The notes below the pieces were generated by a model. That model worked only from the letters and a program-made list of their open reading frames with translations. It was not told where the DNA came from and did not search any database. A program made the translations under genes and the position numbers. From the NCBI GenBank assembly GCA_030037875.1, contig JASHPV010000007.1, positions 10,041 through 74,040 of the forward strand: DNA of 64,000 bases, read 5' to 3'. This document shows, one piece after another, positions 1 through 64,000 of the stretch; the first letter of the stretch is position 1, and every line of letters begins with the position of its first letter. The stretch is from Thermoplasmata archaeon. GTDB lineage: Archaea > Thermoplasmatota > Thermoplasmata > Lutacidiplasmatales > UBA184.

Positions 1-47
1 GAGCCCGATGTCACGGGCCCGGCGGGCGCTCGTCTTCGGCGGGGGGC

Positions 48-368
48 TCATCGAAACCTCCGGCGACCGCCCAGGGCGAGAAGCTTGGTCCGGTCTTCGG
101 GGCGGACGCGGAGCGCCTCGCCGAGGACCGGTACCTCGTCGCCGTCCTTGACGAGGACCGCACGCAGTCCGTTCTTCGGAACGCGACGCAGTCGGCTCGC
201 CCCGGGACGACGGATCAACAGCGTGTGAAGCGTCTCGTCCGCGATGACACCGTCCAGCGGCAGCGGCCGGATCCCCGGGGCGTGCGTGATGTGGACCGGG
301 AGTCCGATGATCTCCCCCAGGAGCGCGGGGGCGGCCGGGACCCGGGCCGTGCCGGCGTCGAGCGACAT
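48..368 (-). CDS. rnp1: RNase P protein component 1 (Rpp29/Pop4-like, Rnp1)
   Basis: ~106 aa. Motif GLPVHITHAPG...GVIADETLHTLLI...RRVPKNG is typical of archaeal Rpp29. Sits directly downstream of uL29, as in conserved archaeal r-protein clusters. Confidence 0.7.
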   Translation of the reverse strand: MSLDAGTARVPAAPALLGEIIGLPVHITHAPGIRPLPLDGVIADETLHTLLIRRPGASRLRRVPKNGLRAVLVKDGDEVPVLGEALRVRPEDRTKLLALGGRRRFR

Positions 369-389
369 CGATCCTCCTCTTCCTCCCCC

Positions 390-590
390 TTACCGCGACC
401 GTGCGGCATTGGCTCGTTCGGACAGCACGGTGAGCGCGCGGGCGACGTTGGTGCGGAGCGCCCGGAGGCGACCCGGGCTCGGCGGAGCGCCGCCCATGGC
501 GGCGGTCCCCCGCTCCCGGAGGAGGTCGTTCTCGATATCGCTGATCTTCTTCTGGAGGTCCTCGTCCGAGAGGGCGCGCAGGTCCTTCAT
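390..590 (-). CDS. rpl29: 50S ribosomal protein uL29
   Basis: 66-aa tail of ORF 390..1469: MKDLRALSDEDLQKKISDIENDLLRERG...RLRALRTNVARALTVLSE. ATG at 590..588. Conserved position after uS3. Confidence 0.8.
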   Translation of the reverse strand: MKDLRALSDEDLQKKISDIENDLLRERGTAAMGGAPPSPGRLRALRTNVARALTVLSERANAARSR

Positions 591-601
591 CCGAAGCAGC
601 G

Positions 602-1285
602 TCACGGCGCTCCCTCCACCGGCGGCATGTCCGGCAACGGGGGCACCTCGGCCGATGGCAGTTCCACGGGCGTCGTGCGGGGCCGCTCCTCGACGCCCTT
701 CACGTGGATCTCGTCCGGCAGCCGGGCGTTGGGCCCCATGATCCAGACCTTCACCCCGATGACGCCGGGTTTGAGGCGCGCCTGGGCGAATCCTTTGCCG
801 ATGAGCAGGATGGCGGCTTCCCCGCAGTACTTGATGGTCCCCGCCTTGAACCGCTCCGTCCGGTGACGCTCCCCGGTGAGTTTTCCCGATAGGATGACCT
901 GGCAGCCCCGGGCCCCGGCCTCCATGATCCGGCGCACGGTCGAGTGGCCGGCGCGCCGGAAGTGCCAGCCCCGTTCGAGCGTGCCGGCCAGTTTTTCCGC
1001 CATCAGCTGGGCGTTGAGCGCCGGCTGCCGTTCCTCCTGCACCTCGATCTGCGGATTGTCGAGCTTGAACCGGTTCTGGATGTCCTGGGTCAGCTGCTTG
1101 ATGAGCTCGCCGCGCCGGCCGATGATGATGCCGGGCCGCTCGGTGATGAGCGTGACGCGGGTGCCCATCGGCGTGCGCTGGATGTCGAGGCCCCCGAAGC
1201 CCGCGCGGGCGCTCTGCTGGATGAGAAAGTCCTTCAGCAGGACGCGGCGGGTGGCCTCTTCGACGACCTTCCGCTCGCTCGACAT
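602..1285 (-). CDS. rps3: 30S ribosomal protein uS3
   Basis: Internal start MSSERKVVEE... inside long ORF 602..2215 (N-terminal extension is spurious). KH-domain region GIIIGRRGELIKQL. ATG 1285..1283 shares a base with the uL22 stop (TAATG). Confidence 0.93.
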   Translation of the reverse strand: MSSERKVVEEATRRVLLKDFLIQQSARAGFGGLDIQRTPMGTRVTLITERPGIIIGRRGELIKQLTQDIQNRFKLDNPQIEVQEERQPALNAQLMAEKLAGTLERGWHFRRAGHSTVRRIMEAGARGCQVILSGKLTGERHRTERFKAGTIKYCGEAAILLIGKGFAQARLKPGVIGVKVWIMGPNARLPDEIHVKGVEERPRTTPVELPSAEVPPLPDMPPVEGAP

Positions 1286-1749
1286 TACGACGCCTCCTTC
1301 CGCTCGCCGAGCACGATCTCGACGTGGGTGGTCTGTTCGTTCCATGCCGTGGCGCGCCCCTGGGCGCGCGGCATGCTCGCCTTCTGGATGCGACCGCGAG
1401 AAGAGGCGGCGACCTTGACGAAGAGGCGGTCCGTGTCCAGCCCCTGGAACTCGGCGTTCGCCTCGGCATTCGCGAGGATTCCCATCAGCGCCTCGCAGAC
1501 CTTCTTGGGGTACCGGCCCGGGCCCACCCCGCGTTTGTGGGCCGTCTCCTGATTGTACCGACGGAACGGGATCGCGCGCTTGAGCGCGATCGCGTCCTCG
1601 AGCACCTTGCGAGCCTTCTCGAGGTCGAGGCCCCGGATCGCGTTCAGAACCTCGTAGGTCTTCTTCGGCGACATGGGGAGCTCCTGCCCCCGGGCCCGGG
1701 CGACCGACACGCCGGTCTCGGCGGTGTACGTGTATCCCCGGTTCGTCAT
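1285..1749 (-). CDS. rpl22: 50S ribosomal protein uL22
   Basis: 154-aa ORF with archaeal uL22 signature (KTYEVLNAIRGLDLEKARKVLEDAI...FVKVAASSRG). Sits between uS19 and uS3. Confidence 0.9.
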   Translation of the reverse strand: MTNRGYTYTAETGVSVARARGQELPMSPKKTYEVLNAIRGLDLEKARKVLEDAIALKRAIPFRRYNQETAHKRGVGPGRYPKKVCEALMGILANAEANAEFQGLDTDRLFVKVAASSRGRIQKASMPRAQGRATAWNEQTTHVEIVLGERKEAS

Positions 1750-1758
1750 CCCCCCTCC

Positions 1759-2184
1759 TCACTTGAGCGGCATGAACTTCGAGGACCGCGTGGCGCCGAC
1801 GCCGGGTCCCGAGTGCTTTTCGAACCGGCGGGTGAGCGAGAACTCGCCGTAGTAGTGACCGATCATCTCCGGCCGGACCTCGATCTCCTTGAACTCCTTC
1901 CCGTTGTGGACGGCGACGCGGCGGCCCACGTGCTGGGGGAGCACCAGGACGTCCCGACAGTGGGTCCGTACGGGCTTCCCACCGGACGCCTCGGCCAGTT
2001 TCTCGAGAAAGCGCCGCTGGTCCTCGTTGAACCCGCGGCGGATCGACCGGCGTTGCCGGGCCGGCAAGAGCTTGGAGAGCTCCTCCAGGCTGAGCTGCTG
2101 GAGCTCCGGAAGCGTCTTGCCACGCAGGGTGAACTCCCGTTTGCGCCGAACCTCGCCCTTCTTCGCCCGGCGCGCCTTCGGCAT
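1759..2184 (-). CDS. rps19: 30S ribosomal protein uS19
   Basis: 141 aa: MPKARRAKKGEVRRKREFTLRGKTL...HNGKEF..IEVRPEMIGHYYGEFSLTRRFEKHSGPG. Confidence 0.92.
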   Translation of the reverse strand: MPKARRAKKGEVRRKREFTLRGKTLPELQQLSLEELSKLLPARQRRSIRRGFNEDQRRFLEKLAEASGGKPVRTHCRDVLVLPQHVGRRVAVHNGKEFKEIEVRPEMIGHYYGEFSLTRRFEKHSGPGVGATRSSKFMPLK

Positions 2185-2186
2185 GT

Positions 2187-2909
2187 TCAGCTACCTCCGG
2201 CTCGGCGGCGGGCATGCTTCCGGCGCGGAGAGAACCGGCCCACTTTCTGACCCGGCCAGGCCCCCGACCCCACGGTGCTCGGTCGGCCCACGTGCTGGTG
2301 CGCGCCTCCGCCGTGCGGGTGGTTGACGGGATTCATCGCCACCCCCCGAACACGGAATGGCGGGCGAGCGATCGATCGGAAGGCGTTGACCTTCTTGCCG
2401 GCCTTGATGAACGGTCGCTCGAGTCGGCCTCCGCCCCCCACGGTGCCGACCTGGGCGCGGCAGGTCTCGAGGAACTGCTTGAATTTCCCGGACGGGAGCT
2501 GGACGGTCACCTCGCCCCCGGTGTGGGCCACCACCAGCGCGCTCGTCCCTGCGGCGCGGACCAGGCGGCCCCCATCGAACGGCTTGACTTCGAGGTTCGA
2601 GACAAGGACCCCGTCGGGGATGCTCTGGAGAGGAAGCAGGCTGCCGCGGACCACGGGTCCCGCGTTCAGCGAAACGGTATCGCCGGTGGAGATCCCCGCG
2701 GAGGCGAGCATCTGGATTTTCTCTCCCGCGGGGCCCCGTACCACCACGACAGCGGCCGAACGGCCCGGCGCCTGGTCGAGCGACTGTACCTTTCCCTCGC
2801 CCGACACGCTGGGCGGCGGATGATAGACCGCCCCGTGGTGCCGGTGGCTCGGAGAGACATACGGGCCGGTGCCGGCGCCCCGCCGACGGGACTTGATGCG
2901 CTTTCCCAT
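2187..2909 (-). CDS. rpl2: 50S ribosomal protein uL2
   Basis: Internal start MGKRIKSRRRGAGTG... in ORF 2187..3023. Conserved C-terminal GVAMNPVNHPHGGG. ATGA overlap with the uL23 stop at 2909. Confidence 0.95.
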   Translation of the reverse strand: MGKRIKSRRRGAGTGPYVSPSHRHHGAVYHPPPSVSGEGKVQSLDQAPGRSAAVVVVRGPAGEKIQMLASAGISTGDTVSLNAGPVVRGSLLPLQSIPDGVLVSNLEVKPFDGGRLVRAAGTSALVVAHTGGEVTVQLPSGKFKQFLETCRAQVGTVGGGGRLERPFIKAGKKVNAFRSIARPPFRVRGVAMNPVNHPHGGGAHQHVGRPSTVGSGAWPGQKVGRFSPRRKHARRRAGGS

Positions 2910-3172
2910 CAGAACACCCCGGCGCGGGCGCCGATATCTTCCGCGGAGAACTCCGGCTTGAAGCGCACCGTCGCGATCTTCCCCGTGCGAACGATCTTGA
3001 TCGTGATCTTCTCCACCTTGCACTGGTAGAGGTCTTCGACCGCGTGCTTCACCTGGGCTCGGCTGGCGCGGCGGTCGACGGCGAACTCGAGCTTGTTCAT
3101 TCGCTCCATCTCGTCCATCGCCTTTTCCGTGACGTACGGGTGGAGGATCACGCGATGACGAAGCTCTGTCAT
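2909..3172 (-). CDS. rpl23: 50S ribosomal protein uL23
   Basis: 87-aa tail of ORF 2909..3766 (MTELRHRVILHPYVTEKAMDEME...KVEKITIKIVRTGKIATV). ATGA overlap with the uL4 stop. Confidence 0.9.
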   Translation of the reverse strand: MTELRHRVILHPYVTEKAMDEMERMNKLEFAVDRRASRAQVKHAVEDLYQCKVEKITIKIVRTGKIATVRFKPEFSAEDIGARAGVF

Positions 3173-4002
3173 TCGACGCCTCCCTCGAGCCGCACCGTGA
3201 GCGCGGTCATCGCGGCGTGGGAGAAGATCGTGAGACGCCCGGGGTCTCCCCCGGGCGCCAGGTCCTCGGTCCCGAGCCGACCGATCGGAACGACGTCGAC
3301 GCCGGCGAGGTTGCGGAATCCGAGCGCCTTCCCCGGGGCGCTCGTCACCACGAGCAAGCTTGTCGGTTCGCGCCGGAGACGGCCCCGGCGCTTCCCACGA
3401 CCGGCGCGGATGTGCGTTCCCTCGCGCGCCCGGACGACGTCCTCCAGCAGTCCGAGGCGTTCCAGGAACTCGCTCGCTGTTTTCGAGGAATCGACCGTTT
3501 CGATGGGGTCCTCGACCACGACGGGGAGGTGGGTGGCCTCGTCCACCCGATGACCGCGAGCCCGGACGATCTTGAGGTCGCGGGTAGCGGCGAGGGCGGC
3601 GGCGAAGGCACCTTTCCGTTCCTTGACGTTGATCTTCTTCCCCACGAGACTCTCGACCCGCGGCGGATGCGCAGGGCGTCCCCCGACGGTGTTCGGCGCT
3701 TGGGCGCCTCGCATCGAGTCCATCAACCGGGGCGTCCGGGCAACGCCCTTGCCTTTCCCCGACCACTCGACGGAGTGGCGGAGTCCAGCCATCGGGGCGG
3801 TACCGTGAGGTTGGACCCGATGGGATTGGGCGGCCAGCACGGCTCGCCGGATCAGGTCGGGACGAACTGGAACGGAGAAGGCCAACGGGAGCGTCACCGT
3901 GGCTCCCGGAGAACCCTCGAGCGTGACCGCGCGGACGCGATGGGCGGCACCGGACGGTCCGGCCGGCGTCGGGGAGCCGGCCGTCGGCTTGGCCGCGCTC
4001 AT
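3169..4002 (-). CDS. rpl4: 50S ribosomal protein uL4
   Basis: 277-aa ORF with typical archaeal L4 features. Sits between uL3 and uL23. Start overlaps the uL3 stop. Confidence 0.9.
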   Translation of the reverse strand: MSAAKPTAGSPTPAGPSGAAHRVRAVTLEGSPGATVTLPLAFSVPVRPDLIRRAVLAAQSHRVQPHGTAPMAGLRHSVEWSGKGKGVARTPRLMDSMRGAQAPNTVGGRPAHPPRVESLVGKKINVKERKGAFAAALAATRDLKIVRARGHRVDEATHLPVVVEDPIETVDSSKTASEFLERLGLLEDVVRAREGTHIRAGRGKRRGRLRREPTSLLVVTSAPGKALGFRNLAGVDVVPIGRLGTEDLAPGGDPGRLTIFSHAAMTALTVRLEGGVE

Positions 4003-5000
4003 ACGCCCTGCTTCGACGCCGTGCTCAGGAAGCGGATGTCGACCTTCTCGACACTCGCGATGTGACTTCGGATCGGCGCCCGGAAGCGAAGGAGTCGCTT
4101 GGAGGGGCCCGGTACGGTGCCGTGGACGAGGACGCAGCTCGAGCGGACCGAGCCGTAGTGGAGGTACCCGCCCTTGGGAGTGATGACGTCAATCTTCGGG
4201 TCGTGCACGATCTTCAGCAGCCGGATGTTGTAGACCGTTCGCTTGTGGTAGCCCATCTGACCGGCCTGCGGAATACGGTACGTCACGAAGCTCGGGTTGT
4301 GGGGTCCCAGGGTCCCGATCATCCGGCGGTGTTTCGAGTTCTTGTGCGGCTGGAGGTGCACCCCCCACCGTTGGATGTGCCCTTGGAATCCCTTGCCCTT
4401 GGTGACGCCGATGAGGTCCCAGAATTCGCCCTCTTTGGCGATCTGGTCGATGGTAACTTCTTTGCCGAGCTGGCTGAGTGCGAACGACCGACGGTCCTCG
4501 ACGGCTTCGCCCGAAACCCGGACCTCGAAGATGTCGGGGGTCTTGGATCCGACGCCTGTCACCAACCACGGCTCGGTGTGGGCGATCAGACGAACGTCGT
4601 CGGCCGGGGCGCTCCGGAAAGCCTCGAGCTTCGAGGGCTCCGTGGCCGGGTGCCGCGGGATGACCCGGTCGACCTCATCGTGGGTTTCCTCGGCCCATGC
4701 CTCCCCTACGACACGGCTTCCGTACGGATCGTCCCGATAGAGTCGGGCGCCGACCACGTGGATGGGTGGGGTTTCGATCACGGTGACCGGTACCGACACT
4801 TCTTGCCCGGCCGTGGTGGAGCGCTTTCGGTAATCCACGATGAACGCGTGAGTCATGCCGACCTTGAAGCCGGCGAACCCCTCCAGGGACGGCTGTTTGG
4901 GGCCGGGAGGCCAGGTACGGACCCTAGGTACACTACGCGACGAGCGAGAACGGGGGGAGTAGCCGAGCGAGCCTCGGCGAGGTCGGTGTCGGCGGGCCAT
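3999..5000 (-). CDS. rpl3: 50S ribosomal protein uL3
   Basis: Internal start MARRHRPRRGSLGYSPR... (ATG 5000..4998) in ORF 3999..5063. Conserved FKVGMTH..., GKGFQG. First gene of the operon. Confidence 0.93.
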   Translation of the reverse strand: MARRHRPRRGSLGYSPRSRSSRSVPRVRTWPPGPKQPSLEGFAGFKVGMTHAFIVDYRKRSTTAGQEVSVPVTVIETPPIHVVGARLYRDDPYGSRVVGEAWAEETHDEVDRVIPRHPATEPSKLEAFRSAPADDVRLIAHTEPWLVTGVGSKTPDIFEVRVSGEAVEDRRSFALSQLGKEVTIDQIAKEGEFWDLIGVTKGKGFQGHIQRWGVHLQPHKNSKHRRMIGTLGPHNPSFVTYRIPQAGQMGYHKRTVYNIRLLKIVHDPKIDVITPKGGYLHYGSVRSSCVLVHGTVPGPSKRLLRFRAPIRSHIASVEKVDIRFLSTASKQGV

Positions 5001-5050
5001 CGATTTGGAGCGTCTTTCGCCTCCGGTGGGGGCGGGGGAGAAGGGTGCCC

Positions 5051-5058
5051 TATTTAAG
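5051..5058 (-). promoter_or_regulatory. Candidate TATA box (TTAAATA on minus strand) for the r-protein operon
   Basis: Plus strand reads ccctatttaagcgc, so minus strand reads gcgcTTAAATAggg. Lies ~50 nt upstream of the uL3 ATG, consistent with an archaeal TATA plus a short leader. Confidence 0.35.
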
Positions 5059-5230
5059 CGCAACCCAGAAGCCGATTGCGCATCTCTCCGGCACGCGATT
5101 CTCCCTCTGAGAATTCCTTGTGAACGCGCTCGTGCTCGGACGCGCGCGTAGAGAAAACCGGCCCCGCGACGCGGCGACCGGCAGGCCCGGCCCCCCGAAT
5201 GGTTAAGGCCCTGCGGGGGGAGCCGCCGTT

Positions 5231-6466
5231 GTGTCGGACCCGCTGGAAGTCCGCTTGGAGGATGTTGGCGCGGCGGCGCAGCGGATCCTGGGGGTAGTTC
5301 GTCGCACCCCGTTGATCGAAGCGCCTCCGATCCCTGGGCTTCCGGCGACGGGCGTTTACCTGAAGCTCGAAAATCTGCAACCCATCGGCGCCTTCAAGCT
5401 GCGCGGCGCCGCGAACAAGATTCTCTCGCTCTCTTCGGAAGAAGCCGCGCACGGCGTGATCGCCGCGTCGTCCGGAAATCACGCGCAAGGGGTGGCTTAC
5501 GCCGCCCGCTACCGGGGCATTTCCGCGACCATCGTGATGCCCCGCGGGGCGTCCCCTGCCAAGGTCAGCGCCACGCGGGCGCTCGGGGCGCGAGTAGTGT
5601 TCCATGGTGGGGATTTCGAGGAGGCCGACGAGGAGGCCCTCCGGCTTTCGAAAGCGGAGGGTCTGGTGTACGTCCACCCCTTCAATGATCCGGCGGTGAT
5701 CGCGGGCCAGGGGACCGTCGCACTGGAGATTCTCGAGGACCTGCCGAAGACCCGGCGGATCATCGCGGGAGTGGGTGGGGGCGGGCTCTTGGCAGGCATC
5801 ACGGTCGCCGCAAAGGAGATGGACCCGGCGGTGGAGATCGTCGGGGTTCAATCGGCGGGGGCCGACACTCTCCGGGCGTCGATGGAACAAGGCCGAGTGG
5901 TGGTCGGGGGAGGCCCGAAAACGTTCGCCGATGGTTTGGCGACCCGGAACATCGGAGACCTGCCATTCCGGATCTTCCAGCATTTCGGCATCAAGGCGTT
6001 CAGTGTGGACGACCGCTCCATCGCGAGGTCCGTGTTCTTGCTGCTCGAGAACGCGAAGTTGCTGGCGGAGGGAGCCGGGGCGGCGCCGTTGGCGGCCGCA
6101 CTCGCGCACCCCGAGATCCTCCAAGACGGCCCGACCGTCCTCGTGATCAGCGGTGGAAATCTCGACATGCTCCTCCTCGACCAGATCCTTCGGGTGGGTC
6201 TGTCCACCGAAGGACGGCTACTGCGAATCCGCGCGCCGTTACGGGACAAGCCGGGGCAACTGGCCGAGCTTCTCGGTGTCGCGGCCGGCCACTCCGCAAA
6301 TGTCCGGCAGATCCTCCACGACCGGGAATCCTCCGGCCGGTCACCCGGGGAGGTGACCGTGGAGGTCGAACTCGAGGTACGGGATGCCGCGCACGCCTCC
6401 GAGGTTCTCCAGGCGTATCGAGACAAGGGTTGGAACGTGGTCCGCGTGACGGTTGGCGATGTTTAG
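5231..6466 (+). CDS. ilvA: Threonine ammonia-lyase (threonine dehydratase), PLP-dependent with C-terminal ACT-like domain
   Basis: GTG start. PLP-lysine motif GAFKLRGA, SSGNHAQG, G-rich loop GVGGGGL. ~90-aa C-terminal regulatory domain. Confidence 0.85.
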   Translation: MSDPLEVRLEDVGAAAQRILGVVRRTPLIEAPPIPGLPATGVYLKLENLQPIGAFKLRGAANKILSLSSEEAAHGVIAASSGNHAQGVAYAARYRGISATIVMPRGASPAKVSATRALGARVVFHGGDFEEADEEALRLSKAEGLVYVHPFNDPAVIAGQGTVALEILEDLPKTRRIIAGVGGGGLLAGITVAAKEMDPAVEIVGVQSAGADTLRASMEQGRVVVGGGPKTFADGLATRNIGDLPFRIFQHFGIKAFSVDDRSIARSVFLLLENAKLLAEGAGAAPLAAALAHPEILQDGPTVLVISGGNLDMLLLDQILRVGLSTEGRLLRIRAPLRDKPGQLAELLGVAAGHSANVRQILHDRESSGRSPGEVTVEVELEVRDAAHASEVLQAYRDKGWNVVRVTVGDV

Positions 6467-6468
6467 AA

Positions 6469-6492
6469 GCGCGCCGCATAGCGACGGCGCGC
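6469..6492 (+). terminator. Perfect 8-bp stem hairpin (GCGCGCCG-catagcga-CGGCGCGC) just after the ilvA stop
   Basis: Inverted repeat read directly in the sequence 3 nt after the ilvA stop. No oligo-T tract follows, so a terminator role is uncertain. Confidence 0.3.
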
Positions 6493-6517
6493 CGGTTCGA
6501 GGCCCCTGACAAATTGG

Positions 6518-6523
6518 TATATA
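6518..6523 (+). promoter_or_regulatory. TATATA box for the 6546 gene (leaderless-type spacing)
   Basis: ggTATATAcgg lies 23-28 nt upstream of ATG 6546. Confidence 0.35.
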
Positions 6524-6545
6524 CGGAGCACTCCATCGAACCCGT

Positions 6546-7037
6546 GTGGAGACCGAGCGGGACGGCGTAGACCACGCGGCCACTGTGCCCCCGCGGCTCT
6601 GGACCGTGGAGGAAGCCAACGCGCGCCTCAACGAGCTTCGGGCGTTGCTGCCGCAACTGAAAGCTTGGGCCACCCGCCTCGGCGTTGTCCACGAAGAGCT
6701 TCAGCGGCTCGCCTCCTTCTGGGGAAAAGAGCTCGAATCCAACGACAATCCGGACTTCGCCCTCCGCCACCGCTTGGACGAGGAGTGGCAGAGCTTGAGC
6801 CGGCGACTCGAACAGGAGGTCCTGCGCCTCCACGAAGACGGCATCGAGGTCAAGGACCTCGAGGTCGGTCTCGCGGACTTCTACGGTCGCTTGGAGGGGG
6901 AGGTCGTTTTCCTGTGCTGGCGACGGGGCGAGGAAGAGGTCGGATTTTGGCACCCGCTCCAGGGAGGCTACCGCAACCGGCGGCCCCTTCCCAATTCCCG
7001 AAAGGCCGCGCCGCGACCCCGCGGCGGCTCCGCGTAG
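6546..7037 (+). CDS. DUF2203-family protein (conserved hypothetical)
   Basis: N-terminal LWTVEEANARLNELRALLPQL resembles the DUF2203 signature. Acidic helical protein. TATA box at -25. Confidence 0.5.
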   Translation: METERDGVDHAATVPPRLWTVEEANARLNELRALLPQLKAWATRLGVVHEELQRLASFWGKELESNDNPDFALRHRLDEEWQSLSRRLEQEVLRLHEDGIEVKDLEVGLADFYGRLEGEVVFLCWRRGEEEVGFWHPLQGGYRNRRPLPNSRKAAPRPRGGSA

Positions 7038-7070
7038 GATTGCCCCGGCGCCGGTCGCCCGCTCGAACCG

Positions 7071-7976
7071 CTAGATCGGCTCGACCGGTCCCTGGGCCCG
7101 GACAAAGTCGGGCATGGTAAGGATCAGGATCACGAGTCCGACCGGTACCGCGACCAACGCGGAGAGAGTCGTGGCCTGGCTGATCACGTCGATGCCGAGG
7201 ATGGGCAGCACGAACGGCGCCGCGACCGCGGAAACGCCTCCGACCACCACGAGGGGCAGACGATCCCGCCGCACGGCCGTGACGGCGAGCCCGGTGAGGA
7301 GCGCGGAGATCCACAGGATTCCCGTGCCGGACCAGACCGTCGCGACGAAGGTTTCCAGGTCCGGAAACGGCGCGCTTTCCACCACGGTCACGCCCGAGCT
7401 GTTGCCCGCGGTGAGGTCCAGTTGGATCGCTTCCGGGCTTCCGGTAATGCTGGAGTACACCGGCGAGTAGAAGAGGTCGAATTGAAGGATGCCAAACCCG
7501 CGGGCGCTGGCGGTCACCTCCACCCCGCCGTACGGGACGCCCGCGACGGAGAACGCTCCGGTCGGGACGGTCATGTTGACATCGAACCCGTTTTCCCCTT
7601 GGACATTCACCCAGGCCCCCGACAGCGGAGCGGGAGACAGTGTGCCTCCGACAGTCAGGGTTCCCGGCCGGAGGGCGTCCCCGCCCACCCACGCGAAGAC
7701 TCCCCCAAGTCCCACGAGGAGAACGGTCACCCCGATCAGCAGCGCGAGTACGGCCGGTCGACGCCAAGGGCTCGGCGGCCGAGGGATTGGGGTGGGGGGA
7801 TATAGGCCCGGATAGACTTCCCAGCTGTACAGGGGAGCCGGATCCCGGGGCCCAACGAACGGGAGGACGGAACCGCATTGCGGACAGCGCGTGTACGAGG
7901 TGATGAGCGGATACGGCGTGTACGCCGTCAACCGCGCCCCGCACTTCGGGCATCGAAGGTCGACCGGCGTCGCCAT
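7071..7976 (-). CDS. Membrane protein with N-terminal zinc ribbon, beta-rich extracytoplasmic domain and C-terminal TM helices
   Basis: N-terminal CPKCG...CPQCG, then TM (VLALLIGVTVLLVGL), a sequon-containing domain (NMT, NSS) and 2-3 C-terminal TMs. Non-repetitive composition, unlike the overlapping GC-artefact ORF 6850..7989. Confidence 0.55.
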   Translation of the reverse strand: MATPVDLRCPKCGARLTAYTPYPLITSYTRCPQCGSVLPFVGPRDPAPLYSWEVYPGLYPPTPIPRPPSPWRRPAVLALLIGVTVLLVGLGGVFAWVGGDALRPGTLTVGGTLSPAPLSGAWVNVQGENGFDVNMTVPTGAFSVAGVPYGGVEVTASARGFGILQFDLFYSPVYSSITGSPEAIQLDLTAGNSSGVTVVESAPFPDLETFVATVWSGTGILWISALLTGLAVTAVRRDRLPLVVVGGVSAVAAPFVLPILGIDVISQATTLSALVAVPVGLVILILTMPDFVRAQGPVEPI

Positions 7977-8603
7977 CCTGTTTCTTCACCCGTTCGGGGC
8001 ACTAAACAGTTCACCCGTGCCCTGGCCAAGCCTCACCTCCGGGTCATCGGGCTCGACGACGGCCCCTTCCTCCGGTCGGCCCGACGGGCCGCCCTGGTCG
8101 GCGTCGTCTTCTCGGCGCCCAACTATGTGGAAGGGATTCTCCGCACGTCCGTGGCGATCGACGGCACCGACGCCACGGATCGGATCCTCACGCTGCTCGG
8201 CCGTTCGCCATTCCTCGATGGGGTGCGAGCGGTACTTCTCGATGGCATTGCGGTGGGCGGGTTCAACTTGGTCGACCTCGACCGGCTGTACGAGAAGCTC
8301 CAGAGGCCCATCGTGACGGTCACCCGGCGGGCGCCCGATTTTTCCGCCATTCACGCGGCACTGCGGAAGTACTTTCCCCGAGACGCGCCGGCCCGGTGGC
8401 GCCTCGTCCGGGCTCATCCCCTCTTCCGCCTCGCGACCCCCGAAGGCAATCCGCTGCGCGTCAGCGCGGTGGGCTGCACACGGGCGGAGGCTTCCGTGAT
8501 GGTCCGGCGCACGACGGTCCGAGGGAATGTTCCGGAGCCGCTCCGTCTCGCCCGTCTCATCGCGCGCGCCCTCGTCCGGTCCGACACCGGCAAGCCGGCG
8601 TAG
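7878..8603 (+). CDS. DUF99/UPF0215-family protein (EndoV-like fold), N-terminal boundary unresolved
   Basis: Conserved RVIGLDDGPF motif near residue 55 of the ORF. DUF99 proteins normally begin ~8 aa before it, but no ATG/GTG/TTG lies in frame there. ORF start 7878 would overlap the divergent gene. Confidence 0.55.
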   Translation: MRTARVRGDERIRRVRRQPRPALRASKVDRRRHPVSSPVRGTKQFTRALAKPHLRVIGLDDGPFLRSARRAALVGVVFSAPNYVEGILRTSVAIDGTDATDRILTLLGRSPFLDGVRAVLLDGIAVGGFNLVDLDRLYEKLQRPIVTVTRRAPDFSAIHAALRKYFPRDAPARWRLVRAHPLFRLATPEGNPLRVSAVGCTRAEASVMVRRTTVRGNVPEPLRLARLIARALVRSDTGKPA

Positions 8604-8669
8604 TTCTCGGGCAGAGTCCCGGGCCCTTCGACTCCTTATTCTCCCGAGGTCCTAGCCCGAGCCTCGGCT

Positions 8670-8933
8670 ATGCGGTTCGGATGGGCGTATTGGCTCCTGG
8701 GAACGCTCCTTGCCATCACCGCGGTGATGCTGGTACCGTCGATACTGATCTCCGCATACAGCGCGGTCCCCCCGCTCCCGTGGACGTTCCTCGCCCTCTA
8801 CGGAACGGTCGCGTTCCTCTGCGCCCTCGGTGCGGCGCTCCTCCTCCGCAGAGGTCGGGTTCTTCTTCACGCGGATTCCATCATCGGTTTAAAGAGCGGG
8901 CACGACGATGAGAGCCGCGGGCCTGTAGCTTAG
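8670..8933 (+). CDS. Small two-TM membrane protein (hypothetical)
   Basis: 87 aa with two hydrophobic helices. Its 3' end overlaps the tRNA 5' end by 16 nt, which lowers confidence. Confidence 0.3.
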   Translation: MRFGWAYWLLGTLLAITAVMLVPSILISAYSAVPPLPWTFLALYGTVAFLCALGAALLLRRGRVLLHADSIIGLKSGHDDESRGPVA

Positions 8934-9027
8934 CTGGGACAAAGCACTGGCCTTCTAAGCCAGCGAACTCGGGTTCAAAGGCCGGCGGGAAGTGATCTTC
9001 CTTTCGGCGGAAACTCCCGACAGGCCC
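8918..9027 (+). tRNA. tRNA-Arg (anticodon TCT) interrupted by a ~35-nt intron in the T-loop (position 59/60 or 60/61)
   Basis: Hand-folded. Acceptor GGGCCTG/CAGGCCC is 7/7 WC. D-stem GCTT/AAGC. Anticodon stem CTGGC/GCCAG with loop CTTCTAA. T-stem TCGGG (8968-72) pairs CCCGA (9015-19) only after skipping 8979/80..9013/14. A14, G18G19, A21, U33, G53, C61 are present. Confidence 0.6.
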
Positions 9028-9036
9028 GCTCGCCCG

Positions 9037-10110
9037 TCACGTCGGCGCGCTGCCGCCCACGAGCGCCGTGCACTTTTCGCAGAGCAGGCCCCTCGGGCCG
9101 GGCGGAATCGAATCTCCGCAGAGCGGGCACGTCGCGCGCGCGTCGGCGGCGGCGAGCAGCTCCGCGACGCTCGTCCGTAGCAACGGGTTCGCGGGAACGC
9201 CGGCCGAGCTGGGAGGAGAGCGAAGCCGGTCGGCGGACGGAGCGACCGCCTCGAGTTGCGGACGGTACTGCCCCGTGGGGCGGTCGAGCAGGACCAATCC
9301 CTTGGCGCTGAGGGTCTCCAAGCTCGACGTGGCGCGCTCTCGTACACCGCCGAAGACCGGCGCGAGGTCGATGGCAGTGACGCCCCGGGTTTCGAAGACG
9401 ATCTCGAGCGCCCGCGCGTTGGGCAGCGAGACGTCGCCCCGCGCGAGGTACCGGTCGAGCGCATGCGACACTCGAGAGGAACGGCGAACGTAGGCGACTC
9501 CCCTCAAGCGACCGTGCCGCAGATCCGGGAGCAGCCCGTTGTCGATGAGGTCGAGCTCGTAGCGAAGACGTTCCTCGGAAAGGTAGAGGAGGACGGCGGT
9601 GGAGAACGGGACGATCCCCGTCTGTCGCACGAACTGCGCCCACTCCGGCGGCGTGAAGAGATCGCTTCGAGGCGTCTTGCTGGGAACGCCGCGGGTCGCC
9701 TCCCGGTCCTGGAGCGCCGACCGGGGGAGGTACGTGTCGCGGAGGAGCAATCGGGCCATCGCCCGCACAGGGGTCGGGTCCGGGCCCAGCGGGACCAGCG
9801 TCGCCGCTCCGTCTTCTTCGATCGAAAGGGACCGGATCGGTCGCAAGAATTCCCACGCCGGGTCGGTGTCCACCGCCTGGGGAAACTCCAGCGTCAGGTG
9901 GTCGAAGGGGGTCTCGGATAGCAGGCCGTGGAGGATGGAGGGATACTCGGTCCCGTCGACGCGGGGAACGTAGGGCGTGAGCTTCTCGCGGCGCCGGGCC
10001 CGGTACTCCTCGAACGCTCGGTCGAGGGCCCGCCCGGAGTACTTGTCGTGAAGCTCCGGGGCTCCTCGACTGGCGATGGCGTGCAGTTCATCCGGCGACG
10101 CGCCCGTCAT
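9037..10110 (-). CDS. Hypothetical protein with winged-helix-like region and C-terminal Cys4 zinc ribbon (putative regulator)
   Basis: Internal ATG (MTGASPDEL..., 10110..10108) of ORF 9037..10281. C-terminal CPLCGDSIPPGPRGLLCEKC. Overlaps the GT4 gene stop by 23 nt, which suggests cotranscription. Confidence 0.45.
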   Translation of the reverse strand: MTGASPDELHAIASRGAPELHDKYSGRALDRAFEEYRARRREKLTPYVPRVDGTEYPSILHGLLSETPFDHLTLEFPQAVDTDPAWEFLRPIRSLSIEEDGAATLVPLGPDPTPVRAMARLLLRDTYLPRSALQDREATRGVPSKTPRSDLFTPPEWAQFVRQTGIVPFSTAVLLYLSEERLRYELDLIDNGLLPDLRHGRLRGVAYVRRSSRVSHALDRYLARGDVSLPNARALEIVFETRGVTAIDLAPVFGGVRERATSSLETLSAKGLVLLDRPTGQYRPQLEAVAPSADRLRSPPSSAGVPANPLLRTSVAELLAAADARATCPLCGDSIPPGPRGLLCEKCTALVGGSAPT

Positions 10111-11293
10111 TCGGTCTCCGTTCGTCCAGTAACATTTCGTAGAGAGCCATAAATCGAGTGGCGGTCCGTTCGATCGACGCCTCCCGACGCACGTACTCGA
10201 TCGCCGCGCGGCCGAGCCGATCCCGCTCGGAGCCGCTCGCGAGCAGGCCGGCGATTGCCGCGGCCAGCGCCCCGCTGCCATCCGGCGGCACGAGCCTCCC
10301 CGTCACGCCGTCCTCGATGAGCTCCCCCGGGCCGCCCACGTCGAAGGCGAGACAGGCCGACCCGCAAGCCATCGCTTCCAGGAGCGCCATCGAGGAGGTG
10401 TCCGAGGTCGATGGGAGAACGAACAGTTCCGACTGGGCGAGCAGGGAAGCCTTCTCCTCCTCGGCGATCGGACCGACGTACCGGACCCTTCCCGAGAGCC
10501 GGGGGTCGGAGCGGATCCGCTCCCGGACCCGCGTCTCTTCGGGACCCGCGCCGGCGACCAAACCGGCGAAGTCCTCTCGGCCGCTCAGGTCCGCCAGTGC
10601 ATCCAGGAAACGATGGATGCCCTTGTCGATGGTGAGCCGGCCGAAGTACGTTACGAGGGGAGCGGACGGGAGACCACAGCGCTCCCGCCAGTCGGGCACC
10701 GAGATACCGGGGTGGAAGCGTTCCACCTCGATGCCGTTCGGCACCACTTCCACCGGTCGCCGGAACGGCTTCCGGCTGTGCGCGACCACCCAGTTCTTCG
10801 CCGGCTGACTGGGAACGGTCGTGACGTCGCATCGGTAGTAGGAACCGAGCGCGTACCAGGAGGCCACACGGAAGAAGAACCGGATGGGGAGGGTCCGCGG
10901 AAAGCTCCCGCGCATCTCCCAGACGTTCGTGTGGAACGTCCCGACGAGCGGTTTCCGTAGGTGCCGTGCGGCGAGAAACGCCGTGCTTCCCATGATGCCC
11001 GGCGTGTGGAGGTGCAAGAGGTCGAACCGTCGGAAGTTCCGACCCCGTAGCTGCGAGAACGGGAAGATTCCCCATCGGTACTGTCCGTAGAGGGGGACCG
11101 GCAGGGAGCGGCTGCGAACGATCGTTACTCCATCGGCGGAGGTCTCCTCCGGGGTCGGTCCCCCGACGGGGCTCGGGGCGAACACGGTCACCGGATGGCC
11201 GAGCTCCGTCAGCTCCCGGGCGAGCGCGCTCGTGACCGTCGCCACGCCGTCGCGCGTCGGCAGATAGCTGTCGGTGAAGAACGCGACCTCCAT
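10088..11293 (-). CDS. GT4-family (GT-B fold) glycosyltransferase
   Basis: 401 aa. C-terminal EAMACGSACLAFDVGG...GVTG motif (E-x7-E type) is typical of GT4 retaining glycosyltransferases. Confidence 0.85.
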   Translation of the reverse strand: MEVAFFTDSYLPTRDGVATVTSALARELTELGHPVTVFAPSPVGGPTPEETSADGVTIVRSRSLPVPLYGQYRWGIFPFSQLRGRNFRRFDLLHLHTPGIMGSTAFLAARHLRKPLVGTFHTNVWEMRGSFPRTLPIRFFFRVASWYALGSYYRCDVTTVPSQPAKNWVVAHSRKPFRRPVEVVPNGIEVERFHPGISVPDWRERCGLPSAPLVTYFGRLTIDKGIHRFLDALADLSGREDFAGLVAGAGPEETRVRERIRSDPRLSGRVRYVGPIAEEEKASLLAQSELFVLPSTSDTSSMALLEAMACGSACLAFDVGGPGELIEDGVTGRLVPPDGSGALAAAIAGLLASGSERDRLGRAAIEYVRREASIERTATRFMALYEMLLDERRPNDGRVAG

Positions 11294-11313
11294 TGAACCT
11301 ACCCGCGAACCCG

Positions 11314-12081
11314 TCAGCTCACGATATTAAACGACCGTTGGAGTCGGCGGAGGTCCCGGTCCTCGAGGGTGCCCGGGTCGACGGAGGCCACGAAGGCGGA
11401 CCCGGTCTTCGCCACTTGGGCTGTAACGAAATTCACGAACTTGAGCGTCGTGTCGAGCGAATACTCGGTGCTCATCACCTCCAGCGCGTCCAGGTACACG
11501 AGCGCCCCGCCGCTCTCCTCGGTCGCCTCCTTGATCCGGCCCCCCAATCCCCCGGGGTCGAGCTCACCCTCCGACACGCTGAGGCCCGGACTGGGAAGGG
11601 CCAACCGCAGGACCTCGACCCGGCTTCGGGGGACGCCCGTGAATTCGGGCGGACTCGTGGTGACGCAGAGTAAACGTCGGTAGTCTCCCCCGACGCGACT
11701 CACGAAGGTCAGCGCGTGCCGGGGCCGATCCTCTCGGAACAGGTAGCTGTGACCTCGAACGAGGGGCGGGACCGATTCCGGTTCGGGACGCGAAGCGGCC
11801 GGGGGCCGGAGGAGGGCGCCCCAAGCCGGCCGTCGGGGGGGACCGAGAATGTTCCGCCGCTTGGCCGACACGTCCTCGCGGAGCCGGGCGAGGCGACTCT
11901 CGACGAGAACGCGGATTTCTCCCACGGTGTGTCCCCGGCCCACGTGCGAAAGTACTTCCCGGAATGCTTCGCGGAGTCCCTCCCCGTAGCCCTCGGAGTA
12001 CGCGTCGGCGTACTCCTCGTCCGGTGGGCCCCGGTCGCTGGACGGAGCCGCGGATGCAGATTCGTGAGGAGCTTCCGTCAC
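11314..12081 (-). CDS. DUF835 domain protein
   Basis: C-terminal ~140 aa (HSYLFREDRP...ALTFVSRV...LLCVTTSPPEF...LVYLDALEVM...FV..VDP) matches the archaeal DUF835 pattern. Low-complexity acidic N-terminus. ATGA overlap with the DUF35 stop. Confidence 0.55.
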   Translation of the reverse strand: MTEAPHESASAAPSSDRGPPDEEYADAYSEGYGEGLREAFREVLSHVGRGHTVGEIRVLVESRLARLREDVSAKRRNILGPPRRPAWGALLRPPAASRPEPESVPPLVRGHSYLFREDRPRHALTFVSRVGGDYRRLLCVTTSPPEFTGVPRSRVEVLRLALPSPGLSVSEGELDPGGLGGRIKEATEESGGALVYLDALEVMSTEYSLDTTLKFVNFVTAQVAKTGSAFVASVDPGTLEDRDLRRLQRSFNIVS

Positions 12082-12572
12082 GCGCGGGCCCGCGACGGGT
12101 CGGGGGAGAGGGCGGGCGTCGGGGCCGGTTCGGCCTCCCGACCGGCTCGCGGTCCGGTCCCGGCCTCCTCTTTGGGCGCGAACTTGTATCCGTAATGGAT
12201 GACCCCGGCCGCGCCTTCCTCACGCAGCTTTCGGAAGGTCGCGTGGACCTTGAGCCCGATCTTGACCTCCTCCGGCACCACGTTCACGACCTGGCCGGTG
12301 AGGAGCGGGCCTTCCACGGCCTTCACGATCGCCAGGGCGTAGGGGACCTGCATCTCGAACCCTTCGGCCGGCTCATGGACGATCGAGAAAGTGACCACCT
12401 CGCCTTCGCCGGAGAGCTGGAACGGTTCCATCTTCCCGAGCGACTGACGGTGGGCGGTGCAGGTGGGGCAGACCGTACGCGGTGGGAAATAGACGGTCGT
12501 GCAGACGCTGCACCGGGAACCGCCGAGGTTGTATCGTCGCGGAGTCTCTCGCCAGAAACGTGCGATCGTCAT
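12078..12572 (-). CDS. DUF35 Zn-ribbon/OB-fold protein (thiolase/HMG-CoA synthase-associated scaffold)
   Basis: CSVCTTVYFPPRTVCPTC zinc ribbon plus OB-fold. Sits immediately downstream of the thiolase, as in the archaeal mevalonate-pathway complex. Confidence 0.85.
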   Translation of the reverse strand: MTIARFWRETPRRYNLGGSRCSVCTTVYFPPRTVCPTCTAHRQSLGKMEPFQLSGEGEVVTFSIVHEPAEGFEMQVPYALAIVKAVEGPLLTGQVVNVVPEEVKIGLKVHATFRKLREEGAAGVIHYGYKFAPKEEAGTGPRAGREAEPAPTPALSPDPSRARA

Positions 12573-12583
12573 GGTGCTCTCCT

Positions 12584-13753
12584 TCAGTTCATCCGCTCGA
12601 GAACGGTCACGACACTGGTCGCGCCGGTGCCGCCGACGTTGTGCGCGAGCCCCACCTGGGCGCCAGCGACTTGTCGCTCTTTCGCCTCGCCTCGCAATTG
12701 ACGCACCAGCTCGACGACTTGGGCCACTCCGACCGCCCCGAAGGGCCGCCCTTGGGCCTTGAGGCCCCCGGAGGTGTTGATCTGCGTGGGGCCCTTGCCG
12801 AAGAAGCGTCCGTCGCGCATCGCCACGCCGCCCTCCCCCTTCGCCACGAAGCCCAGGTCCTCGAGCGCGACCAGTCCCCCGATCGAGTAGGCATCGTCGA
12901 TCTCAGCGACCTGGACATCCGATGGCTTCCGGCGCGCTTGGCTGAAGGCGCGCTTCCCCGCGAACACCGTCGAATCCATCGTTGTGAGGTCGCGTCGGTG
13001 ATGCAGCGCCATCGTGTCGCAGGCGACCTGGCTCGCCGCGATCTTGACCGGCGTGTCCGTATATTTCCGTGCCCCCTCGAGTGGGCCCAGCAGCACCGCG
13101 GCGGCCCCGTCCGATAGCGGCGCGCAGTCGAGCAGGCCGAGCGGGTCCGCCACCATGCCGGAATTGACCACCTGGTCGAGGGTCACCTTGTTCCGAAAAT
13201 GCGCGAGCGGGTTCTTCGAGGCCATCTGGTGGTCATGCACCGGCAGCGCGGCCAGGTCTTCTCGTCGCGTCCCGTACTCGTGCATGTGTTTCCGAGCGAC
13301 CATGGCCCAGAGGGACGGCAGGGTGGCACCGAAGACGAGCTCCCACTCGGTATCCGCCGTCGCGTCGACGATCCGCGCCGCCTCGGTGTCGGAGACGTCG
13401 GTCATTTTCTCGGCGCCCCCCACAACGACGAAGTCGTAGGCGCCGGACGCGACGGCCAGATAGCCCTCGTGCAGCGCCATGGCGCCGGAGGCGCCACCGG
13501 CTTCGACCCGGATCGCGGGGAGATGATGGCCGGCCAGACCGGCGTAGTCGAGGATCAGGGGAGCGATGTGCTCCTGTTCGAGGAAGGCCCCGCTCGCCAT
13601 GTTGCCCAGGTAGAGTCCGCCCAGGTCGTGCGACCCCAGCTTTCCATCGACGAGCGCTTGGAAGCCGGCCTCGATACCGATCTCGCGGAACGAGTGGTCC
13701 CACAGCTCGCCGAACTTGGTCATTCCGATGCCCAGGATCGCCACGTCGCGCAC
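12584..13753 (-). CDS. Acetyl-CoA C-acetyltransferase (archaeal thiolase)
   Basis: GTG start giving MRDVAILGIGMTKFG... inside ORF 12584..14251. Thiolase motifs (NTSGG, GHNVGGTG). Upstream ORF portion is a GC artefact. Confidence 0.9.
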   Translation of the reverse strand: MRDVAILGIGMTKFGELWDHSFREIGIEAGFQALVDGKLGSHDLGGLYLGNMASGAFLEQEHIAPLILDYAGLAGHHLPAIRVEAGGASGAMALHEGYLAVASGAYDFVVVGGAEKMTDVSDTEAARIVDATADTEWELVFGATLPSLWAMVARKHMHEYGTRREDLAALPVHDHQMASKNPLAHFRNKVTLDQVVNSGMVADPLGLLDCAPLSDGAAAVLLGPLEGARKYTDTPVKIAASQVACDTMALHHRRDLTTMDSTVFAGKRAFSQARRKPSDVQVAEIDDAYSIGGLVALEDLGFVAKGEGGVAMRDGRFFGKGPTQINTSGGLKAQGRPFGAVGVAQVVELVRQLRGEAKERQVAGAQVGLAHNVGGTGATSVVTVLERMN

Positions 13754-13755
13754 GG

Positions 13756-14817
13756 TCAGGCCTCCCCCATGTCGATCTTGCCGCGGAACTTCGCGTACAC
13801 CGAGTAGGAGAGTTCGACGCCCCCGTCGAGGAAGAACTGGACCGGTAGCCCGATGGAGCGGTTGTAGCCTGCGAGGGCGTCGGTGACGGTCAGGTCGAAC
13901 GCGTCCGAGCCGGCACCGGACCCGTACCCCACCACAAGGATCCGTTCTCCGGGCTTCGCGTGATCGAGGACGTTGGCGAGGCCGATGAGCGCCGCGGCCG
14001 AGTAGGTGTTCCCGATGCGCGGGGTCACCATGCCGTACTTCATCTGATCGTCCGTGAAACCGAGCTGGGTCCCGATCCGGCGGGGGAACTTGCCATTGGG
14101 CTGATGGAACACGACGTGGGTGTAGTCCTTCGTCGTGGTGCCGGCGGCCTGGAACATCGATTTCGCGCACTCGCTGACGTGACGGAAGTAGGCGGGCTCT
14201 CCGGTAAATCGCCCCCCGTGACTCGGATAGCGCTGGCCCTCTCGCCGCCAAAAGTCCGGCGTGTCGGTGGTGTAGGACACGGTGTGGTTCACCGTGGCGA
14301 TCACATTCTCTCGTCCGATCACGAGCGCACCCCCGCCGGCGCTCGCGGAGTACTCGAGCGCGTCTCCCGGCGCCCCTTGGGACGTATCGGTACCGATCGC
14401 CACCCCGTACCGGATCATCTCCGAGCGAACGAGACCGAGACAGGTCTGAATGGCCGCGGTGCCGGCCTTGCAGGCGAACTCGTAGTCCGCGGCGGTGAGA
14501 TGCGGGGTCGCGCCGACGGCGTGGGCCACGATCGTCGCGGTGGGCTTCACGGCGTACGGGTGCGATTCGCTTCCCACGTAGAGCGCGCCGATCTCCTGAG
14601 GATCGATCTTCGCCCGGAGGAGCGCCACGCGCAGCGCTTCCGTGCTGATGGTGATCGTGTCCTCGTCCGGGGCGGGCACGCTCTTGCGCTCGATGTTCAG
14701 CCCTTGGCCCATCGCCGCTCCATCGACTCCCCAGACCTGACCGATCTCCGCGGGGGTAATCCGGTAGCGCGGGACGTACACTCCATAGCTCACGATGCCG
14801 GCGTTCATGTTCTGCAT
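13756..14817 (-). CDS. Hydroxymethylglutaryl-CoA synthase
   Basis: [20 protein letters not shown]... (alternative start 14808). Catalytic Cys region [12 protein letters not shown]. The HMGCS/thiolase/DUF35 trio is contiguous. Confidence 0.9.
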
Positions 14818-14824
14818 ATTTGGT

Positions 14825-15502
14825 TCACAACTCTTCCAAGCGACGAAGGACATCGGTGGGACCGAGCGATGTCGCGAGAAGGGGAATGTTCTCCACCTCG
14901 CTCAGGCGGACGGCGAGCGGGTCGATTCGACCCGGGTTCGCGAAGATCACGGCGGCGGGCTTCAGCGGATGCGCGCGGACCGCCACCATCGGAGAACGGC
15001 CGTACTTTACGTTGGAAAAAATCAGCGCACGCTGGGTCGTCCAACCGTACACCTCGACGAACCGGGAGGCGTCCATCGACAGGATGGCGCGCGGGGCATC
15101 CAAGAGCGTGTAGCCATGGATGTCTCGCATGAGGTCGACCGTGCTCACGGCCTTGGCGTCGAGGAGCTCGGCGACCGATTTGAGGGGAATCGCCACGGCG
15201 AACTCCCGCATCCCGAGGATCCCCTCCGTGTGGGGCCGGCTCCCCAGGCGTTGGGCGATTCGACGCCCATTCCGGGTGTCGATCTCGAGAAGCGCGTCCA
15301 CATAGTGCCGGATGAACGTCGCGCCCGGGCTGGCGCGTCGCTCGGCCTCGTAGTCGGAGATGACAGACGGCACCGTGTCGAGAGCCTTCGATAGTTCTCG
15401 CTGCGAGACCTGGAACCCCTCCCGCCATTTCCGGAGCGTTCGTCCGGGATGGGGAGAAAGGACCACCTCGCCCGCGATCTTTTCGCGCAGCTCGGCCGCC
15501 AC
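14825..15502 (-). CDS. Putative transcriptional regulator (N-terminal XRE-type HTH plus conserved C-terminal domain, COG1395-like)
   Basis: N-terminal [29 protein letters not shown] is an HTH_XRE pattern. ~150-aa C-terminal domain. TATA-like element upstream. Confidence 0.55.
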
Positions 15503-15522
15503 ACGCCGCCGACTTTCTGTGG

Positions 15523-15530
15523 CATATAAA
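15523..15530 (-). promoter_or_regulatory. TATA box (TTTATATG on minus strand) for the regulator gene
   Basis: Plus strand reads catataaa, 21-28 nt upstream of ATG 15502 (leaderless-type). Confidence 0.3.
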
Positions 15531-15818
15531 GACTTGGCCCTGGTTGTCGTCCGAAGGGTTCGACAGCCATCGAAGTCCTCGCCGAGAACTCAGGCTGGAT
15601 GGGAAGTGGACTGGGCGAGATTTCCCGGTGCCGGAGGAGACGCCTCCGGCCCCTTTGAACTCGCGACCTCTACCTTGCCAAGGTAGCGATCTTCCGCTGA
15701 TCTACCAGCCCACCGAGGCGGCGGAGTACGGCCGGACAATAAGCACTTCGCCGCAGGGGTGCCCGTTCGCTGCCGAAATGGAAGAGTTAATGGGGACGTG
15801 GCCCGTCCGCGCCCACCG

Positions 15819-16178
15819 ATGGCCGACGATAGCTCGCCCGGCGAGCCACTCGCGACCCTGCTCAAGGGTAGCCGAGACCTGCTCAATCCGGAAGAGATAG
15901 TCCGGGAAGCGATCCGGGACGTCGTCAAGGACGAGATTCGGCACCACCTGGAGAAGACCCTCAAGGACGACCCCAAGCTGGCGCACGACCTCCGTGAGGG
16001 CGTCCGCGGGCTGCTCGAAGCTCGAGCCATGGAATACGCCGCCTTGCTCCGGGTGGGGGCCCTTACGGCCCGTCTGGGACTGGCCGCGGTGCCGGAGGAG
16101 CTACGGAGCAAGCTCACCGCCGAGGTGGTCGAGCTCTTCAGCCGAGAACTAGGCCAGATCGTGGAAAAATCGCTCTGA
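15819..16178 (+). CDS. Hypothetical acidic alpha-helical protein
   Basis: Internal ATG (MADDSSPGEPLATLL...) of ORF 15759..16178. Charged helical composition. Ends 11 nt before the PAC2 gene, which suggests an operon. Confidence 0.4.
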   Translation: MADDSSPGEPLATLLKGSRDLLNPEEIVREAIRDVVKDEIRHHLEKTLKDDPKLAHDLREGVRGLLEARAMEYAALLRVGALTARLGLAAVPEELRSKLTAEVVELFSRELGQIVEKSL

Positions 16179-16188
16179 GCTCTCGCCC

Positions 16189-17001
16189 ATGTTATCCGAC
16201 GAGGTCCGCATCTACGAGATCAAACGGGTCGACGTGGAGGGCGCCATCGTCCTCGACGGATTTCCGTCGGTCGGCTTGGTGAGCTCGATCGTCGCCAATT
16301 ATCTCATCGACACGCTCGAGATGGAGCAGATTGGGATCGTCGAGTCTCCGTCGTTCCCGACGGTGTCTCTCGTGAGGGACGGCAAGCCGCAGCACCCGGT
16401 CCGCATCTACTCGGGCACCCCGCCGCAGGGACGGAACGGTCGGGGCGCGGACCGGATCGTGGCGTTCATCTCCGAGTTTCAGCCGCCGCCGAACGTGATC
16501 CATCCCCTCGCCACCGCCATCTTGAACTGGGTCCAGGAACAGCGATGCGGTCTACTCGTCTCGCCCGAAGGGCTGGTCGTGGAGCCCGCGCCGGGGACCA
16601 AGGAGCACCGGCGACCCACCAAGGTACCGGAAGTACGAGTCTACGGGATCGCGAGCACGCGACGAGCGCAGGAGCTGTACATCGAACCGAACGTGACCCC
16701 CTTCATGGAGGGCGTGATCACCGGGATCGCCGGGGTGTTGCTCAACGAGGGTCGACGTCGGGGGTTCGATGTCCTGACGTTCCTGGCCGAGGCCAACCCC
16801 GAGTACCCGGACGCCCGCGCAGCCGCCAAGATCATCGAGACGATAAACCACATTCTCCTCCGGTCGGCCCTCGACCCCGAGCCGCTGATCCACGAAGCGG
16901 AGCGGATCGAGCAGCAGCTCCTCACGATCCAGCGCTCGGCCCAGGAACACCCCCGACCCGAGCGACCGGCGACGCCGCAGTCCGCGCCGATGTACCGGTA
17001 G
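16189..17001 (+). CDS. PAC2/DUF75-family protein (proteasome-assembly-chaperone-like)
   Basis: N-terminal LDGFPSVGLVSSIVANYLIDTL...GIVES...PVRIY pattern matches archaeal PAC2-family proteins. Confidence 0.55.
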   Translation: MLSDEVRIYEIKRVDVEGAIVLDGFPSVGLVSSIVANYLIDTLEMEQIGIVESPSFPTVSLVRDGKPQHPVRIYSGTPPQGRNGRGADRIVAFISEFQPPPNVIHPLATAILNWVQEQRCGLLVSPEGLVVEPAPGTKEHRRPTKVPEVRVYGIASTRRAQELYIEPNVTPFMEGVITGIAGVLLNEGRRRGFDVLTFLAEANPEYPDARAAAKIIETINHILLRSALDPEPLIHEAERIEQQLLTIQRSAQEHPRPERPATPQSAPMYR

Positions 17002-17005
17002 CGGT

Positions 17006-18301
17006 CTACCCCGGGCGCTTCGGGCTGCGCGGGGCGGTTTTCCGTCGCGAGACCGCGGGAAGAGATTTCGCGTGGGTTGACGAAGCCGGGATCCGTTCGA
17101 CCAACTCTCGCACCCCGGTGACGAACGCGTCGATGTCCTTCGGGGAGGTGTAGAAGTAGAACGACGCCCGGATGCTCCCCGGGAGGCTCCGCTCACGGTA
17201 CCACGAGTGCACGCAGTGCATCCCCGACCGGACCATCACGCGATACCCCTCGTCCAGGAAGAGCGCCGCGTCGTTCGGGTCGACGCCGTCGAGCGTGAAC
17301 GAGTAAATGCTGGGCCGTCGGGCGGGATCCTCGGGACCGAGCAGGTGGACCCGGGGTTCGTCCGCTAGGGCCCGGGTGGCTCGCGCGTTGACCGACCGGT
17401 CATGGGCATCCACCGCCTCCAGCCCGACGTGTTCCAGGTACCCGAGCCCTGCCGCCGCGCCGAGCACTCCCGCGTAATTCTGGAGGCCGGCCTCAAACCG
17501 GTGCGGCGGCGGTCGTAGCTGATGCTCGGTCAGCGTGGTCCATTCCACCGTCTCTCCTCCCACGATGAGCGGGGAGAGTCGAGCCAGGCGTTCCGGGGCT
17601 CCTGCCAGGAGACCGGTGCCGCTCGGTCCGAGCATCTTGTGAAGCGACAGTGTGTAGAAATCGACGCCTAGCTCGGCCAGGTTCACGCGCTGATGCGGGG
17701 CCGCCTGGCAGCCGTCGATCAGCACCTCGGCCTTCTTCCGATGGGCCCGTTCCACGATTTCCCGCACCGGAAGGGATCGCCCATCGAGGTTTGACGTGTG
17801 AAAGAAGCTCACGAGGCGGACGCCCCGGTCGAGCTCCCGGTCCAGCGACTCCGCATCGAAGGTCCCGTCGGAAGGCAACCGGAGATGGGCGAGTTGAATG
17901 CCGCGCTCGGCGGCCAGTCGCTGCCATACGACGAGGTTCGAGTTGTGTTCCTGGTCCGTTACGAGGACGCGATCCCCCGGCTTCCAGTCCAGGCCCTGGG
18001 CGACGAGATTGATCCCCTCGGTGGCGTTTCGCAAAAAGACGATTCCGTTCGGCGATGGAGCGCCGAGGAACCGGGCGAACGCCTCTCGGGTCCCTTCGTA
18101 CCGGTGCCCCACCTCCTCGGCGAACCGGTGTAGGCTGCGACCCGCGCATCCCGGGTAGTCTGTGTAGTATTCTTCCACCGCGTCGAGCACCGCGCGAGGG
18201 ACCAGCGACATGCACGCGGAGTCCAGGTAGACCGGTGGTGGCATGTCCGGCGTGCCCGCGAGCGCCGGGAAATCCTTGCGCAAGTGTTCGAGATTCGTCA
18301 A
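17006..18301 (-). CDS. Cysteine desulfurase (class V aminotransferase, SufS/CsdA-like)
   Basis: PLP-lysine motif SLHKMLGPSGTG. Active-site region near SGMHCVHS. 431 aa. Confidence 0.85.
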   Translation of the reverse strand: MTNLEHLRKDFPALAGTPDMPPPVYLDSACMSLVPRAVLDAVEEYYTDYPGCAGRSLHRFAEEVGHRYEGTREAFARFLGAPSPNGIVFLRNATEGINLVAQGLDWKPGDRVLVTDQEHNSNLVVWQRLAAERGIQLAHLRLPSDGTFDAESLDRELDRGVRLVSFFHTSNLDGRSLPVREIVERAHRKKAEVLIDGCQAAPHQRVNLAELGVDFYTLSLHKMLGPSGTGLLAGAPERLARLSPLIVGGETVEWTTLTEHQLRPPPHRFEAGLQNYAGVLGAAAGLGYLEHVGLEAVDAHDRSVNARATRALADEPRVHLLGPEDPARRPSIYSFTLDGVDPNDAALFLDEGYRVMVRSGMHCVHSWYRERSLPGSIRASFYFYTSPKDIDAFVTGVRELVERIPASSTHAKSLPAVSRRKTAPRSPKRPG

Positions 18302-19500
18302 CCTCGCCCCTCCCCTTGGAGAGCGAGGGTGCCCGCCACCAGCGTCGCGGTCCCGATGACTAGCGCCGTTTCGGCGGGAAGGAATGTCGCACTGTGCGAG
18401 GAGGCCGTCATCGTGGGGGTCCTCACACCGAGACGGAGGAAAGTTCCCGGCACACGTTCGAGGTACCGGGCAAAGTCCTCGGCCCCCATCCCGGGGTGCT
18501 TGAGTTCCACGAGCCGGTCCTTCCCGAGCTCGACCCCCAGCGCGTCCACGACGCGTTGAGTGGCCGCTGGGTCATTGACCAGCACGGGATACCCATGTTT
18601 GTAACTGATGCTCGCCGAGGCTCCCATGCTGCTCGCGAGCAGCCGGACGCGCCGTCGGATCCACGCTTCGGTCCGCTGCTTGGTCTTCGGGTCCACGGTA
18701 CGAACCGTGCCCTCCAAGACGACCTCTTGCGGAATGATGTTGTGGCGCGTGCCTCCGTGGATCGTGCCGACGGTCACCACGACCGGGTCGACGGGGTTTC
18801 GGACCCGGCTCACCATCGCCTGAAGACCGGTGACGATCTCCGCCGCGGTGAGCACCGCGTCGGGGCCCTGGTGCGGCGTGGACGCATGACCGGGTGTTCC
18901 GTGGACCCGGATCACGAAGTGGTCCGGGGAGGCCATGAGGGCGCCTTTCTTCCAGCCCACTGAACCGAGGGGGACCTCCGACGCCACGTGCTGTCCGAGC
19001 ACGAAATTGACGCGAGGCTTCTCGAACACGCCCCGTTCGAGCAGCGGGAGCGCACCCCCTCGATTTCCCTCCTCCTCGGCCGGTTGGAAGATTAGCTTGA
19101 CCGAACCGCGCAGCCGGCCCCGGTTGTGCATCAGCACGTCGGCCGCCCCCAGAAGGCAGGCCATGTGCACGTCGTGGCCGCAGGCGTGCATCGTCCCGTC
19201 GAATCGGGAAGCGAAGGGGACGTGGGTCTCTTCGAGGATCGGGAGCGCGTCCATGTCGGCGCGGAGGGCCACCACGGGACCCGCGCGCTCCGACTCGATC
19301 AGGCCCACGACGCCGTTGAATTTGTTCCCGAAGGTCTGAGCCGGGATTCCGAGGCTCGCGAGGGCGCGAACCACCTTCTCCCGGGTTCGGGTCTCCCGGT
19401 TGGACAGCTCCGGTTCCCGGTGGAAATCCGCGCGCCACGCTCGGAGAGCGGGCAGCCGGCGCCGCGCCTCCCGGGTCCAATGGTTCGTTGCCCGGGCCAT
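18298..19500 (-). CDS. M20D-family amidohydrolase (N-acyl-amino acid amidohydrolase/hippurate hydrolase-like)
   Basis: Internal ATG (MARATNHW..., 19500) of ORF 18298..19590. M20 metal-binding motifs (HACGHD, EEEG). ATGA overlap with the SufS start. Confidence 0.85.
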   Translation of the reverse strand: MARATNHWTREARRRLPALRAWRADFHREPELSNRETRTREKVVRALASLGIPAQTFGNKFNGVVGLIESERAGPVVALRADMDALPILEETHVPFASRFDGTMHACGHDVHMACLLGAADVLMHNRGRLRGSVKLIFQPAEEEGNRGGALPLLERGVFEKPRVNFVLGQHVASEVPLGSVGWKKGALMASPDHFVIRVHGTPGHASTPHQGPDAVLTAAEIVTGLQAMVSRVRNPVDPVVVTVGTIHGGTRHNIIPQEVVLEGTVRTVDPKTKQRTEAWIRRRVRLLASSMGASASISYKHGYPVLVNDPAATQRVVDALGVELGKDRLVELKHPGMGAEDFARYLERVPGTFLRLGVRTPTMTASSHSATFLPAETALVIGTATLVAGTLALQGEGRG

Positions 19501-19651
19501 GACGTGGGGCTCGAGCGGTGCTGGTCTAATAACGGCCCCGTCGAGCCTTCGGCGGGACGCCAAGGCCCGTCGATGAAGGGGCGGCTCCAAGCCGAAAGCC
19601 TAAATTTCGTCCTAGTGAGCGGCGCCCGAGCGCCCCCGTTCCGGAGATTCT

Positions 19652-20221
19652 GTGCCGAATGGACTGGAGATTGCGGTAGCGGTCCAGGCGCTGCTCGCCA
19701 TCTGGATTGGCGTGCGCTCGTACGGCAGCTATCAGGGCCGGCTCTACTCCACCGGCCGGGTACTGATCTTTCCGGTCTTGATCCTCCTCGTGTACGCCGC
19801 GACGGAGCTCGAGACGATCGCTACGGTGCCGTGGGCGTTTCCGACCTGGACGTCGGTCGACCTGGTGGTCCTAGTCGCTGCGGCCCTCGCGACCCTGCCG
19901 ATAGCAAACCGCTTGGTTCGAGTCTCGCAACGCTCGGACGGGCAATGGTACTATCAGTACGGGATCGAATTGATCGGATTTTACCTCGCCCTATGGGTGG
20001 CCCGATTGGCCCTCGCCGCGTATTACGACCCGGCCTCGCTCGAGTTCGTTATATCGTCGACCGCCGCCCCCCTGTCCGCGGCCACCTCGGCCGTTCTCGT
20101 CCTCATCCAAGGCCTCTTCTCCGTCAGCTCCGGGCTGGTCATCGGTCGTGGCATCGGTACCTATCGGCTCCACCGACAGGCCGAGCGGCGCGCCGCCTCC
20201 GTGGTAGCTCAGGCCCGCTGA
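19652..20221 (+). CDS. Hypothetical polytopic membrane protein
   Basis: 189 aa with ~5 hydrophobic helices. Followed by a T-rich stretch (gagttttttcg, ~20322), a likely archaeal oligo-T terminator. Confidence 0.5.
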   Translation: MPNGLEIAVAVQALLAIWIGVRSYGSYQGRLYSTGRVLIFPVLILLVYAATELETIATVPWAFPTWTSVDLVVLVAAALATLPIANRLVRVSQRSDGQWYYQYGIELIGFYLALWVARLALAAYYDPASLEFVISSTAAPLSAATSAVLVLIQGLFSVSSGLVIGRGIGTYRLHRQAERRAASVVAQAR

Positions 20222-20222
20222 C

Positions 20223-20237
20223 TCCCCTCTCTCGGAA
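20223..20237 (+). repeat. 15-bp direct repeat CCCCTCTCTCGGAAC (copy 1), flanking a low-GC islet
   Basis: Exact 15-mer recurs at 21197..21211. The ~1 kb between the copies is visibly lower in G+C than its surroundings. Confidence 0.5.
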
Positions 20238-20354
20238 CCGGCTCGAATAGCGTTCGATCCTTGAGGAATGAGTGATCAACCGCAAGTTAGTCAATCGCGG
20301 TCGAGGTAAGAGTGAAAATAAACGGAGTTTTTTCGTTAACTTCACCGCAGGGTT

Positions 20355-21050
20355 ATGCCCGCCGAACTAGCCGGCCGCCGCCGTCGAGCCACCGTCGCAG
20401 TTATTCTTGTGGTGATTTTGGTTATCGCTTCTGTCGTGCTGTATGTTCAATTTGGGGTTCACTCATCTACAGTGGGCATAACGGCGTACGACGCGAACTC
20501 TACGGATATCGCGAACCTAACTTCGCTTCCGGGAACAGGCCATGTCAGGGTGCTCTACCTGAACTCCACGGCTTTCGCGAATGAGTCGGCGTACCCGAGT
20601 TCGACGTTGACCTTTTCGAGCATGATTGGGGCCTTCTATGTCGGCCACCCTTACAACTACTTCCAATTTTTCATTAACTTCAGCCTCACCGGACATTTCG
20701 CCCCCAACTTGCAGCCGGAGGAAATCACGATCTCGGCCAGCGACGTGGGGCCCTACAACAACTCTGCTGCGCTCTTCGGAATTGGGCAGCCCGGGTCCTT
20801 GGATAATCTCTCGACGCCCAACTCCATCCTTCAGTTCACCGGTAACAACTCAAGTGCCATTTCCTTTGACGTCGAAACTAGTTCCTCGGCAGGCTCAGAC
20901 TGGCATGGGTTCTCCCTGGAGAACTGGCGATACCAGTTCCTTCTCGGTTCGTACGCAGGCAACCACTTGCTTCGCCTTAACGCCTCGTTGCTCGGCCTAA
21001 GCCGCTCGGTCTGGATTCAACAAAGTGTCAAGATAATGGATGTTCAGTGA
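20355..21050 (+). CDS. Sequon-rich secreted/anchored protein with basic-then-hydrophobic N-terminus (possible class III/pilin-like signal)
   Basis: MPAELAGRRRRATVAVILVVILVIASVV... followed by >=10 N-x-S/T sequons (NST, NLT, NES, NFS, NNS, NLS, NAS). Encoded in the low-GC segment between the direct repeats. Confidence 0.5.
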   Translation: MPAELAGRRRRATVAVILVVILVIASVVLYVQFGVHSSTVGITAYDANSTDIANLTSLPGTGHVRVLYLNSTAFANESAYPSSTLTFSSMIGAFYVGHPYNYFQFFINFSLTGHFAPNLQPEEITISASDVGPYNNSAALFGIGQPGSLDNLSTPNSILQFTGNNSSAISFDVETSSSAGSDWHGFSLENWRYQFLLGSYAGNHLLRLNASLLGLSRSVWIQQSVKIMDVQ

Positions 21051-21196
21051 AGTAGAAAATGTACCGACCGGTCGTGTCAAGAAAGCGACGACCTACAGGA
21101 GCGGTGGCATGTGCGGTTCTCTTGGCCTCGGTTGGAATGATCGGGCTTTCGATTGGGAAGGAAACTGCCCGGGTATCTTCTCCCCTCGTCTCTCTG

Positions 21197-21211
21197 CCCC
21201 TCTCTCGGAAC
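21197..21211 (+). repeat. 15-bp direct repeat CCCCTCTCTCGGAAC (copy 2)
   Basis: Second exact copy, ~100 nt upstream of dnaK. See copy 1 at 20223. Confidence 0.5.
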
Positions 21212-21234
21212 TCACGGAATCTCCTTGAGTAGTC

Positions 21235-21242
21235 TTTTTATA
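21235..21242 (+). promoter_or_regulatory. TTTTTATA TATA-like box plus downstream inverted repeat GCGCCC-ttt-GGGCGC (21271..21285) in the dnaK 5' region
   Basis: AT-rich box ~70 nt upstream of the dnaK ATG. A 6-bp perfect inverted repeat lies in the putative leader. Confidence 0.3.
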
Positions 21243-21309
21243 GTAGTGAAAGCATTCTCCTGACGCTAAAGCGCCCTTTGGGCGCGACCTACAAAGAGGC
21301 ATCCCAGTT

Positions 21310-23211
21310 ATGGCGAAAATCATTGGAATCGACCTAGGAACGAGCAACTCGGCGGCGGCCGTCCTTGAGGGCGGGCGCCCCGTGATCATCCCGAGCGCGG
21401 AAGGCACGACCGTCGGTGGCGGAAAGGCCTTCCCGTCGTACGTGGCTTTCGCGAAGGATGGCCAGCTGATCGTCGGCGAACCGGCCCGGCGACAAGCGGT
21501 CTCCAACGCGCAGTACACGTTCACCGCGTTCAAGCGAAAGATGGGCACCGATTATCGGTACCGCGGACCGGACGGCAAGGAGTACACCCCCCAGCAGCTG
21601 TCCGCGTTCCTCCTCCAGAAGATCAAGCGTGATGCCGAGGCCTTCCTGGGCGAGAAGATCCAGAAGGCGGTCATCACCGTCCCTGCGTACTTCAACGACA
21701 ACCAGCGCCAGGCCACCAAGGACGCCGGCCAGATCGCGGGGCTCGAGGTCGTTCGGATCATTAACGAACCGACGGCCGCGTCGCTCGCGTACGGCCTCGA
21801 CAAGGCCGGGAAGTCGCAGAAGATCCTCGTCTTCGACCTGGGCGGTGGAACGCTCGATGTGACAATCATGGAGTTCGGCGAGGGCGTGTTCGAGGTCGTC
21901 TCGACCAGCGGAGACACCCAGCTGGGTGGGACCGACATGGACACGACGCTGGCCGACTACATCGCGGGAGAGTTCCGGAAGGAGTCGGGCATCGACATCC
22001 GGACCGACAAGATGGCGATGCAACGCGTCCGGGACGCCGCGGAGAAGGCGAAGATCGAGCTCTCCTCCACGCTGGAGACGCAGATCAATCTCCCCTTCCT
22101 CACCGCCACCAGCGAGGGCCCGAAGCACCTCGCCCTGACCCTTTCGCGAGCGAAGCTCGAAGAGCTCCTTCGGCCGCTCATCGACCGCTGTAAGGCCCCC
22201 GTCGAGCAGGCCATCTCCGATGGCAAGCTTTCGAAGGAGCAGATCGACCGGATCATTCTCGTCGGCGGCCCGACCCGGATGCCGATGGTACAGAAGTTCG
22301 TGGAACAGCTGATCGGTCGTCCGATCGAGCACGGCGTCGACCCGATGGAATGCGTCGCGATGGGCGCTTCGATCCAGGCCGGCGTGCTTGCCGGCGAGGT
22401 CAAGGACATCCTGTTACTGGATGTGACGCCCCTCTCGCTCGGCGTGGAGACGATGGGCGGCGTGTTCACGAAGCTCATCGAGCGCAACACGACGATTCCG
22501 ACGCGGAAGAGTCAGATCTTCACGACGGCGGCCGACAGCCAGAGCTCGGTCGAGATCAAGGTCTCCCAGGGCGAGCGGCCGATGGCTTCCGACAACGTGG
22601 CCCTAGGGAACTTCATGTTGACCGGCATCCCGCTCGCGCCGCGCGGTGTCCCCCAGATCGAGGTCTCGTTCGACATTGATGCGAACGGTATCCTCAACGT
22701 CTCCGCGAAGGACCTCGCGACCGGGAAGAAGCAGGGCATTACGATCACCGCCTCGACCAAGCTCTCGAAGGAGGAGATCGACCGGATGCTGAAGCAGGCC
22801 GAGCAGTTCGCCTCCGAGGACAAGAACCGGAAGGAGCAGGCCGAGACCCGCAACCGGGCGGAAGCCCTGACCTACGAGGCCGAGCGCATCCTGACCGACG
22901 CGAAGGACAAGATCCCGGAGGCCGACGCGCAGGCCGTGCGCGCCAAGGTCGAGGAGCTTCGGGCGGTCCTCGACTCCAAGGACCTCTCGGCCCTGAAGCA
23001 GAAGACCGACGAGCTGACGCGCGCGATCCACCAGGTCTCGCAGAAGCTCTACGAGTCGGCGCAGCAGGCGCCCCCTTCCTCGGGATCGCCCGAGGAGCCG
23101 TCGACGGGGCCGACCGAAAGCGGCGGTTCCTCGCCGCCGGGGAGCGGGCCGGTGGACGCCGACTTCAAGGTCGTGGACAAGCAGCCCGGCGACGAGAAGA
23201 CCGAAAGCTAG
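21310..23211 (+). CDS. dnaK: Chaperone DnaK (Hsp70)
   Basis: 633 aa. [26 protein letters not shown] and other Hsp70 signatures. No grpE or dnaJ adjacent. Confidence 0.97.
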
Positions 23212-23220
23212 GCCCGGTGC

Positions 23221-24327
23221 TCAGGCGCCGAGGTTCCCGGCCGGCCCGTCCCACGGCCGTGTCGGGGGCCCCACATAGCGCTCGGGGGGACGCACCACCC
23301 GGTTCTGGGCCACTTGCTCAAGTGCGTGAGCCGACCACCCGGCGGTTCGAGCGAGTGCGAAGGTCGCCGTGAAGAGCTCGCGGGGAAGGCCGGCACCCTC
23401 GAGCAGGACCGCGCCATAGAAGTCCACATTGGTGAGGAGCGGCTGGTCGGGCCGTCGCCGGGCCAACCGGTCGAGGGCTATCTCCTCGAATCGCCGGGCC
23501 AGTGCGTACCGAGCGGGCGCTGCGACTTCCTTGGCGTAGCGCCGCAGCAACGTCGCGCGCGGGTCCTCCACGCGGTACGTGGGGTGACCGAACCCAAAGA
23601 GCCGGCCCCGTTGGTCGAGCGTTCGGTCAACCCAATCCTCGACCCGGTCGATCGACCCGACGGCATCGAGCATCTCCAGCACCTCGGGGGGCGCGCCGCC
23701 GTGCAGCGGGCCCTTTAGCGTACCGAGAGCCGCGGACGCGGCCGATGCGAGGTCGGACCGAGTCGACAGGACGATCCGCAGCGCGAAGGTCGAGGCGGAG
23801 ATGCCATGGTCGGCGAGGAGAACGAAATATCGTTCGAGAGCCCGGATCCGTTCGGGGGCCACTCTGGGCCCCTGAAGCATCCACAGGTAGTTGGCCACAT
23901 GTCCAAGGTGGGGATCGGGATCCCGGGGCGCTGAACCGACGGCGCGCTGATGCAATCGGGCCACGAGCGTGGGGGACCGGGCAATGAGATCCAGCGCCTC
24001 GTTCACGGTGGGAGGATAGACGCGGGCGACGTCCCCCATCGCCGATACGGCGGTCCGGAACCCGTCGATCGGCGGCATGTCGGGAGGCAAGGCCTGGATC
24101 ACCCGCTCCAAATTTTCCGGCAATCCTCGTCGAGCCCGCAGTTCGGAACCAACCCCGGGCGCCCCGGGTTTTCCCGGAGGGGTCCCTCCCAGCAGGAGGC
24201 TCGCGGTCGCCTCGTAGCCCAGGTGCTCCGCCACATCCTCGATTCGATATCCTCGATAGGTGAGGATGCCGTGAGCCCCGTCGATGCCCGTGATCGACGT
24301 GTCCCCAAAACCGGATCGTTCCGTCAT
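23221..24327 (-). CDS. gltA: Citrate synthase (archaeal short form; 2-methylcitrate synthase not excluded)
   Basis: Internal ATG (MTERSGFGDTSITGIDGAHGILTYRGYRIEDV) of ORF 23221..24453. Catalytic GFGHPTYRVEDPRA and HGGA motifs. Confidence 0.9.
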   Translation of the reverse strand: MTERSGFGDTSITGIDGAHGILTYRGYRIEDVAEHLGYEATASLLLGGTPPGKPGAPGVGSELRARRGLPENLERVIQALPPDMPPIDGFRTAVSAMGDVARVYPPTVNEALDLIARSPTLVARLHQRAVGSAPRDPDPHLGHVANYLWMLQGPRVAPERIRALERYFVLLADHGISASTFALRIVLSTRSDLASAASAALGTLKGPLHGGAPPEVLEMLDAVGSIDRVEDWVDRTLDQRGRLFGFGHPTYRVEDPRATLLRRYAKEVAAPARYALARRFEEIALDRLARRRPDQPLLTNVDFYGAVLLEGAGLPRELFTATFALARTAGWSAHALEQVAQNRVVRPPERYVGPPTRPWDGPAGNLGA

Positions 24328-24451
24328 CGCGGTCCCGTGCCGTTCCCCCGATCGGGAGGCACCGGGGGGACACCCGGCTCTCGGTAAAGGAATCTCGGTC
24401 GTCGGAATGTCGGAAAGACTTATCCACGCTCCGTCGGTCCTTCGTCCCCTC

Positions 24452-24691
24452 ATGTCGACGCCTACCGGCTTGCTCGAGCGGGTCGTCGATCAACGGGTTT
24501 CCCTGCGACTCAAGGATTCCCGCGAACTGTCCGGGCGGCTCCTTGGGCTCGATGACCACATGAACCTGGTTCTTGACGAGGTGGAGGAGACCTCGAACGA
24601 GGGGTCCCGCCGCCTGGGGCGAGTGCTCGTACGCGGTTCGAACGTCATCAGCCTGACCGCCGCCTCCGGGTTGCTCCCGAAGCGGCACTGA
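24452..24691 (+). CDS. Sm-like archaeal protein (SmAP/LSm)
   Basis: Sm1/Sm2 pattern: VSLRLKDSRELSGRLLGLDDHMNLVLDEVEE...RRLGRVLVRGSNVISL. Alternative upstream ATG at 24407. Confidence 0.8.
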   Translation: MSTPTGLLERVVDQRVSLRLKDSRELSGRLLGLDDHMNLVLDEVEETSNEGSRRLGRVLVRGSNVISLTAASGLLPKRH

Positions 24692-24710
24692 TCCGCAGGG
24701 GGCCGTCGGC

Positions 24711-25397
24711 GTGACCGGCCGAGCGAGAGGCTTCCGTGCCAGGGTGGAGGAACTCCGGTTGCTCCGGTTCTTGGCGCACGGAGGCGCCGAACACAGTCCC
24801 GTCGAGATCACGTCTCGAGAGGTGGGCGAGTACCTCGACGTCAGCCAACAGGCCGCGGACCGGTACCTCGTCGAGCTCTCGAAGCAGGGATTGATTTCCC
24901 GGTCGCTCGGTGCCCGGAAGCAGCGACTGACGCTCACTCCGGCCGGGGTAGAAGTCCTGCGCAAGGAGTACCACGCGTACCGCCGGGTCTTCGAGGGGCC
25001 CGCTCGCTTGCGATTCTCCGGGCAAGTCACGTCCGGGCTCGGGGAAGGACGCTACTATCTGAGCCAGCCCGGATACATCGTCCAGTTCCAGGAGCGCCTC
25101 GGTTACACTCCCTATCCCGGGACGCTCAACATTCGAGTCGATCCCAAGGAGCTTCTCCGGATCGACGGGTTGCGCGATTGGGAAGGAATCCGGATCGATG
25201 GATTCCAAGCCAGCGGGCGAACCTTCGGCGGAGCCTCGTGCTACGGTGGCCGCATCAATGGCCGACCCTGCCATCTCATCCGACCCGACCGAAGTCATTA
25301 CCAGGACGTGGTGGAGCTCATCGCGCCCGAGTCCCTGCGCGAATCGCTCAGCGTCCACGACGGGGACACCGTATCGGTCGAGGTGGAGGAATCGTAG
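24711..25397 (+). CDS. ribK: HTH-fused CTP-dependent riboflavin kinase (RbkR-type regulator/kinase)
   Basis: GTG start. N-terminal wHTH. C-terminal archaeal RibK domain with YPGTLNIRV motif (MJ0056 family). Confidence 0.8.
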   Translation: MTGRARGFRARVEELRLLRFLAHGGAEHSPVEITSREVGEYLDVSQQAADRYLVELSKQGLISRSLGARKQRLTLTPAGVEVLRKEYHAYRRVFEGPARLRFSGQVTSGLGEGRYYLSQPGYIVQFQERLGYTPYPGTLNIRVDPKELLRIDGLRDWEGIRIDGFQASGRTFGGASCYGGRINGRPCHLIRPDRSHYQDVVELIAPESLRESLSVHDGDTVSVEVEES

Positions 25398-25398
25398 C

Positions 25399-26418
25399 AT
25401 GCCGGCGTCTGTCGCGCGGTCGATCGCTCAGGACCGCCGTCCTCCCCCGGCCGGCACGGCCTCTGCGAGCCAGTACGTGAACCAATGGACCGAGGCCGAG
25501 GCCCTCGGAACAGAACGGGTCCGGGCTTTCGTGCTGATTCTTCGAACCCGCGGTTGTTACTGGGCGGACGTGAAAGGTTGCTCGATGTGCGGGTACGCCA
25601 AAGATACGCTCGGACGTTCGGCTACTCCCGAAGAGCTCGGCCGACAGCTCGAGGCCGCGCTCCAGGTGTACCATGGCGAGCCGTACGTTAAGATCTACAC
25701 GTCGGGCAGTTTCCTCGATGACCGAGAGGTGGACCCGGACTCCCGCCAGCGTCTCGTCGAAGCCTTCAGTGGCCGTGCCCGCCGCCTGCTCTTCGAGACA
25801 CTGCCCGAGTTCGCGACGGCGGAGGCACTGAATCCCCTGCGGAAGGCCTTCTCCGGAGAGATCGAGGTGGCGCTGGGCCTCGAAAGCACCCAGCCAGAGG
25901 TGCTCCTCCGATACGTGAACAAAAATTCGCCGCCGGAGGCCTATCTCGACGCGGCCGACCGGGTCCACGGGCTCGGACTCCGGGCGAAGGGGTACCTCCT
26001 GTTGAAGCCCCCGTATCTGACCGAGCGAGAGTCGATCGACGATGTCGTGACGTCGGTTCGGGTGGCGGCCCCGCATTTCGATGCTCTATCGGTCAACCCG
26101 GTGCACATCCAGAACGGAACGGTGGTCGAGTGGCTCTTCCATCGGGGCCGTTATCGGCCTCCTTGGTTGTGGAGCCTCTCGGAGGCGATGCAACGCTCCG
26201 CGGCGCATCGCGGCACCACCCGTCTCGTGACGTTCCCGACGGCCGGGGGCCTCGCGCGCGGCCCGCACAACTGCGGAGTGTGCGACCGGGCCTTTCTCTC
26301 CGCATTGGAGGAGGCCTCTCTGTCACAGCGGTTTGAGGGCCTCGCCGCCTTGGCCTGCGCCTGCGGAAACGAGTGGCGAGCCGACGGCGCCCTGGAGCCG
26401 CTGGGGGTGGAGGCATGA
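25399..26418 (+). CDS. Radical SAM-like protein with non-canonical Cys cluster (TIGR01210/RaSEA-like family, tentative)
   Basis: Internal ATG 25399 (MPASVARS...) of ORF 25198..26418. Cys cluster RTRGCYWADVKGCSMCGY (C-x7-C-x2-C). TIM-barrel-like remainder. ATGA overlaps with both neighbours. Confidence 0.5.
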   Translation: MPASVARSIAQDRRPPPAGTASASQYVNQWTEAEALGTERVRAFVLILRTRGCYWADVKGCSMCGYAKDTLGRSATPEELGRQLEAALQVYHGEPYVKIYTSGSFLDDREVDPDSRQRLVEAFSGRARRLLFETLPEFATAEALNPLRKAFSGEIEVALGLESTQPEVLLRYVNKNSPPEAYLDAADRVHGLGLRAKGYLLLKPPYLTERESIDDVVTSVRVAAPHFDALSVNPVHIQNGTVVEWLFHRGRYRPPWLWSLSEAMQRSAAHRGTTRLVTFPTAGGLARGPHNCGVCDRAFLSALEEASLSQRFEGLAALACACGNEWRADGALEPLGVEA

Positions 26419-27221
26419 ATCTTGTCCCGAAGTTGTCTCCCCATACGGAAACGACGATCCATCAGTTCCTCCGGGCCCACCTCGCCCAAGCGGGAGCGGA
26501 GGGGCTCCTCGTCGGCCTGAGCGGGGGCATCGACTCCGCGCTGTGCGCCCGCCTGGCTCGGGACGCGGTGGGTCCCCAGCGGACCCAGTCGCTGCTCCTT
26601 CCGGACGCACCGTTTCCTGCGGCCCTGCGGGAAGAGGTGACGGAGTATGCCCACCATCTCGGGATTTCGTTCCGGATCGTCGACATCGAGGGCCCGGAAT
26701 CGGGATTCCGGGCCCTCTTCCCGGAGGTGACCGACCGCGTCAGTTTGGGCAATGTGAAGGCCCGGGTCCGGATGACCGTGCTGTACCTCTGGGCCCGGGA
26801 GCGTCATCTGCTGGTGGTCGGGACCGGCAACAAATCCGAGCTCCTGATGGGCTACTTCACGAAATGGGGAGATGGCGGGGTCGACCTTCTCCCGATTGGC
26901 GACCTCTACAAGACCCAGGTCCGGGAGCTCGCCGCGCAACTGGAGCTCCCCCGGTCGATGCAGCAGAGGCCTCCGACGGCCGGGCTCTGGGAGGGCCAGA
27001 CCGACGAGGAGGAGCTCGGGCTTCCTTACTCCGAGCTCGACCAGATCTTGTTCGGCCTGGAACAGCTCCGGACCCCGGAGGAGATCGCCGAGGCGACGCA
27101 CCTCCCGTTGGAACGCGTTCGAGCCGTTGAAGCGACCGTCGAACGTACGCGCCACAAGCGGCGCCCGCCTCCCATACCGAAGCTGGGGTTGCGAACGGTC
27201 GGGATCGACTGGCGCGAGTGA
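26415..27221 (+). CDS. nadE: NH3-dependent NAD+ synthetase
   Basis: Internal ATG 26415 (MNLVPKLSP...). PP-loop SGGIDS. Typical NadE length (268 aa). Confidence 0.9.
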   Translation: MNLVPKLSPHTETTIHQFLRAHLAQAGAEGLLVGLSGGIDSALCARLARDAVGPQRTQSLLLPDAPFPAALREEVTEYAHHLGISFRIVDIEGPESGFRALFPEVTDRVSLGNVKARVRMTVLYLWARERHLLVVGTGNKSELLMGYFTKWGDGGVDLLPIGDLYKTQVRELAAQLELPRSMQQRPPTAGLWEGQTDEEELGLPYSELDQILFGLEQLRTPEEIAEATHLPLERVRAVEATVERTRHKRRPPPIPKLGLRTVGIDWRE

Positions 27222-27308
27222 TGTTCCGGTACCGAAACGTTTTAGGAAGCGCGTCCTCCGGGAGCCATTCCGACCGGTTTTGATCGGACCTTACTGGAGT
27301 TTTCCCGG

Positions 27309-28193
27309 ATGGACCGAGAGACCTATCGCCGGTACTACGACCTTCTGCGGACTCCAGAGGACGTCGACCGCCTGGCGACCGCGGACCACGTCGACCGGGA
27401 GCTGCTCTTCATCATCCACACACAACGCGTTTCTCGCGACGCGACCCGGCGGTTCTACGTCGTGAAGCGCCAGATGCCCCGGCTGGTCGGCCAGTGGCGC
27501 CACGGAAAACGGATACTCGAGCTCGCCCGCGAGCTCGATTTCCCTCCCGTGCTGTTAGGGCAGATGGTCCTCCGCGAGCTCCAGCTTCCTCGGAAACAGG
27601 TCTGGGGTTGTTTTTTGGACCCCGCCTCCGCGCCCACCGTACGGCTTCAATCGGAAGTGCGCGAGCTCCTGGCGAACGACCTCGTCTACTCGCCCCAAGG
27701 CATGGAGCTGCAGCGCGAGCGGGGCCGGATCGGAGAGGCACGTCTCTACGGGTGGCTTGACAAGCACAGCATCCCGTACAAGACCGAGAAGGACCTGCGC
27801 GGCAAGTACCCGAAGACGCCGGACGCGCTTCTCGAGCAGCCTATCATATTCTACGGCCAGAAGCTCCAGTGGATCGAATCGAAGGCAAACTTCGGGGACG
27901 ACGTCGAGCTACGAAAGAATCTCCGGCGCCAGCTCGGTCCGTATACGGAACTCTTCGGCGAGGGCGCGGTGGTCTACTGGCACGGATTCGTCGACGGAGC
28001 CGAGAGTCCTCCCGGGATCCTCCTCTGGGATGCCACGACGATCGAGGGGCTCACGCCGGAGGTAGAACCTCGTCGGGTCGCAGCTCACGTTGCGCACCCG
28101 ACGTTAGGTCACGCTCGAGGACCACACCCCGAGCGGACTCCTGAGGTCCGACGATCAGCGCCCGGCGAGCCCGCCGGCGCGCGGCCTCCCTGA
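27309..28193 (+). CDS. TPD-domain protein (CDIN1/C15orf41-like: HTH plus PD-(D/E)XK nuclease fold)
   Basis: Literal KTPDALLEQPIIFYGQKLQWIESKANFG contains the TPD motif and an ExK element. 3' end (last ~45 aa, low complexity) overlaps convergent hisS and may be over-called. Confidence 0.5.
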   Translation: MDRETYRRYYDLLRTPEDVDRLATADHVDRELLFIIHTQRVSRDATRRFYVVKRQMPRLVGQWRHGKRILELARELDFPPVLLGQMVLRELQLPRKQVWGCFLDPASAPTVRLQSEVRELLANDLVYSPQGMELQRERGRIGEARLYGWLDKHSIPYKTEKDLRGKYPKTPDALLEQPIIFYGQKLQWIESKANFGDDVELRKNLRRQLGPYTELFGEGAVVYWHGFVDGAESPPGILLWDATTIEGLTPEVEPRRVAAHVAHPTLGHARGPHPERTPEVRRSAPGEPAGARPP

Positions 28194-29352
28194 GCTGCCG
28201 CGACATCGACCGCCCCATCAGGTCGGAGTCGGCACCGATGCCGGCGACCCGGAGGCGTTGGACCCACACTGCGGCTTCCGAAGCGAACTCCGGCGTCGCG
28301 GCGATCACGTACGTGTCGAGGGCCGGCTCGCCCTCGGGCCAGCGACCCGCGCTTCGCAGCAGCAACTCGAGCGTTTGGTCGCCGATTGCCAATCCGCAGG
28401 CCGGTGTGGGCGGCCCCCCGAACAGCTCGATCAGATGGTCGTAACGGCCGCCGCCGAACAGCGCGCGGGAGTCTCCTTTCTTCGCGTAGCACTCGAAGAC
28501 CGTCGACGTGTAGTAGGCCAAGCCCCGGACGACGGTGGGGTCGAAGATGACTCGGTCGCCCAGGCCGAGCTTCTCGATGCGTGTGAAAAGGGCGCGCAGC
28601 CTCGCCAGGCCGTCGGGACCCGGTGTCGGCAATGGCGGCTCGGTCCATCGCGAGAAGAAGGCCGTCGCATCGGCGGCCGGGACCCCGGAGCCCGCCGCTG
28701 AGAGGGTCTCGGAGAGCGCCGCTACCCCCTCGGGTCCGACCCCGGACCGCTGGAGGTCGGCGACAAACTCCCGCTCGGTCACCTTCGACCGCCGGTCGAG
28801 CGCATGGAAAAAGAGGAGAAGGTCACGGGCACCGGCCGCTAAACCAATCGCTTCCGCCAGTTGCCGGTCATTGACTCGGAAGGCGTACAAACCCTGGGCG
28901 CCCGCCTCATCGAGTGCCAAGGCCGAGGTCGCTAGGACCTCCACATCGGCTTCGATACCGGGCACCCCCAGGATGTCGAAATTCACCTGGGAGAACTCGC
29001 GGGTCCGGCCGGCTTGGGGTTCCTCGTATCGCCACAGCTTCGAGAACGTCACCCACTTGACCGGAAGGGGCTCTGACTTGGCTCGTTCCGCGAATACGCG
29101 GGCCAAGCCGGGCGTGGTCTCCGGGATGAGCGCGACCTCGCGCCCGCCCTTGTCATCAAAAGCCCAGACCTGCTCTTCGATGTCGCCGCCGCTCTTCACA
29201 CGGAACATGTCGAGGCTCTCGACGCTCGGGGTCTCGAGTTCCTGGAACCCACATCGGTGCGCGACCTGACGCATTCGGCGCCACAGCTCGGCGCGTGCCG
29301 CCGCGTCGGGCGGAGGGTAGTCCCGGAATCCTCTCAGAGTGGAGAAAGGCAC
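28051..29352 (-). CDS. hisS: Histidine--tRNA ligase
   Basis: Class II motifs RGFRDY and GGGRYD. Chosen start is GTG 29352, giving MPFSTLRGFRDY... with an ATAAATAT TATA box 22-29 nt upstream. ORF track start 29496 adds a spurious R-rich extension. Confidence 0.9.
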   Translation of the reverse strand: MPFSTLRGFRDYPPPDAAARAELWRRMRQVAHRCGFQELETPSVESLDMFRVKSGGDIEEQVWAFDDKGGREVALIPETTPGLARVFAERAKSEPLPVKWVTFSKLWRYEEPQAGRTREFSQVNFDILGVPGIEADVEVLATSALALDEAGAQGLYAFRVNDRQLAEAIGLAAGARDLLLFFHALDRRSKVTEREFVADLQRSGVGPEGVAALSETLSAAGSGVPAADATAFFSRWTEPPLPTPGPDGLARLRALFTRIEKLGLGDRVIFDPTVVRGLAYYTSTVFECYAKKGDSRALFGGGRYDHLIELFGGPPTPACGLAIGDQTLELLLRSAGRWPEGEPALDTYVIAATPEFASEAAVWVQRLRVAGIGADSDLMGRSMSRQLREAARRRARRALIVGPQESARGVVLERDLTSGAQRELRPDEVLPPA

Positions 29353-29373
29353 GCTCGATAGGAGCGGCCCCGT

Positions 29374-29381
29374 GATATTTA
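29374..29381 (-). promoter_or_regulatory. TATA box (ATAAATAT on minus strand) for hisS
   Basis: Plus strand reads atatttat. Lies 22-29 nt upstream of the proposed GTG start. Confidence 0.35.
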
Positions 29382-29422
29382 TGGCTCGGGGCGCCCGGCC
29401 CCGAGAACCTGCTCGGTCCCGT

Positions 29423-30490
29423 TTAGGCGCTGACCGTTGCCGAAAGCGCCGAGACCGCCGCGCGAAGTCGCCGATAGGAAGTGACCGCCGCGCCAAGGTT
29501 CCGGCGACGTATCAACGCCGCCAGTTGTCGCAGCTCCCGGACGACTGGCTCGATCTCGAGGTCCGTCGAGGGACGTCCGCGAAGTTGCGCGCGGATCGAT
29601 TGCAGGCTCGAATTCAGCTGAGGGACCAGGAGGCCCCACAGCGCTCGATTCGCTCCCGCCAGGACGTGTTCGGCCCGGTCCGCGTCGCCCCCGCGGGCGA
29701 GCCGGCGACCTTCGGCGAGGGGACCGAGGGCCGGCCCCGGGTCCTGGCCGAGCTCGCGCAAGGTTTGGATCATCAGGTCGGCTTCGGTGGTCAGGATCTG
29801 GCAGGTCGCCCAGCGATCTTCGAGGGCGGAGAGTCCATCGGACGCCTGACGGAGCCGGCGAACCGTGCCCGACAGGTCCCCCGTGCCGAACGCCACGCGC
29901 GCACTGTTGAGCTCGGCATCGATCGAGGCAGTGGGGACGAGCGCCGCCAGTTCATTGCGACGTCCCGATTGTATCTCCAGATCTTCCGCCACCGACGCAG
30001 CGACCTGAACGAACAGAGACCGCCGGAGCTCATCGAGCGCGGCCTGGTCTTCCGCTTTCAAGGCCTCGAGCATGCGCCGGTCCGAGTCCTTGAGGTCGAC
30101 TCCTTCCCGTCGTCCGACCTGGAGGAGTTCCTCGACTTGGCGCTGGGCGAGTGCCAGTCCCGACCCGGGAGCCAGTACGGGCAGACTCGGAAGCGCCGGG
30201 CTCGGTGTGGCGGGGGGCGTTAGCGCCCGAGCCGCAGAAAGAGCGGGAAACTGGGCCTGTACCGTCACCATGGCTTCCAGTCCGGTCTCGGAAGGTACCG
30301 GTTCGGATGGTTCCGGTTCGGGTCCCACGACGGCCAGGATCTCCGCGATCGCGCGTGCGTACTCCGAATTGTCCACCGTGGTGCCCGCGGCCTCTCGCAC
30401 CGGCTCGAACAAGCTGGTCGAGAGCTGACAGGATTTGCAGTTCGAGGCGTCGGGCGGGTTGTCTTCGCCGCAGACCGGGCACTGGACCAT
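29423..30490 (-). CDS. Hypothetical protein: N-terminal zinc ribbon plus long alpha-helical/coiled-coil body
   Basis: Internal ATG 30490 (MVQCPVCGEDNPPDASNCKSCQ) of ORF 29423..30814, then a Pro-rich linker and ~250 aa of helical heptad-like sequence. Confidence 0.45.
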   Translation of the reverse strand: MVQCPVCGEDNPPDASNCKSCQLSTSLFEPVREAAGTTVDNSEYARAIAEILAVVGPEPEPSEPVPSETGLEAMVTVQAQFPALSAARALTPPATPSPALPSLPVLAPGSGLALAQRQVEELLQVGRREGVDLKDSDRRMLEALKAEDQAALDELRRSLFVQVAASVAEDLEIQSGRRNELAALVPTASIDAELNSARVAFGTGDLSGTVRRLRQASDGLSALEDRWATCQILTTEADLMIQTLRELGQDPGPALGPLAEGRRLARGGDADRAEHVLAGANRALWGLLVPQLNSSLQSIRAQLRGRPSTDLEIEPVVRELRQLAALIRRRNLGAAVTSYRRLRAAVSALSATVSA

Positions 30491-30551
30491 CTTCCGCGCT
30501 TCCCCTTGGCCCGAGCGAGCGTTCCTAGCCCAGAAGGTCCCTCTCGGCCTC

Positions 30552-31910
30552 TTAACCCATCTGGCTTGATAGAAGGCCAGGTTCCGGACCGCGGGGAGCG
30601 AGGTGTCGACGGGCCGACGGCGTAGGGTGGTACCGGCCCAACGGGAACTCCGGGGGGACGCGACGAAGCCTCCGGATTTCCGGAGGGGCCCGGTGCCGGC
30701 ACCGGGAACAACGGAACCCCCGGCCCACGCCAAGGGACCCCATGCGATGCCCACACCCCGGGCAGCGAGGATTCTCCCGCGCGATGAAACGCGGCCGCAA
30801 CGAGAGGAGGTCAACCCCCTCGATCCGGAATACGGAGTCTTCTTGGGACCCGCCCCACAGCCGGACCCGATCGCCCGGGAGAAGGCTTCCGACGACCCGG
30901 GGAAGGGTCTTCGTCGGCTCGAAGACGGCGCACCGCACCCGAGGTCCAGAATCCAGCTGAAGCGGGAAGAACACGTGACCGCCCCGACGGGCCACGGGGC
31001 GCTCGGCCAACCGACCCGAGACGGTGCCGGCCGTGAACGGGACGGCGGGAACCGGCCAAGGTTGTCGCACGTGGTCCCCCGTCCCCTGGTTGGTTCGGAA
31101 CAGAAGCCAACGCTCGATCGGCTCAGAACGGATCTCCTGCACGGCTGCGATGGCGGCCGCCGGCTCCGTCGCCCGGACGCCGAACAGGATCGGGCAGGCG
31201 GTGTGGGGGGTAATGAGGAGGCGCCGGGTCCGCGGGTCGAGGCACAAGAACAGCTCCGGGTGGCGCCTTACTGTCACATCCACCGAGCCACGGTCTACAT
31301 TCCGGGCGGTTCCCCAGCGCATCGGATCTCGATAGGCGATGGCTTCCCACGTGGGGTGGCCGCCCGGCCAAGCGAGCGCCGCGGCCGCCCCGATCTGGCC
31401 GACGCCCGAAGGGGTCGAGCGAACGATGGGATCGGTCCCGACGAGCCATCGCTGGACCTCGTCCATCGTGACGATACGTCGGACCGCTTCCCAATAGAGT
31501 TCCGAGGGGGGTTTACGCCGGAGCACGAGGAGGGCGGGGTCCGTCCCGGGGTCTGAGCCCGCCGACGTCGACTGGACCGTGGTCCACAGTCGGTCCGCGA
31601 GTTCGAGCCGTTCGGGCTCCGTGAGGTCTCGCGCCGAGGGGTAACTGCGGGCCGGCCCGTTCGGAAGCGACCCCACGGCCGTGGGAGTTCCTCGACCATG
31701 GCCGAACCGCGCTACCAACGCCGCGTTGCCCCGAGTCTTGGTGGGAACGTTGGGGTTCAATCGGACGAGGCGAGGCTCCCCAATGAGGTCGAACCCGAGG
31801 GCGTTCGCCGCCCGGAGCACCTCCGTCAGAGTGTAGGTCGTGCAGCCTCGTTGGGGGCTATCCGTGTCGTCTACTCCGACCCAGACGACGGTCCCACCCC
31901 CGCCTCTCCC
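30552..31910 (-). CDS. tiaS: tRNA(Ile2) 2-agmatinylcytidine synthetase TiaS (start codon unresolved)
   Basis: GEPRLVRLNPNVPTKTRGNAA and C-terminal Zn ribbon CPGCGH...CSRC. The conserved N-terminal VWVGVDDTDSPQRGCTTY is encoded in frame upstream of the track's GTG (31820), back to a TAA at 31911..13. Confidence 0.8.
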   Translation of the reverse strand, partial: GRGGGGTVVWVGVDDTDSPQRGCTTYTLTEVLRAANALGFDLIGEPRLVRLNPNVPTKTRGNAALVARFGHGRGTPTAVGSLPNGPARSYPSARDLTEPERLELADRLWTTVQSTSAGSDPGTDPALLVLRRKPPSELYWEAVRRIVTMDEVQRWLVGTDPIVRSTPSGVGQIGAAAALAWPGGHPTWEAIAYRDPMRWGTARNVDRGSVDVTVRRHPELFLCLDPRTRRLLITPHTACPILFGVRATEPAAAIAAVQEIRSEPIERWLLFRTNQGTGDHVRQPWPVPAVPFTAGTVSGRLAERPVARRGGHVFFPLQLDSGPRVRCAVFEPTKTLPRVVGSLLPGDRVRLWGGSQEDSVFRIEGVDLLSLRPRFIARENPRCPGCGHRMGSLGVGRGFRCSRCRHRAPPEIRRLRRVPPEFPLGRYHPTPSARRHLAPRGPEPGLLSSQMG

Positions 31911-32839
31911 TTAGAGGAGCTCTCCGAGGGCGGAGTGGCGCTCTTCCGCCGTCGGCGCCGCCACCGGCGGACCACAAGGCCCACCCCGACGCCCGCGGCG
32001 ACCACAATCGCGCTTACGATCAGCGCGTCGCCGGTGGGGAACGAGGGGCCGAACTTGATCACGATGGTGTGCCCGGGGAGCGGGATGTACTGACCCGATG
32101 CAGAGGCTGATCCCCACCCGAACGGGTCGTTCGAGACCGACGTGGCGTTCAGGCCGGTGACCGATGTGATCGTGATAGCCGCCGGCGTCACGAATGAGAC
32201 GTTCACCGGGCTGACGGGCACGCTGAGGTTTCCCAGGATCGCGGGAAGGTTCCACGCGACCTGAAACGTATGGGCGTTCCCCACTCCGCTCCAACTGAAC
32301 ACGACCGCCAAGGTGGCCGTCACGCCGATCGGCGCCGACGAGTCGTCGGCGCCGAGGGCGTTGCTGAACGAGACACCCTGCAGCTGGTCCGAGACGGGGA
32401 CATTCCCGTCCATCGTGACGTTGAGCACTCCGGTGATCGTGCTCACGGGAATCAGCTTCGCCTCGCTGTCGATCAGAGCCACGAAGCGTTGAACGTCCAC
32501 GGTGTTCACCCGACCGTCGCGGTCGCCGAACAATCCGGCGAAGAGCGGATTGCTCTCGGTGGCGTTGATCTCGGCAAGAATGGCGGCCCTCGACGCGTTC
32601 GTCCCCGGGAACAACGCGACCAGCGGCCCGAAGTAGCCGTCCATGGCGTACCGTAGCGCCGAGCCGTTCGCGACAACGGTCTCGAGTCCGGCGGAGATCG
32701 TGCCGTCGCTGCTCAACGTGAGGTGGATGCCGGACGCTGGAGCGCTTCCGCTCGTCGCGGGCAGTCCCGCCCCGAGCCCAAGGGCGGCTACCGCGAGGAC
32801 CAGCAGCAGTCTCGATCCGTGTCGAGGACGTCCGAGCAT
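31871..32839 (-). CDS. Secreted surface protein: Sec signal peptide, sequon-rich domain, C-terminal TM anchor with Arg-rich tail
   Basis: Internal ATG 32839 (MLGRPRHGSRLLLVLAVAALGLGAGLPATSG). Sequons NGS, NAS, NAT, NVT, NLS, NVS. C-terminal IVSAIVVAAGVGVGLVVRRWRRRRRK. Confidence 0.55.
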   Translation of the reverse strand: MLGRPRHGSRLLLVLAVAALGLGAGLPATSGSAPASGIHLTLSSDGTISAGLETVVANGSALRYAMDGYFGPLVALFPGTNASRAAILAEINATESNPLFAGLFGDRDGRVNTVDVQRFVALIDSEAKLIPVSTITGVLNVTMDGNVPVSDQLQGVSFSNALGADDSSAPIGVTATLAVVFSWSGVGNAHTFQVAWNLPAILGNLSVPVSPVNVSFVTPAAITITSVTGLNATSVSNDPFGWGSASASGQYIPLPGHTIVIKFGPSFPTGDALIVSAIVVAAGVGVGLVVRRWRRRRRKSATPPSESSSKGEAGVGPSSGSE

Positions 32840-32864
32840 GGCTCGGCTCCAACCTAGGCGACCC

Positions 32865-33740
32865 CTACCCGGCGGTCGCGAGCAGCTTCTGGTAGGCCGG
32901 GAGGTTGTGCTCCAGAGCGATATCGGCCCGGGCCGGGCCGACCATGTCGGGGAGGAGCTTGAGCTCGAGCGGATTGCTCGCGGCATCGGACGGCTTGCCG
33001 GGTCGGTGCATGACCCCGACGGGGATCTTTCCCGCGTTCATCGTTTCGGTGCAGAGCCGGAACACGGCGGACCGGTCGGTCGGATCGTAGCCGGGCAACT
33101 TCTCGATGTTGACGATCTTCTCGCGCCACTCCTTGAACGTGTCGTTGTACGTGACGCAGGGAGAAAGATCCTCGACGAACGCGTAGCCCCGGTGGTCCCG
33201 GTTGAACTGGAGCGCCTCCGACAGGACCGCTGTCATCGTCTTTGGGTCTCCCGAGAAGGTCCGGGCGACGAAGGCGCCGGTGGGGATCGAAAGCGCGGTG
33301 AGGATGGCGTCGAACGGAACCTCGATGTTCCCTTCGAACCCGAGGCGGGACGTCGGCGAGGCTTGGCCCTTCGTGAGCCCATACGTCTCGTTGTTCATCA
33401 CGATGTACAGGATCGAGGCGTTCTTCTTGAACGCGTGCATGAAGTGGCCCATCCCGATCGCGTACCCGTCGCCATCGCCTCCGGCCGCGATCACGGTCAG
33501 CTGGGGGTTCGACAGCTTGAGGCCGATGGCTTGGGCCAGCAGGCGACCGTGGAGCGCGTGCACTCCGTTGACGTCGATGAAATTGTGGATCCCTCCCGAG
33601 CAGCCAATCCCGCCGACGAGCACGGCTTCGTGGGGGGGAATCTTCAGGTCGACGAGGGCTTTCTTGGCGGCCGCGAGGACGCCAAAGTCCCCGCAACCGG
33701 GACACCAGGTGTTGGCCGTCGGTTTAGCGCTTTGTACCAT
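32865..33740 (-). CDS. korB: 2-oxoacid:ferredoxin oxidoreductase beta subunit (TPP-binding)
   Basis: Internal ATG 33740 (MVQSAKPTANTWCPGCGDFG). TPP motif GDGDGYAIG. Overlaps the alpha-subunit stop. Confidence 0.9.
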   Translation of the reverse strand: MVQSAKPTANTWCPGCGDFGVLAAAKKALVDLKIPPHEAVLVGGIGCSGGIHNFIDVNGVHALHGRLLAQAIGLKLSNPQLTVIAAGGDGDGYAIGMGHFMHAFKKNASILYIVMNNETYGLTKGQASPTSRLGFEGNIEVPFDAILTALSIPTGAFVARTFSGDPKTMTAVLSEALQFNRDHRGYAFVEDLSPCVTYNDTFKEWREKIVNIEKLPGYDPTDRSAVFRLCTETMNAGKIPVGVMHRPGKPSDAASNPLELKLLPDMVGPARADIALEHNLPAYQKLLATAG

Positions 33741-35574
33741 GGACTGCCTCCCGAATGGGACCGGCGATGTCGGGCGCGCGGAATGAGAACCCGTCGTACT
33801 TGAGGATCGACCGCAACTTCGCGTGATACCGGGGCATCTCCTCCCGGAGAAGACGGGCGAGCTGCCCGGTGTAGTTGTGCTCCACGACAAAGGCCAGGTC
33901 GACGGAGTCGAAGAACGGCCCGAGGGATTCCTCCTGCACGGGGAAAAGGGTCCGGGCCTGGAGGTACTTCGTCACGATACCTTCGGCGTCGAGCACGTCC
34001 ATGGCCTCGAGGATAGGTCCGCTCGTGCTGCCGTAACCGATGAGCCCGATCCGGGCCTCCTTGTGTCCAAAGTAGCGCGGACGCGGGAGCTCATCGCGGG
34101 CCTGGATGAGCTTGCCCATGCGCTTCTCCATCATCTTGTTCCGATTCACCGGGTTCACCGAGACGTGCCCCCACTCGTCGTGCTCGTTTCCGGTGATCTG
34201 GGACGTCACCCCGGGGGTCCCGACAGGAGCGAACGGAGAAATGCCGGTGGGGCTGAATGCGTAGTACTTGTATTCCGCTTGCTTCGCGACCTGGTCGGCG
34301 GTCAAGAGGCTGGGACGTTCTACCTTGACCTTGGACAGGTCGAACGCCGGCACCGTCGATGCGTTCTGGCAGAGCGCCTGGTCGAGCAGCAGAAGGACCG
34401 GCAATCGCCATTTTTCGGCTAGGTTGAGCGCGTCGACGGTCATGTAGAAGCAATCCTCGGCGGAGCCGGGGGAGAGGATGAACTTCGGAAACTCGCCGTG
34501 ACCCAGGTGGGCCAGATGAGCGAGGTCCGATTGTTCGTGCCGGGTCGGTTGCCCGGTGGAGGGTCCGACGCGCTGGCAGTCCGCGACCAGAATGCCGAGC
34601 TCCGCCGTACCGGCGTGACCGATTCCCTCGGTCATGAGCGAGAGACCCGGTCCGCTCGTGGAGGTCATCGCCCGGGTCCCGGTCGTGGCCGCCCCGATCA
34701 CCATGTTGATGGAAGCGAGCTCATCCTCGCCCTGGCGCACGACTCCGTGATAGGCGGGCAGGTACCGCATCAGATACTCCATGATCTCCGTCGCGGGAGT
34801 GATCGGGTATCCGGCGAAGAACCGGCCACCTCCGACCACGAAACCGAGGGCCGTCGCCTGGTTTCCTGTGGTGAGGATCAGATCGTGCGCGTCGCCTTCC
34901 GCCAAGGACCACCGATTCACGGCGGCCGGTACCGCCAGTGCCGCCTGGCGTCCGAGCTCGAGTGCCTTGAGGTTCTTGTCGAGGGCTTCCGGCCCGCGCC
35001 GTTTGAACCGCTCCTCGATCACCTGACGGACGACGGCATCGTCGAACCCCATGAGAACGGCGATCGCCCCGTACGCGGCGGTGTTCTTGTAGATCGGTTG
35101 CCCGAGCTGCCCCCCGACCAGGGTGGCGAAGGGGAAGCCCAGCGAATTAGGGTAGTCGGCCTTGAAGGATGTTGAGTCGTACAGCACGAGCGCGCCCGGG
35201 TCGAGGTCCGCGCGGACCACGTCAATCGCTTCCTGGTCGAACGCGAGCAGCAGGTCGGCCTTCGCCTTGATCGCGGCCCGCGAATCACGGCATGCCCGCA
35301 CGGACGCGTCCGCGTGACCCCCTCGAATCCGAGATAGCGTGTTCCGGGAGGTGTACACGTAGAGCCCGCGCTTGCGGAAGTACCGGCCCAGCAGGTCCAC
35401 GACGGTGAGAGTTCCGTCCCCGCCTTGGCCCCCGACGATCACCGAGACGTCCGAGATTTCCTGGGGCGTCCGTCGCTGAGCCGGTACGGCCTCGACGGCT
35501 TGAGAAGGCGTCTGAGTGGCAGGAGTTGTCATCGTGAATTCCGGTTCGGTACTACTTTGGGCAACCGATGTCAA
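33724..35574 (-). CDS. korA: 2-oxoacid:ferredoxin oxidoreductase alpha subunit (fused gamma-alpha type)
   Basis: N-terminal gamma-like GGQGGDGTLT, then the alpha domain (616 aa). Matches the two-subunit OFOR architecture. Confidence 0.9.
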   Translation of the reverse strand: MTSVAQSSTEPEFTMTTPATQTPSQAVEAVPAQRRTPQEISDVSVIVGGQGGDGTLTVVDLLGRYFRKRGLYVYTSRNTLSRIRGGHADASVRACRDSRAAIKAKADLLLAFDQEAIDVVRADLDPGALVLYDSTSFKADYPNSLGFPFATLVGGQLGQPIYKNTAAYGAIAVLMGFDDAVVRQVIEERFKRRGPEALDKNLKALELGRQAALAVPAAVNRWSLAEGDAHDLILTTGNQATALGFVVGGGRFFAGYPITPATEIMEYLMRYLPAYHGVVRQGEDELASINMVIGAATTGTRAMTSTSGPGLSLMTEGIGHAGTAELGILVADCQRVGPSTGQPTRHEQSDLAHLAHLGHGEFPKFILSPGSAEDCFYMTVDALNLAEKWRLPVLLLLDQALCQNASTVPAFDLSKVKVERPSLLTADQVAKQAEYKYYAFSPTGISPFAPVGTPGVTSQITGNEHDEWGHVSVNPVNRNKMMEKRMGKLIQARDELPRPRYFGHKEARIGLIGYGSTSGPILEAMDVLDAEGIVTKYLQARTLFPVQEESLGPFFDSVDLAFVVEHNYTGQLARLLREEMPRYHAKLRSILKYDGFSFRAPDIAGPIREAVHGTKR

Positions 35575-35590
35575 TTCGAGGGAGCGCGCG

Positions 35591-35597
35591 TATTTAA
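35591..35597 (-). promoter_or_regulatory. TATA box (TTAAATA on minus strand) for korAB
   Basis: Plus strand reads tatttaa, ~17-23 nt upstream of the korA ATG. Confidence 0.3.
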
Positions 35598-35735
35598 CAA
35601 TGGTCTAACCGACGGGTCGCCGAGGGGAAATCGGGCCCCGGAACCGTCGTGAGAGCCCGCGAAAACGCTGTACGTTAGCGTACAAACATTCCCCGCCTGA
35701 AAGGTTATGTCGCATCGGCCGCTCGCTAGTTGCCG

Positions 35736-36968
35736 ATGGCGGACGAGGGCCTCGTCGAGAACTTCCACGAGCACACCGCCACCCGACGGCACTTCGCGGA
35801 GCCGATCGTCTTCTGGGACGAAACGCTCCGGGACGGGGAACAGACCCCGGGTGTCCACTTTTCTCCGGAGGAGAAACTCCGGATCGCGGAGGTACTCTCG
35901 GAGATGGGCATCTCCGTCATCAACGCCGGCATTCCGGTGGTTTCGGAAGAGGAGGCCGAGGCGGTCCGGCGCGTGGCGGCGGCCGGCCTAGCGGCCGATA
36001 TACTGGCCGCTGCTCGAACGGTTCCTGCCGACATCGATGCCGTCATCCGCTCGGGAGCGACTCACATCGCCATCTTCGTCGCGGCGAGCAACGTCCATCT
36101 CAAATTCAAACTCAAGATGTCGCAGGACCAGGTTCTCTCGGCGGCGACTCGCTCCGTGCGCCAGGCGAAGGACGCCGGGCTCCACGTTGCGTTCGTGACC
36201 GAAGATACCGTGCGCGCGCCGTTCGACTTCGTCGAGAAGCTCTATCTCGCGGTCAAAGCGGAAGGCGCCGACCGCCTCGTGGTCGCCGACACGGTCGGCA
36301 TCATGACTCCCCTCACGTTCGCGTGGTACCTCCGGGAGTTCCTGCGCCGGATCGGTCCGGCCGACTGGTCCGTGCACTGCCACAACGATTTCGGCATGGC
36401 GACCGCGAACACGTTGACCGCCCTCGAGCTCGGCGCGACGAGCCCCCACGTCTGCGTGAACGGACTCGGAGAGAGGGCCGGTAACACTCCGCTGGAGGAA
36501 CTCGCCTTGTCTCTGGAGAGACTCTACGGCGTACGGACGGGACTCGACCTGTCTCGGCTGTACGAGCTGTCCCGGTTGGTGGAGGAAATCTCTGGAGTAC
36601 CGGTGTCACCGACGAAGGCCGTCGTCGGTTACAACGCCTTTTCTCACGAGGCGGGTATTCACACCCACGGAATCCTCGCCCACACGCTCACGTACGAGCC
36701 GGTCCAACCCGAGATTGTGGGCCGCCAGCGCCGGATGATCCTCGGCAAACACACGGGGAAAGCGGCGCTCGTGGAAAAGCTCAAGGAAAGGGGGATGGAC
36801 CTCCCGGACCCCGTGCTCGTGGACCTCCTGCAGCGGCTCAAAGCGACCACCGAGCAACGGTCGAAGGAGGATCTCGAACTTTTCCTGGTGGAGTATCGTT
36901 CCTTGTTTGAGCAACCGGGAATGTCGGATAAGGAGTTCTGGAAGCTCGTGCGGGAGATGGGTCTGTGA
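35736..36968 (+). CDS. leuA: 2-isopropylmalate synthase / (R)-citramalate synthase family, short form lacking the C-terminal regulatory domain
   Basis: DRE-TIM motifs LRDGEQ and HCHNDFG. ~410 aa. ATG 35736; track start 35730 is TTG. Confidence 0.85.
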   Translation: MADEGLVENFHEHTATRRHFAEPIVFWDETLRDGEQTPGVHFSPEEKLRIAEVLSEMGISVINAGIPVVSEEEAEAVRRVAAAGLAADILAAARTVPADIDAVIRSGATHIAIFVAASNVHLKFKLKMSQDQVLSAATRSVRQAKDAGLHVAFVTEDTVRAPFDFVEKLYLAVKAEGADRLVVADTVGIMTPLTFAWYLREFLRRIGPADWSVHCHNDFGMATANTLTALELGATSPHVCVNGLGERAGNTPLEELALSLERLYGVRTGLDLSRLYELSRLVEEISGVPVSPTKAVVGYNAFSHEAGIHTHGILAHTLTYEPVQPEIVGRQRRMILGKHTGKAALVEKLKERGMDLPDPVLVDLLQRLKATTEQRSKEDLELFLVEYRSLFEQPGMSDKEFWKLVREMGL

Positions 36969-38266
36969 GCGCGCAAGGCCCGAACGCGATCCGAGCCGAC
37001 GGCGGGCAAACCCTGGCCGAAAAGATTCTCGCACGGGCGGGCGGCCTCGACCACGTCGTGCCGGGTCAGATCGTGGAAGGACGGGTGGACCTCGCGATGA
37101 TGCACGAACAGGGCGCCCAGACCGTCGCGCCGTTCCACGAGATGGGCGCCCCCCGGGTGTGGGATCCGGATCGGGTCGTGATCGCGATCGACCACTGGGT
37201 TCCGGCCTCGACAGAAGGGGCCGCGGTGCTCCATCGGATCCTTCGGCAGTTCGCCAAGGAGCAGGGCCTGACCCATTTCTACGACGTGGGGAACCATGGG
37301 ATCTGTCACCAGATACTGGCCGAGCACGGATGGGTCGTGCCCGGAGACCTCGCCGTCGGAACGGACTCGCATACGAACATGCTCGGGGCCGTGGGCGCGG
37401 TCGCGGCCGGTATCGGACCGACCGAAATGGCGGCCGTGCTCTCGTTGGGAAGGCTGTGGCTCCGGGTTCCCCCCACGCTCCACGTCCGGGTCCGGGGATC
37501 GTTCGGGAAGGGCGTCTACGCCAAGGACCTGATCCTCCGGATCTTGGGCGAGGTCAAGACGACGGGTGCGACCTACAAGGCCATCGAGTTTTCCGGTCCG
37601 ACCATCTCGGCGCTCACGATGTCCGAGCGCTTCACGATCTGCAACATGACCACCGAGATGGGCGCGAAGTGCGGCATGATCGCGCCGGATGCCACGACGT
37701 ACGCGTTCCTCGAGAAGATCGCGAAGCATCCGATGCACCCGGTCTCTCCCGACAAAGACGCGCACTACGAACGGATCATCGACATCGATATCGACGGGAT
37801 GGAGCCGATGGTCGCCTGCCCGTATTCCCCGGATAACGTTCGACCGCTGATGGACCTCGTGCCGAAGCACGTCAAGGTCGACCAAGTGTTCCTGGGCTCC
37901 TGCACGAACGCCCGGATCGACGATCTGCGCGAAGGGGCCCGGATCCTCAAGGGCCACAAGGTGGCGCCGGGGGTTCGATTCATCGTCTCTCCCGCGTCGA
38001 CCTCGATCTACAAACAAGCGCTGGACGAGGGACTCATCGAGACGTTCACCGAAGCGGGCGGCGTCTTCACGAACTCGAGCTGCTCGGCCTGTTTCGGAGG
38101 CAACATGGGCATCCTCGCCCCCGGGGAGGTCTGCGCCTCCTCCTCCAACCGGAACTTCCCGGGGCGGATGGGGGCCAAGGACGCCGAGATCTATCTGCTC
38201 TCTCCCGCCGCGACCGTCGCGGCGGCGATCCGGGGAGAGCTGGCTGACCCCCGAGAGTTCCTCTAG
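36965..38266 (+). CDS. leuC: 3-isopropylmalate dehydratase large subunit (aconitase-family)
   Basis: GTG start overlapping the leuA stop (GTGA). Aconitase-family Cys ligands (GSCTN, SCSAC). Confidence 0.9.
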   Translation: MSAQGPNAIRADGGQTLAEKILARAGGLDHVVPGQIVEGRVDLAMMHEQGAQTVAPFHEMGAPRVWDPDRVVIAIDHWVPASTEGAAVLHRILRQFAKEQGLTHFYDVGNHGICHQILAEHGWVVPGDLAVGTDSHTNMLGAVGAVAAGIGPTEMAAVLSLGRLWLRVPPTLHVRVRGSFGKGVYAKDLILRILGEVKTTGATYKAIEFSGPTISALTMSERFTICNMTTEMGAKCGMIAPDATTYAFLEKIAKHPMHPVSPDKDAHYERIIDIDIDGMEPMVACPYSPDNVRPLMDLVPKHVKVDQVFLGSCTNARIDDLREGARILKGHKVAPGVRFIVSPASTSIYKQALDEGLIETFTEAGGVFTNSSCSACFGGNMGILAPGEVCASSSNRNFPGRMGAKDAEIYLLSPAATVAAAIRGELADPREFL

Positions 38267-38275
38267 GAGGGCCGG

Positions 38276-38797
38276 GTGCGCGAGGTCATCGAGGGTCGGG
38301 TCTGGACCTTGCCCGACGACGTGGACACGGACCAGATCATCAGCGGAAAATATCTCACGGTCATCGACCCGAACGAGCTCAAGAAGCACGTTTTCGAGAT
38401 CGCCCTCCCGGAGTTCGCCGCGAACGCGCACCCGGGCGACATCGTGGTCGCCGGCGTCAACATGGGCAGCGGCTCGAGCCGTGAACATGCCCCCCAGGCC
38501 TTGAAGGCGATCGGGGTCGGCGCGATCGTCGCCGACAGTTTCGCCCGGATCTTCTTCCGCAACGCGATCAACGTGGGAATTCCCACGGTCGAGGCCCCGG
38601 GGGTGCGCAAGATCTTCGAGAAGGGGGATACGGCGCGCATCGAGATGCGCGGCGGCCGAGTCCAGAATCTCCGTACGGGTGACTCGGTCTCGTTCCCGCC
38701 TCTTCCCGCCCATTTGCTCGAGCTTCTCGAGGCCGGAGGGCTCGTCGAGAAGGTCAAGCGAGAATTGCACGCCGGCGCGACGGTGTCCCCTCGATGA
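38276..38797 (+). CDS. leuD: 3-isopropylmalate dehydratase small subunit
   Basis: 173 aa. LeuD swivel-domain pattern (DVDTDQIISGKYL..., NMGSGSSREHAPQAL). Confidence 0.9.
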   Translation: MREVIEGRVWTLPDDVDTDQIISGKYLTVIDPNELKKHVFEIALPEFAANAHPGDIVVAGVNMGSGSSREHAPQALKAIGVGAIVADSFARIFFRNAINVGIPTVEAPGVRKIFEKGDTARIEMRGGRVQNLRTGDSVSFPPLPAHLLELLEAGGLVEKVKRELHAGATVSPR

Positions 38798-39930
38798 AGG
38801 ACGCCGCCTGTCGCATCGCGCTCCTGCCCGGGGACGGGACCGGACCCGAGGTGATCCGCGCCGGCCGTCGCGTGCTCGAGGCGGCGGCGGAGGGGGCCGC
38901 CGCTCCCTGGACCCTCGAGGAATATCCGGCCGGGGCGCTCTACTACCGAGACCACGGTCAGGAGTGGGCGCCCGGGGCGGAACAAGCCGCTCGTTCCGCC
39001 GACGCGATCCTCTTGGGAGCCGTCGGGTGGCCGGGCGTTTCCCTTCCCAATGGAGATATCGCCGGCGCCGGGCTCATTTTCGGCCTCCGATTCGGGCTCG
39101 ACCTTTACGCCAACGTCCGGCCGTGTCGGCTCTATCCCGGGGTCCGCCACCGGATCAGCGGAAAGTGGAAGGAGGTATGGACCCCCGAAAACGTCGATTT
39201 CGTCATCGTCCGCGAAAACACCGAGGGGTTGTACACTCCGGTGCGCGGCGCGTTGACCCGGGGCGGCGCGACGGAAGTGGCCATCGATACGCGCGTGACC
39301 ACCCGGAAAGGAGCCGAGCGCGTCATCCGGTATGCCTTCGACCTCTCCCGTCGTCGAGCGCGGGGCGCGCCGGAGGATCACGTGCGTCGGGTCACGTGTG
39401 TGGACAAGGCGAACGTGCTGCGGGGCTGCCAATTCTTCCGGGAGGTGTTCGAGGAGGTGGGGGCCGAGTACGCGGACATCCAGCGTGAATACGCGTACGT
39501 CGACGCGTTCACGCAGTGGATGGTCCGGAACCCGGAGCATTACGATGTCGTCGTCACGACAAACATGTTCGGGGACATCGTGACCGACCTCGCGGCGGTC
39601 CTCCAAGGGGGGATGGGCTTCGCCGCCGGCGGGAACATCGGCGCGGCGCATGCGATGTTCGAACCGGTACATGGCTCGGCCCCGAAGCATGCGGGCAAGA
39701 ACGAAATCAATCCGTTCGCCACCTTCTTCGCCATCGAGATGATGCTCCGGTGGCTCGGGGATCGTCACGGAGACGGGCGGTTGACGAGGCAGGCGGACCG
39801 AGTCGAGTCGGCGATATCGAAGGTTCTGGCCTCGGGAACCGCGCGAACCTACGACCAGGGGGGGACCGTGAGCACCTCGGACGCGGGCGAGCGCGTGGCC
39901 GAGGCGGTCCGTTCGGAGGGACGCGCATGA
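38794..39930 (+). CDS. leuB: 3-isopropylmalate dehydrogenase (isocitrate/isopropylmalate DH family)
   Basis: NMFGDIVTDL motif. ATGA overlap with the leuD stop. Confidence 0.9.
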   Translation: MKDAACRIALLPGDGTGPEVIRAGRRVLEAAAEGAAAPWTLEEYPAGALYYRDHGQEWAPGAEQAARSADAILLGAVGWPGVSLPNGDIAGAGLIFGLRFGLDLYANVRPCRLYPGVRHRISGKWKEVWTPENVDFVIVRENTEGLYTPVRGALTRGGATEVAIDTRVTTRKGAERVIRYAFDLSRRRARGAPEDHVRRVTCVDKANVLRGCQFFREVFEEVGAEYADIQREYAYVDAFTQWMVRNPEHYDVVVTTNMFGDIVTDLAAVLQGGMGFAAGGNIGAAHAMFEPVHGSAPKHAGKNEINPFATFFAIEMMLRWLGDRHGDGRLTRQADRVESAISKVLASGTARTYDQGGTVSTSDAGERVAEAVRSEGRA

Positions 39931-41108
39931 GCGAGAACCGCGAGGTCGCGGTCGTCGGGGGCGGGTTGACCAAGTTCGGCGTCCGGCCCGTGACCTGGGC
40001 CGAACTTGCCCAGGAAGCCGGTGAGGTTCTGTTCCGCTCCGTTCCGGGCCTGGAAGCGTCGTCAGTGGACAGCCTGTTCGTGGGAGCCGCGGAGCCGGAG
40101 CGGTTCGCCTTCCAGTCCCACGTAGCCCCGCTCGTGGCGGAGCAGATGGGCCTCGCCCCGCATCGCATCGTTCAGCGCAACGAGCTCGCCTGCGCTTCCG
40201 GGCAGTCGGCGATCCGTAGCGCGTATGCGGCGATACGGGCCGGGCTCTCGGACATCGCCGTGGCCGTCGGCGTCGAAAAGATGAACCTCCCCTCGATGGC
40301 CGAAGCCAACTCCGCAATGGCGTGCGTCCTCGACCGTCCCTGGGACGCGGCGCACGGTCTGACGGCGCCTCCGTTCTTCGCCATGGTGGCCCAACGGCAC
40401 ATGCTGGAACACGGAACCACCGAGGAGCAGTTCGCCGCCGTCTCCCAAAAGAACCATCGCTTCGCGAACGCGAACCCGGTCGCCCAGTTCTATGACAAGA
40501 AGTTTGACCGGGAGAAACTGCTCCGGTTGCCGCTGGTCGCCCCACCGCTCCGCCTTGGCGATTGCTCGGCCATGACCGATGGGGCCGGTGCCGTGGTGTT
40601 GGCCGCCGCGGACCGGGTCCGGGAGTTCACCGACACTCCGGCCTGGATCCGAGGCACCGGACAGTACTCGGATTTCCACAACCTCGCCAACATGGAATCC
40701 CTGACGGACTGGACCGGATTGACCCGCGCCTCCCGGGAGGCGTTCCGGTCGGCGGGTATCCGACCGACGGACCTGGATTTCGCCGAACTGCACGACTGCT
40801 TCACGATCTCCGAACTAATCGAGTACGAGGCCATCGGGTTGTGCCCGAAGGGCGAGGGGGGAAAGTTTGCGGCCGATGGCCGGTCCGACCTCGGGGGAGA
40901 CCTCGTGGTGAATCCCCGGGGCGGTCTGCTGGGTTGCGGGCATCCGTTGGGCGCGACCGGCATTGCCCAGGCGGTCGAAGTTTCCCAACAGTTCGCCCAC
41001 ACGGTCGACCCTTCGCGGCAGGTGCCGGACCCCGAATGGGCGATGGTCCACAATCTGAGCGGGAGCGCGAACGTGCATTCCGTGATGATCTACCAGCGGG
41101 GAGGTTGA
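39927..41108 (+). CDS. Thiolase-like protein (archaeal acetyl-CoA acetyltransferase/SCP-x-type, second copy)
   Basis: Internal ATG 39927 (MSENREVAVVGGGLTKFG), ATGA overlap with the leuB stop. Thiolase fold with C-terminal GHPLGATG. Confidence 0.85.
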   Translation: MSENREVAVVGGGLTKFGVRPVTWAELAQEAGEVLFRSVPGLEASSVDSLFVGAAEPERFAFQSHVAPLVAEQMGLAPHRIVQRNELACASGQSAIRSAYAAIRAGLSDIAVAVGVEKMNLPSMAEANSAMACVLDRPWDAAHGLTAPPFFAMVAQRHMLEHGTTEEQFAAVSQKNHRFANANPVAQFYDKKFDREKLLRLPLVAPPLRLGDCSAMTDGAGAVVLAAADRVREFTDTPAWIRGTGQYSDFHNLANMESLTDWTGLTRASREAFRSAGIRPTDLDFAELHDCFTISELIEYEAIGLCPKGEGGKFAADGRSDLGGDLVVNPRGGLLGCGHPLGATGIAQAVEVSQQFAHTVDPSRQVPDPEWAMVHNLSGSANVHSVMIYQRGG

Positions 41109-41194
41109 GCGTTCTGAGCGCGCTGGCCGAAGTGAAAGAGCGCAAGGCGCCGAAGTCCCGGAAACGGCGGAGTGGCGCCACTGCCTCGCCCCCG

Positions 41195-41656
41195 ATGGCC
41201 GCTTCACCGGTCGGGTCGGGCCCTCCCGAACGTCTTCCGTATCTCCTCGACCTCTATCCGCTCGAGTCGGCGGCGCAGACTCGCCTGTCGCCATTCTTCG
41301 AGGCCTTGCACCAGGGGCGATTCACGACCACTCGTTGCCGCAAGGACGGTAAGCTCCTCTGGCCTCCGCGCGTCGTGTGTCCCGTCTGTCACACGACCGA
41401 GCTCGAGTGGGTGGACCTGCCCGCGACGGGCCGGATCTACGCCTTCAGCGCCCTGTTGGCCGGCGCGCCGATCGGTCAGGAGGCCGACCTCCCTCGTGTC
41501 GTGGGACTGGTCGAGCTCGACGGCGTGCCCCTTCGGCTCTTCGGGAGACTGCTCGGTGTCGATTGGCAGGCGTGCCGAATTGGCCTCCGGGTCCGCCTGG
41601 AGCCGCTCGCACTGCCGGATGGACGAGCCTACTACGCGTTCCGCGTAACACCGTAG
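41195..41656 (+). CDS. DUF35 Zn-ribbon/OB-fold protein (second copy, paired with the second thiolase)
   Basis: RCRKDGKLLWPPRVVCPVCH zinc ribbon plus OB-fold. Possible upstream TTG start at 41105. Confidence 0.75.
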   Translation: MAASPVGSGPPERLPYLLDLYPLESAAQTRLSPFFEALHQGRFTTTRCRKDGKLLWPPRVVCPVCHTTELEWVDLPATGRIYAFSALLAGAPIGQEADLPRVVGLVELDGVPLRLFGRLLGVDWQACRIGLRVRLEPLALPDGRAYYAFRVTP

Positions 41657-41705
41657 TCCGACGGGGATTTTCCGGGCGTCCCACCGGCGAGAAATTTGCC
41701 AAAGG

Positions 41706-41711
41706 ATTTAT
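41706..41711 (+). promoter_or_regulatory. TTTATA box upstream of aglB
   Basis: aaggaTTTATAcggg lies ~50 nt upstream of ATG 41760. Confidence 0.3.
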
Positions 41712-41759
41712 ACGGGCCCCGGACTGCGCGGCCCGCCGGTTCGGGAGATCCGGCCGAGG

Positions 41760-44700
41760 ATGGACTCTGAATCTGGCAGCTGGTGGAGCCGTTACGGCTG
41801 GACGACCACCATCTTGCTCGTTGCTTTCGCTGCGGCGTTCATCGTTCGGGTCATTTTCTCGCTCAGTGTCTTCGAGCAGTGGGGCTGGCTCTACGTCTAC
41901 GGGGGCGGTTCGGATTCGTTCTACCACTGGCGAGTGGCGGACTACATCCTCACCAATCACACGAACCTGATCCACGATTCGCTGCTCAAGTATCCCGTCG
42001 GCGCGACCAATCCACGCGAACCGCTGTTCGACTGGATGAACGCGATCTTGGGGATCATCTTCGCGCCGATCTTCGGCGGAAGCGCCGTCAATGCCGCGGC
42101 TTTCTTCCTCAACCTAGACCCGCCCCTCTGGTCGGCTCTCTCGGTCTTCCCGATCTACCTCATCGGGAAGGAGGTCAGCTCCAAGCGGATGGGCCTCGTC
42201 GCGGCCATCACCTACCCGTTCGTCGTCGGGAGCATTCAGGCCGCCACGTTGGGCTACGCGAACTATCTGCCCTTCTACACGTTCTTCATCCTGATCTACT
42301 TCTACGCCTACCTTCGCACAGCGAAGCTGGTCGGAACCAAAACCTACATCACGAGCTTCCGACACCCAAGTGAGGTCCTGGCCGGTTTGCGGCGGTTCCT
42401 CCGCGAGGACCGCCTCGCGGTGAAGTGGGCGGTCTTCGCCGGCGTCTCGCTGGGCGCGCTCGCACTCGCCTGGCAAGGGTATCCGCTCGCTGTCGCGATC
42501 GTCATCATCTCGCTCGCCGTCATTATGGTGGTCGAGCGGATCCGGCGGATCGATTCGGTCAACCTGTACCTCGCGACGTGGATCGCCGGGCTCGTCGGGT
42601 TCCCGATGGCCGTGCCCTACTACCTTGCCCAGCACCTGTTCGCCACCTGGTTCGACCTCCCGCTGCTGATCTATTTCGGCGGACTCGTACTGCTCTTGCC
42701 GTTCGTGCTCCTGCGCCAGTATCCGTGGGTCGTCACGGTGCCCTTGCTGGGGGGCGTCGTTCTGGCCGGTCTGGCGGGTTTCGCATTCATCGCCCCTGCG
42801 TCGTTCCAGACGCTGATCACGGGCCAGGGCTACTTCGCGAAGACGCTGATCTACTCGACGGTCGCCGAGGCTCAGGCCCCCTCGTTCGATGCGCTTGTGC
42901 TGTCGTACGGGGTCCTGACGTTCTTCCTCGCGTTCGTGGGTCTCGGGCTGTTCGCGATTCACCTGATCCGGCAACGGTTCCGCCGGGAGCACGCCCTCTT
43001 TGTCGTGTTCGCCGTCGTGAGTATCTACCTCCCGGTGTCGGCGGCCAAATTCTTCTACCTCGGTTCGCCGGCCTTCGCGCTGCTTCCCGCGGAGGCACTG
43101 CTCCTCATCCTGGACGTCGCCGGCTACCCGCAACTCCGTCGAACGGCGGCCTCCCTCTCCGGTACCCGGGGTCAGTTCACCGCGTTCCGGCGCGCGTTCA
43201 AGGCCCGCCACGTGCTGGTTCTCCTGCTCATCGTCGTTATCCTGGTGCCGAACGTGTGGTATGCCGTCGACGCGGGAATACCCTACAACACCAAGGCCAC
43301 CTACAGCACCCAGGTCTACGACACGCTGCCCCCGGCGCTCCGTACGACCCCGGCCAACGCGTCGAGCTTCTACCTCGGCGCCTCGGGCACGGAACTCGAT
43401 ACGCCCAATCAGTACGACGAGGCCGGGTACAACTGGCTCGCAACGCAAGATACGAATCTCGCCCCGGCGGCCCGGCCCGCGTTCATCAGTTGGTGGGATT
43501 ACGGATTCCAAGCGATCGCCGAAGGGCAGCATCCCTCGGTCGCCGACAACTTCCAGAACGGTATCCCGGCCGCCGGGAACTTCCTCCTGGCCCAGAACGA
43601 ATCCCTCGCCATCGGCGTGCTCGCCACCACGCTTCTCCAGGCGGAGGAAGAAACGAGCGGATACGCCTACCTTCCTCCGGCGCTCAACGCGATCCTAGCC
43701 TCCGATGGCGTGAACGTCGCCGAGTTGCACACGCTGCTGGCGAACACGTCCGCCGACCTCCCGCTCGTGATCGACCATCCGGAGCGCTACCTCCCGGTCA
43801 ACCCGAAAACGATCACCGCGACCAACGCGATGTTCGACGCGGTAAGCTGGTTCCTCGCCAACACGCTTCCCGAGAACGGAGTGGCGCAGGTGTACGACGA
43901 TATCCAGACCTACACGGGCTGGACGATCCGGTACGCGATGGTCGATGACCGGCTGTTCCCCTTCTCGGGGACGAACACCGGCATCTTCTACGCGCCGGCC
44001 GACCTCACGGGCCGCGTCATCGGGCTGGACGGCGCCCCGACGTCGTACTACACCATCGAGGCGGTCGGCTCGGACGGGAACGTGTACCCGATCAACGCGG
44101 TGCCCTCCGGGGTATCGGTGGTGAACTACGTGCTGAACCAGCTCGCGCCGTTCTACAACTCGATGATCTACCGCATTTACATGGGCTATAACGGGACCGA
44201 CATCGGGCTCAGCGCCGGAATCCCCAGCCTCGAGGGCTCTCTCACGAGTTACACTCCGGAGCCCGGGTGGATGCTCCAGCATTTCGAGGTCGCGTACCGG
44301 ACCGCCTTCTACTCGCCGACGCCCACGACCTCGAGCAGCGCCTGCGACATCGCCACGAACCTCCCGGAGGCGGCCCTCCTCGCAGCGAAGACGAACGGCA
44401 CCGCCAACGTCGGTCCCGACTGCTATTTCTCCAGCGGCGAATCGATCCTGGAGTACTATCCCGGAGAGATCCTCTCGGGCACGGTGACCCTCCCCGATGG
44501 AACCCCCGTCCCGGGCGCCCGTTTGACGGTCTACGACGGCTGGCACATCCCCCATCAGACGGTCCTGACCTCCGCCGACGGAGGGTTCTCCGTGATCCTG
44601 CCGCCCGGGAACGACACCCTGAACCTCACGAGCGGGCCGTTGCAGGGGCTGGCCCAGAACGGCACCGAGCTCCTGGACTCGATTCCCCTGGTCGTGGACC

Positions 44701-47700
44701 CGGCCCTCGGGTTCAGCCTGGAGGCGCCCCCGATCGCCCAGAACTTCGTTCTTCAGCCGGGCTCCGTCAACGGCTTCGTTTACTGGAACGCGACCGGAAA
44801 TTCGACCTACGACTCGTCCGTGGACCCCGTGGCCGTGGGGGCCAACGTTACGCTGGGCGGCCCCGGTCTGCGTACCTACAACGCGACCACGGACACGGAC
44901 GGTAGTTTCCGTCTGACCGATGTCGCTCCCGGGGTCTACAACTTCACGGTGCGAGCCGGAGGCGCAACATTCTCCCAGGGCCAGCTGGCGGTCCGGCCCG
45001 GCGCCGCCGCGAACGCGACGGCCGGGCTCGTCCCGTCGAAGGTCACGGGAACGGTGAAGCTGGAGGACGGAACTCCGGCGGTCGGCGCCACGGTCACGAT
45101 CTCGGACCCGGCCGGGCTGTTGGAGGCCGCGGCGACGAACGGTTCGGGGAGCTACACCTTCGCCAATCTGGTCCCGGGGAACTACTCGGTGAAGGCCGAG
45201 TCGGGCGTCAACCTGGCCGCCAACGCGACGGCCGTGGCGCTCAACCAGACCGTGAAGACCGTGACCCAGAACTTGACGCTCATCCCCGTAGTCCCCGTGG
45301 ACTTCGAGGTCGAGGCCGGAGGGGCCCCCGTGCCGGGCTTCGTGGTCCGGATGACGCCCATCCGGGAGACGTCCGGCCTTCCGGGCGCGCAGGCCCCCCG
45401 GCCGACGGACGCGCTCGTCTTCACCAGCGACGCCACCGGGTACGTCCACGCGAACCTGCCGGCCGGCAATTACTCCATCTATGGATACGGACCGGTCGGG
45501 TCGACCTTCCTCGCCGGTTTCGAGAGCGCCTATCTGCCCACCGTCGGGGCCCGCATCGCCGTTGCCCCGCTCCAGCTGTCGCCCGCGGCCTCCCTTTCGG
45601 GCCGATCACCGCTTCCCGCGGAGGTCCCCACCGTCGACCTAAGCGCGACCCAGGTGGCGCTCTATGACAGCGCGGGCAACGAGCTCACCTTCTTCGCGAA
45701 CTCGACCGGCAGCTGGTCGGTCATGGCCCCCGTGGGGAATTACAGCGTCCAAGCCTTGGCCGTGGGCATCGCCGCCGGGGCGCTGAACTACTCTGCCGTC
45801 GGTTACGTGGACCTGTCCCGGGCGACCTCTGTCTCGTTGCCGCTGACTCCGGCCTTCCGATACTCTACCCAGGTGGGAACGCTGGTACCTCCGGACGCCA
45901 CGTTCTACCCCGCCTCCGCTTCCGAGGTGCACCTTACGGTGAACCCCGCGGGTGCGACGATCAGCACGCTCACCGATTACAACGGTTCGACGAGCTTCCT
46001 GCTCCCGACGGCCGAACCGGATACGACGTACTGTCTCGCGGTCCAGAGCAACGGGTACGGAAGCTACTCCGCCTGCAGCCTCTCCGTCGGCGAGCTGACG
46101 GCGATTTCACGGGTCATTCTTCCATTGTTCAACGACACATTGAGCGTGACCGTGACCGGATTACCGTCCGGAGCTATGTTACGGCTCAACGCCACGTCGC
46201 TCGGCCCGCCGGCCCAAACCCTATCGGTGGCCGGCGGCGCATCCTTTGATGTCTCGTTGGCGCCGGGGACGTACCAAATCACGGCGTGGGCCCCACCCGC
46301 GTCCGGCGCGGGGGTCTATCTCCCCGCTCAATCCGTCAACGTCACCCTCCCGTTGGGAGGGATCACCGTGAGTTTGGGGGTCCAGCTGTACTTCCAGTTG
46401 GCCGCCAAAGGGGTTCTGAGCCTCCCGACCGGGGTGACGGCCTCCGCGGTCCAACTGAAAGTGTACGCGCCCCCGTTCAACTTCTCGGTGTCGGGGACGG
46501 TCTTCGAGAAAGGATTTGACATCGCTCCGGGAGTCTACTCGGTCTACGCCTCCGCCCTGGTCTCCGGGGTGAGCTATGCTTCGTTGAGTCAGGTCACGGT
46601 GAGCTCGAGCGGCGTCGCCACGCCGACCGTGAGCCTCGCGAGCGGCGTGTCCTTGACCGCGACGCTCGTCGGCCCGGGAGGTGCGCCCCTCAATCTGACC
46701 GCGCCCGTGTACTGGAGCGGGCCCGACGATTCCCAGCTCTACTCCGTGGCCGTGGACGGCACCGTGACGCTCTCGCTCCCCGGCAGCGCGATATACACGC
46801 CCCAGCTGAACGTCACCCTCACCACGAGCGTGAACGGCATCCTCCGGTACGTGACCTACGCGGTGGTGCCCGGGACCAGCTGCTCTGTCGGAACGACGGC
46901 CTCCGAGTGCTCGATCCCGCTCTCCGCGACGTACCTCGCCGCCGGCATCGCAGGTCAGTTCGACTGGAACGGCGCCCCGCTCACGATCCCGGGTACCGTG
47001 CAGCTGATGGGGCCGTTTCCGTCGACCAACATCTCGGTGGTCACGACGACGAACGGCCTGTTCACAGCCGCTGTGTTGCCAGGAGTCTACACCCTGTACG
47101 CCACCGCCGGGTCGGGCGCGGGGGTCGTCGCGAGCCTGGTGCAGGTCACGGTTCCGTTCCCTTCGACGAACATCACGGTCGACCTCGCTCCCGCCTGGAC
47201 CGACACGCTCACCCTGCTCGCGCCGAGCGGAGTCTCGTCCTCTCCCACCGGGAATGTGACTTGGACGAACGCGGCGGGGGTCTCCTGGACCGTGTCGGGT
47301 GTGCCGCTCGGTGTCGTGGAGGGCTGGGTCCTTCCGCAGGGCGTCTGGACGGTGTCGGCCAACGGCACGATGGCACCTTACGGACGCCCGGTGTCGGCAC
47401 TCGCGACCGGCACCGTGTCGTTGGTGACAGGAAACCAGGCCACCAACCTCGTGCTGATCCCTCAGTTCACCCCGGCCGTGACGATCGCGACCCGGCTTCC
47501 CGACACCGCCACGGTGCCGGCCGGCGGCCTCGCGACCTTCTCGTTCACCGTGCAGAACACGGGGAACGAGCCGGTGACCATCCGCTTCTACGGCGACCCG
47601 GCGGCCTGGAATTTCACGTTCACGCCGGCCACGATGACGCTCGGGGTGGGCTCCGGGAACTCGACCGGGGGAGGTACGGTGTTGGTCCGAATCCCGTTGG

Positions 47701-48320
47701 GCACGGACACGAACCACCCGCCCGTCGTCCTCGGCGCCGTGCTCGTGTCGAATCGCGCGCAAACCGTGGGCACTTCGGTTCCCTCCCCCACGGTCTCCAT
47801 CATCCCGGTACCCGCGATTACCGTGGGCCCCGGCTTGAGCCCCACGGTGACGCTGAAGACCGCGACGGTGAGCTTTGTCGTCCAGAACACGGGGAACTCT
47901 CCTTACTCGGCCGCGGTGAGCGTCGTCAACCAGGCGGAACTGGAACAGCTCGGCTGGTCGGTCGCGTTGATGAAGGGCCTCGGCGCGGTGACCGCGCCGT
48001 ACGACTTCGCGCCGGGTCAATCGATCACGTTCTCGGTCGTGCTCTCCACAACTTCCTTCGCCCAGGCGCCGGGTACCGTGGTGGTTCAGGCCGTCGACCT
48101 GAATTCGTCGGGCAACGTCGTCGCGTCCGCGGAGCTCCCGGTGCCCATCGCCTCCATCGCGGCCCCGAGCGGTATCTCCGTCAGCGGCCCGAACGTCGGC
48201 TCCCCGCCCATCATACCAGACTGGGGGTGGACCGTGATCGCCATTCTCCCCGCGGTGGCCTTCCTCGGGATCGTGCTAACGGTCCGATGGTGGCGTACCC
48301 GCCGGTGGACCCGGAGGTGA
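41760..48320 (+). CDS. aglB: Oligosaccharyltransferase AglB (STT3 family) with a very long C-terminal extracytoplasmic extension and C-terminal TM anchor
   Basis: 2186 aa. N-terminal ~13-TM STT3 core with WWDYG motif (FISWWDYGFQA). ~1300 aa of repeated beta-sandwich-like segments (GTVTLPDGTPVPGARLTVYDG, GTVKLEDGTPAVGATVTISD). Ends ...ILPAVAFLGIVLTVRWWRTRRWTRR. Confidence 0.85.
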   Translation: MDSESGSWWSRYGWTTTILLVAFAAAFIVRVIFSLSVFEQWGWLYVYGGGSDSFYHWRVADYILTNHTNLIHDSLLKYPVGATNPREPLFDWMNAILGIIFAPIFGGSAVNAAAFFLNLDPPLWSALSVFPIYLIGKEVSSKRMGLVAAITYPFVVGSIQAATLGYANYLPFYTFFILIYFYAYLRTAKLVGTKTYITSFRHPSEVLAGLRRFLREDRLAVKWAVFAGVSLGALALAWQGYPLAVAIVIISLAVIMVVERIRRIDSVNLYLATWIAGLVGFPMAVPYYLAQHLFATWFDLPLLIYFGGLVLLLPFVLLRQYPWVVTVPLLGGVVLAGLAGFAFIAPASFQTLITGQGYFAKTLIYSTVAEAQAPSFDALVLSYGVLTFFLAFVGLGLFAIHLIRQRFRREHALFVVFAVVSIYLPVSAAKFFYLGSPAFALLPAEALLLILDVAGYPQLRRTAASLSGTRGQFTAFRRAFKARHVLVLLLIVVILVPNVWYAVDAGIPYNTKATYSTQVYDTLPPALRTTPANASSFYLGASGTELDTPNQYDEAGYNWLATQDTNLAPAARPAFISWWDYGFQAIAEGQHPSVADNFQNGIPAAGNFLLAQNESLAIGVLATTLLQAEEETSGYAYLPPALNAILASDGVNVAELHTLLANTSADLPLVIDHPERYLPVNPKTITATNAMFDAVSWFLANTLPENGVAQVYDDIQTYTGWTIRYAMVDDRLFPFSGTNTGIFYAPADLTGRVIGLDGAPTSYYTIEAVGSDGNVYPINAVPSGVSVVNYVLNQLAPFYNSMIYRIYMGYNGTDIGLSAGIPSLEGSLTSYTPEPGWMLQHFEVAYRTAFYSPTPTTSSSACDIATNLPEAALLAAKTNGTANVGPDCYFSSGESILEYYPGEILSGTVTLPDGTPVPGARLTVYDGWHIPHQTVLTSADGGFSVILPPGNDTLNLTSGPLQGLAQNGTELLDSIPLVVDPALGFSLEAPPIAQNFVLQPGSVNGFVYWNATGNSTYDSSVDPVAVGANVTLGGPGLRTYNATTDTDGSFRLTDVAPGVYNFTVRAGGATFSQGQLAVRPGAAANATAGLVPSKVTGTVKLEDGTPAVGATVTISDPAGLLEAAATNGSGSYTFANLVPGNYSVKAESGVNLAANATAVALNQTVKTVTQNLTLIPVVPVDFEVEAGGAPVPGFVVRMTPIRETSGLPGAQAPRPTDALVFTSDATGYVHANLPAGNYSIYGYGPVGSTFLAGFESAYLPTVGARIAVAPLQLSPAASLSGRSPLPAEVPTVDLSATQVALYDSAGNELTFFANSTGSWSVMAPVGNYSVQALAVGIAAGALNYSAVGYVDLSRATSVSLPLTPAFRYSTQVGTLVPPDATFYPASASEVHLTVNPAGATISTLTDYNGSTSFLLPTAEPDTTYCLAVQSNGYGSYSACSLSVGELTAISRVILPLFNDTLSVTVTGLPSGAMLRLNATSLGPPAQTLSVAGGASFDVSLAPGTYQITAWAPPASGAGVYLPAQSVNVTLPLGGITVSLGVQLYFQLAAKGVLSLPTGVTASAVQLKVYAPPFNFSVSGTVFEKGFDIAPGVYSVYASALVSGVSYASLSQVTVSSSGVATPTVSLASGVSLTATLVGPGGAPLNLTAPVYWSGPDDSQLYSVAVDGTVTLSLPGSAIYTPQLNVTLTTSVNGILRYVTYAVVPGTSCSVGTTASECSIPLSATYLAAGIAGQFDWNGAPLTIPGTVQLMGPFPSTNISVVTTTNGLFTAAVLPGVYTLYATAGSGAGVVASLVQVTVPFPSTNITVDLAPAWTDTLTLLAPSGVSSSPTGNVTWTNAAGVSWTVSGVPLGVVEGWVLPQGVWTVSANGTMAPYGRPVSALATGTVSLVTGNQATNLVLIPQFTPAVTIATRLPDTATVPAGGLATFSFTVQNTGNEPVTIRFYGDPAAWNFTFTPATMTLGVGSGNSTGGGTVLVRIPLGTDTNHPPVVLGAVLVSNRAQTVGTSVPSPTVSIIPVPAITVGPGLSPTVTLKTATVSFVVQNTGNSPYSAAVSVVNQAELEQLGWSVALMKGLGAVTAPYDFAPGQSITFSVVLSTTSFAQAPGTVVVQAVDLNSSGNVVASAELPVPIASIAAPSGISVSGPNVGSPPIIPDWGWTVIAILPAVAFLGIVLTVRWWRTRRWTRR

Positions 48321-48410
48321 GCGGATCTGTCCACGTGGTCTGACCGGCGCGCCCTCCGTCTCCTGGCCTGTGTAGGGCTCCTGGCAATCCTGGCCTTCAC
48401 CCTCCTGGGT

Positions 48411-49151
48411 TTGCCGGCCCCGGCTCACGCCTCGACAACCTATCCGAAGATCATGGAGACGACGACCGGTCCCTCGGTGGTGGGCCGGACGCTCCAGGTG
48501 CAGTACGTGGTCACCGGCTCCGGCGGACCGGCGGAGGCGCCGAACGGGACCACCGTCGGCAACATCACGTACAACGCAACGCTCAGCGGGAACAACGTCA
48601 CCTCCGCGCTGATCGCGCCGCCCACGGGCGTCCTCGTGAACGGGAGCGTGATCCTCCGATTCACCGCCCCCAACGTGACGGAGCTCGTCAAGCTCCGCAT
48701 CGAGCTGACCTCGAGCTACGACAACCACAACGAATCGATGAACTTCACCAATTCGATCCAGGTCGTGCCGCCGTACGTCCTCGCCGGACTCCTGGTCGCC
48801 GGCCCGACCACGGTCACCGGGTTTAACATGACCGTCACGCTCGACGGCGTACCGGTCGGCCAGGTGGTCGTGCCCACGATCTCGGCGAACGGGTCGTACC
48901 GGTTCACCTACGACTACGTACCGGTGAGCCTGAGCCCCGGTTGGCATACGATCGCCGTCTCGCTCACGCCCGAGCACGGCCTGGTGACGTTCCAAGGCGG
49001 CGTGGAGCAGCTGAGCGCGCAATTTTTCATCACCAGTGCGCCGCCCGACTACGCGCTCGATGTGGGGATCGGCGTCGCCGCCTTCGCCGTGGCCGTCTTT
49101 ATATGGGGCTCGGTGGTGGGCGCGCGCCGCCGGGGCCGGCGGCCTCGCTAG
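48411..49151 (+). CDS. Sequon-rich surface protein with C-terminal TM anchor plus Arg-rich tail. True N-terminus (signal peptide) lies in frame upstream, directly after the aglB stop
   Basis: Track start is TTG 48411. In-frame upstream codons 48321..48410 encode ...DRRALRLLACVGLLAILAFTLLGLPAPAHA|ST, a classic signal peptide, with no ATG/GTG/TTG. Sequons NGT, NIT, NAT, NVT, NGS. C-terminal ...FAVAVFIWGSVVGARRRGRRPR. Confidence 0.5.
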   Translation: MPAPAHASTTYPKIMETTTGPSVVGRTLQVQYVVTGSGGPAEAPNGTTVGNITYNATLSGNNVTSALIAPPTGVLVNGSVILRFTAPNVTELVKLRIELTSSYDNHNESMNFTNSIQVVPPYVLAGLLVAGPTTVTGFNMTVTLDGVPVGQVVVPTISANGSYRFTYDYVPVSLSPGWHTIAVSLTPEHGLVTFQGGVEQLSAQFFITSAPPDYALDVGIGVAAFAVAVFIWGSVVGARRRGRRPR

Positions 49152-49167
49152 GCCCCGGCATGAACCG

Positions 49168-49341
49168 ATGATCGCGCGCGCGGACCTCCGGTGCACCTCG
49201 TGTGGCCGGGGCTTGACCGCTCCCGGAGCGACGGCGTTTCTCTGTCCGTCCTGCGGCATCGAGACCATCGGACGCGATGCCCGGTGCCGGGACCAGAGCG
49301 TGCCGTACAAGTGCACGAACTGCGGCTTCGTGGGTCCCTGA
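49168..49341 (+). CDS. Small zinc-ribbon protein (conserved partner upstream of aEF-1beta)
   Basis: 57 aa: MIARADLRCTSCGRGL...FLCPSCGIE...CRDQSVPYKCTNCGF. Confidence 0.6.
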   Translation: MIARADLRCTSCGRGLTAPGATAFLCPSCGIETIGRDARCRDQSVPYKCTNCGFVGP

Positions 49342-49356
49342 CCGGTGAGGCGCACG

Positions 49357-49622
49357 TGGGCGAAGTCGTGGTACTGTTCCGCCTGATGCCTCACGGCGTC
49401 GAGACGGACATGAACGCCCTGGCCGCCGGGGTCCAGCGCGCCGTGCCGGAGGGCGTCAAGATTCGAGGGATGCAGATCAAGGACGTGGCGTACGGGCTCA
49501 AGTCGTTGCTCGTCGCGGCGGCGATGCCCGACGCGGGCGGGGTCCTCGACCGGTTCGAGGAGGCTCTCGCCAAGGTATCCGGGGTCGAGTCCGTCGAGGT
49601 CATGGAAGAAAGCCTGGTGTAG
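49357..49622 (+). CDS. Translation elongation factor aEF-1 beta
   Basis: GTG start giving MGEVVVLFRLMPHGVETDMNALAAGVQ...GVESVEVMEESLV (~88 aa), the typical aEF-1beta pattern. Confidence 0.85.
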
Positions 49623-49955
49623 TCGCCCTCGGGGACGCGTGCTCGCGGTCCCGTACGGGCAGTTTCTCGAGGCGTATCTCCTCGCTTACGGGACCGTGGG
49701 GTACGGGCCTTGACACCTGGCCGCCGGAATCCGGGTCTCCCTCGCTCCCAACGGAACGGCGTGCACGAAGTCGTCGTAGCTCAATCCCAGCACCTGGACA
49801 GAGGGGTTCGCGGAGAGGCTCGTGCCGGCCTCGGCGCGGCGCTCGGAACACCTCGCAAACCCTTTTCTCCCGAGTTACTCTGGTTCGCGCGCGGCCGGGA
49901 TGGGGTAGTCTGGCCTATCCTGGGGGACTGTGGATCCCTCGACCCGGGTTCAAAT

Positions 49956-49980
49956 GGGGACGGGGACACCCCCCGTCCCC
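49956..49980. other. Perfect 10-bp stem hairpin GGGGACGGGG-acacc-CCCCGTCCCC in the intergenic region between convergent genes
   Basis: Read directly in the sequence. Lies ~20 nt beyond the stop of the minus-strand HAD gene and inside the tRNA-like region 49890..50000. Confidence 0.3.
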
Positions 49981-50000
49981 GGAGAGTCTCGGTCCCGGCC

Positions 50001-50831
50001 CTACTTCTTTCCTCGGCCCGGCCGCGGGGTCCGGCGAGTGGATTTCCGTTCGATCTTTTCGAGAGCCTCGGGGAGGTGGGACAGCGATGGGTCGGCCCAG
50101 GCAGCGCCCCATTGCTCGAGGTCCTTGGGCGTGAGCGCCCAACCCGGTAGGCTCGAGGCCCGACCGAGGGCCGTTACGCCCGGAACGGAGGAGGCGGCCT
50201 CCATATCGAATCGCGAATCCCCGACCAGGAAAATCGGAACGCCCGGGAACCGGCGCCGATATTCGGCGAGATGCTCCCGCTTCGTCCCTTGGCCCGCGCC
50301 GAGAACCGCCTCGAACCAGTATCGGATGCCTTCCCGCTCGAGGAGCAGGTCCGCGATCTCTTTCTCGGCCCCGGTGGACACGACGAGCGTCCACTTGTCC
50401 TGGGACAGCCGCTTCAGCACCCGAGGAATCTCGGGGAATGGATGTGCTGTGCCGTACGCCTCCTTCGCCTTCCGCTGGTGGAATATTCGGGCGACCTTGT
50501 GCCGCTCGACGGCGGGCACATCCGGGTAGAGCTGGGCGAGTTGCGCTTCGAAGGGCAGTCCCGTGGTCGCCAGGTAATGGATCCGTGCCTCGTCGGCCGG
50601 CGTCCCGAACGCCTTCGTCATCACATCCGCGGCCACTTCGCTGATGTGGTTCAGGTCGTCCAGGATGGTGCCGTCCAGGTCGAACACGACCACGCCCCGG
50701 GCGACCTTTCGCGGCTCCGGCAAAGGTTCCTCCGGGAGGGGAGAGGGTTCCGGCGTGTCGAGGGATTTGTTCGCTAGAACCGGCAACGGGATGACCGGTT
50801 CGTTCTCCATCGGAGAAGGCTCCGGGGCCAT
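50001..50831 (-). CDS. HAD-superfamily hydrolase with Pro/Glu-rich N-terminal extension
   Basis: Motif I VVFDLDGTILDD, motif IV LVGDSRFD. Internal ATG 50831 (MAPEPSPMENEP...) of ORF 50001..51050. Confidence 0.75.
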   Translation of the reverse strand: MAPEPSPMENEPVIPLPVLANKSLDTPEPSPLPEEPLPEPRKVARGVVVFDLDGTILDDLNHISEVAADVMTKAFGTPADEARIHYLATTGLPFEAQLAQLYPDVPAVERHKVARIFHQRKAKEAYGTAHPFPEIPRVLKRLSQDKWTLVVSTGAEKEIADLLLEREGIRYWFEAVLGAGQGTKREHLAEYRRRFPGVPIFLVGDSRFDMEAASSVPGVTALGRASSLPGWALTPKDLEQWGAAWADPSLSHLPEALEKIERKSTRRTPRPGRGKK

Positions 50832-51011
50832 CTCACCCACATGCGGAGGGGTCTCCTCTCGCCGGGAGGGGGTCACAGCGCCTTCGAACCGACAGGGCAG
50901 ATAAAGCACGCCGCGTCCGTCCGGCTGGCGCCGCGATATAAGTCCCCCCTCGTTGCCCCCGGAACGCGGGCCGTCGGTCCCAGGCCGGGACATCCCAGCC
51001 CACGGCAATCC

Positions 51012-52298
51012 ATGCATCCGAGCGACGCCATCCGCGGACGGCGTTCCCAATTGCTATCCGGTCGTCGGATCGTCCTGGGAGTATCCGGCTCGATCGCCGC
51101 CGTCGAGGTCCCCCGAATCATTCGGGAGCTGATCCGACACGGCGCGGATGTCCAGGTCGTCATGTCCGCCGAAGCGGCGCGACTCGTCACACCGGAAAGT
51201 CTCCGCTTCGCGAGCGGACACCCCCCGATCCTGGAGCTCACCGGAGACGTAGAGCACGTGACCTGGCTCGGTCCTGGTGAGAAGCGGGCCGACCTCCTCC
51301 TTATCGCTCCCGCGACGGCCAACACCATTTCGAAGATCGCGCAGGGGATCGACGACACCCCCGTCACGACGTTTGCCTCCGTGGCCCTGGGAGGCCACGT
51401 ACCGATCCTCCTCGCCCCCGCGATGCATGCATCGATGGGAGAGAATCCGGCGGTGAGGACCAATCTCGACCGGCTCCGGACCTGGGGTGTCGAGGTCATC
51501 CAGCCCCGAGTGGAAGAGAGCGAGGAGAAGGTCGCATCCCCCGAGGAGATCGCCGCGGCGGTGCTCCATCGCTTGGCGCGCGGTCCGTGGGCCGGACGCC
51601 AGGTGATCGTGATCGGAGGCGCTTCCCACGAACCGATCGACGACGTCCGATCGATTACGAACGAGAGCAGCGGCGAGACGGCCGTGGCACTTGCCGTCCA
51701 GGCGCACTACCGCGGGGCTCGGGTCTCGCTCTGGATGGGAGCGGCGAGCGTCCCGGTGCCTTCTTTCGTCACCGAGATCCGGTGGTCGTCGGTGGAGAAC
51801 CTTCGGCGGTTGGTGATTCGAGAAACGAAGGCGCTCGCCACCGCGGACGCCGTCTGGATTCCAGCCGCCCTGGCCGACTACACCGTGAAGGCGCGGCCGG
51901 AGAAGATCGACTCTCGCAGGACGCCCCGCCTGACGCTCTCGCTCGGTCCCACCCCGAAGATCCTCCCCGAGATTCGGCGCCATGTGACGGCGCCGGGCAT
52001 TGTCGTGGGATTCAAACTAGTGAGCCGGCAGACGCCCGAGGCGCTCCGCGAACAAGCACAGAAGCTCCTCGAGGAGGTCGGTCTCGATGCGGTGGTCGGC
52101 AACGACCGCTCCGTCATGGGAGCCGCTCAGGCGGAGGTGCTGCTGTTGCGGAAGGACGGCCGGAGCCATTGGATCCGAGGGCCGAAGGCTGAGGTGGCGG
52201 GTCGACTGCTCGACGAGCTGGGACGGGACTTAGTGTATCGGACGGAGACGCGAACCGCTACGGGATCGAGAGCCCGAACGCGCCGACCACGCCGTTGA
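51012..52298 (+). CDS. coaBC: Bifunctional phosphopantothenoylcysteine decarboxylase / phosphopantothenate--cysteine ligase (CoaBC/Dfp)
   Basis: Internal ATG 51012. N-terminal flavoprotein domain (IVLGVSGSIAA...PATANTISKIAQGIDDTPV) plus C-terminal DFP/CoaB domain. Confidence 0.9.
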   Translation: MHPSDAIRGRRSQLLSGRRIVLGVSGSIAAVEVPRIIRELIRHGADVQVVMSAEAARLVTPESLRFASGHPPILELTGDVEHVTWLGPGEKRADLLLIAPATANTISKIAQGIDDTPVTTFASVALGGHVPILLAPAMHASMGENPAVRTNLDRLRTWGVEVIQPRVEESEEKVASPEEIAAAVLHRLARGPWAGRQVIVIGGASHEPIDDVRSITNESSGETAVALAVQAHYRGARVSLWMGAASVPVPSFVTEIRWSSVENLRRLVIRETKALATADAVWIPAALADYTVKARPEKIDSRRTPRLTLSLGPTPKILPEIRRHVTAPGIVVGFKLVSRQTPEALREQAQKLLEEVGLDAVVGNDRSVMGAAQAEVLLLRKDGRSHWIRGPKAEVAGRLLDELGRDLVYRTETRTATGSRARTRRPRR

Positions 52299-52902
52299 TC
52301 ACGAACTGTACGGCGATCGCCGCCAAGAGTAAGCCCATGACCCGACTGATCGCGATCACCCCTACGCGGCCCACCCGTTCGAGGATCTGGACCCCAAGGC
52401 GCAGCACGACGTAGCTCAGGATCATCACCAGTACGACCGCCGCGTAGAGGGTCACGCTCGCCTCAATACTTCCCGACGCGCTTTGCGCGAAGATGACCAC
52501 TGAGGAGATGGCCCCCGGGCCCGCGAGGAGCGGCATCCCCAAGGGAACAATCCCCACCTCCTCGCGCCGCGAGAGAAGCTCCGTTTGGTCCATGGGGGTG
52601 AGCTTTCCCCCCGGTACCTCCCCGAAGAGCATGTTGAAGGCGATCGCGAACAGAAGGATCCCGCCGGCGATCTCGAAGGAGTAGATCGTGAAGTGCAGCA
52701 GGAAGAAGATGTATCGTCCCAGGATCGCGAACGCGAGCAGGAGCGCGGTAGCGAAGAGGGTGGATCGCCCGATGACGTACTCCCGGTCGGCCGCGCTGAA
52801 CCCTTGGGTGAGCGAGATGAAAAACGGAAGCATCCCCACCGGGTCTACGATGACAAACAGGGTGACAAAGGCCAGTAACCCGATAGTCAGACCCGACTCC
52901 AA
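52258..52902 (-). CDS. marC: MarC-family (UPF0056) integral membrane protein
   Basis: 214 aa, 6 TM helices. Typical MarC N-terminus (LAFVTLFVIVDPVGMLPFF). Confidence 0.85.
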   Translation of the reverse strand: MESGLTIGLLAFVTLFVIVDPVGMLPFFISLTQGFSAADREYVIGRSTLFATALLLAFAILGRYIFFLLHFTIYSFEIAGGILLFAIAFNMLFGEVPGGKLTPMDQTELLSRREEVGIVPLGMPLLAGPGAISSVVIFAQSASGSIEASVTLYAAVVLVMILSYVVLRLGVQILERVGRVGVIAISRVMGLLLAAIAVQFVINGVVGAFGLSIP

Positions 52903-52975
52903 AGTGGCCGCCGGAGTCGGGGACCCCCGGTGGGATTAATAAGGCGCCCGGCTCGGGCGCGCCCGAGGGGACCTC

Positions 52976-54127
52976 GTGGTCAAACTCGCCGAGTGGCGCG
53001 GCAAGGAAATCTTCCGCCGCTACGGCATCCCGGTCCCCAAGGGTCGCGTGGTCCGGAGCGCGGCCGAGGCCGACGAGCTGCTCCGGTCCGGCGCACTCTC
53101 CCTTCCGTTAGTGGTCAAGGCTCAGGTCCTGGCCGGAGGTCGTGGCAAAGGCGGTGCGGTGAAGTTCGCCTCCACGCCCGAAGAGCTCCGGGCCGTAGTC
53201 TCCGGGATGCTTGGCATGCGATTCAAGGACGAGACCGTGAAGGAGCTCCTGCTCGAGCCGAAGGTCGCGGTCGGCCGGGAATTGTACCTCTCGATCGCGC
53301 TCGACCGGAGCGCTCGAGAACCGCTGCTCATCGCGAGCGCGCAGGGGGGAGTCGACATCGAGTCGATGGCCGATGACCAGCTCCTCCGGATCGAAGTGCA
53401 TCCCTTTGCGGGGCTGGCCTCCTACGAGAAGCGCCAGGTGGCCACGTCATTCGGACTCGAGCCCCCCGCGTCCAAAGAGCTCGGGAACGTGCTGGAAGCC
53501 GTCTGGAAAGCGTTCCAGCTGGAGGACGCGGAGCTCGTGGAAATCAACCCGTTGGCGGTCGTGGACGGGCATCTCCTCGCACTGGACGCGAAGGTTGTCA
53601 TCGAGGACGACGCGGGGTTCCGGCACCCGGAGTACGCGGAGATCCTGGACGACCGGACCCCCCTGGAGGAGATCGCCCGTGAGAAGGAGATCGCCTTCGT
53701 GCAGCTCGACGGCGACATCGGAGTCATCGCGAATGGGGCAGGGCTGACCATGGCGACCCTGGACGTGTTGGCCCAGTTCGGCGGACGGCCCGGCGTTTTC
53801 CTCGACCTGGGCGGCACCGACGACCCGAACAAGGTGACCGAAGCGTTCCTGCTGATGGCCAAGGCCCACCCCTCGGTGGTCTTTCTGAACATTTTCGGCG
53901 GAGTGACTCGCTGCGACACCGTGGCCAAGGGGCTGGTTGCCGCGATGAAACTGGTGCCGGAGGAGGATCGGTTCCCGCTCGTTGCTCGGATCCGGGGTAA
54001 CAACGAGGATCTCGGGCGGCAGATCCTTCAGGCCGCGGGTATCACGGCCCTTTCCGACCTCAAGGCCTCCGCCCAGGCCGTGGTCGCCGCCGAACGTCCT
54101 CGGGTCGCTGGGAAGGCGCCGACGTGA
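52976..54127 (+). CDS. sucC: Succinyl-CoA synthetase beta subunit (ATP-grasp)
   Basis: GTG start. ATP-grasp motifs. 16-bp palindrome CTCGGGCGCGCCCGAG (52952..52967) and ATTAATAA box in the divergent upstream region. Confidence 0.9.
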   Translation: MVKLAEWRGKEIFRRYGIPVPKGRVVRSAAEADELLRSGALSLPLVVKAQVLAGGRGKGGAVKFASTPEELRAVVSGMLGMRFKDETVKELLLEPKVAVGRELYLSIALDRSAREPLLIASAQGGVDIESMADDQLLRIEVHPFAGLASYEKRQVATSFGLEPPASKELGNVLEAVWKAFQLEDAELVEINPLAVVDGHLLALDAKVVIEDDAGFRHPEYAEILDDRTPLEEIAREKEIAFVQLDGDIGVIANGAGLTMATLDVLAQFGGRPGVFLDLGGTDDPNKVTEAFLLMAKAHPSVVFLNIFGGVTRCDTVAKGLVAAMKLVPEEDRFPLVARIRGNNEDLGRQILQAAGITALSDLKASAQAVVAAERPRVAGKAPT

Positions 54128-55008
54128 CCGTCCTCGTCGACTCCGGCACCCGCGTGGTGGTTCAGGGAATCACGGGACACCAGGGCACCGTCCACACGGT
54201 GCAGATGAAACTGTTCGGGACTCAGGTCGTCGCCGGGGTCACCCCTGGGAAGGGGGGCTCGCAGGTCGAGGGCGTCCCCGTGTTCGATTCCGTGGCGGAG
54301 GCCGTCGCGAAGACGGGGGCCAACGTTTCGGTGATCTTCGTGCCGGCCCCGTTCGCGAAAGACGCTTTCTTCGAGGCCGCCGACGCTGGAATCCCGCTGG
54401 TCGTCATTGTCACGGAGCACATTCCGTTCCACGACATGCTGACGATGTACTACTACGGGCGGCTCCGGGGAACCCGAATCATCGGGCCCAACTGTCCGGG
54501 CATCGCGGCTCCGGGAAAGGCCAAAGCGGGGATCATCCCGAACGTAGTGTTCCGTCCGGGCCGGGTGGGCGTCATCTCGCGCAGCGGGACCCTGACCTAC
54601 GAGATCGTGAACGGGATCAAGGAAGTGGGACTCGGCCAGAGCACGTGCATCGGTCTCGGGGGAGACCCGGTCATCGGGACGACGTTTGTGGACGCGCTGC
54701 CCCTTTTCGACCGGGACCCGGACACCGACTTGCTCGTGCTGGTGGGCGAGATCGGCGGGACGGCGGAAGAAGAGGCCGCGGAGTACATTCGGCACCACTT
54801 CTCGAAGCCCGTGGTCGCCTACATCGCCGGCCGGTCGGCGCCTCCGGGGAAGCGGATGGGCCACGCGGGCGCCATCATCGCCCGAGGTCGCGGGACGGCC
54901 GCGAGCAAGCTCAGCGCGCTCCAGGCCGCGGGAGCGACCGTGGCCGACTTCCCGTACGACGTACCGACCCTCGTGGCCCAGCGCCTCAAGGAGCTGGGAA
55001 GTCGATGA
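54124..55008 (+). CDS. sucD: Succinyl-CoA synthetase alpha subunit
   Basis: GTGA overlap with the sucC stop. CoA-binding GITGHQG. Catalytic-His region SRSGTLTYE...MGHAGAI. Confidence 0.95.
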
Positions 55009-55220
55009 GCCCTCACGCATCGGGCCCGGACGAGGCGACGCCGTGCGCGATTCCGGGCTGCGGCGGGGCGTCCGTTCGCTCGCTCGCGCGGTCGGAGGTC
55101 AGGAAAGCCTTTCCCAATCTCTCCGAGGAGGGGCGCCGGGCTCCCCTCTGTAAGGACCATTACAAGCAGTGGAAGAAGGCCACGAAAGAAGAGCGTACGC
55201 TCGAACGCCTCGCCTGGTGA
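55005..55220 (+). CDS. Small Cys/His zinc-finger-like protein, translationally coupled to sucD
   Basis: 71 aa: CAIPGCGG...[13 protein letters not shown] overlap with the sucD stop. Confidence 0.4.
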
Positions 55221-55272
55221 ATCCCGGCCGGGACGCGGGGAGCGAAGGGTACCGCCCCCCCCGGCGCCCTCG

Positions 55273-55380
55273 TTACTGCTTTCGCATCTTCTGGGCGCGC
55301 TTCCGTCGGCGCATCCGCTTCTTGCGCCACTTCCAGCGCATGTGGCCGCGCTTCTTCCAGACCCGGGAACTCCGTTTCAT
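55273..55380 (-). CDS. rpl41e: Ribosomal protein eL41 (35 aa), absent from the ORF track
   Basis: Manual minus-strand translation gives [35 protein letters not shown]. Core [14 protein letters not shown]...MR closely matches eukaryotic/archaeal eL41 ([25 protein letters not shown]). Confidence 0.65.
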
Positions 55381-55520
55381 CCAGTTCGCGCTCGAGGACG
55401 AGGCGGGGTATTCCCCTCCGTTTATAACCGCTCCGCCGATGAAGCACCGTCAGACGGCGTCCCCATTCATCTCCCCGTCGCCGGGCCCCGGATTAAGTAC
55501 GGACCACCCGTGCGGCCTAC

Positions 55521-55940
55521 GTGGTCGACGACGAGATCCTGTCCCTGAGCGTTTTGCAGTTCGCGGGGAAAAGCTTCGACTACGAGTCGACCGTGAGCGT
55601 CGGCGGCACGGAGTACGCCGTCTTTGCCCGCACCGAAACCGAGACCGAGGCGAAGCTCCGGCCCGAGCTCGTCCGGATGCGGGTGGTGGTTCCTCGCGAC
55701 TGGGTGGAATACGAGGAGGCCTCGGACACGCTCCAGCTCGTGGCGCCGGGGGGAACGGCCGGGCCGTCCCGACGGCGTGCGGCGGGCGCGACGATGCTCG
55801 AGCCCGAGGAGTTCCGGGACCAGGGCATTGAGTGGCACCGCCTGACCCTCGCGGAGAAGCACCGCCTCTACGTGCCGAAGCGAGAGGAGGCCCGGCTCCT
55901 GTCGACCGAGGGCCGAACCGCCCTCGGCATTCCCTCCTGA
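55521..55940 (+). CDS. Hypothetical acidic protein
   Basis: GTG-start 139-aa ORF with non-repetitive composition (VVDDEILSLSVLQFAGKSFDYESTVSVGGTEYAVFAR...). No recognisable domain. Confidence 0.35.
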   Translation: MVDDEILSLSVLQFAGKSFDYESTVSVGGTEYAVFARTETETEAKLRPELVRMRVVVPRDWVEYEEASDTLQLVAPGGTAGPSRRRAAGATMLEPEEFRDQGIEWHRLTLAEKHRLYVPKREEARLLSTEGRTALGIPS

Positions 55941-55952
55941 CCCCGCGCGTTC

Positions 55953-57086
55953 CTACAGCACGTTCATCTCGCCGAGCTTCTCGGGCAGGTACGTCTCGGT
56001 GACGTAGTTGAGGCCGTACTTTGCCAGGGACTGCTGTTCGGCCTTCTTTCCGTTCTTGAGCATCAGGTCGATCTCGCTCCGCCAATCGGCGGTCCCGAAC
56101 CGAGGGTCCGACTGCATCGCGTGGAGCGCCTTCGTGTCCTGCTCGGTGAGCGTGTCCGAGGGAAGCTCGTAGTTCTCGATGTCGGAGGCCGTCACGCCCA
56201 GGAATTCGGCGCCCGGGGTGGCCAGGTAGTGAGAAATGTGGGCGGTCTTGATGGCGCCGTAGGCGACCGAGGCGAAGATCCGGAACGACCAGGGGTCGCC
56301 GTCCGTGAAGACGACGACGGGAAGCTGGAGCTCCTCGTTGAGCCGCTTGAGGAAGCGGCGTGTCGACCGGGCGGGCTGGCCCTTGAGATGGACGAGGAGC
56401 GCGTCCTGGTCCTCGTCGAAGCCGTTCTCCGCCAGGCGGTCGACCATGCCGCCGCATTCGATGGCCAGGACGAACTTGGCGCCGCACGCGTTGAACTTGA
56501 TCTTCTCCTTCTCGACGTTGAACGGGAGCGCGTACCCGCCGTCCCCTACGTCGTCGCGGCAGTTGATCTTCTTGACCACGCCCTTGCGATTGGTCTCCTG
56601 GATGGTGAGGTCGCCGATCACCGAAGCGCCGTTCTCCTCGGGATGGAGCCGGAAGTCCTCCCTAAGGCGCGTGCAGAGCACCTCCAAGTCCTCGATCAAG
56701 AGGTTCGATTCGTCCTCGCTGTGGAACTTCGCGTCCTTCCACTGTTCCGAGATGTAGTACAGCTCCCGGAGCGTCGAGGTCTTTCGGTCCCGGGCCATCT
56801 CATGGATGAAATCGACCAGGTAGAAGGTGCGGAGCAGCATGAGCGCGCCATCGAGCTTGCGGGCCGACCGGGTGCCCGTACTGCGGCCGAGACGCCAGAC
56901 CCCCTCCTTGAGCTGGAACTGGATGTTCTGCTTGGTGCGGAGAGGCAGGCGCATCCGGGGGACCTCGCCCTTGGTCAGCTGGGCGTAGATCTGAGCGGCG
57001 AGCTCGAAGGTCGGCGCAAGAGCATCGAGGCGGGCCTCGGGCTCGTCAGTCGTCTTCTTCGAGCTCGGCGGCCTTTTCGGCGCCAT
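55953..57086 (-). CDS. top6A: DNA topoisomerase VI subunit A (Spo11-like)
   Basis: Internal ATG 57086 (MAPKRPPSS...). Winged-helix plus Toprim, with catalytic-Tyr region [10 protein letters not shown]...LRELYYIS and DxD Toprim. Confidence 0.9.
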
Positions 57087-59073
57087 CGTAGTCCACCTCC
57101 GGTTCCTCCGTCGTACCCGGCGCGACCACCCCGACGAGCTCCGCCGCCTCGGCGGCCTCGACGACCTGACGGGGCAAGCGAACGTCCCAGTCCCCCGGCA
57201 ACGCGTCCGCACCGAGAAGGTGGGACTCGTCCACCCCGGCGATGTACCAATCGAAATCGGAGGCGTCGCCGTCGTGGCCCTTCGGCCAGCGGAGTCGAAG
57301 CTCGGTCTTTCCGTTGGGAGAGAGCTTTGGAAGGGTCCACCACATCCGGCCGAGCCCGACATCTACGCCGTCGGGAGGTGGGACCGGAGCGAGCTGGCCG
57401 GCCAGTTCGCTCGGCATTTCCGCGAAGACCTCGAGGACTCGTGCGCGCGGCGTGTAGTTGGTGATGGTCACGTCCAGTCCGGTGTCCTTCTCGGGGGAGG
57501 CGGTCTCCAGGGTGACCACGTTCATGATCTCGGTGATCACGGGTGTGAGGTCGGGCACCGGCTTGCCCACAAGGTGGCTGGATTTTTCGGCGATCTGGGG
57601 AAGGATCCGACGGATGATCGTGAACTTCTCCGACGCGTACTCCCGCCGGATCTGACGGGAGATATGCGACTTCAGGTGGCGCGCCACCGCCTGGAGCGCC
57701 AGCTGGAGCTCCTTGAGGATCTCAGGGTCCTCGGCGACCGCCTCTTTTGACTCGCTCGTGAACGGGATGCGGGTCGAGGCGATGTGGACTAGCAGGATGC
57801 AGGGTCCCGCCGGCAGTCCTTGGCCGCCCCGCTGGTCGAGCCCGTAGCGGCGCCAATCGACCGACTCGACCGCCGCGGTGATCGCGCAGGCTCCCTGCTG
57901 GAAGAGCAGCGGGACCCGGTTCGCAAAGCGGAGGAGTTGCACGGGCTGGTCGGGCGGCAGCGATCCTCCGTAGACGAGGCCCACCTCGACGAGGAACGGC
58001 GAACCGCCCCGGATCTTCGGGGGCCGGCTGACGGGCGGGGCATAGAAGTCCGGCCGAAGTTCGCCGAGGACGTTGCGCAGTCCGCGCTTGATGAGGACCG
58101 AACCGATCGGGGAGAGCGATTCCGCGGAGGGAGGGAGCAGCGTGACCGAATGAAGCGCAGAGAGGAGCGACTCCAGCTCGGGCCCGTGGACCGTCCCCGG
58201 GTCCTCCTTTCCCGTCAGCCCGGCCTTTGCGAGGATCTCCTTCAGCGCCCGTGGGGTCACCCCGGCGAGCCGTCGGGGGAGCGCCTCGGAGAGCTGCTTC
58301 TCCTTGGCCTGCTTCAGGATCGCGTTGAGCTCCCCCAGTTCGAGGCCGTACGGATGCGGGAGCACTTCCTTGGAGACCGGAGGCACCTCCGACGAGGCGC
58401 GTTCGAAGGTGATGCGCGTACCATCGGGTTCGACCAGAACCAGCCGGGCGTGGGGATTCACGATCGCGGTCCCCCGGAGGTATTCGAGGGGAGACTGACG
58501 TCCTCGGACGTACTTCGCTTTCAGGACGAGGTCGACCCGGGTACCGTGCGGGCGATCCCAGAGCTCGAGGGCCTCGCTCACGACCTTCGGGAGGTTCCGC
58601 TGAGTATCGACCAGGATCTCGAGGACGTGCGCGGCTTCTTCTTCTTCGACCCTCGAGGTCACCTTGACGGGACGGGCGGTCGTGAGCCCCGCGTACAGGA
58701 CCGCGGCGGAGATGCCGATGCCCTGCTGGCCGCGGGATTGGCGATGCGCGTGGAAACGGGACCCGTACAGGAGCCGGCCGAAGACGTTCGGAAGTTCGCG
58801 CTTGAGAATGCCCGGACCATTGTCGGAGACGACGATACGGTACCGGTCGGGGCCCGATTCGTCCTTGGAGATTTCGACCGATACGTCGGGAAGGACGCCG
58901 GCCTCTTCGCAGGCATCGAGCGCGTTGTCGACGGACTCCTTCACCGCGGTGAGAAGGGCCCGCTGCGGATTGTCGAAACCGAGGATCTGGCGGTTCCGTT
59001 CGAAGAATTCCGCGACGGAGATTTCTCGCTGTTTCGAGGCGAGTTGCTCGGCGAGCGTGGCGGTCCGACCCAT
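57046..59073 (-). CDS. top6B: DNA topoisomerase VI subunit B (GHKL ATPase)
   Basis: Bergerat fold motifs ([16 protein letters not shown]). 675 aa. 3' end overlaps the top6A start by 41 nt. Confidence 0.9.
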
Positions 59074-59162
59074 CGGCCGGCGTCGGTCCTCGCCGGGCTA
59101 TAAGCGCTGAGTTGGAGTCGCGGGGGTGAACGATGCGGGCCGTCCGGCGATGAACTGGGGCG

Positions 59163-59954
59163 CTAGGCGCTCACGTCCCGGAGGACGGGCCGGAACGGTC
59201 GCCACCGGGGTACCTCGTCGAGGTCGATCACGACCAGTTCGAGACGCTCTTCGGGCGCTCCGCCAGCGAGCCGGAGCGATTGGGTCGCCAGGGGTTCTCC
59301 CCGGGAATCCCATGCGCCAGAGCCGCCGCCGAACACCAGTCCGTCTTCCACGCCGACTCGGTTCACGTAGACCAGCGGACAGGCGTTCTCGACGGCGCGC
59401 GCGGGGAGCACTTTCTCGAAAAGATTCTTCGAAGTGATGGGGGCCGCCGAGAGGACGACCAGCATGACCGCGGACCGGAGCGCCAGGTCTCGGGACACCT
59501 CGGGGAAAAAGGCATCGTAGCAGATCTCCACTCCGAGCCGATGCTTCCCCAAGGTCAGAGGAACGCTCGCGTCCGTCGGAGTGTAGATGCTGGCCTCCTC
59601 GAACGGTCCGAAGTTGGGCAGGTATCGCTTGACCTGGACCTGGATCGGGCCCTCGGGGCTGGCCAGAAGGGCCGCATTATGCACTTCGCCCGGTCGATCG
59701 CTCGACCGCCACGGGGCCCCGACGAGAATCCCGGCGTGGCGTTCCCGGGCCAGTGCCTCGATCCCCTCGATCGAGTGATCGCCGGCCACGAGCGCCATGC
59801 GGTGGACTCGGTCGCCGGGGGCGTAGCCGAAGAGGTACAGCTCCGGAAAGACGTAGAGGTCGGCGGGATGGGCGCGAACGACCTCGGCGAGCCGGCCGAG
59901 ATTCGCCTCGAGGTCGCCTCGGCGGGGCGCGAGCTGGGCGAGCAGTACGTGCAT
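59163..59954 (-). CDS. Carbon-nitrogen hydrolase (nitrilase superfamily)
   Basis: Internal ATG 59954 (MHVLLAQLAP...). E-K-C triad context (VFPELYLFGY, KRYLPNFG, VEICYDAFFPE). Confidence 0.85.
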   Translation of the reverse strand: MHVLLAQLAPRRGDLEANLGRLAEVVRAHPADLYVFPELYLFGYAPGDRVHRMALVAGDHSIEGIEALARERHAGILVGAPWRSSDRPGEVHNAALLASPEGPIQVQVKRYLPNFGPFEEASIYTPTDASVPLTLGKHRLGVEICYDAFFPEVSRDLALRSAVMLVVLSAAPITSKNLFEKVLPARAVENACPLVYVNRVGVEDGLVFGGGSGAWDSRGEPLATQSLRLAGGAPEERLELVVIDLDEVPRWRPFRPVLRDVSA

Positions 59955-60424
59955 CAATAGAAGTGATGACGCACCGCGATGAGATAGATGAAGACGACGA
60001 GGACGATCACGAAGAGATACGTGATGGAATCCGTGAAGAACAGGTAGGCGAGGCCCAGGAACAGGAAGCCGACCATCAGATAGAACGCCCAGACCTCCTG
60101 ATGCCACAGGGCCGACGAGAGCAGGGCAATCACCGTTCCCAGAATGACGAGGACGGTCGCCCCGATGGGGTCTCCCACGTGGAAGATCACGAGCGATGAC
60201 GGAACGAGCAGGCTCCCGTAGTACGCGAGGACGAAGAGGATCCCCGAGACGATCAGCAGCACCCCGAGAGCGGCGGTCACGAACGCGAGGATGGCGACCC
60301 CGATCGGAAGGCTCGGCGGAGGCAGCTGTCGTTCCCAGATCGGCGGAAGGTGCTGCACGGTCGGCGGCCCATCGTCATCGTCCGGATCGGCGGCCGCGGC
60401 CGGTCGCGCCATTTGACGAGCCAC
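59954..60424 (-). CDS. Hypothetical membrane protein (4 TM), lower-GC codon usage
   Basis: Asp-rich N-terminus, then hydrophobic helices. ATGA overlap with the nitrilase start. Confidence 0.5.
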   Translation of the reverse strand: MARQMARPAAAADPDDDDGPPTVQHLPPIWERQLPPPSLPIGVAILAFVTAALGVLLIVSGILFVLAYYGSLLVPSSLVIFHVGDPIGATVLVILGTVIALLSSALWHQEVWAFYLMVGFLFLGLAYLFFTDSITYLFVIVLVVFIYLIAVRHHFY

Positions 60425-60497
60425 GAGGTCCTCGCACCGAGGTGCGAGGGCAAAACGGTCGGGGACCTATCAAGTAGGTTTCGCTCGAGTGGCGTGC

Positions 60498-61556
60498 TCA
60501 GTAGCGGCGCGAAGCGGCCGCGCGTGCGAGGCGCTCGAGGAGCGAGCGATAGGGTCCCACTGGCAGGGGCGCGAGGGCGCGGATCGCGGTGGCGGCCCAA
60601 TGGTGTCCCTCGGCCTCGACGAGCGCGGGGGCGGGCGTTTGGTCGGTCAACGTGCGCAGCTTGAGGAGCTCCCGGGGCCGCTTTTCCCGCCGGGCGAACA
60701 GGCGCTCGTACTCGAGCTTCGCGCGACCCTCGAGGTGTTGATACGCCTCGATCGACAGCAGGGTGGGGTTCCCCTCGCGGAAGTCGGCGTAGAGCGGCTT
60801 TCCGAGCAGGTCCGGTTCCCCGTATGCGTCCAGCAGGTCGTCGCGCAGCTGGAACGCGATGCCGACGGCCCTCCCGTAGGCCGCCAGCGCCTCCACGACG
60901 GGCGCCGGCGAGCCCGCAATGTCTCCCACGCTCGCCAGCGCCGCCGACACGATGGTGGCGGTCTTCCGCGTGACGATGCGGAGGTACTGGTCCCGGCCAA
61001 CGGTCAGGTCAAAGCGTCCCGATTCCTGGAGCACCTCGCCCTCCGCCAGGTTCGCGCAGGCTTCCCCGCATCGGAGGATGATCGATTGGGGATATTCCGA
61101 CGCGAGCTCGAAGGCCCGTACGTACAGGTAATCCCCGGCGACGATCGCCGACGGCAGTCCAAAGGCCCGCAGGACGGACGGCCGCCCGCGGCGCTGGTCG
61201 GCGTGGTCGATCACGTCGTCGTGGATCAGCGAGGCGGTGTGGATCAACTGGAATGCCGCGGCGAGGGCATGCACGGGTTTCGTCGAGGTGGCGCCGAGGG
61301 CCCGGTGGGCGGCCGCCATGAGCAAGGGCCGAAGCCGCTTGCCCCCGGTGGTGCACGCGTACAGCACCGCCTCGGTGAGCGGGGGATAGTCCGAGGGGAG
61401 GACGCTCCGGAGCCGTTCCTCGATCCCGCTGAGGTCCTCGGCGAGCTCAGGCAGCAGGCCGCCTAGCTCGAAAAACGCCTCGGCGCCGAACGCCCGGCTG
61501 ACCAGGACCTCCAGCGGCACCTCGGGGGCCAGCGTCGCGTCGGCGGGGCTCGTCAC
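60498..61556 (-). CDS. idsA: Polyprenyl (geranylgeranyl) diphosphate synthase
   Basis: FARM IHDDVID and [13 protein letters not shown]. Proposed GTG start 61556 (GTGA overlap with the GGR stop); track start 61586 is also GTG. Confidence 0.85.
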
Positions 61557-62656
61557 GAGCTCACCCACCCCAGGCGCGGGGGCCACCGTAGGCGCATCAT
61601 GGCATCGAGACCCGGCCCCCCAATATATCTCATTCCCGCGGCGACGAGCACGTCGTGCTCGATGAAACGGTCCATAAATCGCTTAATACGGTACGCCCGC
61701 GCCAGCGGCTCGGCAAGGTGAGCCCGCCAGAGCCGGTCATACTCCGCCAGCGGAACCCCGTCGCCGACATGCCGGGCGGCCGCCACGCCGGCATCCCGTC
61801 CGGACAGTACGGCGGTCGGGATCCCTCCGCCATTGGTCGCCATGACGAGATTGGCGGCGTCGCCAGCAAAGATCGCGCGTCCGCTCACGGCGCTGGTCGG
61901 GGGCGGGCCGAGCGGGACCCACCATCGGGTCCGGTCGGAGACGGCGCCCCACTCCTCTCGGCCGACGAACTGGTTGAGCAGGCCGTCGAGTCCGCGGCCG
62001 TTCGGGATGCGAGAAACCCCTAGGCCCACGTTCGCGTCGTGAGCACGTGGGAACCTCCAGGCGTAACCCCCGGGCGCGAGCCGACCGAAGAAGAGCTCGA
62101 TATCCGGGGAAGGGTCACTGGCAACGGTCGCGGTGATCATCCGGAACATTTCGCGGTACGGGGAGAATCCGACGCTGCGACCGACGGTCGAGAGCGGGCC
62201 GTCGGCTCCCACGATCACGCGCGCCTGCACTCGTTCCCCGCCCGCGAACTCGACCACGTCGTCCTGCACCCGGGTGACGCCACGGGGAAAGCGGAGCTCC
62301 GCGCCTTCCCCTTCCGCGTCCAGCGCGAGTCGTTTGTCGTAGGCTCTCCGGGACACCACGTACCCGGCGAGCGGGGAACGGAACCGGTGTCCATATGGTG
62401 AAACGCACACGAGCGTACGTGTCTCTTGCAAGATCGTCTCCGAGGGAACCTCGTACGCCTCCCGGATGATCTCGGGGCAGGGGAACAGATCGGCGAGCTC
62501 GTTCGGGGCGGGCAGGAACTCCCCGCATTGGACGGGCTGACCGAGCTCGGGCCGCTGGTCGACCAGAAGCGTACGGGCCCCGCCCCGGGCGGCGAACCGG
62601 GCGGCGGTGGAGCCGGCCGGCCCGCTTCCGACCACCACGACGTCGAAGCGCTCCAC
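61553..62656 (-). CDS. Geranylgeranyl reductase family (digeranylgeranylglycerophospholipid reductase-like), FAD-dependent
   Basis: N-terminal [14 protein letters not shown] Rossmann. ~367 aa. Tandem with GGPP synthase. Confidence 0.9.
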
Positions 62657-62677
62657 GTCCCGCCACGCCGCCGGAGC

Positions 62678-64000
62678 TTAAAGGACCTGAAGCAGGTGGT
62701 TGACGGCCATCTGGAAGCTCGCGAGGACCGGTTGCGGGTACACCCCGAAGGCGAAGATGATCGCCACGGCCACGCCGATCGCGGCGGCGCGTCCGTAGCC
62801 GATGCCCCCGACACCGAGCAGGGGTGGGTCGGACCCGCCGGCCACCGCGCCGGCGGGGATGGGCACCACCACCGCCTCACCCTTCTCCATGTACATGACC
62901 CGTAGGACCCGGGCGTAGTAGAACACCGAGAGCGCGCTGTTGAGCAGCCCCGCGACCGCGAGCCAGACGAACCAGCCCTGCGCCTGAACGGCCGCGGAAA
63001 AGAGCACGAACTTCGCCACGAACCCGACCGTCAAGGGGATGCCGGCGAGCGACAGGAGCATCACGGCGAAGGAGGCGCCTAGGAAGGGGAAGCGGAGGCC
63101 CACTCCCTTCCAGTCCGTGATCCGGCTGCCGACGCCGAGCCCCGCGACGGCCCCCACGACGATGAACGCGCCGGCCTTCATGAAGATGTGAGCGAAGATC
63201 AGGAGCACGGCGCCCGCGACGGCCGGGGACGTGGCCACGGCGAGGCCGATGAGCATGTAGCCGGCCTGGGAGATGCTCGAGTAGGCGAGCATCCGCTTCA
63301 TCTCCGTTTGCTGGAGCGCGAGGACGTTCCCGACCGTCATCGTCACGACGGCCATCACCCCAAACACGACCTGCAGGGGAAGGCCGAAGTGGACGATCAG
63401 GACATGGAACCCCACGGGAATAGGGGGGAGGCCGGGGGGTGCGCGCCCTGAGAGGAGGATGGGCACGAGGAAGACCAAGAAGTAGCCGAAAAGGCCCACT
63501 TTTTTGCTGCCGCCGGCGAGAAACGCCGAGACATCGGAGGGGGCTCCGTCGTAGACGTCCACCGCCCACGCATGGAACGGAACGACCGTGACCTTGAACC
63601 CGATGCCGACGACGAGGAAGCCGTACCCCAACAGCGCGATCGAGGTCGCGCCGAGAAGCGGGGGCGGAAAATGGGTGTTGTAGAGTATCGGTCCGCCGAG
63701 GGTCGCGAGGCTCGTGGTCCCGTAGACTGAAAAGAGCAGCGAGGCGCCAAAGAACGAGAGCGCCGCCGAAAGGGCGCCGATGATGTACATCTTCATCGCC
63801 GCCTCGAGGCCGCGCGGGTCCCGTCGAGTGTAACCCACGAGCAGGTACGTCGAGATGCCGGTGATCTCGATCGACAAGAGGAGAAAGATCAGGTCCGCCG
63901 AGAAGGCGGCCAGGGTCATCCCCAGCGTCGCGATCAGGAGGAGGCCGAAGAAGATCGCGGCACCCTTTTGGTCGGAAGGATGCGACAGGGACGCCAGAGA
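62678..64000 (-). CDS. nuoN: Complex I subunit N / Mrp-antiporter-like membrane subunit (NuoN family), 5' end beyond window
   Basis: Polytopic protein with NuoN/ND2 motifs (AFSADLIFLLLSIEITGISTYLLVGY, HAWAVDVYDGAP). Reading frame continues in frame past 63919 to the window edge. Confidence 0.85.
   Translation of the reverse strand, partial: SLASLSHPSDQKGAAIFFGLLLIATLGMTLAAFSADLIFLLLSIEITGISTYLLVGYTRRDPRGLEAAMKMYIIGALSAALSFFGASLLFSVYGTTSLATLGGPILYNTHFPPPLLGATSIALLGYGFLVVGIGFKVTVVPFHAWAVDVYDGAPSDVSAFLAGGSKKVGLFGYFLVFLVPILLSGRAPPGLPPIPVGFHVLIVHFGLPLQVVFGVMAVVTMTVGNVLALQQTEMKRMLAYSSISQAGYMLIGLAVATSPAVAGAVLLIFAHIFMKAGAFIVVGAVAGLGVGSRITDWKGVGLRFPFLGASFAVMLLSLAGIPLTVGFVAKFVLFSAAVQAQGWFVWLAVAGLLNSALSVFYYARVLRVMYMEKGEAVVVPIPAGAVAGGSDPPLLGVGGIGYGRAAAIGVAVAIIFAFGVYPQPVLASFQMAVNHLLQVL

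Follow-up and report, generated by a model that had tools for sequence, protein, structure and literature searches.

What is the 35-nt sequence that separates the two halves of the T-arm in an otherwise complete tRNA-Arg(UCU) gene, and would the transcript of such a gene yield a mature tRNA? The gene lies in a stretch of 64,000 nt of DNA, referred to here as the window. The host is an uncultured acid-soil archaeon of the Lutacidiplasmatales/TMEG group, with a genome of 67% GC. A preliminary description of the locus had read it as tRNA-Arg(TCT) with a 35-nt intron in the T-loop, between tRNA positions 59 and 60 (59/60).

A tRNA-Arg(UCU) gene with a 35-nt insert in the T-loop

The gene had been placed at 8918-9027, which is the right locus with both ends shifted by one base, as base 1 of the tRNA is 8919 and the gene ends at 9028. 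Its parts are as follows.

8919..9028, + strand: pre-tRNA-Arg(UCU), complete gene, positions 1-73 (sequence read, partial Rfam match, ARAGORN after in-silico splicing)
8919..8979, + strand: 5' exon, tRNA positions 1-59, with the 5' strand of the acceptor stem, D-arm, anticodon arm, variable loop, 5' strand of the T-stem, and T-loop U54-A59
8954..8956, + strand: anticodon UCU, in the anticodon loop CUUCUAA
8969..8973, + strand: 5' strand of the T-stem, UCGGG, which pairs with CCCGA at 9016-9020
8974..8979, + strand: T-loop U54-A59, UUCAAA, which U60 would complete after intron removal
8980..9014, + strand: putative intron, 35 nt, between tRNA positions 59 and 60, GGCCGGCGGGAAGUGAUCUUCCUUUCGGCGGAAAC; its removal restores the cloverleaf
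9015..9028, + strand: 3' exon, with U60, CCCGA at 9016-9020, acceptor strand CAGGCCC at 9021-9027, and G73 at 9028

Our reading of the sequence confirmed the stems, the invariant bases and the TCGGG/CCCGA T-stem claimed before. The acceptor stem (GGGCCUG/CAGGCCC) is paired 7/7, the D-stem (GCUU/AAGC) 4/4 and the anticodon stem (CUGGC/GCCAG) 5/5, and the invariant U8, A14, G18G19, A21, U33, G53, U54U55C56, A58 and C61 are all present. The gene ends at the discriminator base G73 (9028), and CCA is not encoded. ARAGORN called no Arg gene in the unspliced 64,000-nt window, and the Rfam tRNA model matched the unspliced gene in part (8919-8977), with 35.5 bits against a threshold of 29. When 8980-9014 was deleted in silico, ARAGORN called a perfect tRNA-Arg(tct) with the T-loop UUCAAAU. 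The perfect cloverleaf obtained in this way, together with the covariation among orthologues reported below, bears out the original reading of the locus. Judged by its sequence, the locus is very probably a functional, single-intron tRNA-Arg(UCU) gene of a high-GC Thermoplasmata archaeon, spliced as a bulge-helix-bulge (BHB) intron. The junction of the spliced exons is predicted to read CUCGGGUUCAAA/UCCCGACAGGCCC, with the slash marking the joint, which for the mature tRNA can also be written ...GGGUUCAAA/UCCCGA...

A predicted BHB motif at the exon-intron borders

The preliminary description had proposed a search for BHB motifs at the junctions, and an acceptable one is present, with the following parts.

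8974..8977, + strand: central helix, exon strand U54 U55 C56 A57, facing GGAA at 9009-9012 (U54-A, U55-A, C56-G, A57·G)
8978..8980, + strand: 5' bulge, A58 A59/G, with the predicted 5' splice site at 8979/8980
8981..9008, + strand: inner helix and hairpin of the intron (MFE fold), in which GCCGG at 8981-8985 pairs with UCGGC at 9004-9008
8987-8992 / 8997-9002, + strand: distal intron stem GGGAAG/CUUCCU with a UGAU loop (MFE fold)
9009..9012, + strand: central helix, intron strand GGAA (GGAG, GGAA, GGGA or GGGG in 116/117 orthologues)
9013..9015, + strand: 3' bulge, A C/U60, with the predicted 3' splice site at 9014/9015

In the hBHBh' structure of the Arg gene, the outer helix is the 5-bp T-stem, and the two 3-nt bulges lie four positions apart, on either side of a central helix of three standard pairs and one A·G apposition at A57. 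This central helix is absent from thermodynamic fold predictions (MFE and RNAalifold). As predicted from the sequence, the motif has a near-canonical 3-4-3 geometry. The cleavage positions would follow from the established BHB rule, and the excised 35-nt intron would be expected to carry the circle junction ...CGGCGGAAAC/GGCCGGCGG... The hairpin GGAAG-UGAU-CUUCC (8988-8992 / 8997-9001) and the GCCG/CGGC helix noted earlier inside the insert are both present. The latter had been considered able to form a relaxed BHB; the BHB exists, but GCCG/CGGC is its inner flanking helix, and the motif belongs to none of the relaxed forms (hBH, HBh' or BHL), as the three tRNA genes of the window and the orthologues have the full set of two 3-nt bulges and two flanking helices.

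The same kind of insert in other tRNA genes

A survey of other tRNA genes had been recommended with the first reading of the locus. Two more are present in the window, for Ala and His, and a 59/60 intron is found in all three.

15607..15711, - strand: tRNA-Ala(GGC), whose 59/60 intron is 33 nt long (15653 to 15621); partial Rfam match at 15656-15711, and ARAGORN call of Ala(ggc) after splicing
49893..50000, + strand: tRNA-His(GUG) with a 32-nt intron at 59/60 (49955-49986); G-1 at 49893 and C73 at 50000 (sequence read)

The Ala gene has G3:U70. On the unspliced His gene ARAGORN reported 49894-49984, with a wrong 3' end, and after splicing it returned a clean tRNA-His with G-1:C73. Both introns have the UUCA/GGRR helix, the bulges and the GC-rich inner hairpin seen in Arg. 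Across the three genes, ARAGORN missed two and mis-ended the third, and Rfam truncated two and missed the third. The expectation that standard annotation would overlook the Arg gene thus holds for these two programs; it does not carry over to tRNAscan-SE 2.0, which in archaeal mode uses models made for BHB introns (PMC8450103) and with which tRNAs for all 20 amino acids were recovered in a genome of the same order (PMC9287336). Plain ARAGORN also called Val(gac) and Ala(cgc) inside coding sequence, and ARAGORN with intron options proposed implausible introns of hundreds to thousands of bases within coding regions; both sets of calls were discarded.

On related contigs, the 59/60 intron is also found in Ser(CGA, GCU, GGA), Gln(CUG) and Leu(UAG), and Leu(CAA) on these contigs is without it. 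The intron is present in 8/9 of the tRNA species sampled, and in 3/4 of those found only as neighbors of a target gene. The BHB geometry is retained in six tRNA species besides Arg, and position four of the central helix co-varies between tRNAs, with A57 facing G in Arg, Ala and His and G57 facing C in Gln. tRNA-Leu(UAG) contains a second insert of 24-27 nt in the D-loop; its exact borders are ambiguous, and because exhaustive deletion followed by ARAGORN accepted many alternatives, we give this insert by size and location in the D-loop alone. Metagenomes were searched with the pattern GTTCAAAGG-N(18-30)-CGGARACTC, for which approximately two thirds of the 120 matches listed were due to chance, lying on low-GC contigs or having non-complementary T-stems. 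Matches were kept when the T-stem paired and ARAGORN made a call after splicing. Since this pattern demands an intron, its matches say nothing about how large a share of the tRNAs has one.

Conservation of the insert across relatives

To follow the Arg gene through species-representative genomes, we scanned them with an exon-only pattern, which would also match intron-less copies with the same exons. At least 119 MAGs (about 119 species), nearly all of them Thermoplasmata, were matched, and these come from Scottish AcS/SubAcS, SPRUCE and Microflora Danica samples. The matched Arg loci have a 29-37-nt intron at 59/60, with the exception of one truncated locus and two low-GC genomes, where JBMFNP010000057.1 has no intron and JAMCUS010000033.1 a 13-nt insert. 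An intact intron-less tRNA-Arg(TCT) elsewhere, which had been named as a sign that the present locus is a decayed copy, was not detected in high-GC genomes by the exon-only scan, the sole intron-less match being a Thermoplasmata MAG of 41% GC.

The 117 distinct orthologous Arg sequences with a 59/60 intron have near-identical exons and diverged introns. Throughout this set, pairing is complete (100%) at U54 (with A or G), at U55 (with A or G) and at C56 (with G), and 116/117 sequences have a G opposite A57. The first nucleotide of the intron is G in 107 of the 117, and the intron nucleotides of the 3' bulge are AC in 82, the first of them being A in 111. As the exon side is invariant, the support for the central helix consists of kept complementarity and not of double changes, apart from position 57. 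The inner helix has a mean of 6.6 consecutive base pairs over the 117 introns, compared with less than 0.4 in shifted registers. For 55 introns of equal length, 96.4% of cells are paired, compared with 31-69% when the partner is slid, and the observed covariation score was reached by 0/500 shuffles; in the inner helix, 93.5% of cells are paired and 9/10 pairs show double compensatory changes. RNAalifold independently predicts the same intron stems. We considered a coincidence in which a tRNA-like 5' fragment is followed by chance, after 35 nt, by a 3' fragment complementary to it, given that GC-rich complementary segments are generally abundant in a 67% GC genome. The loss of inner-helix and overall pairing in the shifted registers argues against such a coincidence, as does the repetition of the arrangement in all three tRNA genes of the window and in 117 distinct orthologues, and we assign it no probability.

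Loci in relatives that are syntenic with the window, with thiolase 74-89% identical, carry Arg and Ala introns at the same site with diverged sequence, the orthologous Ala introns being 28-37 nt long. A simple GC3-based gene caller overlooked real genes, thiolase among them, and synteny and Pfam were used in its place for this reason. Upstream of the Arg gene, a further conserved element was located.

8888..8894, + strand: TATA-like box TTTAAAG, centered approximately 28 nt upstream of tRNA position 1 (upstream A/T conservation)

The A/T content at each of positions -29 to -26 is 79-93% over the 136 distinct orthologous upstream sequences compared, and the background is about 15-20%.

These data bear on a further alternative, in which the tRNA gene is a pseudogene in decay or was disrupted by the remnant of an integrated mobile element, with an att-site scar left in the T-arm. 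In its favor, archaeal integrases commonly insert into tRNA genes at the 3' half, and neither ARAGORN nor Rfam recognized an intact gene. However, the insert is just 35 nt long and without repeats or coding capacity, and the neighborhood is ordinary syntenic chromosome with no integrase genes. Across about 119 species both exons are intact and near-identical, whereas the insert has diverged within a structural constraint, and the exon-only scan gave no intron-less copy from a high-GC genome. With exons, BHB and the upstream TATA-like box all conserved, the signs of decay that the preliminary description had asked about are not seen, and we regard a pseudogene or scar as exceedingly unlikely. 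The same kind of intron is present in the Ala and His genes of the window and in more than 100 related species, so that the 59/60 intron is best seen as an ancient trait maintained in the lineage, and not as a defect.

Proposed splicing pathway

Introns of the BHB type at 59/60 are an established class, and the EndA of ARMAN-2 cleaves one in vitro (PMC3239211; positions in PMC4090602). This precedent counts against an alternative in which the insert stays in the mature tRNA, where it would be no intron but a structural extension, an additional stem-loop projecting from the T-loop. The insert is a stable hairpin conserved by covariation, as such an arm would also show. Yet the complementarity of U54-U55-C56 to GRR of the intron, complete in the 117 sequences, would sequester the bases of the T-loop/D-loop elbow, and the unpaired stretches of exactly 3 nt, four positions apart, have the geometry of an EndA substrate. 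In addition, the length of the insert varies (29-37 nt) and its sequence drifts freely beyond the BHB. A retained arm is consequently very unlikely in our estimation, and we return to the spliced intron.

From the motif and from the 59/60 cleavage in ARMAN-2 by analogy, we infer excision and ligation along the following lines. The TATA box near -28 would drive a transcript with its start a few bases before position 1. Before splicing, this transcript would be unable to form the T-loop, with U54-U55-C56-A57 paired to the 3'-proximal GGAA of the intron, and the T-stem, the central helix and the GC-rich intron hairpin would together create the hBHBh' with its two 3-nt bulges four positions apart. 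EndA would cut after the second nucleotide of each bulge, at 8979/8980 and 9014/9015, and RtcB would join A59 to U60, after which the T-loop UUCAAAU could form and be modified. In such a pathway the transcription, the cleavage sites, the enzymes EndA and RtcB, the mature spliced tRNA and the mechanism of spread are all predictions from sequence. As to spread, the exon strand of the central helix is the UUCR of the T-loop; since this is nearly universal, an intron ending in GGRR-NN could build a proper BHB with nearly every tRNA, and such generic docking would explain why the same site is filled in at least eight tRNA species of the lineage.

EndA is regarded as universal in Archaea. Pfam scans of about 40 ORFs of the window, which is approximately 3% of the approximately 2-Mb genome, detected no tRNA_int_endo domain, and tblastn with M. 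jannaschii EndA (PDB 1A79) gave no match in 1.8 Mb of window and related DNA. EndA has been described as conserved throughout Archaea and Eukaryotes (PMC3239211), and the enzymes of Thermoplasma and Ferroplasma are of the narrow-specificity α'2 type (PMC6379350, PMC8707768). An α'2 EndA might not accept a central helix with an A·G apposition, which counts against the proposed pathway.

Comparison with known systems

The closest likeness is to ARMAN-2, which has 59/60 T-loop BHB introns, those of Pro(GGG) being strict hBHBh' (2011, PMC3239211), and which is likewise a non-crenarchaeal host with many disrupted tRNA genes. ARMAN-2 belongs to the DPANN and has a three-unit ε2 EndA of broad specificity, whereas the present host belongs to a Thermoplasmata order with cultured relatives that have narrow α'2 enzymes (PMC6379350). 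The Cys intron of ARMAN-2 is short and relaxed (hBH), whereas those described here measure 29-37 nt, each with its two bulges and a long inner hairpin.

The Thermoproteales also have BHB introns outside the anticodon loop in many tRNA genes of one order, with 59/60 among the sites. Isoacceptors with different anticodons can have similar introns there, which points to transfer from one tRNA gene to another (Sugahara et al. 2008, Fujishima et al. 2010, as summarized in PMC4090602 and PMC8450103). Many positions are used in that order, the motifs are often relaxed and one gene may contain as many as three introns, in contrast to the single position that dominates among the genes sampled here and the near-strict motif. 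The EndA of the Thermoproteales is (αβ)2 with a Crenarchaea-specific loop. Unlike introns spreading in that order, the present one appears to be stably inherited over at least 119 species and not recently transposed.

Canonical euryarchaeal introns at 37/38 share the 3-4-3 hBHBh', with an exon-exon outer, an exon-intron central and an intron-intron inner helix (Marck & Grosjean 2003, cited in PMC6379350), and the presumed EndA/RtcB pathway would be common to both. At 59/60, however, the T-stem replaces the anticodon stem, the T-loop UUCR replaces the anticodon-loop bases in the central helix, and the fourth central pair is an A·G apposition in tRNAs with A57. Ectopic T-arm introns that must be removed before T-loop modification are also known from tRNA genes of the red alga Cyanidioschyzon merolae and of nucleomorphs (PMC9602550, PMC4090602); these are eukaryotic and differ in endonuclease complex, positions and lengths, so the likeness is one of analogy only.

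Significance for the Thermoplasmata

In the accepted view, non-canonical tRNA introns are tied to Crenarchaeota/TACK, Nanoarchaeota, ARMAN-2 and an EndA with a special loop (PMC5829648, PMC6379350). The kind of intron is already known, from the 59/60 BHB introns of ARMAN-2 and the Thermoproteales; its order-wide spread in Thermoplasmata is the part for which we found no report. A full-text literature search, mostly without subscription journals and weak evidence in this respect, gave no report of T-loop introns in Thermoplasmata/Lutacidiplasmatales. We see an even chance that a near-strict 59/60 BHB intron became fixed in the majority of tRNA genes of an order-level Thermoplasmata clade (Lutacidiplasmatales/TMEG and relatives, at least 119 species) and has persisted there through long divergence. 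If so, this would be the first lineage on the euryarchaeal side outside DPANN with pervasive non-canonical tRNA introns, and it would offer a natural test of whether such introns require a broad-specificity EndA, the strictness of the motif possibly being due to a narrow α'2 enzyme. The universal UUCR of the T-loop would then serve as a generic docking strand through which one type of intron colonizes many tRNAs.

The affected order comprises soil and peat archaea that are abundant in public metagenomes, and tools without archaeal BHB models can distort the tRNA counts used to assess MAG quality. As a comparative system, the order may help to show which of two traits, the position of the intron or the strictness of its motif, evolves together with the enzyme, what age non-canonical introns can reach, and whether the invariant T-loop acts as a universal landing pad for their spread.

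A tRNA-Arg(UCU) gene interrupted in the T-loop

The tRNA-Arg gene of the window reads GGGCCUG UA GCUU AGCUGGGACA AAGC A CUGGC CUUCUAA GCCAG CGAAC UCGGG UUCAAA (35 nt) U CCCGA CAGGCCC G, with the anticodon UCU at 8954-8956, every stem entirely Watson-Crick and no encoded CCA. It is listed here with the other features discussed below.

8888-8894 (+), TATA-like box of the Arg gene, placed by comparison of orthologous upstream flanks
8919-9028 (+), tRNA-Arg(UCU) gene, with a 35-nt insert at 8980-9014 between tRNA positions 59 and 60
15711 to 15607 (-), tRNA-Ala(GGC) gene, with a 33-nt insert at 59/60, immediately 3' of UUCAAA; missed by ARAGORN
49893-50000 (+), tRNA-His(GUG) gene, with a 32-nt insert, also at 59/60; ARAGORN placed its 3' end wrongly at 49984 instead of 50000

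In the unspliced window, ARAGORN called no Arg gene, and the Rfam tRNA model matched the locus only partially (8919-8977, 35.5 bits), skipping the T-arm. Once 8980-9014 was removed, ARAGORN returned a perfect tRNA-Arg(tct) with the T-loop UUCAAAU. Both this result and the sequence reading bear out the cloverleaf with a 35-nt insert given in the preliminary description, which had placed the gene one base too early: its first base is 8919, not 8918, and the discriminator G73 is 9028. The observation of the intron is thus confirmed and its reading as a T-loop intron supported.

The other tRNA genes of the window also carry non-canonical introns. ARAGORN's sole call in the unspliced window was a His gene of odd length (49894-49984, 91 nt), and a second partial Rfam match lay at 15656-15711 (-). 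Spliced in silico, the Ala and His genes fold into clean cloverleafs that include G3:U70 (Ala) and G-1:C73 (His), and both share the bulge-helix-bulge (BHB) of the Arg gene. A permissive Rfam scan of the entire window found no tRNA beyond Arg, Ala and His, so all three tRNA genes of the window are interrupted at 59/60.

Anatomy of the junctions

The junctions of the Arg, Ala and His genes have the same architecture. The 5-bp T-stem forms the outer helix, and U54, U55, C56 and R57 lie opposite an intron tetramer (GGAA, GGGA or GGAG) two bases 5' of the 3' junction. One 3-nt bulge consists of A58, A59 and intron base 1, and the opposite one of the final two intron bases and U60. A GC-rich intron hairpin starts right after the 5' bulge and stops directly 5' of the GGRR tetramer. 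This hBHBh' (3-4-3) arrangement is the one that EndA, the splicing endonuclease of archaea, recognises (PMC3239211, PMC6379350), and would place the cuts in the Arg transcript at 8979|8980 and 9014|9015. A relaxed BHB containing a GCCG/CGGC helix had been suggested earlier. That helix is present, but it is the inner helix, while the central helix is UUCA/GGAA, and the motifs are near-strict, never relaxed here. The short central helix is absent from thermodynamic folds, which do contain the T-stem and inner hairpin.

At the fourth central-helix position, A57 (8977) faces G (9009) rather than U, an A.G apposition that also occurs in Ala and His and is kept in 116 of the 117 Arg introns.

Conservation and covariation of the Arg intron

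Through homologues of the thiolase encoded between tRNA-Arg and tRNA-Ala we reached seven syntenic loci (L001-L007). These relatives, whose thiolases are 74-89% identical, have both tRNA genes, and in each gene a 59/60 insert has diverged in sequence while retaining the motif. At the species level, we scanned one genome per species with a pattern built only from exon elements (anticodon arm, T-stem and UUCAAA), which can match intron-bearing and intron-less genes alike. At least 119 stretches were found, almost all from Thermoplasmata MAGs; the matches listed include JAKIWV010000003.1 (MAG SubAcS15-31), 'Candidatus Lutacidiplasma silvani AcS3-62' and UBA184. Among the matches listed, the window and the seven syntenic loci, 123 of 127 pattern-bearing loci have introns of 29-37 nt, comprising 117 distinct sequences.

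Of the remaining four loci, one is cut off by a contig end and one stops a single residue before the 3' motif sought. The other two belong to low-GC genomes. L050 (JBMFNP010000057.1, 41% GC) has the same Arg exons without an intron. L068 (JAMCUS010000033.1, Thermoplasmatota FK_Sedi_A_Bin.118, 38% GC) has a tRNA-Arg(UCU) gene interrupted at 59/60 by 13 nt, in which UGAA pairs with UUCA, an A57-U pair included; because it has no inner helix, this insert is BHL-like. It resembles the tRNA-Cys intron of ARMAN-2, a 13-nt hBH intron at 59/60 that is cut in vitro by ARMAN-2 EndA (PMC3239211). The L068 gene also has an apparent additional insert of ~17 nt in the D-loop.

Across the 117 distinct introns, U54, U55 and C56 pair with the tetramer in 100%; 107 introns start with G, and 82 have AC in the 3' bulge. 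The inner helix averages 6.6 consecutive pairs, compared with fewer than 0.4 at any shifted register. We examined covariation in a gapless alignment of the 55 introns of exactly 32 nt, where 96.4% of cells are paired in the named structure versus 31-69% in slid registers. Compensatory double changes affect nine of the ten inner-helix pairs (75 cells), and none of 500 shuffles matched the covariation score. RNAalifold independently predicted the T-stem and a 10-bp inner helix.

Flanking signals

The motif (A/C)TTAAG, rich in A/T, is common to the 136 distinct orthologous upstream flanks and lies at -30 to -26 relative to tRNA position 1; A/T makes up 79-93% at -29 to -26 against a background of ~15-20%. 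Archaeal TATA boxes are expected at this position. Together with the preceding purine-rich positions -34/-33, the box is consistent with an archaeal BRE/TATA promoter. A run of at least four T within 25 nt downstream occurs in only 1 of 134 flanks, so a simple oligo-T tract is not what terminates the gene.

Taken together, the conservation of the intron, its covariation and the conserved promoter box rule out that the Arg locus is a pseudogene, an integration scar or a chance arrangement. We have high confidence that 8919-9028 is a functional tRNA-Arg(UCU) gene with a spliced T-loop intron.

Distribution among tRNA species

A generic pattern derived from the conserved junctions retrieved 120 metagenome stretches, of which about two thirds matched by chance. 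After filtering by T-stem complementarity and then by splicing followed by ARAGORN, 59/60 introns were found in Arg(UCU), Ala(GGC), Ser(CGA), Ser(GCU) and Ser(GGA), and also in the adjoining genes Gln(CUG) and Leu(UAG). The tRNA-Gln(CUG) gene, on three related metagenome contigs (L245, reverse strand, about 4760-5050; also L185 and L145), has a 34-nt 59/60 intron. Its T-loop is UUCGAA and its facing tetramer CGGA or CGAA, so G57 pairs with C, whereas A57 lies opposite G in other tRNAs. Position 57 is the sole central-helix position free to co-vary, and it does so. Across a ~50-nt spacer downstream on the same contigs, tRNA-Leu(UAG) carries two inserts: a D-loop insert of 24-27 nt, flanked by GGCCAA and CGAGG, and a 59/60 intron of 35 nt. 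The same high-GC lineage also has an intron-less gene, tRNA-Leu(CAA) (L245, reverse strand, about 13650-13732), and hence the T-loop intron is not in every tRNA gene of the lineage. Among bystander genes only (His, Ala, Gln and Leu-CAA), three of four have the intron, a small sample that gives no genome-wide fraction.

Proposed processing

The Arg gene would be transcribed from the TATA box, the BHB would hold the T-loop bases, EndA would cleave both bulges, the ligase RtcB would join the exons, and the T-loop would then fold and be modified. Because the T-loop UUCR that supplies the exon side of the central helix is near-universal, an intron ending in GGRR-NN would fit almost any tRNA. We propose that this fit explains the use of one site in so many isoacceptors, and the G-G...C-GGRRAC ends shared by introns of different tRNAs also agree with this proposal. 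Pfam scans of about 40 window ORFs and tblastn with M. jannaschii EndA against 1.8 Mb of retrieved DNA found no EndA gene of the lineage. Cultured Thermoplasmatales have a narrow alpha'2 EndA (PMC6379350, PMC8707768), and such an enzyme in this lineage would fit motifs that are never relaxed.

Genomic setting

The window, at ~67% GC, is a stretch of ordinary archaeal chromosome carrying a ribosomal-protein operon and genes for DnaK, HisRS, TiaS, pyruvate:ferredoxin oxidoreductase, a thiolase/HMG-CoA synthase/DUF35 trio, an STT3-like giant protein, EF-1beta, CoaBC, succinyl-CoA ligase, and topoisomerase VI A and B; the best homologues of the latter's B subunit (68-99% identical) are all from 'Thermoplasmata archaeon' MAGs. 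Lutacidiplasmatales (formerly TMEG) are soil and peat archaea with 2.1-Mb genomes of roughly 69% GC (PMC9287336). The window probably comes from a member of this order or of a close relative.

Three further loci were noted. In the giant protein (41760-48320 (+), 2186 aa), an N-terminal region resembling the oligosaccharyltransferase STT3/AglB is joined to repeats of the carboxypeptidase-regulatory-like (prealbumin-fold) type; it is longer than is usual for archaeal AglB. Directly downstream of tRNA-Arg, a convergent gene (9037-10100 (-)) kept in synteny in all relatives examined (L001-L007) encodes a protein of ~355 aa that matches no Pfam family and whose C-terminal tail, CxxC...CxxC, is zinc-ribbon-like. 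In the ribosomal-protein operon region, a sub-threshold Rfam match to the C/D-box sRNA sR41 (1118-1157 (+), 21 bits against a gathering threshold of 54, E = 1.2) is probably due to chance.

Relation to known tRNA introns

BHB introns at 59/60, one of the known non-canonical sites (PMC4090602), are an established class, and the proposed splicing mechanism is conventional. The tRNA-Pro of ARMAN-2 has strict hBHBh' introns at 53/54 and 59/60 (PMC3239211), and Thermoproteales have many non-canonical introns (PMC8450103). What appears to be unreported is the host, a Thermoplasmata order, and the filling of one position in many isoacceptors with near-strict motifs in more than 100 species; our search, limited to the searchable literature, found no account of such a host and pattern. 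The paper describing Lutacidiplasmatales (PMC9287336), which relied on tRNAscan-SE 2.0.5 with its archaeal mode, makes no mention of introns. With its taxonomic setting and its conservation throughout the order, the intron offers a useful, probably undescribed example of how tRNA introns and the splicing endonuclease may co-evolve.

Follow-up and report, generated by a model that had tools for sequence, protein, structure and literature searches.

A strain-specific surface-protein islet, probably acquired horizontally, at a duplicated 15-bp target upstream of dnaK in a Thermoplasmata archaeon

Introduction

Integrated archaeal elements are typically bounded by att direct repeats. Aciduliprofundum boonei, whose casposase is among the closest comparisons for the locus described here, is commonly placed in the same phylum as our host, which belongs to the Thermoplasmata. 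The A. boonei casposase generates 15-bp duplications, even at random sites (PMC5137440, PMC6614799), and certain families of casposons insert at the 3' ends of protein-coding genes. For flexible genomic islands, Lopez-Perez, Martin-Cuadrado and Rodriguez-Valera (2014; PMC4033161) described boundary peaks of mostly synonymous divergence that mark islands exchanged by homologous recombination.

Here we analysed a 64-kb stretch of DNA from an uncultivated Thermoplasmata archaeon, referred to as the window, in which an insert of about 1 kb lies just upstream of dnaK between perfect 15-bp direct repeats. We consider it likely that the islet, with its one gene, is strain-specific and was acquired horizontally, a judgement that takes in the route and the product role proposed below. 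The locus would then be a base-pair-resolved case of an uncultivated archaeon gaining a lineage-specific surface protein, in which the target is known exactly and both alleles, filled and empty, can be seen together with the recombination tract around them. It also poses a puzzle: the 15-bp target duplication is perfect, yet neither inverted repeats nor a recombinase accompany it.

Results

The insert body occupies positions 20239 to 21196 on the forward strand (958 bp, or 973 bp counting one copy of the repeat) and is missing from seven related lineages. Its base composition is foreign. The enclosed DNA had been described in the initial annotation as AT-richer than its surroundings, and computing GC in 300-bp windows bore this out: positions 20151 to 21401 form the sole stretch of the 64 kb with GC below 0.58, reaching a minimum of 0.50 against a window mean of 0.666. 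The GC of the 973-bp insert is 0.539. The depression is not confined to promoter DNA, as its main gene, ORF231, itself has a GC of 0.545 (GC1 0.51, GC3 0.68), while the GC3 of the neighbouring genes is 0.76-0.90. Native sequon-rich genes have GC3 values of 0.87-0.89, so we rejected the idea that the dip comes wholly from promoter DNA or from glycoprotein composition. Every member of the ORF231 family lies below the GC of its host, partly through amino-acid composition, and the closest homologue likewise sits in a low-GC islet; the dip is therefore partly a property of the gene family.

The insert holds just two ORFs, ORF231 and the 57-aa ORF57, and neither has a Pfam match above threshold. No Rfam family was found within 19500-21500. 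A possible archaeal TATA-like box, AAAATAAA, can be read at 20315 to 20322 on the forward strand, 33-40 nt upstream of the ORF231 start. ORF57 (21059 to 21232, forward strand) crosses the right repeat and has a basic and hydrophobic N-terminus and a GC3 of 0.57; its coding status is uncertain. No homologues of ORF57 were found, and we rejected a truncated paralogue of ORF231 because there is no similarity between the two.

The repeat CCCCTCTCTCGGAAC has exactly two copies in the window, at 20224-20238 and 21197-21211, both read on the forward strand. The right copy lies where it was first annotated; the left copy had been placed at 20223, one base before its true start. It begins 2 nt past the TGA stop codon of the upstream gene (20219-20221), and 23 nt separate the right copy from the dnaK TATA box downstream of it. 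The repeat is not a common promoter or terminator motif in the window, since no third match was found anywhere in the 64 kb, even with up to two mismatches allowed. The pair by itself is not statistically significant, and chance could supply one. Under a third-order Markov model, 16 exact 15-mer pairs are expected in the window and 22 were observed, with 5 against an expected 1.3 within 2 kb, and 9 of 100 shuffles yielded at least two matches. A degenerate third copy of the target motif, CTCCCCTCgTCTC, lies at the right end of the insert (21180 to 21192, forward strand), just before the right repeat. Aligned with CTCCCCTC-TCTC at 20222-20233, it matches 12 of 12 target bases, with one G inserted. 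The 15-mer lacks the dyad symmetry typical of tyrosine-recombinase cores.

Comparison with relatives identified the repeat as a true target duplication and not a coincidence. The closest relative, L001, is about 98% identical over 13.5 kb and has an empty site. The empty lineages number seven (L001, L002/3/4/19, L005, L018, L029, L030 and L031); in these, the membrane-protein gene and dnaK are 76-170 bp apart. Removal of 973 bp leaves a spacer of 121 nt in the window, the length of the L001 spacer, with a single motif copy; the segment was therefore inserted precisely, and a 15-bp target was duplicated. Thus 15 bp of the native spacer are duplicated at the two ends of the insert, and the join is exact. 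The reconstructed empty site reads TGACT-CCCCTCTCTCGGAAC-TCACGG, and L029 natively carries the target motif too. The left copy is orthologous to the single L001 copy, CTCTCCTCTCGGAAC. The two 15-mers in the window are identical to each other (15/15), and each matches the L001 copy at only 12 of 15 positions. A chance repeat is ruled out by this empty-site comparison, though the repeat statistics are weak.

The insert occurs at 100% identity in five independent assemblies. Both junctions are 100% identical in L007, L008 and L009, and the left one is also covered by L010 and L011; an assembly chimera was rejected on this evidence. Strain-level presence and absence of the cassette had been suggested as a check, and the pattern was found: the window population has the insert at this site, and L001 and six further lineages do not. 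At the same junction L021 carries a different block of four genes and 2.8 kb. The junction upstream of dnaK is therefore a variable locus.

Scanning of the approximately 45 ORFs of the window found no recombinase, transposase or Cas1, so the inserting activity has to be inferred entirely. Neither the insert nor the window holds a Cas1 or PolB gene. Terminal inverted repeats are absent: when one end was aligned locally with the reverse complement of the other, the score was 9, where shuffles gave 7.7 +/- 1.5. The terminal pentamers of the insert match at 2 of 5 positions, and its 3' ends are CTCTG and AGCCG. No extra motif copies, and no second copies of the insert or its ends, were found in the window or in the fetched loci of relatives. 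An insertion sequence or MITE was rejected on these grounds. In an integron-cassette check, made without a dedicated attC model, there was no sizeable imperfect palindrome near the right end of the insert and no integrase in the window. No donor was found: the proteins and the two insert ends had no match in PHROGs, BFVD, INPHARED phages, PLSDB plasmids or IMG/VR viral contigs. The initial annotation had set the islet apart from classic tRNA-associated islands, and rightly. The target is an intergenic spacer, no tRNA adjoins it, and the nearest tRNA-like match is 4.5 kb off. Rfam gave tRNA-like matches at 8919-8977 and 15656-15711, and ARAGORN a tRNA-His at 49894-49984.

The insert is enclosed by a tract of about 1.7 kb (19501 to 21227) that is highly divergent from L001. 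Its left boundary, at 19501, is abrupt and coincides with the start codon of an M20 peptidase gene; the right edge lies 16 nt beyond the right repeat. Mismatches with L001 occur about once per 80 bp before 19480 and are dense from 19502 to 20228. Another five fall within 21212-21227, beyond which identity is again about 98%. The tract contains the upstream gene (19652 to 20221, forward strand), which encodes a 189-aa multi-pass membrane protein whose relatives match DUF1453 (PF07301), and which served as a synteny anchor with a divergent allele. Its dS from L001 is 0.476 and its omega 0.16, compared with dS of 0.04-0.10 in six flanking genes, which puts the synonymous divergence of the tract at about eight times the flank value. 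These values led us to reject positive selection as the source of the divergence. Such a pattern is the mark that homologous recombination between lineages leaves. The recombinant allele could belong to the window or to L001: in the upstream-protein tree the two alleles are sisters and the L001 branch is longer. A metagenome scan with the upstream protein recovered only distant relatives, at about 50%.

As first annotated, the islet stands just upstream of dnaK (Hsp70; 21310 to 23211, forward strand), which served as the downstream anchor. The dnaK TATA box, TTTTTATAG (21235 to 21243, forward strand), is intact after the insertion, and all relatives share the box, with a one-base variant in L002, as well as the sequence on either side of it. 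The insertion is probably neutral for dnaK, as the core promoter was left untouched.

ORF231 (20355 to 21050, forward strand) is a real gene. It was found as initially annotated, with 231 aa and an RRRRA-TVAV hydrophobic N-terminus, and the claim of at least ten N-glycosylation sequons also held, since we counted ten N-X-S/T motifs. Shuffled ectodomains contained 3.3 +/- 1.5 sequons, and none of 2000 reached ten. The product is predicted, from sequence and model, to be a membrane-anchored, sugar-coated surface protein with an N-in/C-out beta-sandwich. In the AF2 model (pLDDT 80), a helix at residues 5-35 is followed by an all-beta part, in which residues 140-180 were modelled with low confidence. 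ORF231 falls in an uncharacterised protein family with 27 or more representatives, whose members are 205-245 aa long and combine a signal anchor with a beta-sandwich rich in sequons. The closest protein relative in a search of 5.8 billion proteins is at most 43% identical. None of 17 family members matches Pfam, and the family profile has no sequence match in the PDB at E values up to 10. No direct repeats surround the gene of the closest homologue in L012, and no ORF231 paralogues were found in the window or the fetched relative loci. An STT3/AglB-domain gene is present in the window.

The N-terminus had been likened in the initial annotation to a type IV pilin or other class III signal peptide. 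In ORF231 a charged stretch does lead into R-A and a run of about 21 hydrophobic residues, and its outline of an N-terminal helix plus beta-sandwich is pilin-like. Archaeal type IV pilins and archaellins share with it the short charged N-terminus, the hydrophobic helix, the beta-sandwich and the many sequons. However, their peptidase site is not conserved in the ORF231 family. The FlaFind-type pattern, taken as [KR][GA] plus a hydrophobic stretch, was found in 0 of 17 members, and R-A ahead of the hydrophobic stretch occurs only in ORF231 and P0030. In the fold test the globular domain was unlike known archaeal pilins or archaellins. No pilus-assembly genes (PilB/PilC-type ATPase and platform, prepilin peptidase) were found among the approximately 45 ORFs of the 64-kb window. 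The pilin reading was abandoned, and we regard it as extremely improbable.

The nearest solved folds are instead those of leukocidin/alpha-hemolysin toxins (for example 8jx2, 1xez, 6u33, 8rj8 and 9rsm), whose beta-sandwich cap fold was found in the ORF231 family. The likeness is one of fold: identity is 5-10%, Foldseek TM-scores are only 0.13-0.33, and neither Pfam nor the PDB gives a match at the sequence level. The toxins are secreted soluble monomers whose membrane barrel is formed by an amphipathic stem hairpin, whereas the archaeal proteins carry an N-terminal membrane anchor, which disfavours a secreted monomer for ORF231. With this comes a first description of a protein family without a Pfam or PDB sequence match whose hallmarks are a signal anchor, a sequon-rich beta-sandwich and a hemolysin-like fold.

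Discussion

The flanking repeats had originally been read as the trace of site-specific integration or excision, or of a cassette exchanged by recombination. That reading is supported in part; the pilin cargo attached to it was rejected. We propose that the cassette was inserted by an activity supplied in trans. The insertion step may have been a single conservative crossover of Campbell type, in which the chromosomal 15-mer recombined with an identical copy carried by circular or episomal donor DNA; attL/attR-like repeats would be the outcome. A circular form of the insert would then have the junction ...GTCTCTCTG-CCCCTCTCTCGGAAC-CGGCTCGAATAG... We favour this sub-step, though only tentatively, because a degenerate target copy stands at the right end of the insert and the insert ends are not inverted repeats. 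The filled or the empty allele would subsequently have spread between lineages via homologous recombination in the flanking core genes. The product may be a type II (N-in, C-out) membrane protein, with an ectodomain of about 195 aa folded as a beta-sandwich and heavily N-glycosylated by the host AglB oligosaccharyltransferase. It could act as a variable component of the cell surface, in adhesion or in altering recognition by viruses or neighbours.

Other routes to the same arrangement were weighed against the crossover. Staggered-cut integration in trans by a Cas1-family casposase or another transposase, acting on a fragment that is not itself a casposon, would explain the repeat as a fill-in duplication. 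Its length of exactly 15 bp fits the 14-15 bp 'yardstick' of the enzyme, a stop codon lies 2 nt before the start of the duplication, and the target begins with CC, as A. boonei needs at +1/+2. Positions -15 to -9 (TCAGGCC against TCAAATC) agree at 4 of 7, a weak and post hoc match. However, the insert has neither terminal inverted repeats (score 9 against 7.7 +/- 1.5 in shuffles) nor similar terminal pentamers (2/5), its 3' ends CTCTG and AGCCG are unlike each other and unlike the TCCCC of A. boonei, and no Cas1 or PolB gene is found in the insert or window. A degenerate third target copy inside the insert is also unexpected from target-site duplication. We judge this route unlikely. A bolder proposal has a Cas1-family casposase applying its yardstick in trans to gene-sized, non-casposon DNA and, as a separate matter, the cargo representing the first archaeal membrane-tethered relatives of the leukocidin/alpha-hemolysin fold; it strikes us as a long shot. 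Were the casposase reading true, the islet would be a natural 'gene-length spacer acquisition', casposases would be able to introduce new genes at the 3' ends of existing host genes, and Cas1-type integrases would be linked to gene gain. Illegitimate insertion guided by microhomology is a doubtful alternative, either as template switching during replication or repair or as homology-facilitated illegitimate recombination. A foreign template would have been copied from after GGAAC, and a return 15 nt upstream would leave the duplication. The resemblance of the insert right end, CTCCCCTCgTCTC (21180-21192), to the target CTCCCCTCTCTC could have guided the switch back, and the long divergent homologous DNA adjoining one side of the insert is a possible anchor. 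Such a route also fits the lack of a recombinase and of inverted repeats. However, microhomology joins normally fall within shared bases and leave one hybrid copy, not a degenerate copy plus a perfect 15-mer, and such events would not usually yield so clean a duplication (15/15), in which neither junction shows loss or filler.

The perfect direct repeats around low-GC DNA, and the short ORF57 crossing the repeat at the right end, could also suggest the remnant of a larger plasmid or provirus. Such an element would have integrated at a 15-bp att core through an integrase that it encoded itself, and internal deletion would later have removed nearly all of it, the integrase included. However, no virus- or plasmid-like gene is left, searches of PHROGs, BFVD and the phage, plasmid and IMG/VR collections gave no match for ORF231 or its family, and archaeal elements usually integrate into a tRNA gene, which this target is not. 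ORF57 would have about the same length (54 aa) in the circular form, so it is no obvious split integrase. We hold this origin to be rather improbable. The opposite polarity, in which ORF231 is ancestral and relatives lost it by repeated deletion between the direct repeats, accords with the single motif copy in empty sites, which such deletions leave, and the upstream-protein tree does not decide the direction of the recombination tract. It is very unlikely, however, as it needs several independent identical losses (seven empty lineages, the sister L001 included) against one gain. The GC3 of ORF231 is foreign, an exact 15-mer pair would hardly arise by chance right at the edges of low-GC DNA, and the window copies are identical to each other with three differences from the L001 copy.

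Taken together, the islet shows partial likeness to several described systems. With the casposons of A. boonei (PMC5137440, PMC6614799) it shares the 15-bp target-site duplication, the position at the 3' end of a gene and the CC start. Casposons differ in having casposase and PolB genes and inverted repeats, all three lacking in the islet, and are large transposons in the wording of those papers, whereas the islet is only 1 kb. Archaeal plasmids and proviruses integrated by tyrosine recombinases likewise show identical direct repeats, foreign DNA and a precise site; they also have an integrase, a tRNA target and virus or plasmid genes, in contrast to the 973-bp islet, which has none of these.

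Flexible genomic islands (PMC4033161), such as the cell-wall island of Haloquadratum walsbyi (PMC4535781), resemble the islet in their presence or absence among very close relatives, in a cargo that is here predicted to be exposed at the surface and glycosylated, in the lack of mobility genes, and in a sharp, mostly synonymous boundary peak (here dS 0.476, omega 0.16). They are multi-gene clusters, whereas the islet has one gene in about 1 kb, and in the islet the raised divergence extends for about 740 bp on one side but only about 16 bp on the other. Homologous recombination alone makes no 15-bp target duplication, and the islet has a perfect one. Overall, the islet is of a known kind, a strain-specific surface-protein islet.

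Precise insertion between the membrane-protein gene and dnaK

Comparison with relatives revealed a precise gain of 973 bp, accompanied by a 15-bp duplication, between an upstream gene (19652-20221) and dnaK (21310-23211). The upstream gene encodes a 189-aa membrane protein that is conserved in Thermoplasmata MAGs and whose relatives match DUF1453. The contig of the closest relative, L001, is about 98% identical to the window across 13675-27194, and there the membrane-protein gene is followed by dnaK after about 115-121 nt. Its alignment runs up to 20239 and resumes at 21202, with both pieces overlapping on one motif copy. After removal of the 973 bp, the window has a 121-nt spacer, equal in length to and colinear with that of L001. 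The empty site was also found in six further lineages (L002/3/4/19, L005, L018, L029, L030 and L031), with spacers of 76-170 bp, and the motif (CTCCCTCTCGGAA) is present in the native spacer of L029 as well. The spacer match and colinearity indicate that both junction flanks are orthologous to the empty site and that a 15-bp target was duplicated. This comparison confirmed the insertion footprint that the initial annotation had proposed from the direct repeats. The two copies in the window are identical to each other and differ from the L001 copy at 3 of 15 positions. On its upstream side, 2 nt separate the duplication from the TGA stop that closes the membrane-protein gene; on its downstream side, 23 nt separate it from the conserved TATA box of dnaK (TTTTTATAG, 21235-21243), leaving the dnaK core promoter intact beside the insert.

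Both junctions were recovered at 100% identity in another assembly (L007, GCA_030050175.1) and in the Logan assemblies L008 and L009, which rules out an assembly artefact; the left junction is also spanned by two further contigs. In a more distant Thermoplasmata MAG (L021, JASHPT010000109.1), a 2.8-kb block (5562-8375) lies between the membrane-protein gene and dnaK. Read from their translations, its four host-GC genes encode methyltransferase-like, HxlR-like regulator, ArsC/LMW-phosphatase-like and MIP-family channel proteins. This different block at the same junction implied a recurrent site of gene-content change.

The dnaK 5' leader (21232-21312, +) is highly conserved across the window, L002, L005, L018, L021, L029, L030 and L031. 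An invariant UCUC is predicted to pair with a Shine-Dalgarno-like GAGG immediately ahead of the start codon. Between them lies a small GC hairpin (GCGCCC-ttt-GGGCGC, 21272-21286), in which one pair changes on both sides, giving weak covariation support. The leader had no Rfam match; we regard it as a candidate RNA thermometer, or a candidate for some other form of heat-shock control. Elsewhere in the window, Rfam gave tRNA-like matches at 8919-8977 (+, 59 nt) and, at threshold, at 15656-15711 (-, 56 nt), both lacking an ARAGORN call, and ARAGORN called a 91-nt tRNA-His at 49894-49984 (+) that is absent from Rfam at gathering score. Archaeal tRNA genes with introns or in split form could account for these three loci.

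Repeat statistics and base composition

The direct repeat by its own statistics proves little about insertion. The window has exactly two copies of the 15-mer CCCCTCTCTCGGAAC, at 20224-20238 and 21197-21211, and no third match even at two mismatches; both copies had been identified initially, the first with a coordinate one base too low (20223). Exact 15-mer pairs number 22 in the window, including 5 whose copies lie within 2 kb of each other, where a third-order Markov model predicts about 16 in total and 1.3 within 2 kb. Two or more 15-mer matches arose in 9 of 100 shuffles.

The compositional anomaly, also noted initially, is solid. In 300-bp windows across the 64 kb, GC falls below 0.58 only at 20151-21401, with a minimum of 0.50 against a mean of 0.666. 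The insert has a GC of 0.539, and its ORF231 (20355-21050, +) has 0.545, with GC1 of 0.51 and GC3 of 0.68, compared with 0.63-0.73 and 0.76-0.90 in the neighbouring genes. Glycoprotein composition does not fully account for this: two native sequon-rich genes of the window (41649-48317 and 48321-49148, with 38 and 10 sequons) have GC3 values of 0.87 and 0.89. The reading of foreign composition calls for caution, as GC is below that of the host in all sampled members of the ORF231 family. P0030, the closest homologue, likewise has its gene in a low-GC islet within an otherwise GC-rich contig, where the neighbouring genes are different (L012, Logan SRR28211853, 2400-3200; GC 0.55-0.57 against 0.66-0.71 around it; GC3 0.66). 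No direct repeats were found flanking it on L012. Low GC may characterise those family members that have moved recently.

A divergent tract around the insert

Up to 19480, mismatches between the window and L001 average about one in 80 bp; at 19502-20228 they are dense, about 15%. The left edge of this tract is the start codon of a divergently transcribed M20 peptidase gene. On the 3' side of the insert, 5 further mismatches fall in 21212-21227 before identity returns to about 98%. The upstream gene has a dS of 0.476 and an omega of 0.16 against L001, whereas six flanking genes have dS of 0.04-0.10. These values rule out positive selection as the source of the patch and point to a divergent allele, imported and subject to ordinary purifying selection, which would have entered either the window or the L001 lineage. 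In the membrane-protein tree, the two alleles are sisters, with the longer branch on L001. Flexible islands exchanged through homologous recombination are reported to leave such a divergence footprint (PMC4033161). Within the tract, divergence peaks at 19501-19651 (about 25% mismatches and an indel), between the M20 peptidase and membrane-protein genes, suggesting that both promoters were swapped together with the membrane-protein allele.

ORF231 and its family

The 231-aa ORF231, with the N-terminus MPAELAGRRRRATVAVILVV and 10 N-X-S/T sequons, is present as initially described. It had no match in Pfam, PHROG or PDB sequences, and a word-indexed search of 5.8 billion proteins returned nothing but itself. 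An exhaustive HMMER search recovered P0030 over its full length (E 4e-42, 43% identity) and about 25 weak matches, mostly of 210-245 aa; a profile search added members down to 204 aa. All align as one family, in which one or two basic residues precede a hydrophobic helix, followed by a sequon-rich domain with motifs around NATTYxNQ..SSTL and GHFAxNLHP, and a C-terminal G-T-H...L.G block. Gene contexts vary, and no mobility genes were found near family members.

AlphaFold2 on the family alignment (pLDDT 80, pTM 0.72) gave a helix at 5-35 and then an all-beta sandwich, with a loop of lower confidence at about 140-180. Of two fold searches that agreed in their ranking, Foldseek gave NetF, CytK, NetB and Hla (E about 1e-5, with low TM-scores), and archaeal pilins and archaellins were absent from both fold-match lists. 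A class III signal pattern fitted none of 17 family members, and only ORF231 and P0030 among them carry R-A ahead of the hydrophobic stretch. The proposed pilin-like signal was not borne out. We read ORF231 as a predicted signal-anchored (N-in, C-out) surface glycoprotein.

The 41649-48317 gene (+) encodes 2223 aa with an STT3/AglB oligosaccharyltransferase N-terminal domain and CarboxypepD_reg-type repeats, so the organism possesses a glycosylation enzyme. A 276-aa ORF (48321-49148, +) follows directly, and the whole (41649-49148) resembles a native locus for N-glycosylation and surface proteins. The public NCBI protein P0001 (20550-21050, 166 aa) corresponds, after a reassigned initiator Met, only to residues 67-231 of ORF231; this internal start leaves out the membrane anchor and first two sequons. 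All 231 aa are retained in the Logan and MAG gene calls.

Route of insertion

No inverted repeats were found at the insert ends, and no recombinase, transposase or Cas1 among the roughly 45 ORFs of the window. Neither the insert nor its ends recurred in the window or the loci compared with it, and plasmid, phage and viral-contig collections contained no relatives. At the right end of the insert, the target motif recurs in degenerate form (21180-21192, CTCCCCTCgTCTC), directly before the perfect right-hand copy. Because of this extra copy and the lack of inverted ends, we tentatively favour a conservative crossover, which would have occurred at the shared 15-mer between the chromosome and a circular donor. 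A variant of that route, in which the insert is the remnant of a larger integrated element, is unlikely, as no virus or plasmid gene remains. Microhomology-guided template switching ranks level with it, but a clean 15/15 duplication is a rare outcome of such joins.

Staggered-cut integration by a casposase acting in trans is attractive because the Aciduliprofundum boonei enzyme makes exactly 15 bp, even at random sites (PMC5137440, PMC6614799). The target leader also partially matches (TCAGGCC against TCAAATC, with CC at +1/+2) in a post hoc comparison. However, the 3' ends, CTCTG and AGCCG, are unlike each other and unlike the A. boonei TCCCC, and we consider this route slightly less probable still. 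Least credible is that nothing was inserted and the relatives lost ORF231 by repeated deletion, which requires several identical losses and leaves the foreign GC3 of the ORF to be accommodated.

Comparison with known systems

The islet lacks a tested defining feature of casposons, of insertion sequences or MITEs, of integrase-bearing elements and of pilin genes, and is none of these; from casposons, the islet differs in its ends and in the lack of Cas1 in the window. The perfect 15-bp duplication, with neither end symmetry nor recombinase, is mildly unusual, as is the uncharacterised protein family with its predicted hemolysin-like fold. In kind, it is a small additive flexible islet for a predicted surface glycoprotein, probably moved by homologous recombination, and flexible surface-glycoprotein islets moved in this way are well known in bacteria and Haloquadratum (PMC4033161, PMC4535781).

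Follow-up and report, generated by a model that had tools for sequence, protein, structure and literature searches.

The tiaS gene of this archaeon, a source organism known from metagenomes only, has no ATG, GTG or TTG from which its conserved N-terminus could be translated, and the same holds for the majority of its relatives within one order. Comparison with its relatives indicates that translation probably begins at a non-canonical codon, which is GUC in the 64,000-nucleotide stretch analyzed here (the window), AUC in sister loci, and AUC or AUU in more distant members of this order. The product is a putative TiaS, the tRNA(Ile2) 2-agmatinylcytidine synthetase. The features discussed are collected in Table 1.

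Table 1 Features of the tiaS locus in the window.
Feature	Positions	Strand	Remarks
Proposed full-length tiaS coding sequence	30552..31889	-	445 codons plus stop (30554-30552); would begin at GTC 31889
GTG chosen by ORF callers, very probably not the real start	31818..31820	-	Homologous codon varies; weak SD pairing
Conserved TiaS N-terminal segment, V-WVGVDDTDSPQRGCTTYTLTE	31821..31886	-	Absent from the ORF call
Proposed initiation codon GUC	31887..31889	-	AUC in 8 of 21 distinct in-clade loci
Shine-Dalgarno-like motif GGGGGUGGG	31893..31901	-	Predicted pairing to the 16S tail
In-frame TAA closing the tiaS frame upstream	31911..31913	-	Also in L084
Gene for a 322-aa membrane/surface protein	31871..32839	-	Start placed as in the gene call of L084 (97.5% identical)
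porB-like gene (TPP_enzyme_C, PFO_beta_C)	32865..33740	-	Operon context

The ORF lister reported a tiaS ORF of 422 aa starting at GTG 31820. A codon-by-codon reading of the 30 codons between the in-frame TAA and this GTG found no ATG, GTG or TTG, in agreement with the original prediction. The TAA is followed by GGG AGA GGC GGG GGT GGG ACC GTC GTC TGG GTC GGA GTA GAC GAC and, in the same frame, by ACG GAT AGC CCC CAA CGA GGC TGC ACG ACC TAC ACT CTG ACG GAG, after which the GTG is reached. TiaS is at its most conserved in the stretch that these 30 codons encode (WVGVDDTDSPQRGCTTY). Gene finders allow only ATG, GTG and TTG, and, as tiaS lacks a normal start codon, they drop its essential first 22 residues. 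The same arrangement was found elsewhere: in nine loci (the window, L084, L003, L007, L035, L014, L017, L047, and L051), an in-frame stop lies 7-21 codons 5′ of the Trp codon, and no ATG, GTG or TTG occurs between this stop and the conserved WVGVDDTDS. A canonical start further upstream is ruled out by the stops located only 7-9 codons before the Trp codon in the window, L084, L003, and L007.

The identity of the gene and of its N-terminal segment was assessed with profiles, structures, and conservation. The stop-to-stop translation matches Pfam TiaS_TCKD (PF22641) over residues 10-156 (profile positions 1-144 of 156, E = 3.9e-38), and the match reaches profile position 1 only when the translation takes in the part before GTG 31820. 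It is followed by the FLD domain (PF08489, E = 1.4e-28) and a C-terminal Zn ribbon (PF23783, E = 1.8e-10). Similarity to the enzyme with known structure and biochemistry is high (3AMT_A, E = 1.7e-62; 4RVZ_Z, E = 3.5e-62). The Archaeoglobus fulgidus TiaS (AF2259; PDB 3AMT/3AMU/3AU7) has the same domain order (TCKD, FLD, Zn ribbon), and its N-terminus matches residue for residue (VWVG[IV]DDTDS...CTTY), M-R-V-W-V-G-I-D-D-T-D-S standing opposite T-V-V-W-V-G-V-D-D-T-D-S in the 3AMT alignment. However, the A. fulgidus gene starts canonically, with a Met lying two residues ahead of the Trp (M-R-V-W), where the window has GUC. With NCBIfam NF040849, the full form scored 235.8 bits and the truncated form 205.9 bits, so that removing the segment costs 30 bits. 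Neither form reached the curated equivalog cut-off of 600 bits; the model appears to be tuned to a narrower group, and the missed cut-off accounts for the name "DUF1743 domain-containing protein" in NCBI records.

Among 65 TiaS sequences, the WxGxDDTDS...CTT motif (31883-31836, minus strand) is at least 95% conserved, and 10 of the 66 columns conserved at this level fall within these 21 N-terminal residues (near-invariant W1, G3, D5, D6, T7, D8, S9, C14, T15, and T16). Substitutions between clade members in the segment are mostly synonymous: over the 40 codons from the Trp codon onward, 16, 8, and 35 sites vary at the first, second, and third codon positions, respectively. These results indicate that the segment is genuine TiaS sequence and no chance match, and that tiaS is an intact, real gene under purifying selection. 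The claim that the TiaS hallmark N-terminus is encoded upstream of the GTG thus agrees with Pfam, 3AMT, NCBIfam, and conservation alike, and the ten near-invariant positions support the expectation that a truncated form would lose essential residues. In A. fulgidus TiaS, the DDxD motif and Thr18 are reportedly needed for ATP use and autophosphorylation.

We then compared the start region across relatives. A second, independent assembly from ENA (L084), 97.5% identical at the nucleotide level over 4.8 kb (118 mismatches in 4,808 positions, no gaps), has exactly the same TAA...GGGGGTGGGACCGTCGTCTGG. Each of the 21 distinct in-clade loci reads G/A-G-G/A GGT GGG ACC; the next codon is GTC in 13 and ATC in 8, and a less constant codon (GTC, GTT or GGC) separates it from TGG. 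In the 20 loci other than the window, which come from several independent metagenome projects, the codon is never a canonical start. The clade belongs to an order of high-GC Thermoplasmata, presumably the Lutacidiplasmatales. In more distant loci of this order with no canonical start within three codons upstream of the Trp, the codon immediately before the Trp is ATC or ATT in 16 of 16, and these loci share the Shine-Dalgarno-like motif; two of the 16 (L019 and L048) are ambiguous because of an additional GTG, located inside the motif four codons upstream. In other orthologues, the codon directly before the Trp is ATG (L009 and L062) or GTG (L020, L025, and L027), and relatives at 56% identity or less start with MTWIGIDDTDS or MWIGIDDTDS. 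The window GUC, which differs from AUG at two positions, lies at the same distance from the motif as the ATC or ATT, the ATG (L009), and the GTG of these orthologues.

The closest database proteins (23 of 23, from the window's subclade) are all N-terminally truncated, at varied downstream codons, and the gene-caller products in relatives measure 357-422 aa with different downstream starts. The codon homologous to GTG 31820 is GTG, GTC, ATG, CTG or CTC in relatives. A literature search found no report of a non-canonical tiaS start. A sense codon exchanging Ile and Val conservatively would also alternate between ATC and GTC; in the overlapping upstream frame, the change is silent (CCA/CCG) and hence may be driven by the upstream gene.

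The proposed start is preceded by a strong Shine-Dalgarno-like motif. GGTGGGACC is invariant across the 21 distinct in-clade loci and is preceded by GGG, GGA or AGG. The GUC lies five bases (GGACC) past the GGGGGUG heptamer, leaving a gap of 7 nt between GGGGG and GUC. The duplex predicted with the 16S rRNA 3′ end GGAUCACCUCCU, a tail sequence assumed and not taken from these genomes, has an energy of -14.7 kcal/mol. With this assumed tail, the site ranks in the top 0.88% of all window positions, and its pairing beats that before the first canonical start of any of the 40 likely genes of the window; before GTG 31820, pairing is weak (-5.4 kcal/mol). The median pairing of 25 loci with a non-canonical codon is -14.7 kcal/mol, vs -7.35 kcal/mol for 10 loci of the same clade with a canonical start (Mann-Whitney p = 1.6e-4, ignoring phylogenetic non-independence). 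The same 7-nt spacing occurs elsewhere in the window, between a GGGGGTG (SD at 26403) and the ATG of a 268-codon open frame. The GUC stands at an orthologue-like distance from a conserved strong motif, which supports the non-canonical start that had been proposed.

Conservation of the motif region could partly stem from dual coding with the tail of the upstream gene; the region is nevertheless also conserved in L007 and L035 and in loci whose genes do not overlap. A scan for other non-canonical starts, combining GG[AG]GG[TC]G with a long frame, gave 127 matches in the 68% GC window, which is uninformative alone, and the 7-mer scan was replaced by the duplex-energy ranking. Pfam searches were also run on the stop-to-stop translations of 10 other window genes whose first canonical start is preceded by 20 codons or more. 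They found no domain beginning upstream of such a start, hence no sign of genome-wide non-canonical initiation; the test is sensitive only to genes in which a Pfam domain reaches the very N-terminus.

Initiation at another codon of the open interval, for example GUC 31886-31884 or ACC 31892-31890, is unlikely. The second GUC has a spacing that is still usable, and in L003 the start must be sought among just seven codons, none of them canonical (TCC GGG GGT GGG ACC GTC GTT). However, the second codon is GTC, GTT or GGC depending on the locus, as expected of a sense codon, no orthologue has a canonical start in place of ACC/ACG, and it is the first codon that has the spacing of the ATC, ATG, and GTG of the orthologues.

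The gene upstream of tiaS encodes a 322-aa protein with an N-terminal signal/TM segment and a C-terminal TM followed by an Arg run and the tail GVGPSSGSE; it has no match in Pfam or NCBIfam. As previously noted, and as its translation shows, its TAG (31873-31871) lies in another (+1) frame and within the tiaS N-terminal segment, starting 14 nt past the end of the GUC codon, for an overlap of 19 nt. This gene is conserved. In most of the subclade, as well as in L012, L022, and L044, it terminates 13 nt beyond the first base of the Trp codon; in L007 and L035, its end falls 17 nt short of that codon, the TAG directly abutting the Shine-Dalgarno motif. In relatives that lack it, the porB-like ORF ends 43-62 nt upstream of the Trp codon, so that initiation there must occur de novo.

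Coupling of tiaS to the overlapping membrane-protein gene is plausible in this subclade. Huber and colleagues (Huber et al., 2019) are said to have described translational coupling of overlapping gene pairs by termination-reinitiation. As in the termination-reinitiation pairs of archaea and bacteria, the two genes are on the same strand and, in the window and most of the subclade, the upstream stop is near the downstream start and the Shine-Dalgarno site inside the upstream ORF. Unlike in such pairs, where the overlap is typically 1 or 4 nt and the start is canonical, the overlap here is 19 nt and the start non-canonical, and tiaS relatives retain a non-canonical start even with no overlap. 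The upstream coupling suggested by the original prediction may hold for the subclade, where the 19-nt overlap makes it plausible, but it cannot be the whole explanation, as the relatives with an ATC start show no overlap and have a gap of 40-60 nt after porB.

A -1 frameshift into the tiaS frame is decidedly improbable. Ribosomes would shift either from the membrane-protein ORF, giving an anchored fusion, or after starting at the GUG inside the Shine-Dalgarno-like motif (+1 frame), where tRNA-Gly would slip in the P site from GGA to GGG; the junction peptide would read ...GVGTVVWVGVDDTDSPQR, ...GVG-TVVWVGVDD or MG-TVVW. In its favor, a -1 shift would join to tiaS the frame of the upstream ORF, which in most of the subclade overlaps the start. 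Every in-clade locus has a GUG in that upstream frame, the sequence would allow re-pairing from G GGA to GGG A, and the Ile/Val alternation suits a sense codon. However, the site has no X XXY YYZ heptamer, the motif lies beyond the end of the membrane-protein ORF in L007 and L035, and many ATC relatives lack an overlapping ORF. Moreover, the out-of-frame GTG is absent in L008, L011, L014, L041, L042, L043, L044, and L064, all ATC/ATT loci, and the GUG of the motif is hence rejected as a general mechanism. No conserved stimulatory structure was found around the start or downstream of it (RNAalifold covariation term 0.02, single-sequence z-score -0.25). A regulatory RNA structure was also considered, as a GUCGUCUG/UAGACGAC hairpin and a pairing between the Shine-Dalgarno motif and AGCCCC were predicted, and was dropped because of the lack of covariation and the z-score of -0.25.

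That TiaS is really made from GTG 31820 or another downstream codon, devoid of its first ~22 residues, with the upstream similarity as a relic, is very unlikely. This GTG is the first canonical codon, is reported by the ORF lister, and was chosen by gene callers in the closest relative (P0001). However, the upstream segment evolves by mainly synonymous change and holds the ten near-invariant family positions, relatives may have GTC, CTG, CTC or ATG in place of this GTG, the Shine-Dalgarno pairing before it is weak, and a protein starting there would lack the DDxD and Thr18 reportedly needed for the activity of A. fulgidus TiaS. Decay of tiaS to a pseudogene, the lineage being high in GC and making scant use of AUA, would fit the rarity of AUA and the absence of a canonical start, but it is highly improbable: no locus has a disrupted 445-codon frame, variation falls mostly on third codon positions, the arrangement is kept across an order-level clade, and AUA codons persist (14 in 40 genes). 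Finally, an assembly or sequencing error hiding a GTG or ATG at 31889, which had been offered as the alternative because one substitution would mend the gene and which a nearby run of five G might favor, is refuted by the identical sequence in L084, an independent assembly differing at 118 of 4,808 positions, and by 20 other distinct loci, obtained in several projects with several assemblers, that have GTC or ATC, never a canonical start, in undisrupted frames.

Under non-canonical initiation, the 16S rRNA 3′ end would pair with the Shine-Dalgarno motif and place the GUC or AUC in the P site, where the initiator Met-tRNA would read it with a mismatch at position 3 and, for GUC, an additional G-U wobble at position 1. 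The product would start with M-V-W-V-G-V-D-D, and its predicted N-terminal tryptic peptide is MVWVGVDDTDSPQR, or VWVGVDDTDSPQR once the Met is removed. In the subclade, ribosomes ending the membrane-protein ORF may re-initiate at the tiaS site. Output would be a few percent or less of that from AUG, a low level that might be tolerated or favored since AUA makes up ~1 codon per 1000 (ATA, 14 of 14,699 codons in 40 window genes). The weak start combined with a strong Shine-Dalgarno site thus probably keeps TiaS scarce where AUA is this rare. The tRNA scan found no tRNAIle2 gene in the window, and the tRNA and Rfam scans of the window gave nothing relevant to the tiaS locus.

Near-cognate starts are known in bacteria. 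The E. coli genes infC (IF3) and pcnB (poly(A) polymerase I) have AUU start codons, and that of infC is part of an autoregulatory loop acting through IF3's own proofreading of start codons. Like these genes, tiaS is a housekeeping RNA/translation gene with a usable Shine-Dalgarno site, and it would share with them a conserved near-cognate start and a low or controlled output. Unlike them, it is archaeal and would use AUC, AUU or GUC, the latter deviating twice from AUG, and no autoregulatory loop of the infC type is evident for TiaS. In E. coli, initiation from AUC, AUU, and AUA reaches 1-2% of the AUG level and yields proteins that begin with Met; from other codons it reaches 0.1-1%, GUC being in the weakest class (bioRxiv 10.1101/063800). 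As these codons measurably initiate there, the proposed mechanism is physically plausible. That measurement of the 64 codons used artificial bacterial reporters, whereas tiaS would be a natural, conserved case in an archaeal order.

We lean towards the view that the whole order starts tiaS at AUC or AUU, and one subclade at GUC, and so holds TiaS at trace level. If this is true, it would be the first conserved start other than AUG, GUG or UUG described in Archaea, and archaeal start-codon proofreading could then be overridden by a strong Shine-Dalgarno site, whether or not re-initiation contributes. The gene concerned is a tRNA-modification gene reported to be essential in most archaea. For annotation, the NCBI-named entries among the 23 closest TiaS proteins are called "DUF1743 domain-containing protein", and, these entries being truncated, inferences of metabolic or translation capacity from metagenome-assembled genomes can wrongly score AUA decoding as defective. 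To our knowledge, little is known of archaeal start-codon selection outside a few model species. The locus provides a natural, phylogenetically replicated series (AUG, GUG, AUC, AUU, GUC), with Shine-Dalgarno strength changing in step, that could be used to test how archaeal ribosomes, aIF1, and aIF2 choose start codons. In these nearly AUA-free genomes, a start driven by a strong Shine-Dalgarno site would serve to hold TiaS at trace level. This suggests that the dose of the enzyme separating the decoding of AUA (Ile) from that of AUG (Met) is deliberately minimized when AUA is rare, in parallel with high-GC Burkholderia, where reduced TilS activity raised fitness (PMC12514573).

The tiaS frame on the minus strand is closed upstream by a TAA, and the codons that follow read GGG AGA GGC GGG GGT GGG ACC GTC GTC TGG GTC GGA GTA GAC GAC ACG GAT AGC ... 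GAG before the GTG at which the mechanical ORF list places the start (31820). None of the 30 in-frame codons between the TAA and this GTG is ATG, GTG or TTG, and the TAG of the upstream ORF, in the +1 frame, falls within the same interval. When the codons, TAA, TAG and GTG were re-read, the original prediction's account of this region proved exact to the base.

The stop-to-stop translation of the frame matched the three TiaS Pfam domains and aligned with the solved Archaeoglobus fulgidus TiaS (E 1.7e-62), while its score against the NCBI TiaS equivalog model (235.8 bits) was below the 600-bit cut-off. Judged by its domain content and its similarity to the solved enzyme, the protein is TiaS despite this sub-cut-off score. 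Profile position 1 of the Pfam TCKD domain fell on residue 10, the Trp of WVGVDDTDS, and the A. fulgidus N-terminus M-R-V-W-V-G-I-D-D-T-D-S aligned with T-V-V-W-V-G-V-D-D-T-D-S, so that the first GTC (the proposed start) is the equivalent of the A. fulgidus Met. Among 65 TiaS sequences, 66 columns were at least 95% conserved, 10 of them in the 21-residue stretch that separates the Trp from GTG 31820 (W1, G3, D5, D6, T7, D8, S9, C14, T15 and T16); we take these 10 to include acidic residues of the ATP/Mg site as well as Thr18, which is autophosphorylated in A. fulgidus TiaS. The stretch upstream of 31820 is a genuine part of TiaS, as the earlier claim held. In the subclade alignment, 16, 8 and 35 sites varied at codon positions 1, 2 and 3 over 40 codons counted from the Trp, and the frame is therefore translated and under purifying selection.

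We then compared the DNA of 89 related loci. All 21 distinct sequences of the window's subclade, drawn from Microflora Danica, JOPF, SubAcS/AcS, JGI and ENA assemblies, carry G/A-G-G/A GGT GGG ACC, then GTC (13 loci) or ATC (8 loci), then GTC/GTT/GGC, then TGG GTC GGN GTN GAC GAC; none of the 21 has a canonical start codon at the GTC/ATC position downstream of the Shine-Dalgarno (SD) motif. The nearest protein in the database (97% identity) is encoded on the independent ENA contig L084. Its ungapped alignment with the window shows 118 mismatches in 4,808 bases, yet L084 has the same TAA GGG AGA GGC GGG GGT GGG ACC GTC GTC TGG. This identity, together with GTC or ATC in every distinct subclade locus, refutes the assembly error that had been offered as an alternative. 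In-frame stops exclude an upstream canonical start: they precede the Trp by 7–9 codons in the window, in L084 and in the relatives L003 and L007, and by 21 codons in L035. The N-termini of all 23 closest homologues (65–97% identity, Thermoplasmata MAGs) were called truncated, at assorted downstream codons, while homologues at ≤56% identity start MTWIGIDDTDS or MWIGIDDTDS. These 23 proteins belong to the window's subclade, and those named by NCBI carry the label 'DUF1743 domain-containing protein'.

The related MAGs SubAcS15-31, SubAcS15-120, SubAcS13-64 and AcS1-45 are Lutacidiplasmatales of ~69% GC (PMC9287336); the window, at ~68%, most probably falls in this order too. More distant members (50–55% identity) show GG(A/G)GG(T/C)GGGAC(C/G) followed by ATC or ATT directly before the Trp codon, as found in 16 of the 16 distinct distant loci in which none of the three codons ahead of Trp is canonical, though in two of these (L019, L048) the SD-like motif itself contains a GTG, four codons before Trp, which makes their start ambiguous. 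The codon just before Trp is ATG in L009 and L062 and GTG in L020, L025 and L027; in other lineages an ATG precedes Trp by one to three codons, and only ATG, TTG or GTG occurs in a separate group of Thermoplasmata that is more distant still (motif DDTDSL). In a neighbour-joining tree, ATC was widespread and canonical codons scattered, and ATC looks ancestral for the order on this distribution. Within the subclade, ATC and GTC switched at least two or three times, once between the sisters L007 (GTC) and L035 (ATC).

Pairing with the 16S 3′ end, assumed to be the usual archaeal GGAUCACCUCCU, was computed for the 20 nt preceding the proposed start. With this assumed end, the median was −14.7 kcal/mol in 25 distinct non-canonical contexts versus −7.35 in 10 loci of this clade that have a canonical start (Mann-Whitney p = 1.6e-4, loci treated as independent of phylogeny). 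The tiaS site (−14.7) pairs more strongly than the sequence ahead of the first canonical codon in all 40 likely window genes (best −13.2) and ranks in the top 0.88% of all window positions; only −5.4 kcal/mol was predicted before GTG 31820. The spacing of GGGGG, 7 nt and GUC matches that from GGGGGTG to in-frame ATG elsewhere in the window (e.g. 26403). If the site makes up for the codon, a strong SD next to a weak start is what one would expect to see.

Features of the window
Feature	Position	Strand	Remarks
TAA closing the tiaS frame	31913-31911	-	
Proposed tiaS start, GTC	31889-31887	-	
GTG taken by ORF callers	31820-31818	-	
TAG of upstream ORF	31873-31871	-	
Membrane-protein gene	31871-32839	-	322 aa; signal/TM segment, many N-x-S/T sites, C-terminal TM then Arg run
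GTCGTC/GACGAC hairpin (predicted)	31846-31889	-	
tRNA-His(GTG)	49894-49984	+	ARAGORN; 91 nt, longer than standard tRNA; may contain intron
Rfam tRNA match	8919-8977	+	Whole model (positions 1-71), only 56-59 nt in this and the next match; score at / just above gathering; no ARAGORN call
Rfam tRNA match	15656-15711	-	As preceding match
Open frame	41649-48320	+	Single, 2,223 codons; GC3 0.87, strongly coding-like; apparently giant protein

According to gene calls in L084 and a further six loci, tiaS belongs to an operon that runs porA, porB, membrane protein, tiaS, a conserved ~355-aa gene and hisS. The ~355-aa gene, which precedes hisS in several relatives, had no Pfam match, and the membrane protein matched nothing in Pfam or NCBIfam. 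The membrane gene ends 13 nt past the first base of the Trp codon, and thus overlaps tiaS by 19 nt, in most subclade members as well as in L012, L022 and L044; its tail GVGPSSGS[GE] shares its bases with the SD motif and start, and the A or G that distinguishes ATC from GTC makes a synonymous change in its frame (CCA/CCG). The overlap makes the previously suggested coupling to the upstream gene possible. In L007 and L035 the membrane gene stops 30 nt sooner (L007:2944-3063 and L035:328-447 versus window 31871-31901), its TAG directly abutting the GGGGGUGGG motif, so the GVGPSSGS tail seems dispensable. The membrane gene is also absent from many ATC loci, where porB ends 43–62 nt before the Trp codon. 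Overlap and possible termination-reinitiation are therefore a feature of the subclade and not a requirement for the non-canonical start. The membrane gene lies between porB and tiaS only in part of the order; elsewhere, tiaS directly follows porB after a 40–60 nt spacer (L008, L014, L017, L028, L041, L042).

A −1 frameshift would account for Ile/Val behaving as a sense codon, whether ribosomes came from the membrane ORF or had begun at the GUG within GGGGGUGGG. It is nevertheless improbable, as there is no slippery heptamer, the membrane ORF terminates before the site in L007 and L035, an overlapping ORF is missing from many ATC loci, and the embedded GTG from eight ATC/ATT loci. Translation from a downstream start (GTG 31820 or another) is still less credible, being contradicted by the conservation data; relatives have GTC, CTG, CTC or ATG at the codon homologous to GTG 31820, which is thus not a conserved start. 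Pseudogenisation of tiaS, contradicted by the same data, is also very improbable. Genome-wide relaxed start choice was unsupported: in none of 10 further window genes with long regions ahead of the start does a Pfam domain begin upstream of the first canonical codon.

Predicted folds at the start comprised a hairpin GUCGUCUG/UAGACGAC and pairing of the SD motif with AGCCCC; neither showed covariation, and the fold around the start was not more stable than shuffled sequence. GTCGTC (proposed start plus Val codon) is also reverse-complementary to GACGAC, which encodes the invariant Asp-Asp pair, giving a 7–8 bp hairpin, without statistical support, that would enclose the proposed start; A-to-G in the start codon (ATC to GTC) adds one G-C pair.

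The comparative evidence for a non-canonical tiaS start is strong, and it backs initiation at a codon such as GUC, the other alternative of the original prediction, at the comparative rather than the protein level. Most likely, Met-tRNAi positioned by the SD would initiate at AUC/AUU in the order and at GUC here, giving a product that would begin M-V-W-V-G-V-D-D. E. coli infC and pcnB have AUU starts, a like arrangement, but tiaS has no evident autoregulatory loop. We found no description in the literature of a non-canonical tiaS start, nor of a conserved archaeal start at AUC/GUC. Initiation in E. coli reaches 1–2% of the AUG level for AUC, AUU and AUA and 0.1–1% for other codons, with Met at the N-terminus (bioRxiv 10.1101/063800), and GUC should on these figures be very weak. 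In 40 window genes, ATA accounts for 14 of 14,699 codons (0.95 per 1000), and tiaS has none; such weak initiation may be acceptable, AUA being rare. In high-GC Burkholderia, fitness rose with weaker TilS (PMC12514573). One may speculate that too much TiaS could do harm, for instance if it modified other tRNAs with a CAU anticodon.
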